From assembly GCF_021869535.1 (NCBI RefSeq), contig NW_026262712.1, positions 105,462,001 through 105,526,000 on the forward strand: 64,000 nucleotides of DNA. The letters run 5' to 3'. The DNA is from Mytilus californianus. Taxonomy: Eukaryota. Below are positions 1 to 64,000 of the stretch, in pieces. The position numbers and the translations under genes are program-made. The notes beneath the pieces were generated by a model, which was given only the letters and a program-made list of their open reading frames with translations, was not told the DNA's origin and searched no databases. Each line of letters opens with the position of its first letter. The first letter of the stretch is position 1.

Positions 1-420
1 AATAACATGTATATCGAAATGTTTTCATTTCATGTATAGAGAAGTAGATATTATAAATGATTTTAAATGAAATACGGTATATTTGAGGATGCCAGGTGAA
101 TGGAAAGCCTGTATGTAGTTTTTCTGTTTTACACTGCATTTTCTCATTCAGTTAAATGAATATGTATATATATATATATAACACAATTCATCACAACTTA
201 CATGAATTAAATATTAATAACAGTTGTAGTTGTACTTAGATTTTTCCTTCTGCTATAATTGGTATATAAAATGGATTATCATCTCTTGAGAATCACGACA
301 AGACGTAAAAATGTCGAATTCCGCGGTCAAAGAGACTGCTATTATATATAACTATGATTTTGAGATTTTTGGAACGTTTGAGTATTATATTGTTTTTTGG
401 TTTTTAAACATATCATTAAA

Positions 421-498
421 ATTGGCTGCTGGAAAAAAAGTGCTTGCTATCTTGATTGGCTGCTGGAAAAAAAGTGCTTGCTATCTTGATTGGCTGCT
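421..498. repeat. 34-bp tandem duplication (2.3 copies)
   Basis: ATTGGCTGCTGGAAAAAAAGTGCTTGCTATCTTG at 421-454 and 455-488, partial third copy 489-498. Confidence 0.9.
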
Positions 499-1063
499 AA
501 AAGTGGCTGTGAGTTGAGTATGGTTCAATATTCCGGTGGATAATGAAATCTTGCTCCAATAACGGCACCTTTTGTTATTTTCATGTCAATACTATTCATG
601 CGATACTTTATACTCATTTATAAATATTATATCTTAAACTAGGAAAAGAGGACAGGATCATGGCTACAACAAATGGTATATGCATACGCTGTCATCTGAA
701 AACACATATACTGTATGGTTATAGAAACGCAACCCCTACATTAATCATGTTAATAAAATTCATACCGACGCATTTTCATTAGAAGATGACAAATCATTCT
801 AACTTTTCGAAGACTTCTCATGATTTGCATACAGAAGCAATTTTAAGAGCTTTTCGATTTTCGTATTTTAACGTTTACAAATTTCACATTATGATTAAAA
901 TTTGTCAGTTTTAATTTTTACCCCTGTTGGACTAATCGTCAGTTTATGAAATGAAAAAAAATAACGCAAGACCAAGCTGTTACAGTAACATGTACCCGAA
1001 TGTTTGAGAAATGTATTTCAAGAGTATTTAAGTATTTTTATTTAAAAAGAACCACACAGGGGT

Positions 1064-1531
1064 TTGGAATATTTTGTTTTGCGTTGGTATAGACTCTATA
1101 TTGTTAATTTACCTTTTTTGAATGGTTATGTTCCTTTGACACCATCTTACGGTGTTTATATATCACAACTCGTTCGCTATGTCCGTGACTGTTGTGACGT
1201 TTTTGATTTTAATGATTGTAATCTATGTATTACTGGTAAGTTGTTAAGTCAAGGATTTCTTTACCACAAATAATTTAAAACCTTTACTAAATTCTTCCAT
1301 AGATATAAAGATTTGGTTTTGAAGTTTGGTTGTACCTGCAGGAAACTTATTTCAAACGGGATAGCACATCCTCATTTTTACGGAGATGTTGTTTACCGTG
1401 CCCGGAAATTTAGAAACGATCCTGGTAAACTTATTGATCCTTTAAATAAACTTATTCTAAAAGGTTACCAATTCAACACTGTAATTAGATCTTTGAATAT
1501 TGTTTTTATTGGTATTAATATTGATTTTGTT
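1064..1531 (+). mobile_element. Penelope-like (Naiad-type) RT C-terminal fragment, interrupted
   Basis: LTPSYGVYISQLVRY...GKLLSQGF...KFGCTCRKLI...KLIDPLNKL matches the same C-terminus at 24490-24852 and 51170-51400 (minus). In-frame stop present. Confidence 0.8.
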
Positions 1532-1980
1532 GTAAAATTTTTATTCTAAAAATGCATAATTAAAATTCAATTATCTTTTATTTGTTTTCTATAACGATTA
1601 GCATTTACTTTTCCTTAGTGCTGGTTCCGCATGCACGATTAGAATGATACATTTTTTCTCATTGGTTCAGTGAATTTCTTATTTTACCTGGCTTGTCCAG
1701 TTCAATTGGTCCTACTGGTAATTTCTATCAGTAAAGTTTTCCTTTCAAATCACTATATTCGTATGGTCATTATTCTAATTAGTTTTCTATGAACAGGTCA
1801 TAATTTTTATTAAGTTGACGCGTCGATCGACTTAAATTTATAATTCTTGAAATATTTTAAAGTTTTTTGTTTTTCTTAATTATTTTATTTATGTTTAATA
1901 GAGTATTTCGGTACTAGTTATTTAAACTTTGTAATGAGTTCACGCGGAGTATTTTCGGTTTAGTTAATTTTATTTTTTAG

Positions 1981-3540
1981 ATGAGTTCACGCCCGCGAAG
2001 AAATCTTCCTCGACTTAATTATAAGAAATTGAATTTTCTTGGTCGTTCAGATACTACGTTTGAAAGTATTTTTCAGAATAACGTTATGGATGAAGATTTG
2101 AACCTTTCAATCACAGCTGATGACGACTTTGATGGTCTTGATCTAGAAGAAGATCCAACGGCAGGAGCCTCGTCTTTGGTTAGGGATAAGAAGGTGGAAG
2201 ATGCTTTGGTTGTTGAGAAGACCAAGGAACGACCGACCATGTCCGAGGAAGAAAGTGACGAAGAGGATTTGGAGCTTCGTCTTCAATTGTTAAAGGAAAA
2301 GCGAGATTCCCTCAAGAAGGAGAAGCTGAAGAATGACATTCGCAAATTAGAGCAGGAGGTGGAGATACTTGCTAAAGAATCGAAGACTAAGGCAGCGAAA
2401 CCGAAGAAAAAATCAGGTGAGGTTATTAATTCTAATGTTACCATTAATGATCTGAGAAAATCAAAAAAGTTATGTTCAACTGTGAAATCTCAAATGAATG
2501 CTTTAGGGCTTGAGTTAGATAGCGAACATGATCATACTGGTAAAAAAGCTAATTCTAAGTCTCAAAAAGAAGCTGTCGAAGTTGGTACGAACAAACAAAA
2601 ATTGAAACCTAAAGAAAAGATAAAGCGGAACACGAAAACAAATGCTAAATTAAAATATAGTCCAAGTTCTGATTCTGAATTATCGAACTGCGATGCAGAT
2701 TCTGAATTTGAAAAACGTTTGAAGCGTAAATTGTGGTCAAAATTTAAAAAAAGAGGGTCTTGACTGCTCTAAATTGAAAAGCAAGAAGAAGTTATCAAAG
2801 CATAAAATCAAATCTAGGAGGAATCTGAAGATTAAATCAGATTCTGATTCTGAATTTTCGAGAAGCGATTTAGATTCTGAGTTCGACTCTTCTGATTCTT
2901 CTGACTCTTCTGATTACGGTAAATATGATCGGTGTGGTCATAGTTCCAAATCCAGCAAAAACAAATCAGGGATTGTTTTAAAATCTTCAGACAAAGTGAA
3001 AAATCCTCAGTATTTTCCTCACAATTATTTACAGTTTGAATATGTAAATAAAGATTTGAAATTCAAGCAGTTGAATTTTAAACAATTTGTAGCGGGGGAT
3101 TTGGAGATAATATCTAATTTTTGTCATGATAAATATGAAAAAGAAGGCAGGTTAAAGTTACTGCAGAAAATTTCATATTTTCTGCCATTTATCAATGGTC
3201 GGCTATTTTGGACTTTTACGCTGCTTGGTTACGTCAGATGGAAATAGGCAAAAAATGTTGGAGTGACGATCCATAAGTTTTGGAGAGTGCAATTTTGACT
3301 GGTAAAGTGCTTAGTTTTGATAAAACCGACCCAAAGTTTAACAAAACCCTTTCTTCAAAATCTACGGTTTGGTTTTGTTATAAGTATCAGAGAAACAGAT
3401 GTGAGGAAAAGACAACACCGCATAATGATACGATTAGGGGGTAGTTCGATCCGTGTTACATATTAGTGCAACATGTTTACAAAAAAGTGGTACACAACGG
3501 AACCATCCGGAATGTGCTGATTTGTGTCCACATAAACGTA
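1981..3540 (+). pseudogene. gag-like ORF of YR retrotransposon (stops/frameshifts)
   Basis: ORFs 1981-2763 and 2774-3247 are K/S/D-rich with a coiled-coil. Downstream Cys/His-rich remnant WFCYKYQRNRCE...HISATCLQK...HPEC lies upstream of RT. Confidence 0.65.
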
Positions 3541-3572
3541 AATGACTATGTAATTCCGGGAATAAAAATTCT

Positions 3573-5149
3573 ATGTTTGATGGTGATCACTGTGCAATGT
3601 GTAAAGATGTTTTACTTTTAGAAGTTGGTCACACTTCTGATCTTATAGATTTACATAATCAGCTAGTTTTTACTGATTCATACAATTTTGAGTGTTTAAA
3701 GATTTCTATTTATTCTAAGTTGAATATACGATTTTGGCGTTCTCAGTTAGAGTTTTATTTTGACAAAGCAATTTGTGAATTTTGAGAGTTTGGTTGGCCA
3801 ATTGGAATAAAATATCTAGAAAATCTTGATGTTGTAGAAAAGAAATGTAGAAATCACACTGGGGCTCGGTTGTATTCAAAAGACATAGAAAAGTATATCA
3901 AGAAAGAGAAAACGTACTGTGCGGTGTTGGCCCCATTCAAAGTTAACCCCTTTTCTGATAAGTTGGTTATATCTCCGCTTAATTCTGTTCCGAAATCTGA
4001 TTCTGCCGAAAGAAGGGTCATTATGGATCTTAGTCACCCGAAGGGTCATTCTGTGAATGACTGTATTGAAAAGAATGAATATTTGGGAGATAGAGTTGAT
4101 CTTCATTATCCTACTGTTGATAAACTAGTTGACATTATTAAGAGTAAGGGTCAAAACTGCTTAATTTTCAAGAGGGACCTTCGTCGTGCTTATAGACAAA
4201 TTCCATTAGACCCAAGGGACTATAGTTTTGTTGGTTTTTCTTGGCGTAATCACATCTTTGTTGATCGTGTTTTACCAATGGGTTTGAGATCATCAGCCTT
4301 TATTTGTCAACGTATCACGAATGCAGTGACTTTTATCGCTGGAACATTGGTGTGGATGTCATTAATTATCTTGATGATTTTGCTAGGCAGACTGTCCTAA
4401 TAAAGCTCAAGTCTCTTTTGAAAAGTTGAAGAGTGTTTTGGATCAGTGTGGATTGGAAGAATCTGCGGAAAAGGCTTGTGAACCTTGTTTAAGAATGTCT
4501 TTTCTTGGTGTGTGGTTTGATACAGAGAAAATGACTTTAGAAGTTACTCCAGATCGTTTAATTGAAATTTCAGAGTTGGTTGTAATGTGGTTGAATAAAG
4601 AAAAGGCCAGAAAGAAAGAAGTGCAGTCGTTGTTGGGGAAATTAAATTTTGTCTCTATTTGTGTTAAACCAGGTCGGATTTTCAGATTTGTTTTTCTCTT
4701 GTGACGCTTGTTTGACTGGATGTGGTGGTATGTCGGGTTCTGAGTATTTTCATTGCGAGTTCCCTGAATTCATTAGGGAACACAATTTGCATATCAATGC
4801 TTCAGAGCTCTTAACAGTGATTGTTTGTTTGAAAGTCTGGGCTATTAAAGGGAAGAAAATTTGTATTTATTGTGACAATAATGTTTCAGTGCAGGTTATA
4901 AATAAGGGACGAACTAGGAGTAGAATTTTGCAGAGTTGTTTAAGAGAGCTTGTCTTTGTCTGTGCAGTGCAGCAATGTGAAATTAAGGCAATACATTTAA
5001 GTTCAAAGGACAACCGGGTCGCAGATTTGCTTTCTAGATGGAATTTATCTCCGTCCTTTCAAGAGGAATTTAAAAACTGCTTAGAATACAGTTCTCGTGT
5101 TGAAGTTAATGCTGATCCTTCTCTTTTTAGGTTTCAGCATGACTGGTGA
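3573..5149 (+). pseudogene. DIRS-type reverse transcriptase + RNase H (frameshifted, internal deletion)
   Basis: SPLNSVPK..RRVIMDLS, KRDLRRAYRQIP, LPMGLRSS, NYLDDFA (~4364-4384), FLGVWFDT; RNase H CDAC..HINASEL..CDN..NRVADLLSR. Confidence 0.92.
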
Positions 5150-5795
5150 TTTAGATCATTTAAGAGCAGAATCAAAGAATTCCATTAAAAATGCGTATGC
5201 TATTGGGACACGGAAAAATTTGAAGATTTAGTGGAAGTCTTTTTTATTATTTTGTAATTTTTACAAGTTGGTGGCTTTGCCTTGTTCGTTGGAGACCATT
5301 TGTTTATATTGTCAATTTTTAAGTCGGTTTTTTGCTAGCACAGAATCCATTAAGAATTACGTTTATGGTGTTACAAGTTTGCATTTATTTTTAGATGTTT
5401 CGCTTCCGCATTTTGAAATCCCATTGATAAAAAATCTGGAATCTAAATTATGTCCATGTTCTGCCTACATGGCTATGTGCAAACATTTTCGAGCACCTTT
5501 AAGTTCTTCAGCCTTTTTAATGCGAGGATCCCGTAAAGGCGAAGTTAAGCCTGTACGCTATAGAGTATTTAATAATTTCTTGAAACCATGCATAAATAAT
5601 ATTGATTTAAATTCGGAACACTACTCCACATATAGTTTCAGAAGAGGTGGAGCGACGTGGGCTTTTAAATGTGGTGTTCCCTCCAATTTAATACAGTTAC
5701 AAGGAGATTGGAAAAGCTCAGCTTATAAACGTTATTTAAAATATGGGTTATCAGATAAACTTATTGTTGCTAACAGTATGTCTGCTCACTGCTGA
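5139..5795 (+). pseudogene. Tyrosine recombinase (YR), internally deleted
   Basis: ATG at 5139 overlaps the end of RNase H. C-terminal motifs YSTYSFRRGGAT and IQLQGDWKSSAYKRYL; the HxxR His reads Tyr. The central segment appears to be missing. Confidence 0.9.
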
Positions 5796-5817
5796 TCTGT
5801 TTTATGTTATTTTAGGA

Positions 5818-6370
5818 CAGAAAGCGTGGAACAGGTCGACTTAGATTACAGGGGATTCTATAGTCAAATATTTCCCAGAGTTAAAGAATTCTTCAATTCA
5901 AGCTTTTGGAAGGACTAACCTCAGAGCGACTTGTCCGTAAGCTGAGCAGATCTGATTTAAATGTACATGATTTTTGTAATGTAATTATTCATGTTGGTAC
6001 AAATGATATTTTTCATTTAACTAGTGGTAAATTTAGATCGAATGTTATTTCTATCATTAATCTCATTGCTTCTGTTAACAGCAATTGTTGCATTTTGTTG
6101 TCGTCTATTTTACCTAGACCGGTTGATTACAGATTTTCAGAGGTTATATTAGGTAGTTTTAATGCAGAATTAAGGGATTTGGCGTTAAATCACAGTGATC
6201 TTAGTATTCAAAGATGTAGAATTCAATTCATGTCTTGTAATAGAACTTTTTACGATAAGTTTGGAAGACCAAAATTTCCTTTATTTGATCAAATTGACCG
6301 GCTACATTTGAATCATGCTGGCATTAATAAAATGGTTCATTTTATTGCTAATACTTTAGCTCATTTATAG
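5818..6370 (+). pseudogene. SGNH/GDSL hydrolase ORF of the YR element (frameshifted)
   Basis: Block I GDSIVK (5851-5868), block III IIHVGTND, block V DRLHLNHAG. One stop and one frameshift near the N-terminus. Confidence 0.85.
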
Positions 6371-6805
6371 ACAGTAAGTAAGAATTTTAAGGTTCGACAG
6401 GGAGGCATATTTTCTCTGACCCCTATATATATCGGGGGAGAGTTAAGTGCTTATCCTTGACCATTTATATTGGATTTTAGCAGACGGGAGGGTTACCTAA
6501 AGCTTGTCTCCTTTCTACACTGGAGGGGTTTAAGGCAGCTGACTCCCAATTCGTTAATTTTACACGATTGTTTGGCGGACCTGCGGTTTGGCGGGTTTTT
6601 TGAAAGATAGGTTTTTGTACCTTCTGTTTGAGTAAGTAACATGTACTTTTATTGTGACTGTCATTTGTTTTTGTATTGTGTGTATAGTTTATGTTGTGTA
6701 GACCTGTTAGTTTTTGAGATGCTGATCCAAGCATAATAAATGTTTTTACATACTTTTCTTTTGTTTGAAATTTGCCAGAGAGAGTTAAAAGATTGAAGAG
6801 TAATT

Positions 6806-7475
6806 ATCAGTAAATTAAAAGCAAACTAAATATTATGACGTCTTTACACTAAATCCATTTGATGTTGGATGTGTACTGATTGATAATTTAGTCTTAGATG
6901 CATGATTTTTTTTATTCGTTATTATTGGCTTTGAACTAGCTGTTAGCAACTGCGAGTACTCTCAGATCTGTACTTGGTGTCTTTTAGTTGTTGGGATGTA
7001 CAAATACCCGGCCACGTCCACTCTGTATTTTTGTTAGATGTATTTCTATTTATACCCATCTGATGAGTTAAGCCTTTTTTAACTGATTTTTATAGTTCGT
7101 TCTTATGTTGTACTGTTACACCACTGTCCCAGGTTAGGGGAGGGTTTCGGTCCCGCTAACATGTTTTACCTCACCACATTCTGTATGTATGTGCCTGTCC
7201 TAAGTAAGGAGCCTGTAATTCAGTGGTTGTCATTTGTTGCTGTGTTACATATTTGTTTTTCGTTCATTTTTTTGTACATAAATTAGGCCGTTAGTTTTCT
7301 CGTTTGAGTTGTTTTACATTTGTCTTGTCGGGGCCTTTTATAGCTGACTATGCGGTATGGGCTTTGCTAATTGTTGAAGGCCGTACATTGACCTATAGTT
7401 GTTAATTTCTATGTCATTTGGTCTCTTGAAAAGAGTTGACTCATTGGCAATCATACCATATCTTCTTTTTTATAT
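6806..7475 (+). mobile_element. Penelope-like 3' end (last codons ISKLKAN* plus 3' terminal region, family A)
   Basis: Homologous to 24835-25550 and 50820-51190 (minus). Ends ...CATACCATATCTTCTTTTTTATATT. Confidence 0.8.
7130..7215 (+). ncRNA. Degenerate twister-like ribozyme (type P5)
   Basis: GAGGG and CCTG-TCCTAAGT-AAGG are present, but the cleavage-site UAA reads TAC and P4 has a mismatch. Confidence 0.55.
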
Positions 7476-7579
7476 TCACAGTATATTTTCTGTTACGTTC
7501 AATCAAGACAAGACGCATGCACTGTGCATTCATACTTAAATGTTGATCAATAACAAATCATAATATAATACGTGCTCAC

Positions 7580-8894
7580 CCTGCAATGGTTCCTGTCTAC
7601 ACGTGACTCCAACGTAGGAATCAAGCCATACTTTACACTCAATGTTGTCTCCCCATCCGGAACATTGACTGATCGGTCGCGTTCAAAGAACAATGCGCAT
7701 TTTCCATCCAAAATGGATTCCCATACTGATGTGGTCTACGGAAAATTGGCTTATTTTCATATGAATTTTGTGGTTCCCCTCCATGACTAAAATATAAAAT
7801 TGTCTAGGTACGTGTTTATATCTGAAAGCAGTTTAAAAAGTTTTAAACATCTATATCTGCATTTGCCATTGATTTTTTTTATATATGATACGCAAACTAC
7901 GTGATCACAATAGCTTGTTTAACAAAACTATATTAATTACAACTATATCGATATTTTTTTTCAGAATTTGTATATGCATTCCAACCTGGTTGGCGATACA
8001 ATAAAAGAAAGATAAAAAAGTAAAGATTACATACGGATATCCAAGAGACCGACATAAAACTGCAGCTTCTATAGTTGTAAATCCACTGACGCAGATAGCT
8101 CCCCATTTATGTTTGTGAAAAACTTCAATCATTCCTCCTCCATTTGTTGTGGATGTAACTAGGCGTACAGGAGTTACACTGGATGCTAAGATTGTAATAT
8201 TCATGATTATTTTAGATCAGAGTTTAAGCTAAAGTCTCATTTGTGGAAATACTGAATTTAAACAGCTATCCATGCATTATTTAGTTAAAGCTGGAATGAT
8301 CGCAATCACACATTGCCAAGTTCCCTATATATAGAAGTCCCTATTGAACAGGAATTGTTTAAATTGGACATAGTGTAGTTTGTGTTCATATGGTTGAAAG
8401 GCCTATTCATTTAGTATGGCATTAAACAATTGTTTTCTTTTAAAGAAAACTAATTCTTATTTGTAAAGTCTAATGCAACAGTTGTTTCCAAACAATTTTT
8501 TTTTTTAAATCCATTGCTACAAAATTTTCATAAAACAATCCTAGTTCTTCCCAAAAAGAACTAATGTGAACAAACCTCAGGTGAAAAAAAATGCATAAAA
8601 AAATATTGAAATGTTTTCTTCATTATATTCTAAGGATATGACTAATTAACTAGTTTGATTCTTACCATTCACGTGGACTTCGAACAGCCGTTGCAGCCTG
8701 ACATCTTCAGTAACTGTCACGCGGCACCTGTAAAGTCCAGAGTCTGTAGTCTTTGTTTGTTTGATGACAAGTTTACTAATATAGCGACCTCGGTTATAGC
8801 GATCACGTGTCCATTCTTTTTGTCGTATCAGATATTTTGCGCCTTCACTGATTAAGGTGAAGTTTTCAGTATTTGTATTGGACATCTTTTCCCA
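7580..8894 (-). pseudogene. Ig-domain + SRCR-domain gene fragment (exons 8894-8666, 8185-8035, 7735-7580) with a frameshift in the third exon
   Basis: Canonical AG/GT sites with compatible phases (0-1, 1-2, 2-1 only if +1 shift). Ig motif WEK...DSGLYRC; SRCR motifs VRLV..G.IEVFH..KWGAIC...AAVLCRSLGY, FWMENAHC, QCSGWG...VGVTC. Confidence 0.8.
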
Positions 8895-9660
8895 CTGAAA
8901 AATTAAAATGAATTCAACATTACTTGTTCAATAAAGTTCTTTAGAGTGTGTGTCGAAATTAAGTACAACAACGAAGGTAACGTCATATCATGGATTTGCA
9001 AATCCTTACTAATATCATTTACATTGTCACTGAATCCTAGATTGCTATCGTAATCTCAGGTTGCAAGACCACCTTAATGGCCTGAATGCTCTCATTTTAT
9101 CATGCTCTGTCAATTTTCAAGTATCTTGATTGTTCATTTTTTTTGGAGGGGGGAGGGGATATAAACAGCAATACTAAACGACATTGAATCATTGTCCTGG
9201 CGTTTTCAAATGACTTCATGATAATCTCAGTTTTCTCCATTTAGAATGGAATTGTCAACTTCCAGCACCGACTGATGCCAATCATGGAATAGTCGTATAT
9301 GATAGTCTGAGTTCTAAGTGTCAGAAATCAACAACAATCTATTCACCTTTAATTCTTTAATTCGCCTTTACACTCAAGTTCAATGCAGATTCCTTTTAAA
9401 GGAAATTCGTGTTACCTTTGTTCGAGTTTTCTGTGTTAATTGTAGTATATTTTATCTCTTATGGATTTGTATTACTTTTTCCTTTTCCAAATTATTTTCT
9501 TTTTTTGGAATCGGGATGAACTACGGACTATCTCAGGAAACAGTAGACGCTTCCATTTACCTTGATTACTTGTTCTTGTCAATTATTTATATATTATTTA
9601 TAAATAAATCAAATTCACTCTTTAATGTGAACTCAACAATCTATATATATATATATATAC

Positions 9661-10233
9661 AAGTCTAAATTGAAAACAACGTTCAAACCTATGAATGCGT
9701 TGGATAAAAACCGTAATTTTTATACGTGTGCATGCAAAACAAATTTCTTGGTAGAGGGGTCTAAATACAGCACAAACAACATTTTCCAAAAGACCAAATG
9801 AGTGAAAAAGTATATTTTAACAAAACGCATTTGACTAGCAGGTCGAACAACTGATGTTCTTAAACCCTGCTGACTGCCATTGGCGATTGCCAAATAAACG
9901 GATCACAAGATGTAGCAAAACAGATCTTATCATTAAATTATTACCAAACAGAAAACAATAAACTTGCGGAAAAGATGGTATACCGCAAACATGAGGTGCA
10001 AAAAATTTGTACACCATATCCGGATTTCGACAATTAATGTCTCTTCAGTGATGTTAGGAATCGAAACGGTATTTGGAAGGCCATATAATTTACCTCAATT
10101 TAGGATAGACTCTTGAATTTTGAAAGAGTCAAAATAGGATGAACGGATCATATAAACCCGAAGGCAAATATAATACAAGCCCAAACGAAAAAATATAAAC
10201 AAGTCTAAATTGAAAACAACGTTAAAACCTATG
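9661..10233 (-). mobile_element. 540-bp hammerhead-containing repeat unit with terminal direct repeat
   Basis: AAGTCTAAATTGAAAACAACGTT(C/A)AAACCTATG at 9661 and 10201; internal hammerhead at 10011-10054. Confidence 0.65.
10011..10054 (-). ncRNA. Minimal type-I hammerhead ribozyme
   Basis: ACATCA-CTGAAGA-GACA-TTAAT-TGTC-GAAA-TCCGGA-TA-TGGTGT: intact core, stems I and II pair, palindromic stem III, AUA cleavage triplet. Confidence 0.85.
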
Positions 10234-10396
10234 TTTTTGATGACGCAGGTGTCAGTACCCCACTGGCGCTTGCCCCCGTTGTAAAGGGATAGTTTCAAAA
10301 TAATATATATATATATATTTTTTATTTTGAAACTACCCCTTTACAACGGGGGCAAGCGCCAGCGGGATACTGACACCTGCGTCATCAAAAACATAG
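10229..10396. repeat. 168-bp palindrome / MITE-like foldback with (TA)n loop
   Basis: ~75-bp near-perfect inverted arms CTATGTTTTTGATGACGCAGGTGTCAGT... / ...ACTGACACCTGCGTCATCAAAAACATAG. Confidence 0.85.
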
Positions 10397-10704
10397 TATT
10401 CACAAACAGCATTATATGATTGTAATAAAAATGGTACAAGATACTTGCAAATATTTAAAAGTCTTATAAATACATTAACGCTAAAATAACATAATACATT
10501 GGTTATTTCGTAAAAGTACATTACAGTATCAAATTCATATTCATATAATATTGGAAATCTTTCTGTTGTCCATAAAAGATCCAAAAAAAATTCAACCTTG
10601 AAACCAAAAATAAAACGTTCACACACAGTTCATGATATTAAACATTTTATCAAGTAAAAAAGAACGTTCATTCATAACGTCTGTAAGATATTTTTTCCCG
10701 ATCT

Positions 10705-11250
10705 TATCTAAAAGATGGACGAAAGATACCAGAGGGACAGTAAAACTCATAGATCGAAAACAAACTGACAACGCCATGGACAAAAATAAAAAGACAAACA
10801 GACAAATAATAGTACAGATGACACAACATAGAAAACTAAAGACTAAGCAACACGAACTCCACCAAAAACTTGGGGTGATCTCAGGTGCTCCGGAAGGGTA
10901 AGCAGATCCTGCTCCACATGTGGCACCCGTCGTGTTGCTTATGTTATTACAAATCCGGTAAATAGTCTAATTCTGTAAGTCACATTCGTGAAAAGGGAAG
11001 GGTATTGTAGTTACGACATAAGGAACATATCCGATATCATCTGTGAAACGGTTATTCCATAACTATCAACCAACTCGTGATGGCGTCCGTAAAATTTACG
11101 AAGGGATGATTTCAACTTCACCATTTGGAACTCTTGGCTTAATAGCTTCCTTGTGAGCAGCAATCCCCTATCAAGGAAATCATGATAGGAAACACAAGCC
11201 CGGGAATATCGTATCAATTGGGAGATATATACTCCGTATGCAGGCGCTAA
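10705..11250 (-). mobile_element. Penelope-like (Naiad-type) RT C-terminus + 3' end (family B)
   Basis: PAYGVYISQLIRYSRAC...RKLLSQEF...LRKFYGRHHELVDSY* followed by a 3' region also found at 25625-25860, 44561-44745 and 55700-55915. Confidence 0.85.
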
Positions 11251-12093
11251 ATGAATATGAATATCTAAACTATTACCTAAGTCTGTAGAATACAAGTAAC
11301 CCAGATCACCTGATCACAGATGAACAACAAATAAATGAGGCATACATGAGTTCTGAACAACAGGTAACTGACATCCTAAACTCACATGCACCCATTAATA
11401 CAAGAACGCACAGAAAGAAACCACTGCCATGCATGAACAGCGAATTAAGAAAATATATTTATCGCAAACTTATGCTCTATACAAATTATACAAAACAACG
11501 AAACAGTAAGACCTGGGAAAAATACCGTAAACAAAGAAATTTGGTAAACAAACTTAAGAAAGACTCTATGAAAACTTATTTCTTAGAGAGATGTGCAGGC
11601 GGATCAAAATCAAGCGATTTTTGGAAATGTATAAAACCCTTCTTATCTAAGAAATGTAAAAATGTAAACCAAACCATCGTACATACAGAAGGTAACAACA
11701 TACTAAATGACACAAAACAGGTAGCAGATACTTTTAACACCTTTTTCTCTACAGTAGCAGACTCTATTAGAAATGACACCACATATAGAAAAGAAAATCA
11801 TCCAAGTATTCAAGAAATTGAAAAGAACCGAGACCAAGAAGTAAATTTTGAATTTGAAAAAATAACACCTGACAAAATTGACAAGATCATGAACAAAATA
11901 AACATTAAAAAGGCTACAGGAGCTGATGGAATTCCAGCTAAGGTTGTGAAGCTAAGTAAGTCTGTCATGGGGCCTCAAATTACAACACTTATAAATACAA
12001 CAATTGAGTATGGGGTATTCCCTATCAGACTTAAAGAAGCACAGGTCACTTCAGTATTCAAGAAAAATGATGCGCTTCCAAAATCCAATTACA

Positions 12094-12641
12094 GATAGAT
12101 ATAAGAAGAGTCAATGAGACAACTCTCCATCCAAGTCAAAATTTATAAAAGTAAACCATTATAGGTCAAAGTACGGTCTTCAACACGGAGCCTTGGCTCA
12201 CACCGAACAGCAAGCTATAAAGGGCCCCAAAAATTGCTAGTGTAAAATCATTCAAACGGGAAAACCAACAGTCTAATCTATATAAAAAACGAGAAACGAG
12301 AAACACTTATGAACCATATCAACAAACGACAACTACTGAACATCAGATTCCTGACTTAGGACAGGTGCAAACAATTGCAGCGGGCTTAAACGTTTTAATG
12401 GTACCAAACCTTCACCCTTATCTGAAACAATAGTGTAACATCACAACATAGAAAGACACACTATAAAATATCAATTGAAATGGCTTAACTCAATCAAAAG
12501 ACATATTAACACCAGTGAACATACACTGAACAAATAAATTTGATCTATGATACAATGTAAATACAAAATAAATAAACTAAGGGGAGAATAATAAAAGTAA
12601 CATGTTATACCGCTGTGAAATGTTAAACAATTTAAGTTTAA
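12094..12641 (-). mobile_element. ~550-bp twister-containing repeat inserted in the LINE RT
   Basis: Splits NYR/PVSV codons of the LINE. Near-identical family copy at 50035-50545 and partial copy at 48060-48260. Confidence 0.85.
12332..12434 (-). ncRNA. Twister ribozyme, type P5 permutation, core intact
   Basis: ACTATTG..CAGAT-AA-GGGT-GAAGG-[pal,pal]-TAA-GCCC-GC-TGCAA.TTGCA-CCTG-TCCTAAGT-CAGG-A-ATCTG..CAGTAGT. T1 CCT/AGG, T2 GC/GT. Predicted cut between 12388 and 12387. Confidence 0.75.
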
Positions 12642-14257
12642 GACCTGTAAGTGTATTATCTATAATATCTAAAATATACGAAAAAGTACCAGAGATCTAA
12701 ATGGCTGATTTTTTTTACAATATTTTTAACCCGTCTCTATGTGCATTTCGTAAGGAACATGGGTGCCAGACCACACTGCTAAGTCTTTTGGAAGATTGGG
12801 GAGAAGCTCTGGATAAAAATCATTATTTGGCTGCTGTTCTTATGGACCTCTCAAAGGCTTTTGATTGCCTTCCACATGAAATTTTAATTGATAAATTGCT
12901 CTCATATGGTATTAAGCCACATTCAGTCTCTTTACTAAAATCAAAGTTAACTGGTAGAAAACAGCAAATCAAAATTGGAAGCATTCTTAGCAGTTGGGCT
13001 GGCATGCACAAAGGGGTACCGCAAGGCCTTATATTAGACCCTATCCTTTTCAATGTATTTTTAAATGATATTTTTTATTTTATAAAATATGTCTCGCTGT
13101 ATAATTATGCTGATGACAATACTTTGTCTTTTTCAAGTCCTGATTATGACAATCTTATATCAACCCTAAAACCGGACTCATGAGCTGATTCTAATGGTTT
13201 AGAATAAATAAAATGCAAGCCAATTCAGACAAGTTTCAAGTGATTGCAGTTGGAAAGAAAACTGTTGACATGAACCCAGCAATTGAAGTTCAAAATTCAA
13301 AATTAACTTGTGAAAAAATAGTTAAATTGTTGGGTATAGAAATTGACTATCAATTAAAATTTCACATCCATATTGGAAATATCTGTAGAAAGGCAGCCAA
13401 GCAACTCAGTGTTTTAAAACGCTTAGGACCATATCTTTCTAGGCTAAATAAAATTACTATATTTCATACATTCATTTTAAGCAACTTTAATTTCTGCCCT
13501 TTGGCATGGCACTTTTGCTCGGAAACTAACACTAAAAAACTAGAAAAAGTGCAGGAACGAGCACTTCGTTTTGTCTATGACGATTACACCTCGTCATATT
13601 TGGAATAATTACAGAGAACTGAGCTGTCTTCCCTACAGATCCGTCGTATCAGGACTATGGCATTGGAAACTTTCAAAATTCTTAACAATCTAGCTCCCTC
13701 TTGTCTCAATAATCTAATAAATAAAAAACAAACTAATTATTCTTTCAGGTATAGTAACATTTTGGATATTCCAAAGGTAAGAACTTCCTCTTTTGGCAAA
13801 AACTCTTTTCGTTTTGCAGCTCCTACATTATGGAATAGCTTGCCTGACCATTTCAGGACTGAAAATAACTTCTCCCAGTTTAAAAGCTTAATTCAGTCCT
13901 GGAATGGATCAGAATGTAAATGAAGTGCATGCAAGTAGTATTTTTTTAATTTGTTCTCATAGCTTTTAATTTTTTCATTTACTTTTTAGTTGCTAATAGT
14001 GCTTTATGATTTTGATTGCTTTGCATGGCTATTCTATTCATTTTATGTGTGCTTATATGTTCTGCTTATATATGTATGCTTTGATTGCCTTGCATGTATA
14101 TCATATTCATTTCTATGTCTGTATGTGTATGTATATCTGTTTTATGGTGTGTGTTTTGTTTTATATATTCGGTGAAAAGCTCTCAAGAGCTTATGTTTGT
14201 ATGTTTTAAACCATGCTGAATCAAACTAATTTTTTCTTATCTTATCTTATCTTATCT

Positions 14258-15010
14258 GTCATGAATTGTATTTGTGCTTAGGGCGGCAACTCTGAAAAAC
14301 AGATATCCATTTTTAAACTATCGAAGCATGCTTGTGTGTCAGTACTTGTTCTTTTTCTGATAGACGAGAAAGAAGGACAATCTAACACAACGTGAAAAAT
14401 ATTCTCAGTCGCATTTGAGGAACATAACTGAAACTCATTGTTTGTTGTAAGATTCATTCGTTGAAGCGTGGCATTTATAGGCAGACAATTTGTTCTTGCC
14501 AAAATTTTTAGCCTTGTTGAGCGGAAGTCGTCAACGTTTGATAAATACAGCTGCTTACGTTTAATAACCACAAATTATTGGTACAAGTTTAAACTACTCT
14601 TTCCTAAAATATTGGATAGTCGCTTCGTTATCATATAGTTTATTTAAGATATTAACGTTTATGTTTCCGTTTCCATAATGGTCAAGACCCGCAGTCTGTA
14701 GAATAGTTTCGATATTTTCTATATATTTCCTTTCATTAAATTTAGCAGGTATAATTTCATTTAGGATAATTTTAGACAGTCGATTATCGGGCAGGTTTTT
14801 TAATCTAGCGCAGTATGCATTTCTTTGTCTATCCATGAATCTACTTATTGACTCCCAGCCAAATTCAGCTAGTAGCGCACATTTCGGGATATTCATTTTT
14901 GTTTTTAAGATAATTTTTCCCACTTTATATTGAAAACTTTCTAGTAATTCGATACATCTCTGGGATGACAGGAACCATACCGAACATCCATACGTCAGGG
15001 ATAAAAATGA
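14258..15010 (-). mobile_element. LINE ORF2 C-terminal fragment (RT thumb + Cys/His motif)
   Basis: LTYGCSVW...KIILK...ALLAEFGW, then ARTNCLPIN...CS...ENIFHVVLDC. Confidence 0.75.
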
Positions 15011-15879
15011 CTCAGGTTAAATTCTTAAATTTTTTGGCCATATTTTTTTTATTGTAAACTTCCGTAGACTCGGAGAAAATACCCGAAGAGGGCAACTAAA
15101 AACCAAAGCTGAAGAATACAGAAAATATGATGACCAAAAGGAAAAAACAGCAAAAAGACAACAGTCCTCAAACAGTACACAGAAAACTAAAGTCAAGCGA
15201 GTAGGTCGAGTTTTCATATCAATAAACATATGTACAGATTACCGCGCACATAACACGTGTTTCTGCTGTACGATCGAGACAAAGAGTTTATAAAGTCAAA
15301 AAAGTAAATAACGTTTTAAGCCAGTAATACATGATGATAATTCAATGCATTATTTTACATCCAGAGAGGCTGTTAAATATGGTTGATCCTTAAATTCACA
15401 TAATCAAATTATTCTAATTTTTGAAATGGACTTTGAGCATTACGTCTTTTTCACGATGCATGTAAGCACACACTATCATACTTATTTCCCTGTTCTAAAA
15501 ATTAGTCCAGTCTATTTGACATTGTTTTCTTATGAGTAAATAATTGTTTAATCTCACCATAAATGTCGGTGATTGTTCAGAGCGAGTCCTCACTTTACAT
15601 CTCAAAGCAACATCTTTGTTTTGACCGATACCATAATTGCTGTAGTATGGAGGTAAAAACTCTAATCCTGATAATCTTGTGATATCTACGAATAAAAGGT
15701 TTTGTCAGTGTTTTTCTTAGACAAATTTTGTCAATGAAAACATAGGTATCTTATTATTTTAATCCTTCTGAAATAGTAAAAACTCATGTACTAGGCGGAT
15801 CTAGAACTTTGAAATTATAATTAACTTTAAAGATGAAATAGCCACAAACAGTCAAATTTATACGAAGCCGGTTAGAGTC

Positions 15880-16420
15880 GGTGAAAATTTATTTTCGACT
15901 TAAGCTAACTCACACGACTTAGTAGCTCGTTATCACGATTTAGCTAACTCGTTATCACGACTAAGCGAACTCGTCATCGCGACTAGGTAACTCGTTATCA
16001 CGACTTAGAAATTCGTTATAACGACTAAGCTAACTCGTAATCAAGACTCAGCTACGTAGTTATCAAGACTTAAGTCACTCGTTATCATGATTTATACAAC
16101 TTTAAGTTAGCTAACCTTAGATTAACATTAGTCTTTATAACGATCTAGCTAAATCGTTATATAACGAGTTACTAAGTCATGAATACGAGTTATCTGATTC
16201 TTGTTAACGAATTAACTGATTTATGATATTCGATTTTTCATTATTACAGTTAGCTAGTTCGTTATAACGAGTCAGTTCCTCTTTATAACAAGTTATTAAG
16301 TCGTTATAATGAGTTACTTAGTCGCAATAACGTGTTAGTTTAATCGTGATAACGAGTAAGCAAAGTCGTCGTAACGATTTACTAAGCCAAGTCGTCATAA
16401 CGACTTTAAATTTACTGCAC
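15880..16420. repeat. Foldback-like element with oppositely oriented ~21-22-bp tandem arrays
   Basis: Left array of CGTTATCACGACTAAGCTAACT-like units (15900-16092); right array of the reverse complement (16150-16410). Confidence 0.75.
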
Positions 16421-17168
16421 CCAGGCGTCAACTGGCTTTTCTTAATTTCAATTGAAACCAACGTATTGATTATTTAGGTAGGGTTGTAAGTATCATTAAT
16501 GACGCACGGTAACATTATGTTTTCAAAACACACAAATTATATTTTCAAAGTAGTTTGATTTTTAAGTGTTTAAGAAATAGATATGGATACACTTGGTCGT
16601 TAGTTCAAGTATTTCCTCAAATACAAGAGAACATATTTTATGTTAAGAAATTTTTGTGTAGCACTTATGAATTAATAATAAAACTCAATATGAAAACTTA
16701 CGATTTCTTTTTGGAAGTCTGTAAACCTGATAGGAATGAATAACTAAAATACAATCCCATAATACACAATAAAAGAAAAATCTAATAACGTGCATCTTAC
16801 TTAAAGTTCTCACAACTACACTATTTTAAGATCTTTATTGTTGATTTCCGGTAATGGGCCAATGTGAGTATATATACATAAAACATTTGGATTAAAATTG
16901 AACTACTATTTAAAGAAGGTCGTATGATGAAACCTGGCCAGTTTTATAGCTATACAAGGTTCATACATGTATTTGAATTTTTTAAATATCCAAATTGTGG
17001 TTTCTAAACAAACGACAATACAATCACATTTTTTTCAACTATTCTATAGGGGCGACGATTAATGGTTTATTTTTTAGATTATAAGATTATGAGCAAAGAT
17101 ATTTCACATGTGGGGTCAATGATCTGAAAATTTATAAAGACGCCTCGTTTTCAAAAAAATAATCAAAT

Positions 17169-17323
17169 NNNNNNNNNNNNNNNNNNNNNNNNNNNNNNNN
17201 NNNNNNNNNNNNNNNNNNNNNNNNNNNNNNNNNNNNNNNNNNNNNNNNNNNNNNNNNNNNNNNNNNNNNNNNNNNNNNNNNNNNNNNNNNNNNNNNNNNN
17301 NNNNNNNNNNNNNNNNNNNNNNN
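17169..17323. other. Assembly gap (155 N)
   Basis: Run of N. Confidence 1.
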
Positions 17324-18202
17324 GATCTTTGTTTAATGTAATAAATTATACACATAAACATTAATAATTGAATGTACCGTTTCAGAAAAAAAAACATGAT
17401 GTATGAGTATTCATTTTCTTGTTTTACTTTGGACCCGTAGCAACTGCATGCTTTTTATGAATATATTCATTTCTTCTGTCAATATTACAACTTATTGTGA
17501 ATGCACACTTCTATGAGTTTGACTGTCCCTCTGGTATCTTTCGTCCCTCTTTTACGACTCATTTATTTGAATACAACAGCACTAACAAGTAAAAGCTTTT
17601 CTTAAAGCTAGCCATCTCATAGCTAGCGAAATTAAAATGTTTTTTCATGCAGAATAGCATTGCAAAAAAAAATAAACTGCATTTTTCCATTCTATTCGTT
17701 TTCAGAACCGGAAACAGCGCTTGCGCACACGTCGACAAAACGATCTTGCAACATTATGCTTTTATGAATGAAATATCTGACTAAAATATACCATTCAAGC
17801 TTAAATTTCGTTGAAATCCATAAGATTTGGAAGATTTCCTCAAATAGATATAAGAAGATGTGGTATGAGTGCCAATGAGTCAAAGTCTGTTTTAGATGCC
17901 TTATTTACATTCCAACGTAAATATTCTAAGCGTACGACAAAATTTGATATTGAGGGGGGAATAAGGCTTTTATCGTAATTACCCTTCAAAGCTAAACATG
18001 CTGAAATAAAATATTCTTTTGTGGGAGAGCGTTTATATGTTGACATGTAGATGTCTTTCTGTTTTATTATCATAGTGTTTTTATGTGTATACATGGTTTT
18101 AAATTACTCTAGAAAACATCAATTTTCAAATAAACCAATGCCAACAGTATTTTCGTCTGCATCGTCTAGCCCAGCGCAAAACCCCTCTAAATTATACCCG
18201 TA

Positions 18203-18338
18203 TTAAGGTTCATGTGGACCCTTTGGCTAAAATGGCTGTATTTTCACCTCACATTTTACTATGAGTACAGACAAACATGTTTTATCTGGAAAAGTTTTAA
18301 CGCAGGCATTTTACCCAAATGGTCCACATGAACCTTAA
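18203..18338. mobile_element. MITE with TTAA target duplication (Kolobok-type termini GG...CC)
   Basis: TTAA-GGTTCATGTGGACC...GGTCCACATGAACC-TTAA, with imperfect TIR extension. Confidence 0.75.
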
Positions 18339-20839
18339 TCAGTATTAATCTCGGGGAGGAAAGGGTGGGTGGGTGGGGGGGGGGATACTTTCTATAAATA
18401 TACAATGTGATAGGACGTGCCGCTGGAATAGGTCACATTTTTCAGATTGAAAATATGTGAATAGGTGGGGACAACTATCAGAAATATATGATAAGGTCAA
18501 TGAAGTTCCCATTACTTGTTATATGAAAAGCCCTGTGTTTTTTTACAGCCAAAAGTCTCGCTGTAAGTTAATATAAGAAATCTGAGCGTCAGATATGAGC
18601 CTCGCTCTGAGCAAAGGTGATATTTCTCTATTGTGCCGGAATGTGATTCTCGCCGGTTTCAGGACACAAAATTTTAAATCATCACGTACAATGACGTCAC
18701 TTAATTCTGCGCTTGTATTTTCCGAGGTATTTTCAAAGGCCATTATTGGAATCATGTCTTTCACCGGAAAAGATCGTCAATTCCGCACGCCTTTATGGCG
18801 TCATTTACCGGATAGAAGGCGCGCCTGTCTCTCTGCTCTATTAAAGTTTCAAGCACTTTCAGAATCGTCATTCTGCACGGTAATCTAGAAATAATTTATG
18901 TTCCGTAAGTACGTAATCTTAATTCTGAAGGGAGGGTGACTAACTTATTAGATTTTAATTTCCCAAATAATTTGTGCAGTATAAGATCAAACTTTTTCAC
19001 CCGTTTGCTCAACATGTGTTGGAAGTGACAATGCCTACATTTTGGTCACGTGTTGATGGAAGTCACATGACAGATTCAACTAACTAACGTATCCCGGAAC
19101 TGGCGTATTGTAAACAACATGAAGGATTTTAGAGGGATTTTCTGAGGAAAATGTGTTAACTTAAAACTATGATGAATGTCAAGAATTTGAAGGAAAATGC
19201 AGATGTGACTATTGTGACTGTGCTACTACTAAGCATTTGCCTACAAATTCTTCAAATGGTGAATCTGTCATCTTTCTTGTTGTTCCCGGCTGTGTTTTTA
19301 TCTACAAATGTTTTCCCTTTCGAGACTTTGGTATTCCACTTTTTCAACACACCGCACAAAACCAAACCAAACCAATATGGGAAAAGGTTACATTTTTACC
19401 TATGCCGCAATATATGAAAAGGTATACATTTATAAAATCTAAATTATATGAAAAGGGTGGGGTAACAGAATCCCAGAAGCACCCCCTATATATTAAGTAT
19501 TGTAGTGAAAAAAAAAGAAAAAAAATCAAACGAGCTTTTCTGTATTGATCAGGTCGGATATATTTATCAGGGCATAATTTAATAGGGAGACCCATGGTGG
19601 TGAATTACTTACATTCAACAACTACAGGATGGTTTTGATTTAATTCCTATATCATCAACTTTGTCATTACAACAAGAACCTATCAGTGTCGGAATACAGC
19701 AGTATTAGCCAATGAACATAAAACAAACTGATTGTATCATGGCATAATTTTACCACAAAATTTTTTATCAGATATTCGGAATCCTCCCGTTATATCCATG
19801 GTGTGCATATAAAAATTTGCCTACTAACCCTTACTTTTTTTATTATTTTGTTACATATAGTTTTAAAAAGCCATTTTTTAAAATTCTAATAAAATCCTTT
19901 TTATTTTAGCATTGTTTTTTAAAGAAAAAGGTGTCAATGTTTATAAAGAGAATTATTTCCCGTCAAATTTTCATTTGATCATATCTCAAAAACAAAAACC
20001 TTTCGTATTTTCTGCTTTTTAGTTTCCGTTATTCATATTTCTCTGGATCATGCCACTCGGTTTTTTTTTCTTGATGACCACACTTAGTCGATTTTTTTTT
20101 CTTTACTGGCCGCTTGTGGAATCACTCAGAATGCAATTTACGTTTAACAGTTTGTTTTAAAAAAGGTCAATCAATGCTCTCATTAATAATATTAGTAATT
20201 TCCGATAAAGATTTACGCAGCGTGAAAAAATTCTCTTGTCCCTGTAATGAAAAGATTTTAGACTGCTGATTTCCGACTAAAGATCACATACGACTATTTT
20301 CAATATCACTCCGATGTTCATACCTCTTTAAAAAAACTGTATACGATGTATACCTTGTTTGATGCCGGTCAATGTAACTTTTTCTGTCACCTGCATCATT
20401 TAATGCAGCAAGAACAGATCTCAATTCTTTTCCCTTGCGACCCATTTTGTTTACATTAGCTACAACGTAAATGCAGATGACTGTGACGCCATCACGCACG
20501 TGTAACATGACAATAAAATTAAGAATGGAAATGGGGAATGTGTCAAAGAGACAACAACCCGACCAAAGAGCAGAAAAAAGCCGAAGGCCACCAACGGGTC
20601 TTCAACACAGCGAGAAAATCCCGCACCCGGAGGTGGGCTTCAGCTGGACCCTAAACAAAAATGTGTATTAGTTCAGTGAAGATGGACGCCATACTAAACT
20701 CCAAAACATATAAATGAGCACAGGTATTTTCTACAGAACTACATATATATATATATTGATTGCTATTCCGATTGTGCCATGGAGACGACGGTTAAAAATT
20801 TGTTTAACCTTCCGTGACGTGACAGTCATTGTTATTTTT

Positions 20840-23390
20840 ACGACTTCTTCTGAACAGGTTGTATCAGAAACAACAAGAGAAAACAAAATTATAGATTTAT
20901 GTTTCACCATCTACCCTAATCTTATAAAGAAAGTAGAAGTAGAACCAGGAATAAGCGACCATAACCTTGTTAAGATTACTATAAATACAAATGCAAAAAT
21001 TCATAAAAAAACCGCCTAGGAAAATATACATGTATGAAAAGGGGAACATGGAAGGTATAAGATCAGACCTAAGATCAAAACTTGATAAGTTCAAAGAAGA
21101 CAGCAACAAAGAAGGTGTAGAAACATCATGGACAAACTTCAAACACCTTGTTACAGAATCAATTGAAAACAACATACCATCAAAGCATACTACCACGAGA
21201 TGGAATCTTCCCTGGATGACAACAGAAACTAAACAAATGATAAGAAAGAAACAGAGACTTTACAACAAAGCCAAAAAATCAAACGATAAGCAACACTGGA
21301 AAGATTTTAAACTTTATAGAAAAAAGTAAAAGAGCAACTACAAAGCAACCACGACCAATATGTCAAAGACATTTTGACACCAGAAGAACCAACAAAAGCA
21401 CATACAGACAGTTGCAGAGAACAAATATATGCTACAACCAATAAATTTTGGTCGTATATAAAAGGTATGAAAAAGGACAGTAGTAACATCAGCATGCTTA
21501 ATAAGAATGGTAAGGACATCATACATGCAGAAGAAAAAGCAAACATCCTTAACCAGCAGTACGAATCAGCATTTTCTGATATTGATTTTAACCAGTACTT
21601 AGACATACGATTCTATACAGATGTTGAATTTAGACTACCAAAATACCAAGACCTATTGTACACATGAAACCAATAAATATGTCGTTACCTGGAATTATCA
21701 AACAGCTGAAAAATATAAATCCTAACAAAGCAACAGGACCTGATCTGATTCCCTGCAGAGTCCTGAAAGAGACAGCAGAACAAATAGCACCATACTTGAA
21801 GGTAATATTTAATAAATCCATCAAATTAGGAACAGTACCATCAGACTGGCTCATCGGTAATGTCATCCCGATTTTTAAAAAGGGCGATAAAACAGATCCA
21901 GCAAATTACCGTCCTGTCTCTCTTACATCTGTCCCTTGTAAAATTATGGAGCACATCATCTTTAGTAGCATTATGAACTACCTGGATGACAACAAACTCC
22001 TGTCATCATACCAGTATGGATTCAGGAAAAACCACTCGTGCGAACAACAGCTTATAAACACCACGGAGGATCTAGCTAGAATAAGAGATAATAAAAGCCA
22101 AGAAGATATACTGATACTGGACTTCAGTAAGGCCTTCGATACAGTGCCACATCGCCATCTTGTACACAAACTCAGAAACAAGGGTATTGATAAGTACAAA
22201 GTAAATTGGATAGATAACTGGCTCCAAAATAGAAAACAGACAGTTCTCCTAGACGGCTGTAAATCACAACCTGCAACCGTACTATATATATATCCGGAGT
22301 TCCACAAGTTACCGTACTTGGCCCTCTTCTATTTTTGCTATACATCAATGACATTGGGGATAATTTAACAACTGGTACTAGCATAAGACTCTTTGCAGAT
22401 GATTGCTTATTATACAGAGACATCAAAAGTCATAATGATACACAAATATTACAGAAAGACTTAACTGAATTAGAAAAGTGGTCTATTGATTGGAACATGT
22501 CATTTAATCCATAGAAATGCTACGTTCTACAGACAACACATAACATCCGTAATAGAATTATAAGACCATACTTCTTACATTCTACAAAGCTGGAACTAAA
22601 AGAACATAACCCATACCTAGGGGTGGAGCTAGACAGCAAGCTCAATTGGAACCATCACATTACCTAAAAAATTAACAAAGCTTCACAACAACTGAATTTT
22701 GTTAGAAGAAATTTATATAGATGCCCTCAAGAAATTAAACAACACGCTTACATTGCTCTGGTTAGACCACATCTGGAATACAGTAGCTCAGTATGGGACC
22801 CCCATTGAAAGAAGGACATCAAACGTATAGAAATGGTACAACACAGGGCGGTAAGATTTGTAACCATGGCTACAACTACCAACCCGGCTCTATGACCGCA
22901 ATTATACAATCTTTGAATTGGCCTACCCTTGAAACGAGAAGAACAGCAAATCGCTTAATATTATTTCAGAAAATACTGTATCACCAAGTAGCCACCGAAA
23001 TTCCCAAATACAACCTCGTCAACAACGAGAAAACACGTCATAGCCACACAGTCAGCATCATGCAGCCACAATGCAACACCTCCGAATACGAATTCAGCTT
23101 CTACCCGAGAACAATCCGAGACTAGAACCATCTACCAGGAAACATCGCAACTGACACCGACTCGGACACTTTCAAGGAAAACCTCTGGTCACACTTCAAT
23201 CCCGAGACCAGAGATGCTGTAAAGATCATCCTTGTTTTTATCCTGCACCGACCACAATTTTAAAATTGTATATATTAATTTATTGTTTCGGTTTTGTTGA
23301 TCACAACTTGTACAGCACCTGCACTTGATGACACAGCATCAGCGTGATGGTATTTTTTCGTTGCTGATTAACGAAAGAAGAAAAGTACGT
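20840..23390 (+). mobile_element. 5'-truncated CR1/L2-group LINE, multiple frameshifts
   Basis: Endonuclease end IDLCF...GISDH; RT KATGPDLIP, NYRPVSLTS, LDFSKAFD, LFADD; C-terminal FSFYPRTIRD; GAA-rich tail. Confidence 0.88.
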
Positions 23391-24044
23391 ACTGTTCAAT
23401 CAATTAATAACAGTCTTTTTCTATAATGTGTTTAAAAGCTTGTTATTTTGAAACACAGAAGCAAACATACTTAAGTCATAATAATCTTTATTTTCTAACT
23501 AAGAAAACGTTTACAATACATACATGGTAAATTTATTCATCATAATCAGTAAATCTTTACCTTTTTTTTTTCACAATAAAACAGTATCATTAGTAAATTA
23601 AAAAAAATATACATTCGAAAATATATTGTCAACTCATTTTTGAAGTCAGATCATTAAAGAGAATGTAATCCTTTATCATGTGTATGTTCAAAAACGTTTG
23701 TAAATCATTTGAAGAAATTGAAAACGAAGTAGGCTAAAGTTTTTTTTTTATCTAACACCAATTTTCACCTTGAACAAAGTCAGACATCAAACAAAATTTT
23801 GTGTTACCCCAAATCTTCTGTATTACTCTAGAGAATGTTACAATAACGTTCCTTCCAAGAAATTTACATAAAATCAGATTCATACGCCTTTTCAAAATGA
23901 GTAGAATGCCAATTATGTTTTATTGAATTCCAATAATTTAAAAAAGATGAAACGTACAGATAGGATCAAAAGTTGAGTTGTTTTTCTAATCCTGCTTAAT
24001 CTTCATTTATGACAAACAAGTTCAACATTTAACGCAAGATCTGT

Positions 24045-24149
24045 GATTTATTGTAGAGTTAATCAAGTGTCGACAACATACTAATTGGTCCATAGATTTA
24101 TTGTAGAGTTTATCAAGTGATGACAAAATACTAATTGGTCCATAGATTT
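24045..24149. repeat. 50-bp tandem duplication
   Basis: GATTTATTGTAGAGTT(A/T)ATCAAGTG...ACTAATTGGTCCATA at 24045 and 24095. Confidence 0.85.
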
Positions 24150-24484
24150 GTTGATTCATTTTCATTACTAAGGTTTTTGTGTATTGAAGGTGTTATATGA
24201 TCTAGTAACCATGTATGAATATTAATTAAAAAAATATAGACTAAGGCAATAGGTCACACTTTCTTCGTCCAAAATCAATTATGAAAAAGCCATCTACATA
24301 AAAATAAAGATGATGCATGATTTGACAATCTCGCAACTATTCATACCCCAAAAGGACACATATGTAAACAATTAAAGATCACCGTTACGACATTCAACAA
24401 TGAGCAAAGCCCATACCGTTTTTCAGGTATGATAAAGTGTAAAATAATTGAACAGAAGTAATCAGCGGACTTATTTATACCCAA

Positions 24485-25550
24485 CGTCTGTTGTGACGTT
24501 TTGGATTTCAATGAACGTAATCTATGTATTACTGGTATAATATCAAGTCAGGGATTTCGTTACCACAAATTACTTAATACCTTTACTAAATTCTTCCATG
24601 GATATAAAGATTTGGTTTTGATGTTTGTTTGTACCTGTAGAAAACTTATTTCAAACTGGATAACACATTCTTTTTTTTACTGAGATCTTGTTTACCGAGT
24701 CCGGCAATTTCGATACGATCCGGATAAACTTATCGATCCTTTAAATAACCTTTTTCTAAAAGCTTACAATTCAAAGCTAAGATCAGATCTTTGAATATTG
24801 TTTTTATTTGTATTGATATTGATTTTACTATCTGTAAATTAAAATCAAACTAAATACTAATTATATATATATATCTGCACATTCATGGCTCTAGAATATG
24901 TTGATACCTGTACATTGTATCTTGGCTTTGTACATGTGATGTTTTTTTCTCTGACTGTTTATGACGTTTTTACACTGAATCCAATGGATGTTGGATGTGT
25001 ACTGAATAATGTTTTAGTCTTAGATGCACGATTTTGTTCATTAGTTGTTAGTGTCTTTCTGTTGTGTGGATGTATAAGTACCCGTCCATGTCCATTCTGT
25101 TTTTTTTGTTAGATGTATTTCTATTTGTATCCATCTGATGAGTTAAGACTTTTTTCAACTGATTTTTATAGTTCGTTCTTATGTTGTACTGTTACACCAC
25201 TGTCCCAGGTTAGGAGGAGGGTTTGGCGCCATCAAACTAGTTAACCCCGCCACATTCTGCAAGTGCCTGTCCCAAGTCAGGAGACTGTAATTCAGTAGTA
25301 ATCGTTTTTTGCTGTGTATGATATTTGTTTTTTATTCATTATTTTGTACATAAATTAGGTCGTGAGTTTTCTCGTTTGAATTGTTTTACATTTGTCGTTT
25401 CGGGGCCTTTTATAGCTGACTACGCGGTATGGGTTTGGCTCATTGTTGAAGGCCGTACGCGTACGGTGACCTATAGTTATTAATTTCTATGTCATTTAGT
25501 CTTCTGTGAAGAGTTGTCATATTGGCAATCATCCCACATCTCCTTTTTTA
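24485..25550 (+). mobile_element. Penelope-like (Naiad-type) RT C-terminus + complete 3' end (family A)
   Basis: DFNERNLCITG..SQGFRYHKL...CTCRKLI...ICKLKSN* then a 3' region containing a twister fold. Ends ...CCACATCTCCTTTTTTATAT. Confidence 0.85.
25196..25299 (+). ncRNA. Twister ribozyme, type P5 permutation, core intact
   Basis: CAGGTT-A-GGAG-GAGGG-[TGGCGCCA, AACTAGTT]-TAA-CCCC-GC-CAC..GTG-CCTG-TCCCAAGT-CAGG-A-GACTG. T1 CCC/GGG. Predicted cut 25242/25243. Confidence 0.72.
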
Positions 25551-25624
25551 TATGAATGAAAAGCAAATATTACAGACAGCAATCTGGTTCATATTTAATA
25601 TATGTTTCTGGCCAGAGACATGGA

Positions 25625-25860
25625 CATAAACAATGTGGTGGAGAGGGGCAAAAGATACCAGAGGGACATTCAAACTCATAAATCGAAAATAAACTGTCAA
25701 CGCCAGTAATAAAAAAGAAAAAGACAAACAGATAAACAATAGTACACAAAACACAACATAGAAAACTAAATACTAAGCAACACGAACCCCACTAAAACTG
25801 GGGGTGATCTCAGGTGCTCCGGAAGGGTAAGCAGATCCTGCTCCACATGCGGCACTTGTC
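25625..25860 (-). repeat. Family-B Penelope-like 3' end copy
   Basis: AAAGATACCAGAGGGACATTCAAACTCAT...GGAAGGGTAAGCAGATCCTGCTCCACATG, homologous to 10710-10935. Confidence 0.8.
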
Positions 25861-26659
25861 GTCAGCGTTCAACCCTTCCCCATTAGATGGGACCTGTGAC
25901 GTAACAACATATCATAAGAACTATAATAATAAGTTGGAAAGTGCTTGACCCCTTAGATTGGGTTCAGAACTAAGAGTACTTACAATTACTGAAAGCTTGT
26001 TCAAAGACCAACATCAGCTAATGAATAAACCATGTTCTTCCAGACTGTAATGTCAATCAGTACACACCCATGTGCAAAGACCTCATTTATAAGAAATTAC
26101 TAAATACGATGCCACTATATAAGTATTGACAAGATACAGGACCATTAGTATTAACATATATTTAACCGAAACTGTTTTGTTGTAAATTAAACTATTTAAA
26201 AATTAAATAAATTTTAAAACCGATAAAGACAATTTTAAGCATCTTACTTTAATGCTTATTGTTAACCGTAATAATCTATATTCTAATGCAATTTTAATGT
26301 AACCACTTTTTCATTGGCTAAAAGTTACCGTCAAATCCACAGTTGACCAGTCGTAACTAAGGAGAGACCCGCCATTTTGAATAGATTGAATAACAAATGT
26401 TCGATTTCTACAATATAATCACAAATTAAATAACACCAACCCCAAAATCGCCGTTTTAATGTGATTTCATCCAAATTTGAATCGTAGAGGTAACGTAATA
26501 ACCTCCAAGTTGTAAGTTTTAATTTGTATGACGTCACGTTTAGCCATAACGTCTTTGTGCAAAAATCATTCATAAAGTTTCGCGGATTTTTTTTTATTTC
26601 AAATTTAAACATTTTGTCAAGCTCTAACGTATTATTACTTTTTGTAATGCATTAGAATC

Positions 26660-26824
26660 GGAATAACAGTACTGTAGTTGAAGAGTTGCCACCGTCAATT
26701 TTGATTTGACGGTCGCAAATTGACGTTTTACTGTCTCCGCTACGCGTCGCCAGTAAAACTGCATTTGCGACCGTCAAATCGCCAATTGACGGTGGCAACT
26801 CTTCAACTACAGTACTGTTATTCC
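26660..26824. repeat. 165-bp near-perfect hairpin / MITE just 3' of the GPCR stop
   Basis: GGAATAACAGTACTGTAGTTGAAGAGTTGCCACCGTCAATT... and its exact reverse complement, plus an inner inverted segment. Confidence 0.9.
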
Positions 26825-26838
26825 TTAATTTTATTTTA

Positions 26839-29800
26839 TTACAAATCAGTTGAATGTGTCCTAGTTGTTCGACTGATTGCATATATAGCGTTGGAGTTTG
26901 GTGTTGAAAAACGCAGTTTGCCTTTATACAAAGATACTGTTTTTCTATTACATATAAATGAGACGAATATAAACACTCCTTGAAGTGCATTTAAGAGCCA
27001 CACAATCAAAGAAAATGCATTTTCTTGAAGAGATGACGGTAAAAAAGATTCAGCTATTTGGAAAATCCACGTTATTCCGGTTATCGTAAATAGTTTGACG
27101 TAAACAGTGAACTGAGTTCTATTTGGTCCAAGCTGTTCATCTGTTACCCTGCAACTAGAAGCAATAGTTCTAGCAGTGAGTGAGAACAAGGCTACATTAC
27201 TACAACATACAAGAACAATAGGTGCCATAAATGTGATAATGATAGATATTTGTTGATTTAAAAAACACACGTGTCCACCATAACCAATCGCGTTGTCACT
27301 ATGAACAATGGACGTTAATCCAACGTTGCAAGAAACAATCAAGAAGGGCACTCCATAAGAGTATAACACATACAGAAGAATGGTTCTTGTTTGCTTGGCA
27401 ATTTCATTTTGGTGTCTAGTAATGCAGATACTGCTAAACATACGATACATATGAAATGAACATACATTCAAACATCCAAAGGTAGCTAACCACAAGTAGT
27501 GTATCAAAATTCCAATAACAAAACAGAGTGTCTTATTGGTTGTTTGGTATAATCCAAATTGATAGATAGAATGAGAACAAAACATTGCAAACACTAATGA
27601 CATGTTGATTTTTCCTGGTAAGGTTCGCAGTGACGGAAATATCAAATACGTCAAAAACGTCAAAAATAAACATACTAAGGAGATACAAGTACAAATCATC
27701 AAAACAATTCCAGAAACATCCTTATATATGTTTGATTCGCTCTCTTCTTTAATGAGCCATTCGTAATCTTCCTTACAGATTCTTGCGCCAATTGACGGTG
27801 TTATAATATATTTAATAGGACTTAATTTCTTCCTTGAAAAGCCGACAATTAAATTACGTGTCTCATTTTCTACGCTGAATTCTGCATCTTTCAGGTCAAT
27901 CTGTTTACAAATAAGCAGCTCCGATACTAATATATACGTTTTCATCCTGGCACCTTCTTCTGAATATATATAACAGGTTCCATTCAAATGGGATGTTTTG
28001 GATGTATCTGGCAACAGTAAAGGGTAATACTGCTCTGTTACTGTAAACTTATAAATAAAATTCCCATGTAAAATGTCAATTGTTGAGTTAGTCAGTTTTA
28101 ATAAATTTTCTTCAACCTGTGTCCGATTTACATGCATGAACAACGGAAATGACATCTTCAGATAAATTGATAAGCTAATGTTTTTTCCTCTTTCAAATGT
28201 TAACTCGTCCGAGCATGAAGATCTAAATTTCAAAATAAGAAGGTCTTGCTGGAAAGAAGCCGTAATATTGGTAATGTGTGATATGAAGCTGACCTTAACT
28301 ATTTGTAAGAATTCCGCACTAGTTACATTGTCGTTGAATATAACTCCTTCCAACCCAAGTGTAAGAATATATCCCAGACCATACGTTATTTCTAGCAGTG
28401 GAACGCATACATTCTTTCTTAATACTCGTCCGGGAAAACAAGTCAGGTCTGAACAAGTATGCTTCAAAAAAAATATATATATTATCAACATATTTCTTTT
28501 TTGTAAGTTTGATAATTTATGAGTATTAATAAATTAGGCTGGATTTCATTCGCTAATATTGGAAAAGACGCGGATTGAAATGAAATTTACCAGACAAAAG
28601 TCCTGTCGGTGTCCTTTGAAAATAAAAATAACACTTAATAAATTAGTTGTATTCAAACTGCTTTCTTGATTTATCTTCATCAGGAACGCCCAAAGCCAAA
28701 CTTTGAAAGCAAAGGATGTGTAAGACCCGAAACACTTATTTGACGTATCATTAGAGGAGCCCGAAATCAATAAGCTGAAAACAACACAACTACACTACCC
28801 ATGATGATCCCTATGCAGCAACTAAAACCAGACAACTTTACTATATCTGAGGACCCTTGTATAAAGAATATAAATTTGTTATAAAAATCGGATTTGTAGC
28901 TTCATATATGAGATTTCCTATCCGTTGCTTACAGACACTAAATTTAGAATATCCTAATACCCTACAAACAGACATGAATGGCTATTATTGTTTTGCTTAA
29001 GAGAAAAGAACTGTAGAAATAACAAAGATGAACGCCTAAAGTAGTAGCCCACTGTAGCGTCACTCTTATATCTTAAACGCTTTTGAGCGGAGAGGCATAG
29101 AAATAAACCAAATCCAGCATGACTTTTCCTATTACCAACAGAAAAAAAGACAAATTTCCAAGAAGAGTTAGAATCCTAATTTTCAAAACTATAAACTTTG
29201 GTGGATAGTTGTCTCATTTGCAATCATACCACATCTCCTTATTTTTATAACATAAATAAAAACAAAATATTACCATAATAGAGTTGTAAAATTGGTCCTG
29301 TCTGCACTCCTTCTTGAATATTTTGTCTGTAGATGTTCTTTCGTAGTTTAAAAGAGAAAATAAGACACGATACGTAGGTTGGAAAATGTAGGTGGGATCG
29401 ACAATGTCAGAACCATTGGTGTTTTTAATTTCAAAATGTATGTCTATACTGATATCGTCTGCTAAATTTTCATGTGGATTGTTACATTCTTTACAAAATA
29501 CATTTTTATAAGGGGCATGATATTCTATTTCAGGAAGATTAATGCAGTTTTTCAAAGCATACTCGTTGTACAGGAGTTCTGGCCACATTCCAGTTTGATT
29601 ACAAGTAGTATACACAATTTCTGTGTTAATTTCAGGATTACATATTTTGCAGAATGGATTTTCACCATTTTTTGGTACGACTAAACGTTCACATGCCCAT
29701 CTGATGTTATAGTCTAACTTTTGCAATTTTCCTGTAGAATTACATTTACTGAAGCTTTTATCTCCACACTCAACAGTATTACCTGATGGTTTAAGATCTA

Positions 29801-31517
29801 TTGTACATTTATTTTTCATCGCAAATTTGAAATATTCCTGTAAAGAAATATGAATGACATACGGAATATATGTTCTGCAAGAAATAGAAAATTTCCATAT
29901 TTCTATATCATTTGTAATCTCCTCCTCTATGAACGTTACGTTTATTTCTTTATATTGGCATAAATAGCAAAAGATATTTTTGAATGGAATATCATCTTTA
30001 ATAAATTTCACTGGTAAAATGTTCAACAGGTTCTGGTTAGAGTTCTGTTTACAAAGCATGTGTAACCGAGACTGTGGAAAATTGGAACAATCATCATAAA
30101 CTATATATGTTTTCCTATTCAGTGAGTATTTATCCAAAGTGCAGGTTTTACTAGGCTCAAAAAGTTTGTCAATGCAACAAGGATTAAAATATGACCGATG
30201 TCTAACGCTACAATGGACATCGCAGTCACAGTTCTCTAGTTCTGTAAACGTTGAGTAGTTTTTACAAAATAATTCACGTCCAGAAAATGCCAAGTACTTA
30301 GAATATATGTCTAACAAATCATCTATGTACATGTCTAATTGGCTTGAGTTTGAAAAATCATCCAAAGGTTTAGTAAGAAAATGTACCAAAGATTCATTAA
30401 CATAACTGGAATATTCAATGTCCGAATTTTTGGCCAGCGTGTAAAGTATATATTTCAAATTTAATTTCTTAATTTTGAATAGATATTCGAACTGACCATG
30501 TGTTTCTACATCATACGTTACATCAATAAAGTTATACTGCGTTAGTTTGTCATTGTTTCTATTACAAAAGTAACAGTATATATTCTTGAAGTTACCTATT
30601 ACTTGAGTTCTTGGTGTTTCAAGACATAGCTTTTCCAGCTCTAGATCATATGGGTGCCACAAACATGTATCATTGCAATTCGAAATATAATGGTCACCAT
30701 ACAGGGGTGGATTACAAAGATAACAAAAAATGTTTTTGAAGTAATCAAAATTATGATCGTAAGTCTGACATGCGTGATCTATGTCTGAATCGTATGATTT
30801 CCATGTGCCAGAAATGTTACATGAATTAATCCCATAGAAGAGCCTCGAGTTTTCAATGCTGCATGATCTGAGATTCAATTCTTTCGTTGAGTCTTTTATA
30901 TAGGCTATACTACAATTATTATCAATCGAAACATTATAAAGGTCATCATATGATGACATGAAATTAAAATCTACTGACTGGCGGCAATCAATACCAATTC
31001 CCCATGCCAATAGATCTTCTGGAGTCTCTTTGTGACAGACTGAACAATAATTGTTCCTATACGTTAGACCTGTTTTCAATGATGTCAGGGGCATATTTCT
31101 AATAAGGTTGTTCCAATTATCCTCAACATAACATACATTACGATCATTTTCAATGGAACCTTGTGGACAAGATGTGACCATTAAAACGGAAGGATTTCTA
31201 TATTTGTTGATGCTGATTGGATAATTATTGTTTACGTTCCACCACAATCCTTTAAGTATACCTGGATTTACACATGAAATATTGAGTGCATAAAATACTT
31301 CAGGACAACAGTTGCCATACTGAATACACCTAATGTTACAACTGCATAAAGGACAAAGACCAAACTTTCCCATAACAAATGAAGATCTGCTCGTTTCACT
31401 GCTACTGCAACTATAATGTCCACACATTGACGAATATTGTATCATAATCTGTGTTATGTTCAATAAATTAACTGAATTAAACACCAGTAATGGAAAGAGT
31501 CCTCTTATTAAAATCAT
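26839..31517 (-). CDS. Cys-rich-ectodomain 7TM receptor (Methuselah-like / secretin-adhesion family B type); coding exons 31517-29274 and 28461-26839, ~1288 aa
   Basis: Polypyrimidine-AG at 31538 precedes ATG 31517 and a signal-like N-terminus. Phase-0 GT (29273) / AG (28462) joins ...FYNSIM-HTCSDLTC. Seven hydrophobic helices with LRTLPGK, HYLWLATF, C-F-L (ECL2) and NALQGVFIF motifs. No stops. Confidence 0.88.
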
Positions 31518-34500
31518 GTTACTGTTGAAAGTTAATTCTGAAAAAAAAAACAAGAAGTGGTATTCAGAACTGATTTTAATTATTTTAAAAAGCAATTTCT
31601 TTTGATGTTGATGTTGCTCAATTGCTGTCTCATTGACTAAAACTTCACATCTCCTTTTATTCACAATTGTAAAGGCACTGCACAGTAAGTGCCCCATAGC
31701 AATCACTCCATTTGTCTCTCTATCTGTCATCCTGCCAGTCCGTCCGTCAGCAATTCCATGTCGTAAATAAAACCTTGCTTCAACCGATTCACGTCAATTG
31801 TAACCTTAACGGTAATATTGATTGTAAAAGAAAAGTTCATTTCGATATTTTTGGTAAACTTTTCGCAAAAAAGGGTGGTTAAAAAAATAGATTTTGTTAA
31901 AAAAAAATACACAAACTTTAAGAAAATTATGTGGGTCCTATGATTTCAACAATCATAAGAATTTAGTCAACAAATGTCATTTATAACTGACTCTTAGTTT
32001 GAAAAAAAATAGTTTTTGTGAATAATAAAAATTAGTTTTAGTTAAAAACAAATCACAAATCTTTATAAAATTCTCTTTTTGTTAGAGTTTCAAAGAATTC
32101 GAAGGATTTTAACGAAAATTGATAAATAGGTTCACTGGGAAATTCCAAATTGTTCCCTTTGACAATTTGGATAAAACATTTACTTTTGTTTAGAAAATTA
32201 CAAATTTTGAAAATTTCATCTTTGTGCTTGGATTTAAAAAAAAATTGAAAATTGAAAACGAAGGTATAATCTGATTTGCCAAGTTGATTAACAGTTTTAA
32301 AATTAGTTGAGCAGGGTAATTATTTTCAAAGATATCTTTCACACTTTTTTAATGTCATTCGTGTGCTTTATATAATACTGTGGATTGGTTGTAATGCACA
32401 CATTAATATTTGTATACGGAATATTTCTCGTAGTCGAATGCACAAACGTCAAAGTGATTAAAACTTAAAGAAACATTAATAATATGAAAAACTCATCTTG
32501 AATTCATTCCTGTTGTCAAACTGTACGGGAAAGTGATACTACATGGACAGATATTACTTTCTTCAAATCTGTATTAACTATTTGTTTTCTGTGTCTTTCA
32601 CTAAAATGTGTGAGCGGACCTTGCCGACATGAATTTTTTTTAAGTTTCGTACATTTTTTCACGGGCGAAATGAAATTGACCAAAACTAAAAATAAGTTTA
32701 TGACAAGCCAGTCGACAAGTATTTAATGAAAGACTCAATGTATGTATGTAACGTTTGATATAAGAAAATCTCAATAGTGATAATATATTGTTTCGTAACT
32801 GATGAGTTTAGCTTTATATATAAAGATGTTAAGGTATAGACATTTAAACACCTAACATTTTTACCAGTTAAGTAATTTTAGGAAATTTTTGATGTCGATT
32901 TTTTTAACTCTTGATAGACATATTACAAAAAAGAAACACAACAGTTTAGGTGTTCTATAAACAGTTGAAAACCGGAGCACTTGCGATCATCTCAGGTTTT
33001 TGGTGGCGTTCCTGTTGCTAAGTCTATAGTTTTCCAAATTGTGTTTTGTATACTGTGTCTTTTCTTTAGGTCGTTTTTCGTTTATTTTCCATGACGTTGT
33101 CAGTTTGTTTTCCACTAATGAGTTTGAATGTTCCTTTGGTATATTTTGCCTCTCTCTTGAGATTTTATTGAAAAGTAGTATTATACATACTAAAGTATAC
33201 CTGTGACACGCCATGACATTTTTAGGCTTATTGTAATGTAGCGTCATTGATATAACGAAGGTATTCAAAGTGAATGTCATGTCACATAATGAATGGTGTT
33301 AAATTAACGATTTCTATAATGAATTTCAATTCTGTGATTTCAATATTACACTTGGAAATAAATAAAGTTTTGTTTGTTTGTAGAAAGCGAATTAATTAAA
33401 AAAAAAGGTGACAAGAAATGTTTTCTTTCGTATTCCTTCACAATGACATAACATTTCTTGAATAATGATGATTCAATGGTGAGTAATCAGTTTTAGGATT
33501 TGCATTTCAAAAATGATGGCCATCAAACACTACTGAAGAGATATTAATAGTACAGTTGGTACTATTACTGTTAAAATAGACCACTGACAACAGACATCAC
33601 AGTATGGGAACATCAGTAAACTAATGTCTACATATAAAAATATTATCTTAAGTTGAAGAATTTTGTGAACAGCTGTTATCATGTTTATTTCCCTACTTTT
33701 AACCTTTTACCTCTTTTCAACTTATGTTTTTTATTACTCTTCTGTGTATTGTCTAAGCAAGCAATATAATCATAAAAAAGGTTTTCTTCTAATTCTATAT
33801 TATATTTATATTTCAAACTTACAGTTATTACAGAAGTTAAGCTCCTTTTGACATCACAGTATTCCTATTAGTTGATTGTGGTGTGCTGCGCGATAGAGGT
33901 GACAGATGTCTGAAGACCGATTAAGTCGTGTGTCATATTTATATCATCCAACATCCAATATATGTACTAATTAGTTGTTTTATTTGAAACTATTCCTGGA
34001 AGTATATAATTTTTCATTAAAACTATGAAATGAGTGCTTTCTGAATAATTATTTGCTCAATACAAATTGATCTCTCATGACTAATACAAAATTCTATTAT
34101 ATGATAACTGTGAAATTAGTTCTTTCTAAAGCAAATGTTGGCTCTGTGCATGCATATTCATTAAGGAATGATGTGTCCATCAACAAGGCGAATTTAGTTT
34201 CCATTAACTTGAAAATACTGAATTATGATTTTCGGATTACCTTTTCCCCTCCTATGAAATTGTTTAAATGCATAATATTCCTATCAATTTTCCAAATCTC
34301 TAATCAAGAATGTTTGAGTTGGTTCTGTTGTTTTTGCGTTTATTTATTTCTGAAATTATAACCAAAAATTTACAAAGAACTGAAATCCGTATTTATTTTC
34401 CTTTGCTTGCGCGCGTCTGGCGTACCAAATTATAAGACTGGTATATTGAATATTTTTTTTCCACGGCTGTAAGTTATATCTAGTGTCGTCCATCTTTCAT

Positions 34501-35267
34501 AGAAATTTAAAATGGCACTCATACCACATCTTCCTATATCTAATTACATTGGTGCAATAAAATACCGTGATTTCCAGTGAAATAAAAACCAATAATTTCA
34601 CATGTGAAATAAATCCGATATTTCACTCCTCTGACGTCAAACAACAAAGGGTGTTGCCTAGACATTGTCGATGACGTTTCATCACAATGTATTGGGAATG
34701 TGTATAAACAGATATCTTTCCTTATATTTTATACGTTATTTCAATTAAAAAGCCCATGGTCAACGTAATAAAATGTAATAATTCGTGACCGAACAACACT
34801 GATAATTAACTCATTGGTCAATTAATGTTTTGTTTGGTAATAAGTTGAAAATCTTTCGATAGGTGAATTCTTCGATTAGTTATTTTATAAACAATGGTTA
34901 CAAGAATGGGAAAGATCTTGGATACCAATTCTATGTTTTGCGATTTTTTCAATTGACTTTCACCTCTCCCAAATGATACCGAATCTATTTTGTGATGGCT
35001 GGAGGTTTAGAACATATTGGCTTGCATGATATCCACATACCTGTACTCTAAGGCTTCTGACAAACATCAATATCTGTACTTCAAAAACTGCCATCCTGCC
35101 CAATGTAATAAAATTATACAGTACAACGAAGCACTAAAGATCAACAACAAAACACGACAGAGGTCCCTCCACGTAGTCCAATGTACCACCCATTTGTGAA
35201 ATTCAGCCCCAATGTGATTAGGGAAAAAATGAAAATTGTTTCCAGAACGTATCAAATATGTTTCACG

Positions 35268-35299
<32 letters not shown>

Positions 35300-35691
35300 T
35301 TGAATAGCATTCTACAACCAGATGATCTAAGGAATCTGTTGCTTCAGGTTAAAGAGTATAAGTTTAATACTGCTTCTGGAGAATGTCATTGGTCTTTGAA
35401 GACTCTTCTTTCTTCTATCGACGATTACCCAAATGTTGCTTAACAACCGTCCATGATGAATATTTTGTTTTCCTCAAAGAAAATTGCTTTTCACAGAACA
35501 ATCTTTATTTTTCAGCGGATTTGTATAATGGATTTTGCGATGATGCATTTTCAAGATTCCAATTTATTTGCACCTAACAAAATAAGTTTATTGACTACTT
35601 GTCTTTTATCAAAAATATTTATTTATATCTTACATTAATATTTTTAGCTCAATATTATAATGTATGTATAAATAAATGTATAACAAACATA

Positions 35692-35821
35692 NNNNNNNNN
35701 NNNNNNNNNNNNNNNNNNNNNNNNNNNNNNNNNNNNNNNNNNNNNNNNNNNNNNNNNNNNNNNNNNNNNNNNNNNNNNNNNNNNNNNNNNNNNNNNNNNN
35801 NNNNNNNNNNNNNNNNNNNNN
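35692..35821. other. Assembly gap (130 N)
   Basis: Run of N. Confidence 1.
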
Positions 35822-37385
35822 TGCCCTCGTCATCATCATCATCATCTTCGTCATCTTCATCAACAAAAGTCGTTTTAAGAGGTGTTTTATGCTGTATCAC
35901 ATTCTGTATGCCTACAAACTAACTCTACCGTAATTAATTGTCGTTTTCTTTCAGGACATTCAGCACTAGTCATACTGGGAATTCATTTTTCCTGAGGTAA
36001 ACACAGACTATGGATAATATGTTGATTATTTCTTCTATTATTTATACATTTTAAATGTTAACTGATACTTAATGAAATATTATATTTACATGTAATCAGT
36101 TAAAGTCTAAGCTAGAATCACATGATTTGAAGGTCCGACATAAAATGTAGTTGAACGTCTTCATCTCGTTTCAATTTTGAAGATTGGTCCGCAATTTACA
36201 TTCATGCAATATGCCTTTCATCTACGTAGCTATTCGAAGTGCTGATACTTTCATCGGTAAAAAAATCCCCAGCGGTTGTTCTTAGGGGAAAAGTATAGAC
36301 AAATGTACTATGACATTCTAAAACATCAGTGTGAAATAAACGTATTCTAAACTTTGGAGCTGTAATATTTTTTTATACGACAATCAATATCACAACTAGT
36401 ATTGTTCAAATTTTGACATTCATTATTTAGATGATATAATGAAAAAAAGACGACAGTAGTTTACTGGTGTTCTATACTAGTAAATCCGTAGGGGATATGC
36501 TAGTTATTAGACAAAAACCTTAGGGAAAAAAGTAAAATAACAAAAATACCGAGCTCCAAGGAAAATTCAAAACGGAAATTATCTTATCAAATGGCAAAAT
36601 CAAAAGTTCAAACACATCAAATGAATGTCAGAGCACAACAACCATCGCAATAAATATAAGAGACAATACAGTATCGACTGCATAATAGATCTAGGGATAA
36701 AATGCGTCACAAGTTTATAGGAAAAAAGTTGTATTACATTAATAGCTCACAAGGAAAGTATCAATTTGAAATTTCGATCTGTTTTCGTTAAATAGCTAAA
36801 TGCACTTAATGCTCGCTTAGCAAGTTACAACTTTCAGCTATATTGAATTTCAAATGCGACGAACTAACTGTTATAACATATATAAGATCCTTGCGTATTT
36901 GTTTTATCGATATTGACATGTTTTTTTTTGTTTTGTTTTTGTATTAATTAATTAAATTAAGATATAGCAATGTATTGTTATACAGGTGTTATCACTTATG
37001 GCTAAACATCCTGTAGATACTTATATCTTGGCATTGCACAAGGTCATGTTTTCCTAGACCCTATTCGTAATTCATTAGTTATATAGTCATTTATTTTGTG
37101 TCTTGGGTACATGATTTTTATTAGTTGTTATTGGCTTTTGACTAGCTTTCCAAAGGGTACTTTGTGTACTTCGTGTTTTTTTTTGTGTGAATTGTTTGTG
37201 CTTTATAATCTGATGAATCGAACCCTTTTCAACTTATTTTTATAGTTCTTATGTGGTGCTGTTACACCCTTGTCCAAGGTTACGGTCAGGATTGCGCTCC
37301 AGCAAACAGGTTTCAACCCGCCTAATTAAGTATGTGTCTGTCCAAGTCAGTAGCCTGTAATTCGGTTGTTGTCGTTTTTTCTGTA

Positions 37386-39110
37386 CAGTGAAACCTGTCC
37401 AAACCGAACACCCTCGGGACTTTGTGTTTTGTTCGATTGTAGAGGTAAACGGAAGTGGATAGTTTGAAATCCTTTTGACACTGACGAAGGATCACAGGTA
37501 TTTTCATGTTGATTTCAATATTAAATAAAATAAAAATAAAACAGAGCAAAAAGATATTTATAGATGCAGAAAAAAACACAATTAAAATTCTAATAATCAA
37601 GTGCAAGTTCAAACTGTTCATCGATCCGGCTCCTCGTCAATGAAGGAGAATAATCATCCAATGTTGTCGGGTATGTAGCAAGTTTGTATTTCACAATGAT
37701 GTCCTCGGTCATTGAAATCCTTTGTTCTGTTTGATATAAGTAACGATTATCCCTATAAATAGAAACAGTTTGTCAACAAATCCAAAATACTAGTGTGGTT
37801 CATTTCCGAACCTGGTTGAACCTCTGATTGAATTTTCTGTCTACATTGTCGCATGATTCAATTAACGTATATCCAATTGATTTCCTGATAAAGTCCGATC
37901 CCAATCGCAGTCAAATGCTGATTCCGTGGCTAAATTATCACCAACATCGTCAGTTTCAGTTATTTGCACACTTGGGTCCTTTGACCTTAACTAAATAAGC
38001 TAACGGTATGTCATCATCCGGGTCTTCAGACTCATCTTCATTTGATTGGGTCTCTAAGGGGAATCCCATATCACGAAAGCATGATTCAATTGTTGTGGAT
38101 TTGGTTTTGTTTCACGACTTTTTAATTCAGTGAATGGCTTTCAGAACGTTAATATCTTTGCAAAATACAGTCAAGGAATGGCAGTTGTCAATTTGTGGGA
38201 GTAAATGTTTCTATACCTCACTTTGAATGCACGAATGATACCAAAATCAAGTGTTTGTAGTTTAGGATTCAAGTCGTATTTGCCAGCAAAACTTTAATTC
38301 GACATTACTTAGTTTTTAATTGTGCGAGGGATAAGTTGCATTTTCCAGAAAGATAACAATTTTCATAGATTTCTTTCGCATATCACAGTTGATATCCTTT
38401 GTCCATTCAATGAAAATTTGTTATTCATCCAGAATTTTATGTTAGCCTTCCAAGTCACAAGAAGCGATTTAACATCGAAGTTTCGAAAACATCTTGGTTT
38501 ATTTGCGTTACTAATGATAAAGGGTTTTAGTTTCTCGCCTTTAACACTACAACAGTATAACAGTTAGCCTCTGTTTTGACAACTTACACCCTTTGCAGTC
38601 TTCCCCACCCTCTGTTAATCTCTTGTCAAAAAGCGCACGAAAGAAAATGCCTGTTTTATCGGCATTGAACGTATCCCTCGGATCATAATCTTTAACAATA
38701 CAGGCAATTTATGTTTAAATTTTGCTACAATGTTTAAATTCACATCAGCACTTTTCCGGCAAACTTTGAAAAATCCAATACCCAATACCATATCGTAAAC
38801 GCTTACTTTCAAGCCATCCATTTGAGGCCTTAAACTCGTGTTAATTTAGCTCACGTGCAAATTCCAGCGCTTTTTCTTGTAGAATATGTCCGCTGAAAGG
38901 AATGTTCTTTTCACGAGCGTCCTTAAACCAAAGAAATAGACGTTCACTCAAATCGGAAAATTTACTTGACTGGCATGCCATTTCCGCTTACCTCCTATGT
39001 TTTCTTCGTATTGAGCACTATATGTATCTTTACGTATGTCACAAACAGTGGATTTATCAATCCCATATTTCAAACTAAATGTATACTATTTTTTTTTCAA
39101 TTGAATTAAG
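37386..39110 (-). mobile_element. Tigger/pogo DNA transposon relic (one TIR retained)
   Basis: TA-CAGTGAAACCTGTCC TIR at 37386. Broken minus-strand translation: KYGIDKSTV, LFLWFKDAREKNIPFSGHILQEKA, FKASNGWL, FNADKTG, LDFGIIRAFK (CENP-B HTH + DDE_1). Confidence 0.85.
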
Positions 39111-39189
39111 CTGTTGGTTTTCTAGTTTTAATTGTTTTACACTTGTAGCTATATATAGTAAACGACAGACAATGGGACAGAGGGTATGT

Positions 39190-39600
39190 TATTGTTGAAA
39201 AAAGGTTATTTGATCATTGGAGATTTAAAACTCATCACGTCTGTCGTAGATAATAGTTTGAAGTAATCCATCTGAGTAAATATCAAGGAAAACATCAAGA
39301 CATGAAGGATATTTTCTTTTTTCAGTAGAATCGGTAATATCAAGTTCATTGGGATATATCATAGGCAAGCACTGATCATCAATATATCGGAAAGTGAAAT
39401 AATGTAAATTCTGCTTCATACGAAAACAATAACAAGTCGGTCAGTAGGGGTGAACTATTCTAAAATAACCATTGGAATACCGACTGTCTGTTGAAAAATC
39501 ATTTCGCCAAACTCAACAAGTATGTTGTCTATAAAAAATGCCAGCAGTTTGATGGCGTGGGTGTTGTTGAAATCGCTTTAGTTCTTCACAAAGTCAGATT
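39190..39600 (-). mobile_element. Penelope-like RT fragment
   Basis: FQQTVGIPM...FTFRYIDD...YPNELDI...LDVFL...IYDRRDEF. Confidence 0.8.
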
Positions 39601-41362
39601 TTTCATGATTTTATTTTATTTTCTCATTTTTGTAGGTTATTTATGGGTGATTATTGTTCTTTAACATTATATATTTTTATATTTCAAATAGCTTGCTTTG
39701 ATAGTCATTGACGTGAAATAAATTTCTATGTATGCAAATTGTGAACAGACTTTTCACTAATGTTTTTTCCTGTGTAGAATCCTTTGGACTGATGCTTGTC
39801 TGTTTGTTGTTTTTCATTTTGATCTTGGTCTGTATATTAAACGTATGGTTGTTGATTTCCGCCTTACTATCTTTTTTTTTTGTGATTTGTAAAATGTATT
39901 AAAGATTTGTTAGTTTTAGAAAATGGTAAGTGCTAAGTAAAATAGACATTTGTGAAATCCTAATATCCTTTCCATCATCCGATTTGGGTTAACGTCAATA
40001 CCCCAGTATCCTATGTATGGACATGGTCATTAAAGGTATGTATAAAAACTAACGAAACATTGAAGCAGCAACACGCATGTTGAAATGAAAATGAAATGTG
40101 TTGAAGCAATTAATTAAAAATCAGAGAGAACAAACGCAAGTGAACTGATGAAAATATTTCATTTATTTCTCTCACATTACTAAAATTAATGCATTTTTAC
40201 CGAGAAAGGCTTTCATTAAATACCGGGAAGATAACAATCTTCCTTAAAATTAGCTGATATTATAGGAAATCACTTCGAATACTTCTGTCAACGCACCGAC
40301 TCTATTTGGAGTTTATTCGATTTCCTATGTTTTTATTTGTTACCTTAATTTGTCTTTTGATCTCTTCTGTATCGATTTATTAGACTTGAACATCGATAAA
40401 AAGTAAAATAACAAAAATACCGAACTCCAACGAAAATTCAAATCGGGAAGTCCCTTATCAAATGGCAAAATCAAGAGCTCAAACACATCAAACGAATGGA
40501 AAACAACTGTCATATGCCTGACTTGGTAAACGACTGTTGGATAAAATCGTGTTGTCTTTGATAAGTATTAAAGATGATTACAGAAGAGCACACAAATGTT
40601 AGAGGAAAATATCATCATCGTCATCAAAATCGTCGTTGTCGGTTGTTGCGTCGTAGTCGTCGTCGTTGTTTTTGTTTTAGAAAATAACATTAAGATAATG
40701 ATTCACTTTAAAATGCCCAAATTATCAAATGCAAATGCATTTACCTTATTGTGATGGCGTCATTTGAGTACCTTTGGATTAATAAAGATTTTATGTAAAT
40801 ATAATATATTATTTAGTTTCTGTAAACATTTTACATGTTTTATTTAATATCAGAATCCGAGCTAGTGATCAAATTAATCTCTTGTCTGTGTTATCTTCTG
40901 AGTACTGAAATCTCTTTATCAGATAATACGCGATTGTAATACATCTGAATAAATTTTTAATTTTTGATTATACAGTGTGATTTGAGTGAAATGTTTAATA
41001 CGGTCATGCAAAGTGTCAGTATGCTGATAACAGTTTAGCAAACACTTGCAGACGAATATCTCATAATGGATAAAACTTTAAATGGAAAAATAACGGATTG
41101 TGTTTTATGGAAAATAGACACAAAACTTAACAATTAAAGACATTAAAAAATAGTAACACGGCAACACAGTGAATATCATAAATAAGCAAGCAAATCATGT
41201 TTGTGTCTATCATGAATCAAACGTTCTCTATATTTTAAATCTATACTTAAAACATATCTCTAGAACTTTCAAAATAACAAATTTTCCATAAACTTGCTGT
41301 TTAATGTTTTAACGAACAAATATTAAGTGTATTGTACTTATACCAAATTTTAGTTATGCACA

Positions 41363-41415
<53 letters not shown>
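41363..41415. repeat. (AAT)n microsatellite
   Basis: About 17 perfect AAT units. Confidence 0.95.
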
Positions 41416-41416
<1 letters not shown>

Positions 41417-42519
41417 TATGTAAATAAATTGTTTATAAATATACAAATCAAAAATCCCCATCTGCCAATAGTGAACGCCTTGAAAAAGTTAGGTTAATGT
41501 AGGTAATCTTAAATGATAATGACGGGTGAAGGGCGCATCCTTCTTAGTCATTTATGCTTAGGGTTTATGACCCCTTCTGTAGGCCTGTGTATTATAAAAT
41601 TTTCAAAAGTGCTACAATATCAAAACAATATAAATACAGAATAAAAGTGTCGTGCCATTTTGAAAAAATATACCAAAGGGAAATGTTGTTCAAAGCATTA
41701 CTGTTAAATATTTCATTGCATTTCATAGAAAATTGGGATTTGGGGACAAATGAAGCCAAGATTTTTGAAAAACAAACCACAGACTTTATATCAGATGTTT
41801 TGGTTATAAAATTTCAAACATAGATTACTCACTTGTTTGTCCATTATGTGCTAGTGTTTATTGTCTAAAAAAAACCTTTACAATCCCAAAAAACCTCGTG
41901 CTGAGTAACTAAAGTAGAGCGCACCCTAGAAGGTGTACTTGAATGAATCCATTCTTATACTTGTTTTAACCAATCTCTTTTTTCATACTTGTTTTAACCA
42001 AGCTCTATTATGGATTCCATTGAGGACTACGCCAGAGCATGGACTAACCGAGAAGACGTTGAACTGGACACTTTGTCAGAATGGGTCAAAACAATCATAT
42101 CTCTAATAACACATCGAATTCATAAGTTGAAAAACTGTGTGAATGATCGACCAAAGTCTGTTTTCACAGACAAAGAAGCTGTGAAATGTCTACCATCTCT
42201 TTACGATAAATAAGTTGTTGTTCCTGCTGACAAAGCTTCAAATAATATTGTCTTTGTATTTAAATCGTGCTACTATGAGTGTGTTGTAAAAGAATTAGGA
42301 ATAGATGAGCACTGAGGTAATCAAACATACAAAAACATAAATAAAGACAACAGTAGTATACCGCTGTTCGAAACTCATAAATTGATAGAGATAAAAACAA
42401 ATCCGGGTTACAAACTAAAACTGAGGGAAACGCATCAAATATAAGAGGAGAACAACGACACAACAAAAACACAACATTAAAATGTAACACACACAGAAAC
42501 GAACTATAATATAACAATG

Positions 42520-42611
42520 GCCATTTTCCTAACTTGGTACAGGACATTTTAAGAAAAAAATGGTGGGTTGAACCTGGTTTTGTGGCATGCCAAACCTCCC
42601 GCTTTTATGGC
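42520..42611 (-). ncRNA. Twister ribozyme, type P5 permutation
   Basis: GCCAT-AAAA-GCGG-GAGGT-[TGGCATGCCA, AACCAGGTT]-CAA-CCC-AC-CATTTT..AAAATG-TCCTG-TACCAAGT-TAGGA-AA-ATGGC. T1 ACC/GGT, T2 AC/GT. Confidence 0.7.
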
Positions 42612-42740
42612 AACGTCAAACACAACACCAAAACGACAACATCACATGACAGGACCACAATACAAATAAATTGGAGAACATATAGGACAAAGAAACACAC
42701 GAATAATAGCTAACAAAAGGTACTAGGCTTAAAATTCAAT

Positions 42741-42784
42741 ACGCCAGACGTGCGTCTCGTCCACACAAGACCAACTAGTGACGC
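42741..42784 (-). ncRNA. Degenerate (probably dead) type-I hammerhead
   Basis: GCGTCA-CTAGTTG-GTCT..GGAC-GAGA-CGCACG-TC-TGGCGT: stems retained, core CUGAUGA and GAAA mutated. Confidence 0.6.
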
Positions 42785-44039
42785 TCGGATGAAAAATGTT
42801 TGAAAGCCAACATTTTACAAGGATGAGATTTGGGCGAATCATAACACCTTCATGGCTTCAATGAACATCACATTAAACAGCAAATCGGAGGACTTACCTT
42901 GTTTGTATTTGAGACCTAAGCCTCACAAAATTCCGTACAAACAACGGTTCATCATCTGCAAGTTCTACGAAGAAATTGTCCTTTAGCCATATCATTTTAT
43001 TTCACATTCAGATATATTGATGATGTTCTTTCCATGAACAATCCTAACTTTTTCTGATTGGGTTCCATTAATATATCCTCCAGAACTACAAATTAAAGAA
43101 ACAACAGACACGGCTTCCTTCACCTTATTTTTAGACTTTTATCTCGAATTTAACATAAGCGGTCAACTCAGTACCAGAATCTATGACAAACGAGACGATT
43201 TTGATTTTGAAATTATCAATTTCCTTCACCTTAGTAACAATATATCAACTTCACCTGCATATGGGATATACATTTCCCGACTCATTCGATATTCAAGAGC
43301 TTGCAGATGCTACTTAGACTTTATAAAACGTCACCAGTGTCTGAGCAGAAAGTTGATGAACTAAAATAAAAAAACGTCTCGTCCTTTTTCTAAAAAAAAG
43401 TTCATCGGAAGATACCAAGACCTTGTTGATAGATATTCTGTATCAACTTCACAAATAATACATGATGGTCTTGAAGTATAGATTCTAGGTACTGACGTTG
43501 TTTATCATTTTAATTACGAGCTATAGTGTTCTTTCATTTGTCTTTGTAAATTATTACCTTTACTGTTTAGTCCTTTTTTGTAATATCCCTTTGGCGTGGC
43601 TCGGTACTTATACATCCCGTCAATGTGTTATTGTGCTATGGTCATTTTTTGTATTCTTGTCTTTCTTGTCATTTTTGCTTATGTGCTTTGTCCATATTCC
43701 ATTTTGTTTTTCTTTGTTGACATATTTGTTCGTTTTATAGTGATTAAGATTATAGCACAATGTTGACTGCTGTACCCCTTTTTAATCCACCATTTTCTAC
43801 ATAAGGAAATGCCTGTGCCAAGTCAGGAATATGACAGGTGTTTTCCACTCGTTTGATGTGTTTGAGCTTTTGATTTTGCCATTTGATAAGAGACTTTCCG
43901 TTTTGAGTTTTCCTTAGAGTTCGGTATTTTTGTTATTTCACTTTTTATATACTTTATCTATCTTTTTTATTTCACTTAAAATTTCTTCACAAGTAATATC
44001 ACTGTCAAAATATGAAAATGTTTCTTCAATATATAAACC

Positions 44040-44560
44040 ACATTCAGTATTATGAGTCTGTACAAAAGTATCTACAAATTCAGAAATAAAATTACATCTT
44101 TATCTAATACATCAGGGTTCAAACGGTTACTAAAAAATAAGTGTTCAATTCTTCACTAGAAATATTTGACCTAGGCATATTAGATTTACTTGTAACTGCT
44201 TTTATCAATTTCCAAAAATTAAAAGAATCACCAGTTTTAGTAACATTACATAAATCAGTTTTCTTATTCTCTTTGTTTTTGTTTAGTATCACACAACTTG
44301 TGAAAAATATGTTTTGTTCTAACATATTCTTGTAGTATGTCAGTATCACTAGTTGCTCGAAAATCATTGAATAGTCTACATTTTTTTCTCATAGACACAC
44401 ATTCTGAACCAAACCATTTCTGTTGTTTGATAGCACGCACTCTGTGTCTATTGTACAATATTAAAAAACCCGCTTCTGTACAAATATTTTGCAAGTGAGA
44501 AATAAGTGTATTAGCAGCATCATTTGCATTGTTGTCCATTAAATCTAAAATATCATTTAA
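44040..44560 (-). mobile_element. LINE ORF2 linker fragment
   Basis: QKWFGSECVSMRKK...FWKLIK...ISSEELNTYF resembles the endonuclease-RT linker. Confidence 0.6.
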
Positions 44561-44766
44561 AAGAGGGACGAAAGATACCAGAGGGACAGTCAAACTCATA
44601 GATCGAAAACAAACTGACAACGCCATGGCCAAAAATAAAAAGACAAACAGACAAATAATAGTACAGATGACACAACATAGAAAACTAAAGACTAAGCAAC
44701 ACGAACCCCACCAAAAACTGGGGTGATCTCAGGTGCTAACGAAGTTGGATTGTCTAGGAGATCTTT

Positions 44767-45146
44767 GCATCTGGTGCAGAAAAATTGGCACCGTTTGTGT
44801 TATTACTACCACTGGGTCGATGCCTCTGCTGGAGGACTGGTAGTCCCCGAGGGTATCACTAGCCCAGTAGCCAGTACTTGGGTTCTGGCATGAAAATACG
44901 GATTTTGTGTTATTAAAGTTTGCTGTTACAAAATGTTGGAAATTATTTAAAATTAAGGAATGTATCTACCTCATGCAAAGCTCTGATTCCTTGCCCGGCT
45001 TTTGCTATACTTTTTTGTCCTTTTTGGTTTATAGCTTTTCATCATTTTAATAAGCTGTGGATTTTCAGATATTTTGGCCTCGAGCATCACTGAAGAGACA
45101 TTGATTGTCGAAATGCGCATCTGGTGCAGAAAACATTGTACCGTTT
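44767..45146 (+). mobile_element. Retrozyme-like 350-nt unit bounded by hammerhead cleavage sites
   Basis: GCATC^TGGTGCAGAAAA..T(G/T)G(C/T)ACCGTTT repeated at 44767 and 45117. Cleavage-site Cs at 44771 and 45121 are 350 nt apart. No ORF. Confidence 0.75.
45084..45127 (+). ncRNA. Minimal type-I hammerhead ribozyme
   Basis: GCATCA-CTGAAGA-GACA-TTGAT-TGTC-GAAA-TGCGCA-TC-TGGTGC: intact core, palindromic stem III, AUC triplet. Confidence 0.88.
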
Positions 45147-45424
45147 ATATTATTGCACAATTGAGCTTTGTTACTGTTCCATTTGAATCGTATCTGTTTC
45201 TAATTACAATATTCGTCAACATTTTCAACAGGTCCTATAACTGGAATATTTAAGCAACATGAATTTGGTAAATGTTTTAATATTAAAATAATGGTACACG
45301 GCCAAATTACTGACTTAAGAGACAATTTAGAAATAACAGATAATGTGTAAACTTAAGGAAAATATACATATGGATTTACAGTATTTCCCCTTGTAACCTT
45401 ATATTTGACAATTTGGCGCTTAAC

Positions 45425-46068
45425 AGATAGATAAAGTATATAAAAAGTGAAATAACAAAAATACCGAACTCTAAGGAAAACTCAAAACGGAAAGTCTCTT
45501 ATCAAATGGCAAAATGAAAAGCTCAAACACATCAAACGAATGGAAAACACCTGTCATATTCCTGACTTGGCACAGGCATTTCCTTATGTAGAAAATGGTG
45601 GATTAAACCTGGTTTTATAGCTAGCTAAACCTCTCACTTGTATGACAGTCGCATAAAATTCCATTATATTGACAACAATGTGTGAACAAAATAAACAGAC
45701 ATAATAGGAAAAAATATCAAAAAGGGGTACAGCAGTCAACATTGTGCTATAATCTTAATCACTATAAAAGAAACAAATATGTCAACAAAGAAAAACAAAA
45801 TGGAATATGGACAAAGCACATAAGCAAAAATGACAAGAAAGACAAGAATACAAAAAATGACCATGGCACAATAACACAATGACGGGATGTATAAGTACCG
45901 AGCCACGCCAAAGAGATATTACAAAAAAGGACTAAACAGTTAAGGTAATAATTTACAAAGACAAATGAAAGAACACTATAGCTCGTAATTAAAATGATAA
46001 ACAACGTCAGTACCTAGAATCTATACTTCAAGACCATCATGTATTATTTGTGAAGTTGATACAGAATA
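45425..46068 (-). mobile_element. Inverted near-identical copy of the family-C Penelope-like 3' end
   Basis: Reverse complement of 43434-43963 plus a ~100-bp segment absent from that copy. Confidence 0.9.
45551..45648 (-). ncRNA. Twister ribozyme, type P5 permutation
   Basis: CTGTCATA-CAA-GTGA-GAGGT-[TAGCTAGCTA, AACCAGGTT]-TAA-TCC-AC-CATTT..AAATG-CCTG-TGCCAAGT-CAGG-AA-TATGACAG. 8-bp P5. Predicted cut 45605/45604. Confidence 0.7.
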
Positions 46069-46677
46069 ATTGATCATTCACGTTCAAAATATTACTTTTG
46101 GTTGTATCATAGCTAATAGTTGCCTTAATCTAGGTTATAAGAATTGTTTAACTGCTATGATTGAATTAACTCTCAGAACAATTGAAGTATCAACCTGTAA
46201 CAGATGTTTAACAATTTTAAGTAATATTTAAAAGTTGTGAACTTGTCGGATGACTAGATAAAGATGTGAACCGTGTGGATATAATCATTTCCAATTATTA
46301 AAGAATGAAAAAGACAAAATATGAAATTTACAATTTTCATAATTTTACAGTACCGTTCGTCCAAGACAAGAAGCATTGCAATGTGATAGTTGTTTACGAT
46401 GACAGCATCGTCTATTCAGTTTTTCAAATATATGGTTTTATAATAGTTATATAATAGTTGCTACAAATGGTTCAAAATTATTGCACAAATATAGTGTAAA
46501 AAACTTATAATTATATATTTGCAAAGACATTCTTTTCTTTGCCATAGGGAGTTACAGGATTGTTATTAATAGTGCTTTCTGTTTATTGTTATGTAAATGC
46601 ATACCAACAGTAAAATAAAATAAATGTAAAATCTGTGTGTTTTTCATTTATACATGATTCAGTAATAAGGAAATGTG

Positions 46678-46835
46678 GAGTACGAAATGGCACTCATATA
46701 AATCTTCCTAGAGGTACGAAAGAGTATACATATAAATCTTCTATAAGGTACGAAATGTAATACAAACAATCTTCAATTAGGTACGAAATGGCATACATAC
46801 AAATCTTTCATGAGGAACGAAATGGCATACATATA
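46678..46835. repeat. ~34-bp minisatellite (GTACGAAATGGCATACATACAAATCTTCCATGAG-like); further arrays at 48275-48400 and 48745-48885
   Basis: GTACGAA recurs at 46680, 46714, 46748, 46781 and 46815. Confidence 0.85.
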
Positions 46836-46903
46836 CTTACACCCCAGTTCTATTGTTATACTTCATAGTTTCTATTTCTGAAACAAGTGTAAATTGAATA
46901 GAT

Positions 46904-47015
46904 CTATTGTTACGAATAACAAAGGATTTTGACCACAGGGTGTGACGAGCGGGGTTTCTGGAAAACCCTGCTTCTACATCCCGCAAACAAAGTCCATTGT
47001 TATTCGTAACAATAG
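46904..47015. mobile_element. 112-bp MITE-like element
   Basis: 19-bp perfect TIR CTATTGTTACGAATAACAA / TTGTTATTCGTAACAATAG. Confidence 0.7.
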
Positions 47016-47356
47016 AAATTGATTACTTTTTAAATAGCATGAACATAAGAAATTACTAATAGTGTTCACTACAAATTGTTTCAAGATATTTATTAATATA
47101 TTTTTATCCCAGTCATATGTCTCTATTCTAAAGCATTGGTCTTTTAAATAATGGGGATTCTAACTCCCGGGACAACCCCCCCCCCCCCCCCCAAACCCGG
47201 TTACCCATTGGCCGATCTGGGGTGGGTTTCCGCGGTTTGGACCCAAAAAGATCAATGCATGTGAATGGTTGGACCCCCCTTTTCTGTTGAGTTGGGAACC
47301 CCCAGCTGGATCAGCCCCTGTTTGCCCCCCAAAAAGGGAGTTCCTAAATATTAAGT

Positions 47357-47580
47357 GGGTCTCATTGGGGTCTAAGCGTGACCCGGGATTGCCGATTTTT
47401 TGTAAGCGTGACACGTGAGTCAAAATATTGTGCCGTGAAAACGGGAAATGAAGTCTAGTGGGACACGGGAAATTACAAAAAAAAATGAGAATTGCTTACG
47501 TACATAGTGTAAGCGGGATACGGGAATCTGACAGAACAGTAAGCGGGATCCGGGATCAGAACCCCCCAATGAGACCCCCT
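47357..47580. mobile_element. MITE-like element with internal AAGCGGGA/AAGCGTGA subrepeats
   Basis: TIR GGGTCTCATTGGGG / CCCCAATGAGACCC, with TTAA close to both ends. Confidence 0.55.
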
Positions 47581-48412
47581 ATTAAATCTCTTTCTTTGTA
47601 TGTTGAGCGTGTCTGGTAGTCGGGTCACACCTATCCCTTAGTATGTCTGAATATGAATGTTTGTTTATTCTCGAGAAGAGGGAGGTTATAAAACCATAAG
47701 ATATAAAATACAGTTATGATTACCTTTATTACACTGATACCGGTCAGTACTTTGGGTTATAATATTGCCTTTATCTTAAGTCTCTTCTACCAAATCCAAC
47801 GCTTGCCACAAAATGTCGTCCGTCTTATACCCGTCCATATTGACAACTGCATACAAGGAACATGATGTATTGTTTGTTTGTAATAAGAATACACGAAACG
47901 GTCAACCTTGACCCTCTGGTCCATATTAGCACAGGATTTAACGGATATATGCAAAACAACTTGACATTTGTAAAATATACTCACTTGTCAAAGTTTGAAC
48001 GAAGATAACCAAAGAAAGGTTACTAGTGGGGTTTCATGTAATAAAAAAAAATCTTATAAATCATGGTTTGGTATTGTCAAAGTACGGCCTTCAACACGGA
48101 GCCTTGACTCACACCGAACAGCAAGCTATAAAGGGTCCCAAAATGACTAGTGTAAAACAATTCACACAGGAAAACCAACGGTCTAATCTATATAAAAAAC
48201 GAGAAACGAGAAACACTTATGAACAACACCAACAAACGACAACCACTGAAAAACAGGAGGTACAGTAAGGTATAGTAGAAATGGCATATATATAAATACA
48301 TGTACTAGTATTCCATAAGGTACGAAATGGCATACATACAAATCTTCCATGGGGTACGAAATGGCATACATATACATATTCTATGAGGTACAAATTGGCA
48401 CATATTAGATTA

Positions 48413-48737
48413 TTTTCATATTACCGACTTTTGACTCCGGATTATATAATTTGTCGACTGGTTACCTTGGACATCATGATACCAAGTCAGGTAAGAGCAA
48501 GCTAAAGAAGTAAAACCAAGCTTTCAATCGGTACAATTTTGGGGGGAAATTACCTGGTTAATATTTTTTTTACTACAAAATCATCGGAAAACACAGTAAA
48601 CAATCCCCTCAAATTACACCGATTATATGTTTGATTTTACTTATTTTGGTTGCTCTTACTTGACCGAGTACCATGATGTCCAGGGTAACCAGTCGACAAA
48701 TTATATAATCTGGAGTCAAAAGTCGGTAATATGAAGA
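48413..48737. mobile_element. ~325-bp MITE with ~85-bp TIRs inserted in the 34-bp satellite
   Basis: TTCATATTACCGACTTTTGACTCCGGATTATATAATTTGTCGACTGGTTACC... and its reverse complement. TA on both flanks. Confidence 0.8.
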
Positions 48738-50034
48738 TAGTTTATAACATACATAGAAATCTTCCATGTGGTACGAAATGGCATACGTAGAAATATTTGA
48801 TGAGGTACGAGATAACATACATAGAAATCTTCCATGTGGAACGAAATGGCATACGTAGAAATATTCCATGAGGTACGAAATGACTATAATTCTACAATAA
48901 TAGGCAGGTGATTTTTCAATATATAAGGCTTTTAATAGCACAGGTTTTGTAAACTTTTCGAAGTTTGGTGTCTAATTTTGATGGGTTTTGGGTGAAAATA
49001 TTTAACGATAACTTTAGATTTTTTAGGATTTCAAATGTCTGGCTTCGAATACCAATGACGTGAATTAAAATTTGTGGTGCGCAAATTGCATATAAGATTA
49101 CATTAGGTGTCTTATTACTTTACAGTAGAGCAATATGACTGATTTTCTAATTACTTTATTCATCATAAATATGGTGATTTGAAATAAATTGTAATAGCAG
49201 TTATCAGAATTTTTTATTGAAATAAGCGAACGACTATAACTTAGTCTATGAGTTACTGCAATGGAATTCTCGTATAGTCGTTGTCCAATCCCATTTGTAA
49301 AATATGAAAAACTGGCATTCTTTTTGCTAAAAAAAATATATATACAATTTAGTATGTTTTGTGTTTGCATATTTTTATGATCGGATAGATCCCGGTCTTA
49401 AGTGATCGAGGTATACAGCATTACAATGTTCTTCCTTTTGAATCTACCAGTTGTCTTACCAATATTCTTAACGCCTGTAGATATTGATCAAATTTCTGGT
49501 TAGTAGTGAATAATGATTGCTTACAGAAAAGGATGTTTTTCTTTTCTGTTGATCGCATTTTTCCAGAATTAAGATTTAACAATTTTCATAAAAACTGTAA
49601 CTGATTTCACGTGGAATGGTATAGCCTTAATCTCACGAGACAGCTTCTGTCGAAGTTTTGTGTTTAAAGTTTTACATTTAGATTCAATATATGATTAACA
49701 TATATTTTCGTTATATCGAAAATATATAAATATAAGAATAAAATTATGTGTTTTTGAAAAAAAAAATGCGAAGTGAAAGTAAGTGACCATCACATTTTAG
49801 CGCTTCGTGGTTACTTGCTTTCATTTTGTATAAATTTAAAAGAAAAAAATCAACATTCAATTTTATAGTAAAAGTGCATTTACAAATCTAAATCAGAAAA
49901 CATTATTGTACTACCGTTCCATCCCTTTTTCAATTGAATAAAAACCTAATAAGGGTAGCAGATAAAACTAGATAAAACGAGTGTTTGCAATTTAATCAGA
50001 CTTTCTCTCAAGTATTGTCACATTAACCTATTAT

Positions 50035-50545
50035 ATAGATATAAGAAGATGTGGTATGAGTGCCAATGAGATAACTCTCCATCCAAGTCACAATTTGTAA
50101 AAGTCAACCATTATAGGTCAAAGTACAGCCTTCAACACGAAGCCTTGGCTAACACCGAACAGCAAGCTATGAAGAGCCCCAAAAATGACTAGTGAAAAAC
50201 CATTCAAACAGGAAAACCAACGGTCTAATCTATATAAAAACCGAGAAACGGGAAACAGTTATGAACCACATAAACAAACGACAACCACTGAACATCAGGT
50301 TCCTGACTTAGGACAGGTGCAAACAAATGCAGCGGGTTTAAACGTTTTAATTGGCGCCAACCTTCATCCTACCTGAAACAATGGTGTAACATCACAACAT
50401 AGAAAGACACACTATAAAATATCAATTGAAATGGCTTAACTCAGTCAAAGACTGTCACATATCAACAAAAACAAGTGAACATACACTGAACGAATAAATT
50501 TGATCCATGACACAATGTAAATACAAAATTAATAAAACAAGGGAG
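50035..50545 (-). mobile_element. Twister-containing repeat, same family as 12094-12641
   Basis: Colinear homology over ~500 bp. Confidence 0.85.
50284..50385 (-). ncRNA. Twister ribozyme, type P5 permutation
   Basis: CAGGT-A-GGAT-GAAGG-[TTGGCGCCAA, AAACGTTT]-TAA-ACCC-GC-TGCA..TGCA-CCTG-TCCTAAGT-CAGG-A-ACCTG. One P2 mismatch. Predicted cut 50340/50339. Confidence 0.72.
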
Positions 50546-50819
50546 TTAGATTAAAACAGTATCAGAAAGACAACCATAACCTTGGACAAAATGCCGCCAA
50601 ATAATATAACGTACACTGGTAAATAAAAATAATTTTGTTGTAAAGTATACATGGAGTACGGAAATAATTTTTACAAAATAAATAATTTTGTTGTTCCAAG
50701 TACGAGAACAAAAGTGAAAATATATCGTTATACTAAACACTTATCAAAGGTGGTTTATATTAAAAACAGTGAGACTAGATATAACACTGAATAAGTAAAC
50801 ATTAAATAACAAACATACA

Positions 50820-51410
50820 TTACACATTGTATCAACAGGTCAAATTAACACCAACGTACGATTTGAGAGTACTCGCAGTTACTGAAAGATAGTTAAAAGC
50901 CAAAAACAATTAATAATAAAAATCATGCATCAGAGACTTAAATCAACTAAAACGCATCCCAGGTATTTAGTGTTTTAATTTCATGGACAGTCAAAGAAGA
51001 CATGACTTGTGCAATGCCAAAATAAAAGTATCGACAGGCAGTAGGATAGTTAACCTGTTAATAAATATGTATAATGTGATATATAGATAGAGTAATCTCT
51101 ATATAGAAAATGAACGTGGATGTGTATTTATAAATCAAAAAAAAAAAACGTTTGCAAAAGAATACAAATTTAGTTATGTTTTAATTTGCTAATGACAAAA
51201 TTGATTTGTGTGCCAATGTAAACTATATTCAAAGATCCAATTACAACATTGGTAAGATAACCTTCACAATAAGTTTGTTTAAAGGTTCGATGAGTTTACA
51301 CGGATCACATAGTGATTTCCGCGCTTTTAGTACAATATTACCGTAAACTTTTCTACAGGTACAGTTATCATATCTGTTTGTATTGCTCACCCAATTTTGT
51401 CAATATCACA
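50820..51410 (-). mobile_element. Penelope-like RT C-terminus + partial 3' region (family A)
   Basis: CTCRK..YGNIVLKARK..DPCKLIEPLNKLIVKG...INFVISKLKHN* followed by sequence homologous to 6830-7000. Confidence 0.75.
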
Positions 51411-51424
51411 GAACTATAAACAAC

Positions 51425-51518
51425 TGCCATACAAGTGGGAGGTTTAGCTAGCTATTAAAACCAGGGTTAAACCACCATTTTCTTCGGGAAATGCCTGTAC
51501 TAAGTCAGAAATATGGTA
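51425..51518 (+). ncRNA. Twister-like ribozyme (family C), slightly degenerate
   Basis: GTGG-GAGGT-TAGCTAGCTA..-TAA-ACC-AC-CATTT..AAATG-CCTG-TACTAAGT-CAGA. One P4 mismatch. Confidence 0.55.
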
Positions 51519-52558
51519 TTTGTTATCCACTCGTTCCTTTGGTTGATAACGTTTGATTTTGTCAGTTTTTATGGACTTTCCCTTTTTGAATTTGCTTTGG
51601 AGTTCGGTATTTTTTTTTATATTTTTTTTACAATTTAATCAGACTATCTCTCAGAACTTAAGAACAGTAATTTTACACTCACATTGTCTAGTCGGACTGT
51701 AAACTTAAAGTTCCATCCACTTATTACCTGAAAATGACATGTTACTTAGTTGGGAAACAATATTTATGTTACATATATTAGGTATTAAATATTTTGTTTT
51801 GTTTTACCCATTCACATTTAAAGATATTTATTTTATTTTACCGTATCCTGTATACCGCACATATATCATATTTTCTTCCCTTAAACCTTTTTTAAATCAT
51901 CATAAAAAATCCTGATCCTCATTTAAATTTTTTTTTCAAGAATACATATCCGTGTTGCTCAGTTTTCTGCATGGTGTTTTGTGGACTATTGTTTGTCGTT
52001 TTTCTTTTTTGTTATGGTTTTGTCGGTTTCTCTTCGAGTTACTATTTTATAATAATCTTCCGCCTCTTTTTACAGGACATGGAGCAAAGATTGACAATTT
52101 GTATAAAATATCGAGCGCTAGCTTCAAGTGTCTTGATTGTTAGGGGTGGGGGTAAATAAAAGAAAACTAATACAAATATAAGAACAATCCTAGGTACACA
52201 CTTGAACAATTTAAACTGAACAGAGGAACAATACGGGTTTTCTTGGTTATTTCCTTCACTTATAACGAATAATGTGCACACAAGACTGTACACGTTAAAA
52301 CATTTGCCTTTCCGGCTTACTATATTAAATTCAAATGACTCATTTTGGCGGGCTAAATATTTTCCCACTTTTTTCGTTTTTTGTCAAAGTTTAAAGAGTG
52401 TCATAGATATGTTTACTTCATTCTTGTATGTCCGACATGAAAGTGCAAAAGCCGTTGTTGTACGTTTTAGAATGAACATATCGCAGAATCCAAAATGTGG
52501 TTCAAGATGCTTTTATTCAGAGTGAAAGTATGTTAAGAACAGCTCCTCTTTGACTTAC

Positions 52559-52747
52559 CTGTTCCTCTGCCTTCACAACGGTGGTGGTGTTAAATAATAT
52601 GTTTTCTGAGTCAAGTTTGTCCTTGGCAGCCTTAAGCACTATATCTGGAATCGTATCAACGTCTATATGATTCCAACCACCTGGAATCTGACAGTTGACG
52701 TATAATATTCCAGTTAACACAAATAAACAGGAAATTAAAACCTTCAT
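52559..52747 (-). CDS. Cystatin-like secreted protein, exon 1 only
   Basis: Signal peptide MKVLISCLFVLTGILYVNC, then QIPGGW, an amphipathic helix and VVKAEEQ ending at a phase-0 GTAAGT donor, where QxVxG is commonly split. Downstream exons not found. Confidence 0.55.
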
Positions 52748-53879
52748 ATTTCTCTATAAAATCGACAACCGAATCTTTATGTTAAAATTGACACTGCGAC
52801 AGTAGTTTCATATCTTATCTTCAATGTCTCTGATATTGTACTTAATCATCTGCCTTTAGTATTGTGTACTTTAACATTTCATTCTTGTAGGTAGCGGAAA
52901 GTATAAGCAAAATCAAACAAACAATTTACCACAACTAAAACAAAAACATTGTTACTGTTAAAGTACCAGACTTTTTATTTTTTAAATCTTGAAATTCACC
53001 CCAATCATCGGTAGGACTGATTTATAAAAGTTTGTAATTTTTGTAATGAGCTGATTTTCCAACATTACAGGTGTTAAAAATAGTTTAAGGGCAAAGCAGA
53101 TAAAATAATTTTATATATACAGTATTTGTAAATATTTTACGAATATAAAAAATAACCTGTTAACAACTACAATTAATCATACAATTTCTTCTGTGGAATT
53201 TACTGAGCTTTAAAAAAAAAAATTAATAAATTATTTTCTCAACAACTATCAGTCCTCGTAAGAAATGTTCCATTGTTATCTCGTGTCATAACTGTATATC
53301 GAACCTTTTACATTTGGTACACAGTAAAATATACTGATTAGTTTTGTTAAAGTTGACCTATGTATGAACTTGTTATGGCTCTTGTGAAAGTGACAGTTTT
53401 CTCGCCTCACCAGCATGTATCAGCTGTCCTTACAGGTATTGGGTGATGTTTTGTACATTATTCTTTCATAACTAGATATTTCATGCGTTATGTTACAGTT
53501 CATTTACTTTTGATATGCATTTTCGTATAATTAAAACATTTTACCATATCTAGACTGATACTATAAAGCAGTGTTTGAATTTAGACATATTTGAATTGCG
53601 TTTAATTGACGTGAAGGTACAGACACACATGCATAGCTACATGTAGCCAACAAATATGTAAAGAAAAATTGACCAAAATGATAATAGGTTACATGGAGCA
53701 GAGGCCCTGTACGTATGTTAGCGACATTTCAAGAGCTACAACGCACGCGTGGTAAACAGTTGGTTTTAAAAAGGATGTAGCTAAAAGATGTATTTTTATA
53801 AATGTGTATAACACTTATTAATGATCGCTACATTTTAAAACAACGTAGTTCATAACCCGCCAACAACACCCCCCCAACA

Positions 53880-56800
53880 GCCGATTTAGATTTTACCAAA
53901 ATGAACACCCACTTGAAGGCTTACATCGAACAGGAGATAAAGAAAGGTATTGAAGCTGCTATGTCAGACAAAATGGAGTCGCTGATAGATAAGAAAATGG
54001 CAACTACAAATGAATCTATCGAAACATCTGTCCAAGACAAACTTAAAGGTGTGGAATAATGGCTACGTAGAGTGAAATTTGTTGCACCTGTTAAGTTAAA
54101 GAAAGTTGTAAATGGCTATATCATTTATTGTTTATTTATTACTTATCGAAAATTGAAACTCCGCTGATTGATCACACACTAACAGGTTTTTCTTTTAGAA
54201 CATACTATTAGATAGAATGTTCCGAATAATGGAATAAGAAATGGCAGATCATAGTCGATATAAAACCCTAGTAGTAGAAGTAATTTTCATTGTTTACATC
54301 ATTTCTGTAAAAAATTAAGATAGCGCTTCCTATTACCCATATACGACTGATGCACATCGTTTCTTCCAGTCAGTATTATATTAGATTAAAATTTCCATAT
54401 TCAGCATATTCTTTTCAGCAGAGCTAATTAGTTAAAAACCTGACCTTATTAATTATTCTTCTTTTTGTAGGTTATTGAGGGTTTTTAACGTGTTAATGGA
54501 AGCACATTTAACGCACATGCGTTCATACTCACGTTGGATACTCAAAATATGCACACGACCAATAATTTTACAGTCTAACAACCTTATAAAACTTAAAAAA
54601 TAACGAAGCATTCAACTCTCATAACTACATGTTTATGCCATAGATTTTGAATTGCCTCGTGGACTTTATCTGACAATAAACATTATGGTGTCTTTGAAAC
54701 GAATGTACAAAATTAATTTAATCTAATTATTTGTTCATAAATATGTATTTAATGGTTATATAGAGATAACAATAATTATATGTGGTATGATTGTTTCATA
54801 TTAGATATATTGTGGAATCGTCTGTCACTCCTGCTAGAAAGTCAATCCTTTATCTGAATGTAATTTTAAAAGAATAAGCCGAATTTGCTTTTTCAAAATA
54901 AACTTCATCTCTTCCATGTAAACATGTCTTTACAGATATAGGAGTAACGTACGTCAGGTGGGCTAGGAAAAGTTGTCCTAATGCTACTGAACTGGTTTAC
55001 ACAGGTAGTATATGTTTAGTTCGTCGCTGCAAATGTCTTAATTTTTCAAATAACATATGTAAATTGGACAATGCAATGAGTGACATAAATCACTTGAAAA
55101 CCTCACATCTAAGTTAAAGTATCATGTTTTTTTATCACCTTTAAATGTTAACTAGACATGAGAGATATTTTTAAACGTTCAAAACTACTGATGGGACTAT
55201 TTAGGAAAACGATACTTATAGAAATAAAGAAGAGTCAAGACGAACAGCGAAGTGACATAGGATATAAATTATATACAATTGTAGGAAAAGAAAGGGCATC
55301 CAAAATTACTCATAAGACATTTGTAGTGGAAAAGACACACACAACTTCCACATTAAACCTGCGTGTGATATCAAATGTTTCTGAAATGATAAGCCCTATG
55401 CTTTAGCGCACGAAATACTCTTTGAATTGCCACATACAAGAATCTATTTATTCCCTTACTACATTGGAAATTACCCCTAAAATGTGGCGATTCTATTTTC
55501 TTACACAACAGGAAATGGAAACAAAAAAAAAGGATAAGAAAGCCAGATGTCTCGGGCAGACTATAATACATGTATGACCAAAGAGAGAAATGGTTAAGAA
55601 TCAAATTCGCAACACATGAAACGAAAACATGATAATCAACAACTACAACGCTTTCAATCCTCAAAGTATGTTACGATTTCCACTATTATGATAGAAAAAG
55701 AGAGACAAAAGATACCAGAGGGACATTCAAACTCATAAGAAGAAAATAAACTGACAACGCCATGGCTAAAAAAGAAAAAGACAACAGACAAACAATAGTA
55801 CACAAATTACAACATAGAAAACTAAAGAATGAGCAACACGAACCCAACCAAAAAATGGGGGTGATGTCAGGAAGGGTATTACTAAGCAGATCCTGCTCCA
55901 CATGTGACACCCGTGATAGCTTCATATGTCCATTTTAGTGTAATAATGTAATTTCCCTAATTGAATTTAAACAGGGTCTTCAAAGCTGCTGTACAAGTTT
56001 TTTTTACCCATTCTATGATTCCTTATAAATATTTTCGTTCATACTTTTGGTTTCCTTTTTTTTGTTGTTGTTTTTTAGCCTATTTAAATAATTCTAAATC
56101 ACTTTTGCCGTTCTTACAGTACAACTATTCACACCATGGTATTTACATGTGTTGTCTGTACGAAATAGATATTTTTATGATTGTTTTAGGAAAAGCCGGA
56201 GGAAATCATCCAGAGCACAAAGGTGGTGGATCAAACTACATTTGCCTTCCAAACGATTCTGACAATGGACAATTTCAACCACATGACACTCACGTTTTAT
56301 TTGGTGTGGAATACCAGACATTTTATAACTCGAAGTTACATGGATGGTTAAATAGTTTAGGAGACAAATAGTTTCCTTGCGCAGTTTGTCATAGAAAGAA
56401 ATCGACTGTTCTAATGATTCCTTGTAACTTTCTACAATAATTTACATGATCAGTGTAGATCTTAATATTGGCATTGTTTTAACACTTTAAAACCTATCCG
56501 GTACATTATTATTTTAATATTCTAAATACTTTATATCGTTTAATAGTTCAAGTTTTTTCATATTGTTTTTTTTTCCAATGTCGGCCGGTAAAGTACCACA
56601 CAATGACGCTTCAACTAATATGAATGATGGGTTTGAGCAGCTTTAGTCTTGATAATGGGAAGTATAGCAGTAATTGGTGATTATTGATCTGAATACGGGT
56701 TAAAACATTTTTAACCCATCCACATTATGTATGTATGTGCCTGTCCCAAGTCAGGAGCCTGTAATTCAGTGGTTGTCGTTTGTTTATGTGTTATATATTT

Positions 56801-57200
56801 GTTTTTCGTTCATTGTTTGTACATAAATTAGGCCGTTAATTTTCTCGTTTGAATTGTTTTACATTGTCATATCGGGGCCTTTTATAGCTGACTGCGGTAT
56901 GGGCTTTTCTCATTGTTGAAGGTCGTACGGTGACCTATAGTTGTTAATTTCTGTGTCATTTGGTCTCTTATGGAGAGTTGTCTTATTGGCAATCATACAA
57001 CATCTTCTTTTTTATAAGTACACACAAAACACAAAACTTTATGGACTACATATGTGGCGATAAAGATGCTGAACCATTTGACCCTAGATCAACCGACGAC
57101 AATCAGGGTCTAGTGTACGGTGTAAGAACGGCTTGTGGTAGTTTGAGATGTCCACCTGCACGAATTATGCTGACGTTCAGTGTGTTGTCTGTACGAAATA
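53880..57200 (+). pseudogene. Short-chain collagen C4-like gene (exons ~53880-54048, 54936-55004, 56190-56423, ~57013-57200)
   Basis: GVTYVRWARKSCP..ELVYTG, GGGSNYICLP, GVEYQT, PCAVC, GSLRCPP..CVVCTK*. Phase-1 splice sites. Premature TAG at 56369, frameshift and 5' loss in the last exon, no signal-peptide region. Confidence 0.82.
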
Positions 57201-58219
57201 GATATTTTTATCTTTGATATAGATAAACAGTATAATGATATGTACTGCTAAATTTCTCCATTCAGGTTTTACTGTAGTTATTTTAGGGAATCGTGGTTTC
57301 ATGTATACATTGTAATAATAGAATGACATAATGCTATCACATCCCCAATGTACTTTCAAAACTTAGTAGATCAACATCCACTCTAACAAATATATTAAAA
57401 ACACAGGAGCAAGACTGCCTCAATTACGTTTTTTGAAAATATTAAACAACATTAGAAATCATTAATTTGATATTGATTTTTTATGATTATTATGAAAACA
57501 AATTTTCGATCGCTGACACGTCATATTAAACGTCAAATGTAAAATGTGTTTCAATTTCCTGTGAAAATAATAAATCGGACATGATATACAGAAATTGTAC
57601 TTTATTGTTAGAAAACTGCGTCGTGTATATGTTATTTAGTTGTCAAGTGTAAAATATACTCAAACAGCAATTGTTTAGTTACAAAATAATCCTTCAACTT
57701 ATCTTGCAATTAATCACCTGTAAGGTTAAAGCGCAAAATCTCCTATGTCTAGTTAATACACGATGCAATTGTCAAGCTGGTGGTACTATTACCCTGCCGC
57801 TAGTTGATACTAAAGGCATATTCAGATTTAAAAAACATAGTAAAAAAAGAAAGAAATTGACAGTTCCTTGCAAATTCTGGTTCAATATGTGCAATAGAAG
57901 TTACGAAAAGAAAACTTTCTGTCAATTACCCAGTCTAGTCTAAGATAATCATAAGGAATCCTCATGTCCGTCCGTACGTCACACTTTGGCTTTCAAATAA
58001 TAAATAGAGTCCCGATTTTTAAAATTAATTGAAAAATTAATGCATTTTTGTATCATACTAAAATAATCTGTTTTCAAATAGTAATAAGTCAATATTTATG
58101 TCAAGATTATAAACAATTGAGTGTATGCAGTCCAGTAAGATCTGTCTTACATCATTGTACCTAGGGCAAATAAAAAAAGACATGCTGGTGCATGTTCACA
58201 CTATACGGACTTCATATAC

Positions 58220-59070
58220 AGGAGTGTGCAGAAACTGCTCCAACAGGGTTATGAGGAGGAAAGATTAAAAATGACACTCCGCAAATTTTAGGGACACCAT
58301 CACAAATTGGTTGATCTATACGATGTGTCTGTGTCTGAACTAACTTACGTTATTTTTACCACGTCTTAGACTGTGGATTACCATCTACGTCGTCTGGTCT
58401 GCTTAGTACCGAACGTGACCTATTCCCGAGTATGACTGTTTTGAGGAATGTGAATACGCATTGCTATACAACGTGTGTCGGTATTTATATATTCAACATT
58501 CATGTACTAAGTTATGATGTTTCTTTTGTAAGTCCGGTTGGATATATTGTTATAGCTTATGTTCGCTGCTGGAGATCACGTGGTTTGGTATTTACATTTC
58601 CCGTTTACGTGCATTTTGTTGTTACTTTCTTATACGTGTGGGTCCTATGGGTCATTGTACTGAGTTGTTGTCTGCCTATATCGTTTGGGTTTTGAATTCT
58701 GTACTTCCGGTGCATTTAACATATGTCTTATTTGTCAGTATAGTCGAGTTATTTTTATTTCTATATGTATGTAAAAGTTAAGATAAAAAAATCAGTTACT
58801 TCATTTATATGATTTTAAGTTTTAAGCAACTATAAAATGGTGTGCTGTCGTAAATTTATGGTAGGTGTCCATTGTTATTCTGCGGTTTACATGTTGTAAT
58901 GTACTATTATATTAATTATTTATGTATTTTTCTGTGCTGAATGTTCGTGCGTTTGTTTGTACTGTATTCCTGTCACGTAGTGTTGTCACTTTAGCGGTAT
59001 GTCTTACATTGCCATAAAAGCGGGGGGAGGGGGGAGTTCGCTAGTCAATAAACCAGGCTCAACCCACCAT
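58220..59070 (+). mobile_element. Penelope-like RT C-terminus + 3' region, continuing at 60362-60595
   Basis: QKLLQQGYEEERLKMTLRKF*GHHHKLVDLYDVSVS...* homologous to the 11011 ORF. The 3' region contains a split twister relic. Confidence 0.7.
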
Positions 59071-60362
59071 TTTGAGCTCACCTGGCCCAAAGGGCCAAGT
59101 GAGCTTTTCTCATCACTTGGCGTCCGTCGTCCGTCGTCCGTCGTCGTCCGTCGTCGTCGTCCGTTAACTTTTACAAAAATCTTCTCCTCTGAAACTACTT
59201 GGCCAAATTTAACCAATCTTGGCCACAATCATCATTAGGGTATCTAGTTTACAAAATGTGTCTGATGACCCCGCCTGCCAACCAAGATGGCCGCTATGGC
59301 TAAATATAGAACATAGGGGTGAAATGTAGATTTTGACTTATATCTCTGAAACCAAAGCATTTAGAGCAAATCTGACATGGGGTAAAATTGTTTATCAGGT
59401 CAAGATCTATCTGCCCCAAAATTTTCAGATGAATCGGACAACCCGTTGTTGGGTTGCTGCCCCTGAATTGGTAATTTTAAGGAAATTTTGCCGTTTTTGG
59501 TTATTATCTTGAATATTATTATAGATAGAGATAAACTGTAAACAGCAATAATGTTCAACAAAGTAAGATCTACAAATAAGTCAACATGACCAAAATGGTC
59601 AGTTGACCCCTTAAGGAGTTATTGCCCTTTATAGTCAATTTTTAACCATTTTTCGTAAATTTTTGTAATTTTTTACAAAAATCTTCTCCTCTGAAACTAC
59701 TAAGACAAATTTAACCAAACTTGTCCACAATCATCATTAGGGTATCTCGTTTAAAAAATGTGTCCGATGACCCCGCCCGCGAACCAAGATGGCCGACATG
59801 GCTAAAAAATAGTACATAGGGTAAAATGCAGTTTTGGCTCATATCTCTGAAACCAAAGCATTTAGAGCAAATCTGACAGGATTAAATTGTTCATTAGGTC
59901 AAGATCTATCTGCCCTGAAACATGTTGTTGGGTTGCTGCCCCTGAATTGGTAATTTTAAGAAAATTTTGCAGCTTTTGGTTATTATCTTGAATATTATTA
60001 TAGATAGAGATAAACTGAAAACAGCAATAATGTACAGCAAAGTAAGATCTACAAATAAATCACATGATCAAAATTGTCAATTGACTCCTTAAGGAGTTAT
60101 TGCCCTTTATAGTCAATTGTTTACAATTTTCATAAATTTTGTAAATTTTTGTAAATTTTTACAAAATATTTTCCACTGTAACTACTGGGCCAAGTTCATT
60201 ATAGATAGAGATAATTGTAAGCAGCAAGAATGTTCAGTAAAGTAAGATCTACAAACACATCACCATCACCAAAACACAATTTTGTCATGAATCCGTCTGT
60301 TTCCTTTGTTTAATATGCACATATACCAAGGTGAGCGACACAGGCTCTTTAGGGCCTCTAGT
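59071..60362 (+). mobile_element. Helentron-associated non-autonomous element (HINE/DINE-1-like)
   Basis: 5' TTTGAGCTCACCTG subTIR and hairpin, (CGTC/CGT)n microsatellite, ~505-bp internal tandem units (59165, 59670, partial 60155), 3' AGGTGAGC plus hairpin AGGCTCTTTAGGGCCT. Inserted in a T-run without TSD. Confidence 0.85.
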
Positions 60363-62298
60363 TTTCTTAAAATGTCCTGTACTAAGTCAGGAATATGGCA
60401 GTTGTTATCTACAGTCCGTTTCTATGTATGTTGGCGTTTGCTTTTGTTTTAGTTCAGTGTTTCTGTTGTTCCGTTGTTTTCCTCTTATAGTTGATCTGTT
60501 TCCATCGGTTTAGTTTGTTACCCGGATTTGTTTTGGCTTAAGCGAATAATGACTATTGAACAGCGGTATACTACTTTTACCTTTAGTTATTGGACATTAA
60601 AGATTGTTTGCATAATATTTTTGGTTGTTTTCACTTTAACCGTTTAAGAGTTAGGGTCTGTAGTTTACGGATAATAATTGGGGAACCCTTTTTGAAATTG
60701 ATTGAAATTTAAATAGAATGTTTCCGACTATAAAACAAAATCACGATCTGTTTGTAGCTGTGGGTGGGGGTATCTATGATCACTATATCACCTCTCTAGT
60801 TCTTATATGATTTACATATCTTCAAATACCTGAATGTAATTGGTCCGTTAGAGTGTTTTCCTCGGTTTACACATCGATAGACCATATTACCGAAACTACT
60901 TTCGCAGCCTTTGTAAACACAGTGTCGAGTTCACTGTGATGAATTCGTGCTTGATACACATGAATGAATAAATAAATACAGAGAATATAAATCTATATAA
61001 AAATAACCAAATTAGTATGCGTTTAGGTGTGAAGTAGTTTACTTTTTGGTCAAATTTAACGTTCTTCTTGAGGTCTGTTTCTGCTGATATATATACTGTG
61101 ATAAGATTTATGATAATTTCACAGATCGCTGACACAGATCTAAAAACAGTTCTAACGAATAGCATCCCAGCATGGTTATAAGTAAGGAAATTTAGATTTT
61201 TCTTTCGCCATTGGAATAAATGTATATGGTTATAATATAGATTGTATTGCATAGTCTCAAAATGCGACCAATATCCTAAAACATTGATGTTCCTAGATAT
61301 TTTTATAAGATTTTGGCGCCAAATGTATTCAAATTACTTCTATGATGATCTACCAAATGGAAAGTTGCTACATTCTTCCAGTTACGTATTAGTTCTATAC
61401 TCTGTCTATTTATAAGAATGCACCTTTTTTCCTAATTTTGATGATCATCACGTTCACGCGTGTTTGCTGGATACTAAGTCTTGACTTTGTTTCGTGCTTT
61501 TTTTCTTCATTTTTTTCTTTGCCGCCAGAGTTTAAAGTGATGGCACTTTGACATTCATTAAACTGGTTTTTATACACCATATAATGTAAGTACCAAGAAA
61601 ATAATAGTAAGTACAAAATATTTGTTATCCATTGGTTATGTAAGGTAAGTGTCAAGTACTTTGACGTTCATTTCCTTCTTTTTTGAGAGAGAGAGTTCCG
61701 CATGTTTATTTCTTTCTTTCTTTGGGTGTTCCGTGTGTTTGTTTATTTCAATTATCATTTACCAGACATTTTTTAGCGTCGTATGGCAATTGATGTTGTG
61801 AAACATACCCTGTCAATTCACTTGATTCAATTTATATAGGCTATTTGCGAGCCATGAATTAATGAACTATTAACTTGCAATTTTTTTTTAATTGACCTTT
61901 TTTCTAAACTCTATTTTTTTAATTTGCGATTTAGACCTTGCCATCTAGGTCAGACATTTGATCGTAATTAAAGGATGTAAGAGTATCTCTACGACTTGTT
62001 TGAGGTTGATGTCCTATTTCATCTCTTTTGTGACCTTTTATATTGAATGCATGAGAATATATGAAATACAAATACTTTTATAAGTAATAATAGAAAAAGT
62101 ACAGATTGACTACAGTCATATATAAAAGTTATGTGTAAATGCGTAAAAACTATTTGTATTCATTATTTTGTCGCAAATAAAGTGAAGTATCTCTTGGAAA
62201 GATGTGAAGTGTTTTAATTTAGTGTTGTCATGCAACAAATAAGTGTTGTGTTATTTGCTTGATACATAGCGTATTCTGTCTTAGTAATAAAGCAGAAA

Positions 62299-62623
62299 AT
62301 GTACGTGGAAATGGGTTGCATATATATCGTGCGTGTTGTTATGTTTTATTTTGTTTTGTTGACGAATCCTTGTCTTTCTGCGATATGTAATAATAAAGCA
62401 TGTCCAGGTATGATTTCTATGCCTTTAATTGATGGCGTGAAAGCTACATTAAAGGCTGATTTGGATACAACGGATTTAAACAACCATCTGAAAGCATACA
62501 TTGAACAACACATACAGGAAGGTGTACAAGCTGCTATGAAAGATGTAATGAAACAACTTGTTGACGATGGTTTGGGAGAGGCTCATGTTATAATTAATGC
62601 CACAGCTAGGGAACAATTTAAAG
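62299..62623 (+). CDS. First coding exon of a short-chain collagen C4-like paralogue
   Basis: Hydrophobic signal, then ADLDTTDLNNHLKAYIEQHIQEG, homologous to ADLDFTKMNTHLKAYIEQEIKKG at 53880. Same phase-1 AAAG|GT donor. Confidence 0.72.
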
Positions 62624-63227
62624 GTACGAACTTATGTTCTTAATATTTTACTTTACTAAGTCATCACGGTCATGTTTCTTCGAAATGTATGTCGGTTCGA
62701 TCAAACTCCTTTAAAAATAGTGGGAAATCTAGCGTTGTTAACTTTTTCTTTAATATAGTGGATAATTTCTGTGGATAACTAACAAAAATTCGATTGCATC
62801 TGATTTCCAGTCCTCCAAATTATGTAAATGAGTTAAAATAAGATTAACTTTAAGAGATGTTTTGTAACGTTCAAATAATACGAAATTCACTACGAGAGCG
62901 CCTTACTTTTTGTCGGTTGAATGATTAGCCTTCAGACTTCTGCCAATGAATTTTTACTACCGTCTTAACGTTTACTACACTTTATGCCTTTTTCAAATCC
63001 ATGTTCACGGGAAAGGAAGCCTGTTTTTGTTTGTCAATGTGAGGTTCCGGACGTATATCGAAGAATCATACCTTGTCTGACTTACGCAAAATAAGTTTTA
63101 TCGTTTAATTATATAGTTTTTTCGTAGTTCCACCAATATGCATTTCCATCAATATATTAAGTGAAGATCCAGGAGTAAAATAATTGGTATATATGACCCT
63201 TAGATAAATATAGATTCTACGACTGCA

Positions 63228-63355
63228 TCGAGTGTGATACGATATTTATCCACTCGAGACAGTTAAATTTTCAAATTTAAAACGCGAGGCTCGCCGAGCA
63301 TTTTAAATATTTAAAATTTAACTGTCGAGGAAGGATAAATATCGAATTACACGAG
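63228..63355. repeat. Imperfect ~128-bp palindrome centred on CGAGGCTCGCCGAG
   Basis: GATATTTATCC..GACAGTTAAATTTT / AAAATTTAACTGTC..GGATAAATATC arms. Possibly a non-autonomous DNA element (class not established). Confidence 0.6.
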
Positions 63356-64000
63356 ATTTGGTGGTGGAATCTGTTTCTCTAATGATTTTCAAACAATATG
63401 CAGGCAAACGTATTCCGTCTTTTCGAATGATCTGTAAAAAGATGTGTTCTTTCTATGTGACGTCATCAGGCATGGTCGCCTTTTTTATGCCGTCACAATA
63501 GGAAGTTCAGAGGAAAGCAAGTAAATTCGACGTCATAATTGGATTTTTAACCAATGAAGAACTGAGATCAAACGAACCACACGTTGGTTAAATTTTTTTA
63601 TACAATGGGTGCAGAAAGGGATAAATTGACGAAGAATTAGAGAAACATTAAGATGGAACAGATCTAAAAATGAGCGTTTTAGCGTCCCCATCGCACTTTA
63701 GAGTCCTACATATATATTTACATCAACTCCCTCGGTAGTCTAATAAAAGCGTGCTTGTCCCGTATCTGGGCGGTATTGGATTCCATGTTATAGTCCTGAA
63801 TAGACATTATTATATAGTTGGTAGACGAAAATAAGCCATCAATCAATAAGTTATATTTATAGATCCATATACATTATGAATGGTTTTATAATTTAAGGAA
63901 TAGGTGTGACATATACAAGATGGGGGAGAAAGGCTTGCCCAACAGGCGCTGAACTTGTTTATACAGGTAATTAATGTTTTTAACGTTTTCATAATAAAGT

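Follow-up and report, generated by a model that had tools for sequence, protein, structure and literature searches.

The 64-kb stretch of DNA that we analysed (the window) contains 11 copies of a twister-like module, whose positions are given in Table 1. The sequence-only reading had listed six copies and a number of relics. The six were all present at the coordinates and on the strands that it claimed, and every relic that it named was recovered with a covariance model (R1), which was built from a MAFFT alignment of the six copies using nested pairs only and was searched with filters off. On the window this model returned its six source copies at 58–108 bits (E 3e-26 to 6e-13) and five more copies at E 8.5e-18 to 4e-4. 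What had been described as a relic at 59010/60362 was found to be a single copy interrupted by an insertion of ~1.3 kb. The majority of genomic copies are in decay, and the focal copy is the best preserved within the window. The window as a whole is AT-rich (about 33% GC) and dense in repeats.

When extended copies were compared by BLAST they fell into two superfamilies (SF1 and SF2), with no detectable similarity between them outside the module and 68% column identity inside it. Copies within a family are homologous by descent, so copy number itself is no evidence of structure. Pieces of an open reading frame (ORF) were found upstream of two SF1 copies, and tblastn revealed further remnants of the same reverse transcriptase (RT) family. 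The decayed copy at 7120 lies downstream of the remnant at 1088–1543, from which a 5.3 kb insertion separates it, and the 5′ half of the interrupted SF2 copy sits about 570 nt downstream of the remnant at 58157–58342. The presence of same-strand remnants of one RT family upstream of both SF1 and SF2 modules indicates that a single retroelement family is the source of both, which form its 3′ UTR tails. Furthermore, the copies at 12332 and 50284 share both termini, which lie about 490 nt from each other, pointing to their membership in a short non-autonomous derivative.

To describe the host element we used the ORF family. Pfam and Atlas searches with a 91-aa ORF fragment alone gave no identification. 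A HMMER search with this piece found 616 relatives, and the ORF family has more than 7,000. In the relatives, RT motifs are followed by about 100 aa up to the end of the protein, without a C-terminal endonuclease (GIY-YIG) domain; RVT_1 and HTH_animal matches were found for the family, and its closest Atlas clusters carry HTH_animal, RVT_1 and GIY-YIG. We found that R1, with the window copies alone as its source, detected a same-strand module 195–305 nt 3′ of homologous ORFs at the loci L002, L003, L004 and L018 in other assemblies, and the L002 module fitted the model with zero non-standard pairs. Ten JGI loci represented one genomic locus from many samples and were counted as a single lineage, and a metagenome scan yielded two loci, both uninformative. 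SECIS_1 matches were obtained in L002 and L003 (37.4 and 36.4 bits, gathering threshold 35), overlapping the stop codon in the former and lying 22 nt past it in the latter; no SECIS was found in the 64-kb window. In clam selenoprotein Naiad Penelope-like elements (PLEs) the SECIS stands directly after the stop codon (PMC8557442). Bivalve genomes are dominated by Naiads, which number tens of thousands of copies there and, unlike other endonuclease-bearing PLEs, are reported to lack canonical hammerheads (PMC8557442). Naiads are defined by an N-terminal GIY-YIG endonuclease with a CxC linker; this domain was not seen here, all element copies in the window and at the outside loci being 5′-truncated. 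Judged from their C-terminal ORF, the SECIS layout and the Atlas clusters, the host is likely a Naiad PLE. The module was located on the sense strand of the 3′ UTR, at a distance of 195–520 nt from the stop codon, and about 250 nt separated it from the 3′ end. What the sequence-only reading had taken for several divergent repeat families sharing the module is corrected by these results to tails and short derivatives of one Naiad-like PLE family.

In the focal copy all canonical pairs were intact: P2 4/4 (GCCC/GGGU), T1 3/3 (CCU/AGG), T2 2/2 (GC/GU) and P4 4/4 (CCUG/CAGG). Its minimum free energy fold contained P5, P2, P3 and P4 (z = −3.45). The elements follow each other as in published twisters, with the opening placed between P4 and the 3′ strand of P2, where the P5 helix closes the module. 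In the copy at 25196 this order reads GGAG-GAGGG ... UAA-CCCC-GC-P3-CCUG-UCCCAAGU-CAGG. By mapping onto the Rfam consensus GAGGG, G12413 has the position of the twister general-base G. The cut between 12388 and 12387 that had been predicted followed from our parse of the focal copy, which places a U-A site there by analogy with twister (PMC8501958, PMC6154101).

Table 1. Positions of module copies, parts of the focal copy, ORF remnants and modules at outside loci (the last in the coordinates of their own sequences).
Feature	Position	Strand	Remarks
Focal copy, SF1	12332–12434	−	complete P5-open twister-like module; R1 107.9 bits
SF1 copy	50284–50385	−	89% identity to focal copy; single C·A mismatch in P2
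SF1 copy	25196–25299	+	canonical GGAG-GAGGG, T1 CCC/GGG; ~370 nt 3′ of ORF remnant 24486–24826
Decayed SF1 copy	7120–7227	+	UAA changed to UUA; P4 mismatch
Relic, SF1	56680–56773	+	5′ half diverged
Decayed relic, SF1	37266–37369	+	
SF2 copy	51425–51518	+	T1 ACT/GGT, P2 CCAC/GTGG, one C·A in P4
SF2 copy	45551–45648	−	3′ of inverted duplicate of ORF remnant 43050–43511
SF2 copy	42520–42611	−	T1 ACC/GGT
Relic, SF2, 3′ half alone	43781–43841 (R1 match 43722–43841)	+	5′ half missing from this 98% inverted duplicate of the 45551 copy
Relic 3′ half, SF2	60309–60409	+	5′ half at 58915–59073
Focal P5 outer helix, 5′ strand	12428–12434	−	ACTATTG; partner 12332–12338 CAGTAGT
Focal P5 inner helix, 5′ strand	12420–12424	−	CAGAT; partner 12344–12348 ATCTG
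Focal P2, 3′ strand	12414–12417	−	GGGT; partner 12382–12385 GCCC
Focal L1, 3′ strand	12409–12413	−	GAAGG; T1 strand AGG at 12409–12411
Focal P1-replacing segment	12389–12408	−	without P1 complementarity
Palindromes of focal segment	12399–12406; 12388–12395	−	TGGTACCA; AAACGTTT
Focal L1, 5′ strand	12386–12388	−	UAA; predicted scissile bond 12388/12387
Focal T2, 5′ strand	12380–12381	−	GC; partner 12354–12355 GT
Focal P3 hairpin	12366–12379	−	TGCAA/TTGCA
Focal P4 and L4	12350–12365	−	CCTG/CAGG, 8-nt loop L4 TCCTAAGT; T1 strand 12358–12360, conserved AA 12356–12357, T2 strand 12354–12355
ORF pieces upstream of two SF1 copies	1046–1546; 24462–24680	+	
Retroelement ORF C-terminus remnant (RT family)	24486–24826	+	tblastn; same strand as twister module
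Other ORF-family remnants	1088–1543; 43050–43511; 58157–58342	+	tblastn
More ORF-family remnants	10954–11379; 39228–39589; 51188–51363	−	tblastn
L002	module 6172–6280		ORF end 5909; two additional copies inverted
L003	module 1375–1482		ORF end 1070
L004 (and JGI duplicates)			degenerate module copy
L018	module 7788–7898		ORF end 7530

When the module was compared with the Rfam twister-P1 consensus, we found that the UAA loop, the GC after P2, the C-G opening P3 and the A residues that precede the 3′ strand of P2 were kept, as were the U, middle C, A-A and G of L4 and the sequence G-A-G-G-N. N-A-A (with U, G or C first) stood directly 5′ of P2 in all well-preserved copies and in all outside lineages. 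Its second A (alignment column 60) was invariant, and the A that follows the cut (column 59) was kept except in the relic at 7120 (UUA) and in the copy at 51425, where MAFFT had set it one column off. The L4 pattern was U-NNN-A-A-G-N, in which U, middle C and AA did not vary, the G was nearly invariant and the final base covaried with its T2 partner. G-A followed the P2 3′ strand in all copies but the outside copy L004, the relic at 7120 retaining it in a position displaced in the alignment by a 1-nt deletion. In addition, L2 ended in one A or two just before the 3′ strand of P2 (the one in column 25 being nearly invariant), and P5 was inserted after the purine that follows P4. The catalytic G and A positions, which the sequence-only reading had called invariant, were so in the six main copies; the relic at 7120, in which T replaces the A after the cut, and L004 departed from this. 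Judged from the alignment, all positions conserved in the Rfam twister-P1 consensus and in the published Schistosoma twisters (PMC8501958) are retained or compensatorily changed.

Covariation was assessed on a MAFFT alignment unfitted to structure (A5), which comprised 13 sequences from the two window superfamilies and from modules in four other assemblies. Over the 20 pairs of P2, T1, T2, P3 and P4, 87.5% were paired, compared with 69.5 ± 1.8 in shuffled alignments (reached by 0/500) and 31–42% when the strands were slid; a 12-sequence version of the alignment was also run for this count. Both sides had changed in 15 of the 20 pairs (10.4 ± 1.5 in shuffles, 0/500), and the covariation score was 0.543 against 0.221 after shuffling. 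The pseudoknots T1 and T2 taken alone were 86.2% paired (74.9 ± 3.3 shuffled, 0/500; 11–42% slid). The sequences are related, and kinship can lift pairing above that of shuffles without structural constraint; more weight belongs to the two-sided changes and to the slid controls than to the comparison with shuffles.

The single elements showed the same behaviour. T1 was 79.5% paired with two of its three pairs changed on both sides, and every T1 form was in the correct register; the forms that had been claimed for the window (T1 CCC/GGG, CCT/AGG and ACC/GGT, T2 GC/GT and AC/GT, and all four forms of P5) were seen, together with the further T1 forms ACT/GGT and GCC/GGT. T2 was 96.2% paired in the forms GC/GU, GC/GC, CC/GG and AC/GU, its first pair being paired in 13/13 sequences (GU in 5, AU in 4, CG in 2 and GC in 2). 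P2 was 80.8% paired (2/4 pairs changed on both sides; GCCC/GGGU, GCCC/GGGC, ACUC/GAGU and CCUC/GAGG), P4 was 94.2% paired (3/4), and all seven P3 pairs had changes on both sides. The outside modules contributed the P4 forms AUCG/CGAU, ACCG/CGGU and GCCG/CGGC, a P2 of ACUC/GAGU or GCCC/GGGC, a T2 of CC/GG (L003 and L018) or GC/GC (L004), and a P3 wholly different from that of the window copies in which pairing was maintained; L018 had the canonical GAGGG and UCCCAAG. RNAalifold, run without a template, gave P3 and P4 on all 13 sequences and P2, P3 and P4 on 7 sequences. For the two-part P5 we used a covariance-model-fitted alignment (A7), which leans to the structure of the model and in which the outer part was 94.8% and the inner part 80.5% paired, with changes on both sides in 9 of 14 pairs (outer 4/7). 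The covariation claimed by the sequence-only reading was thereby upheld for the nested helices and for both pseudoknots, in structure-free alignments that include sequences of other organisms.

On simulated 64-kb windows read on both strands (128 kb), a relaxed twister descriptor, written in Python, matched 0.42 times per window, and two of the real window copies passed it; it was dropped as evidence because of this unspecificity. A single match with such a descriptor means little, and the case rests on covariation. This bears on the possibility that a loose twister match arose by chance in a repeat and was then amplified, its structure remaining unselected. The rate of random descriptor matches, the identity by descent of copies within a family and the unmet Rfam gathering thresholds are all compatible with such an origin. 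We consider it extremely unlikely, and it was already disfavoured, since changes on both sides keep the pairing between superfamilies whose flanks show no similarity by BLAST and in four other assemblies, and since the slid controls drop to 11–42% paired. The covariation shows that the sense strand of the element's 3′ UTR has a conserved fold with a double pseudoknot, and together with the conserved nucleotides it supports the type-P5 twister reading structurally.

Confirmation by cmsearch with the Rfam models, which had been suggested as a check, was not obtained, every twister score lying well below gathering. On the whole window the Rfam twister models gave no match at gathering and none at E ≤ 10, and neither the focal 171 nt alone nor the L018 copy had a twister match. 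A targeted scan gave Twister-P5 as the top Rfam match on the copy at 25196 (25213–25281), at 19.3 bits (E 0.032; gathering 37.6), and twister-P1 matched L002 copies at 26.1 bits (E 0.084) and twice at 20.8 bits (gathering 67.2). The only ribozyme families that surfaced in the targeted and outside-locus scans belonged to the twister clan, all of them sub-threshold, and hammerhead families had no match in the window at E ≤ 10. The low scores can be attributed to the models: the P5 model lacks P3 and its P1 hairpin is short, and the P1 model wants the G-A-G-G-G strand to be 3′-terminal.

The module departs from a canonical twister in several respects. A canonical P1 was absent, the bases after G-A-NNN not being complementary to those before N-A-A. 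The template given by the sequence-only reading fits SF1; the SF2 copies at 42520, 45551 and 51425 fit it uncleanly, with P2 and T2 sharing AC. For P2, SF2 could be fitted only in a displaced register. The sole good 4-bp P2 of SF2 (CCAC/GUGG) consumes the AC needed for T2, leaving the P2–T2 stack two layers short, and we rejected a canonical parse of SF2, in which P2 and T2 compete for the same bases; from its sequence, SF2 would have either a P2 limited to 2 bp or no T2. Furthermore, the outermost T1 pair was U·U in L002 and L003, and L004 was without a proper GAGGN strand. P1 is dispensable for twister cleavage (PMC6154101; PMC11662667), and in tested twisters G·U wobbles in the pseudoknots and L1 insertions are tolerated and the −1 base is free (PMC11662667; PMC6154101). 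In the light of these published tolerances SF1 and L018 look compatible with cleavage activity, and the activity of SF2 appears doubtful.

In most lineages the segment of 20–24 nt between G-A-NNN and N-A-A was found to contain two palindromes, fixed in position and variable in sequence. Examples of the first are TGGTACCA, TTGGCGCCAA, ATGGCCAT, GGTGCACC, GGTCGACC, TAGCTAGCTA and TGGCATGCCA, and of the second AAACGTTT, AACTAGTT, AACATGTT and AACCGGTT. Spacer-less perfect palindromes are poor hairpins, so that pairing between two RNA molecules would be a natural reading of them. The pattern itself could suggest that the palindromes are the selected feature, serving as a dimeric binding site in DNA or RNA or as a dimer linkage, with the twister-like part secondary. 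We regard this as very unlikely: it leaves the covariation of P2, P3, P4, T1 and T2 and the conserved loop nucleotides unexplained, and a ribozyme acting in dimeric form could accommodate the palindromes. A more elaborate and rather unlikely scenario joins the two aspects. Naiad PLEs may have swapped the hammerhead for a twister that is active solely as an RNA dimer or tandem; intermolecular pairing of the palindromes that stand in place of P1 would release the T1 strand from a local hairpin that competes for it and so trigger cleavage, and the products would be of unit length, possibly circular and retrozyme-like.

The best explanation of these data is that the module is a twister-class ribozyme in a rare P5-open permutation with P3, carried by the 3′ UTRs of Naiad PLEs and by short tail derivatives. 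In the fold that the covariation reveals, the ends are clamped by the two-part P5, P2, P3 and P4 are formed, and the twister double pseudoknot arises as the 8-nt P4 loop (U-NNN-AAG-N) docks on G-A-NNN (T1) and on the two bases that follow P2 (T2). If the chemistry is that of the twister class, the general base would be G12413 and the general acid the A just past the cut, and cutting U12388/A12387 would yield a 2′,3′-cyclic phosphate and a 5′-OH. By the precedent of PLE hammerheads, the role may be the processing of read-through or tandem element transcripts. We consider the joint reading of a twister-class fold, a Naiad-like host element and active master copies to be probable, and that the master copies are catalytically active, taken as a point of its own, seems probable on balance.

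Against catalysis, inserted copies run ~250 nt beyond the predicted cut, with sequence on both sides of it, indicating that the RNAs that were reverse transcribed were uncut there and that cleavage was not obligatory for them. This finding would suit a conserved 3′ UTR element that has the twister fold and does not cleave, having lost this ability or never had it, for example an RT recognition or priming structure of ribozyme descent. The absence of P1, the weakening of the T2 pair to G·U in most copies and the low Rfam scores point the same way, and covariation demonstrates structure, not catalysis. We nevertheless judge such an element unlikely. The positions that matter for catalysis or packing only (A-A after the cut, G-A after P2 and the AAG of L4) are conserved while the helices have all changed, and the observed deviations are tolerated by natural twisters that have been tested (PMC11662667). 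In addition, hammerhead-bearing PLEs likewise insert with the ribozyme internal to the copy (PMC8557442).

The twister-class reading was further compared with known systems. A type-P5 twister was reportedly described by Roth et al. in 2014. In the Rfam family of this type (RF02684, clan CL00120) the order is like that of the module: P5 strand, A-rich L2, P2 strand, G-A-NNN, closed P1 side, N-A-A, P2 strand, GC, P4 hairpin with a U-CCC-AAG-C loop and P5 strand, with both pseudoknots. The module differs from the Rfam P5 model (58 positions, without P3) in having a P3 hairpin, and from the type-P5 twister in having no P1 helix and two palindromes in its segment of 20–24 nt, in a last L4 base that is mostly U (giving G·U or A-U in T2) and not C, and in a T1 that is often CCU/AGG or ACC/GGU. 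Among annotated twisters, only about 1% possess a P5 stem (PMC6154101).

Among retrotransposon-borne ribozymes, the twisters and T-variants of Schistosoma mansoni (Perere-3, RTE; PMC8501958) have a core like that of the module, with UAA, a 4-bp P2, GC, P3, P4, UCCCAAG-Y and GGAG-GAGGG, and the copy at 25196 carries exactly the Schistosoma GGAG-GAGGG (PMC8501958). Both are multicopy. The Schistosoma twisters belong to type P1 and occupy the 5′ end of a non-LTR element, and the RNA 5′ end is set by their cut (PMC8501958). The module has an open P5 instead, and its host is a Penelope-like element, in whose 3′ UTR it is placed some 250 nt short of the 3′ end. Twisters are known from the 5′ end of RTE elements (PMC8501958; PMC7761336). 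According to Cervera & de la Pena 2014 and Lunse et al. 2017, as cited in PMC6765202, hammerheads occur in PLE pseudo-LTRs (pLTRs), and some of them are minimal and cleave as dimers. These hammerheads share with the module the element class and the 3′/pLTR place, and the two ribozyme folds are unrelated; the palindromes of the module suggest pairing of two RNAs, like that of the dimeric PLE hammerheads. A 2024 survey of type-P1 twisters has bivalves among its new taxa and leaves retroelements unmentioned (PMC11662667). In a literature search of incomplete coverage we found no report linking twister to PLEs, and a twister in a Penelope-like element would be a new host context, with no earlier report found.

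If the twister reading is true, the need for a ribozyme would be general among endonuclease-bearing PLEs and the class of ribozyme interchangeable. This echoes the situation in bacteria, where twisters and hammerheads occupy shared gene neighbourhoods. For eukaryotic twisters, Perere-3 would be joined by a second concrete biological setting, and the rarest twister permutation would be among the most abundant, borne as it is by a very abundant repeat. The cut site is predicted to the nucleotide, which would offer an easy experimental handle. The results also show that current Rfam twister models overlook the entire population of these modules.

The twister-like module was examined in the segment between its G-A-NNN and N-A-A strands, where a canonical twister has P1. 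In most lineages the P1 helix is replaced by two palindromes that are fixed in position and variable in sequence. Two palindromes of at least 6 nt were found in 7 of 13 sequences versus 1–6% of shuffles, which suggests either that two RNAs pair as a dimer or that the pseudoknot (T1) strand takes part in a conformational switch.

In two loci from other assemblies (L002 and L003), a SECIS_1 element lies directly 3′ of the ORF stop and 5′ of the twister. The retroelements at these loci are therefore probably Naiads of clams that encode a selenoprotein. The window itself yielded no SECIS.

One Penelope-like copy in the window is split by a 5.3 kb insertion. ORF pieces of this insertion match RVT_1, RNase H-like RVT_3 and a GDSL-like hydrolase, with a weak match to Phage_integrase; the insertion looks like a DIRS/Ngaro-type tyrosine-recombinase retroelement. 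In one arm of the inverted duplication 108 nt have been lost, and with them the twister's 5′ half. The third copy of the short, non-autonomous element begins within the P5 3′ strand and retains the tail without the ribozyme; this starting point differs from the predicted cleavage site. The most canonical twister belongs to a Penelope-like copy in L018 (another assembly), and this copy sits within a Gypsy-type LTR retrotransposon (L018:4715-10176), with gag and protease upstream of the insert and RT–RNase H and integrase downstream.

Features in the window and in related loci
Feature	Location	Strand	Remarks
P1-segment palindromes (examples)	window 12388-12408	-	
	L002:6200-6220		
	L018:7816-7836		
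SECIS_1	L002:5884-5951		37.4 bits, above Rfam gathering
SECIS_1	L003:1093-1155		36.4 bits, above Rfam gathering
5.3 kb insertion	window 1529-6804	+	interrupts Penelope-like copy 1088-1543 / 6805-7475
Inverted duplication	window 43434-46068		98% identical; carries two retroelement 3′ ends
Third copy of ~490-nt short element	window 48076-48256	-	
Near-perfect palindrome	window 10229-10396		90-nt arms
~34-nt tandem repeat arrays	window 46662-48916		both sides of 140-nt inverted repeat 48406-48744
Degraded LINE-type reverse transcriptase	window 20500-23300	+	RVT_1, FADD motif
550-aa ORF	window 26839-28491	-	secretin-family 7TM receptor domain
838-aa ORF	window 29214-31730	-	neighbour of receptor ORF

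The near-perfect palindrome gave sub-threshold matches to plant microRNA families (MIR8670, 85 bits versus 150) and is most likely a MITE-like hairpin rather than a microRNA gene. The LINE-type reverse transcriptase is unrelated to the twister-bearing element. The 838-aa ORF had no Pfam match, and together with the receptor ORF it may represent host gene exons.
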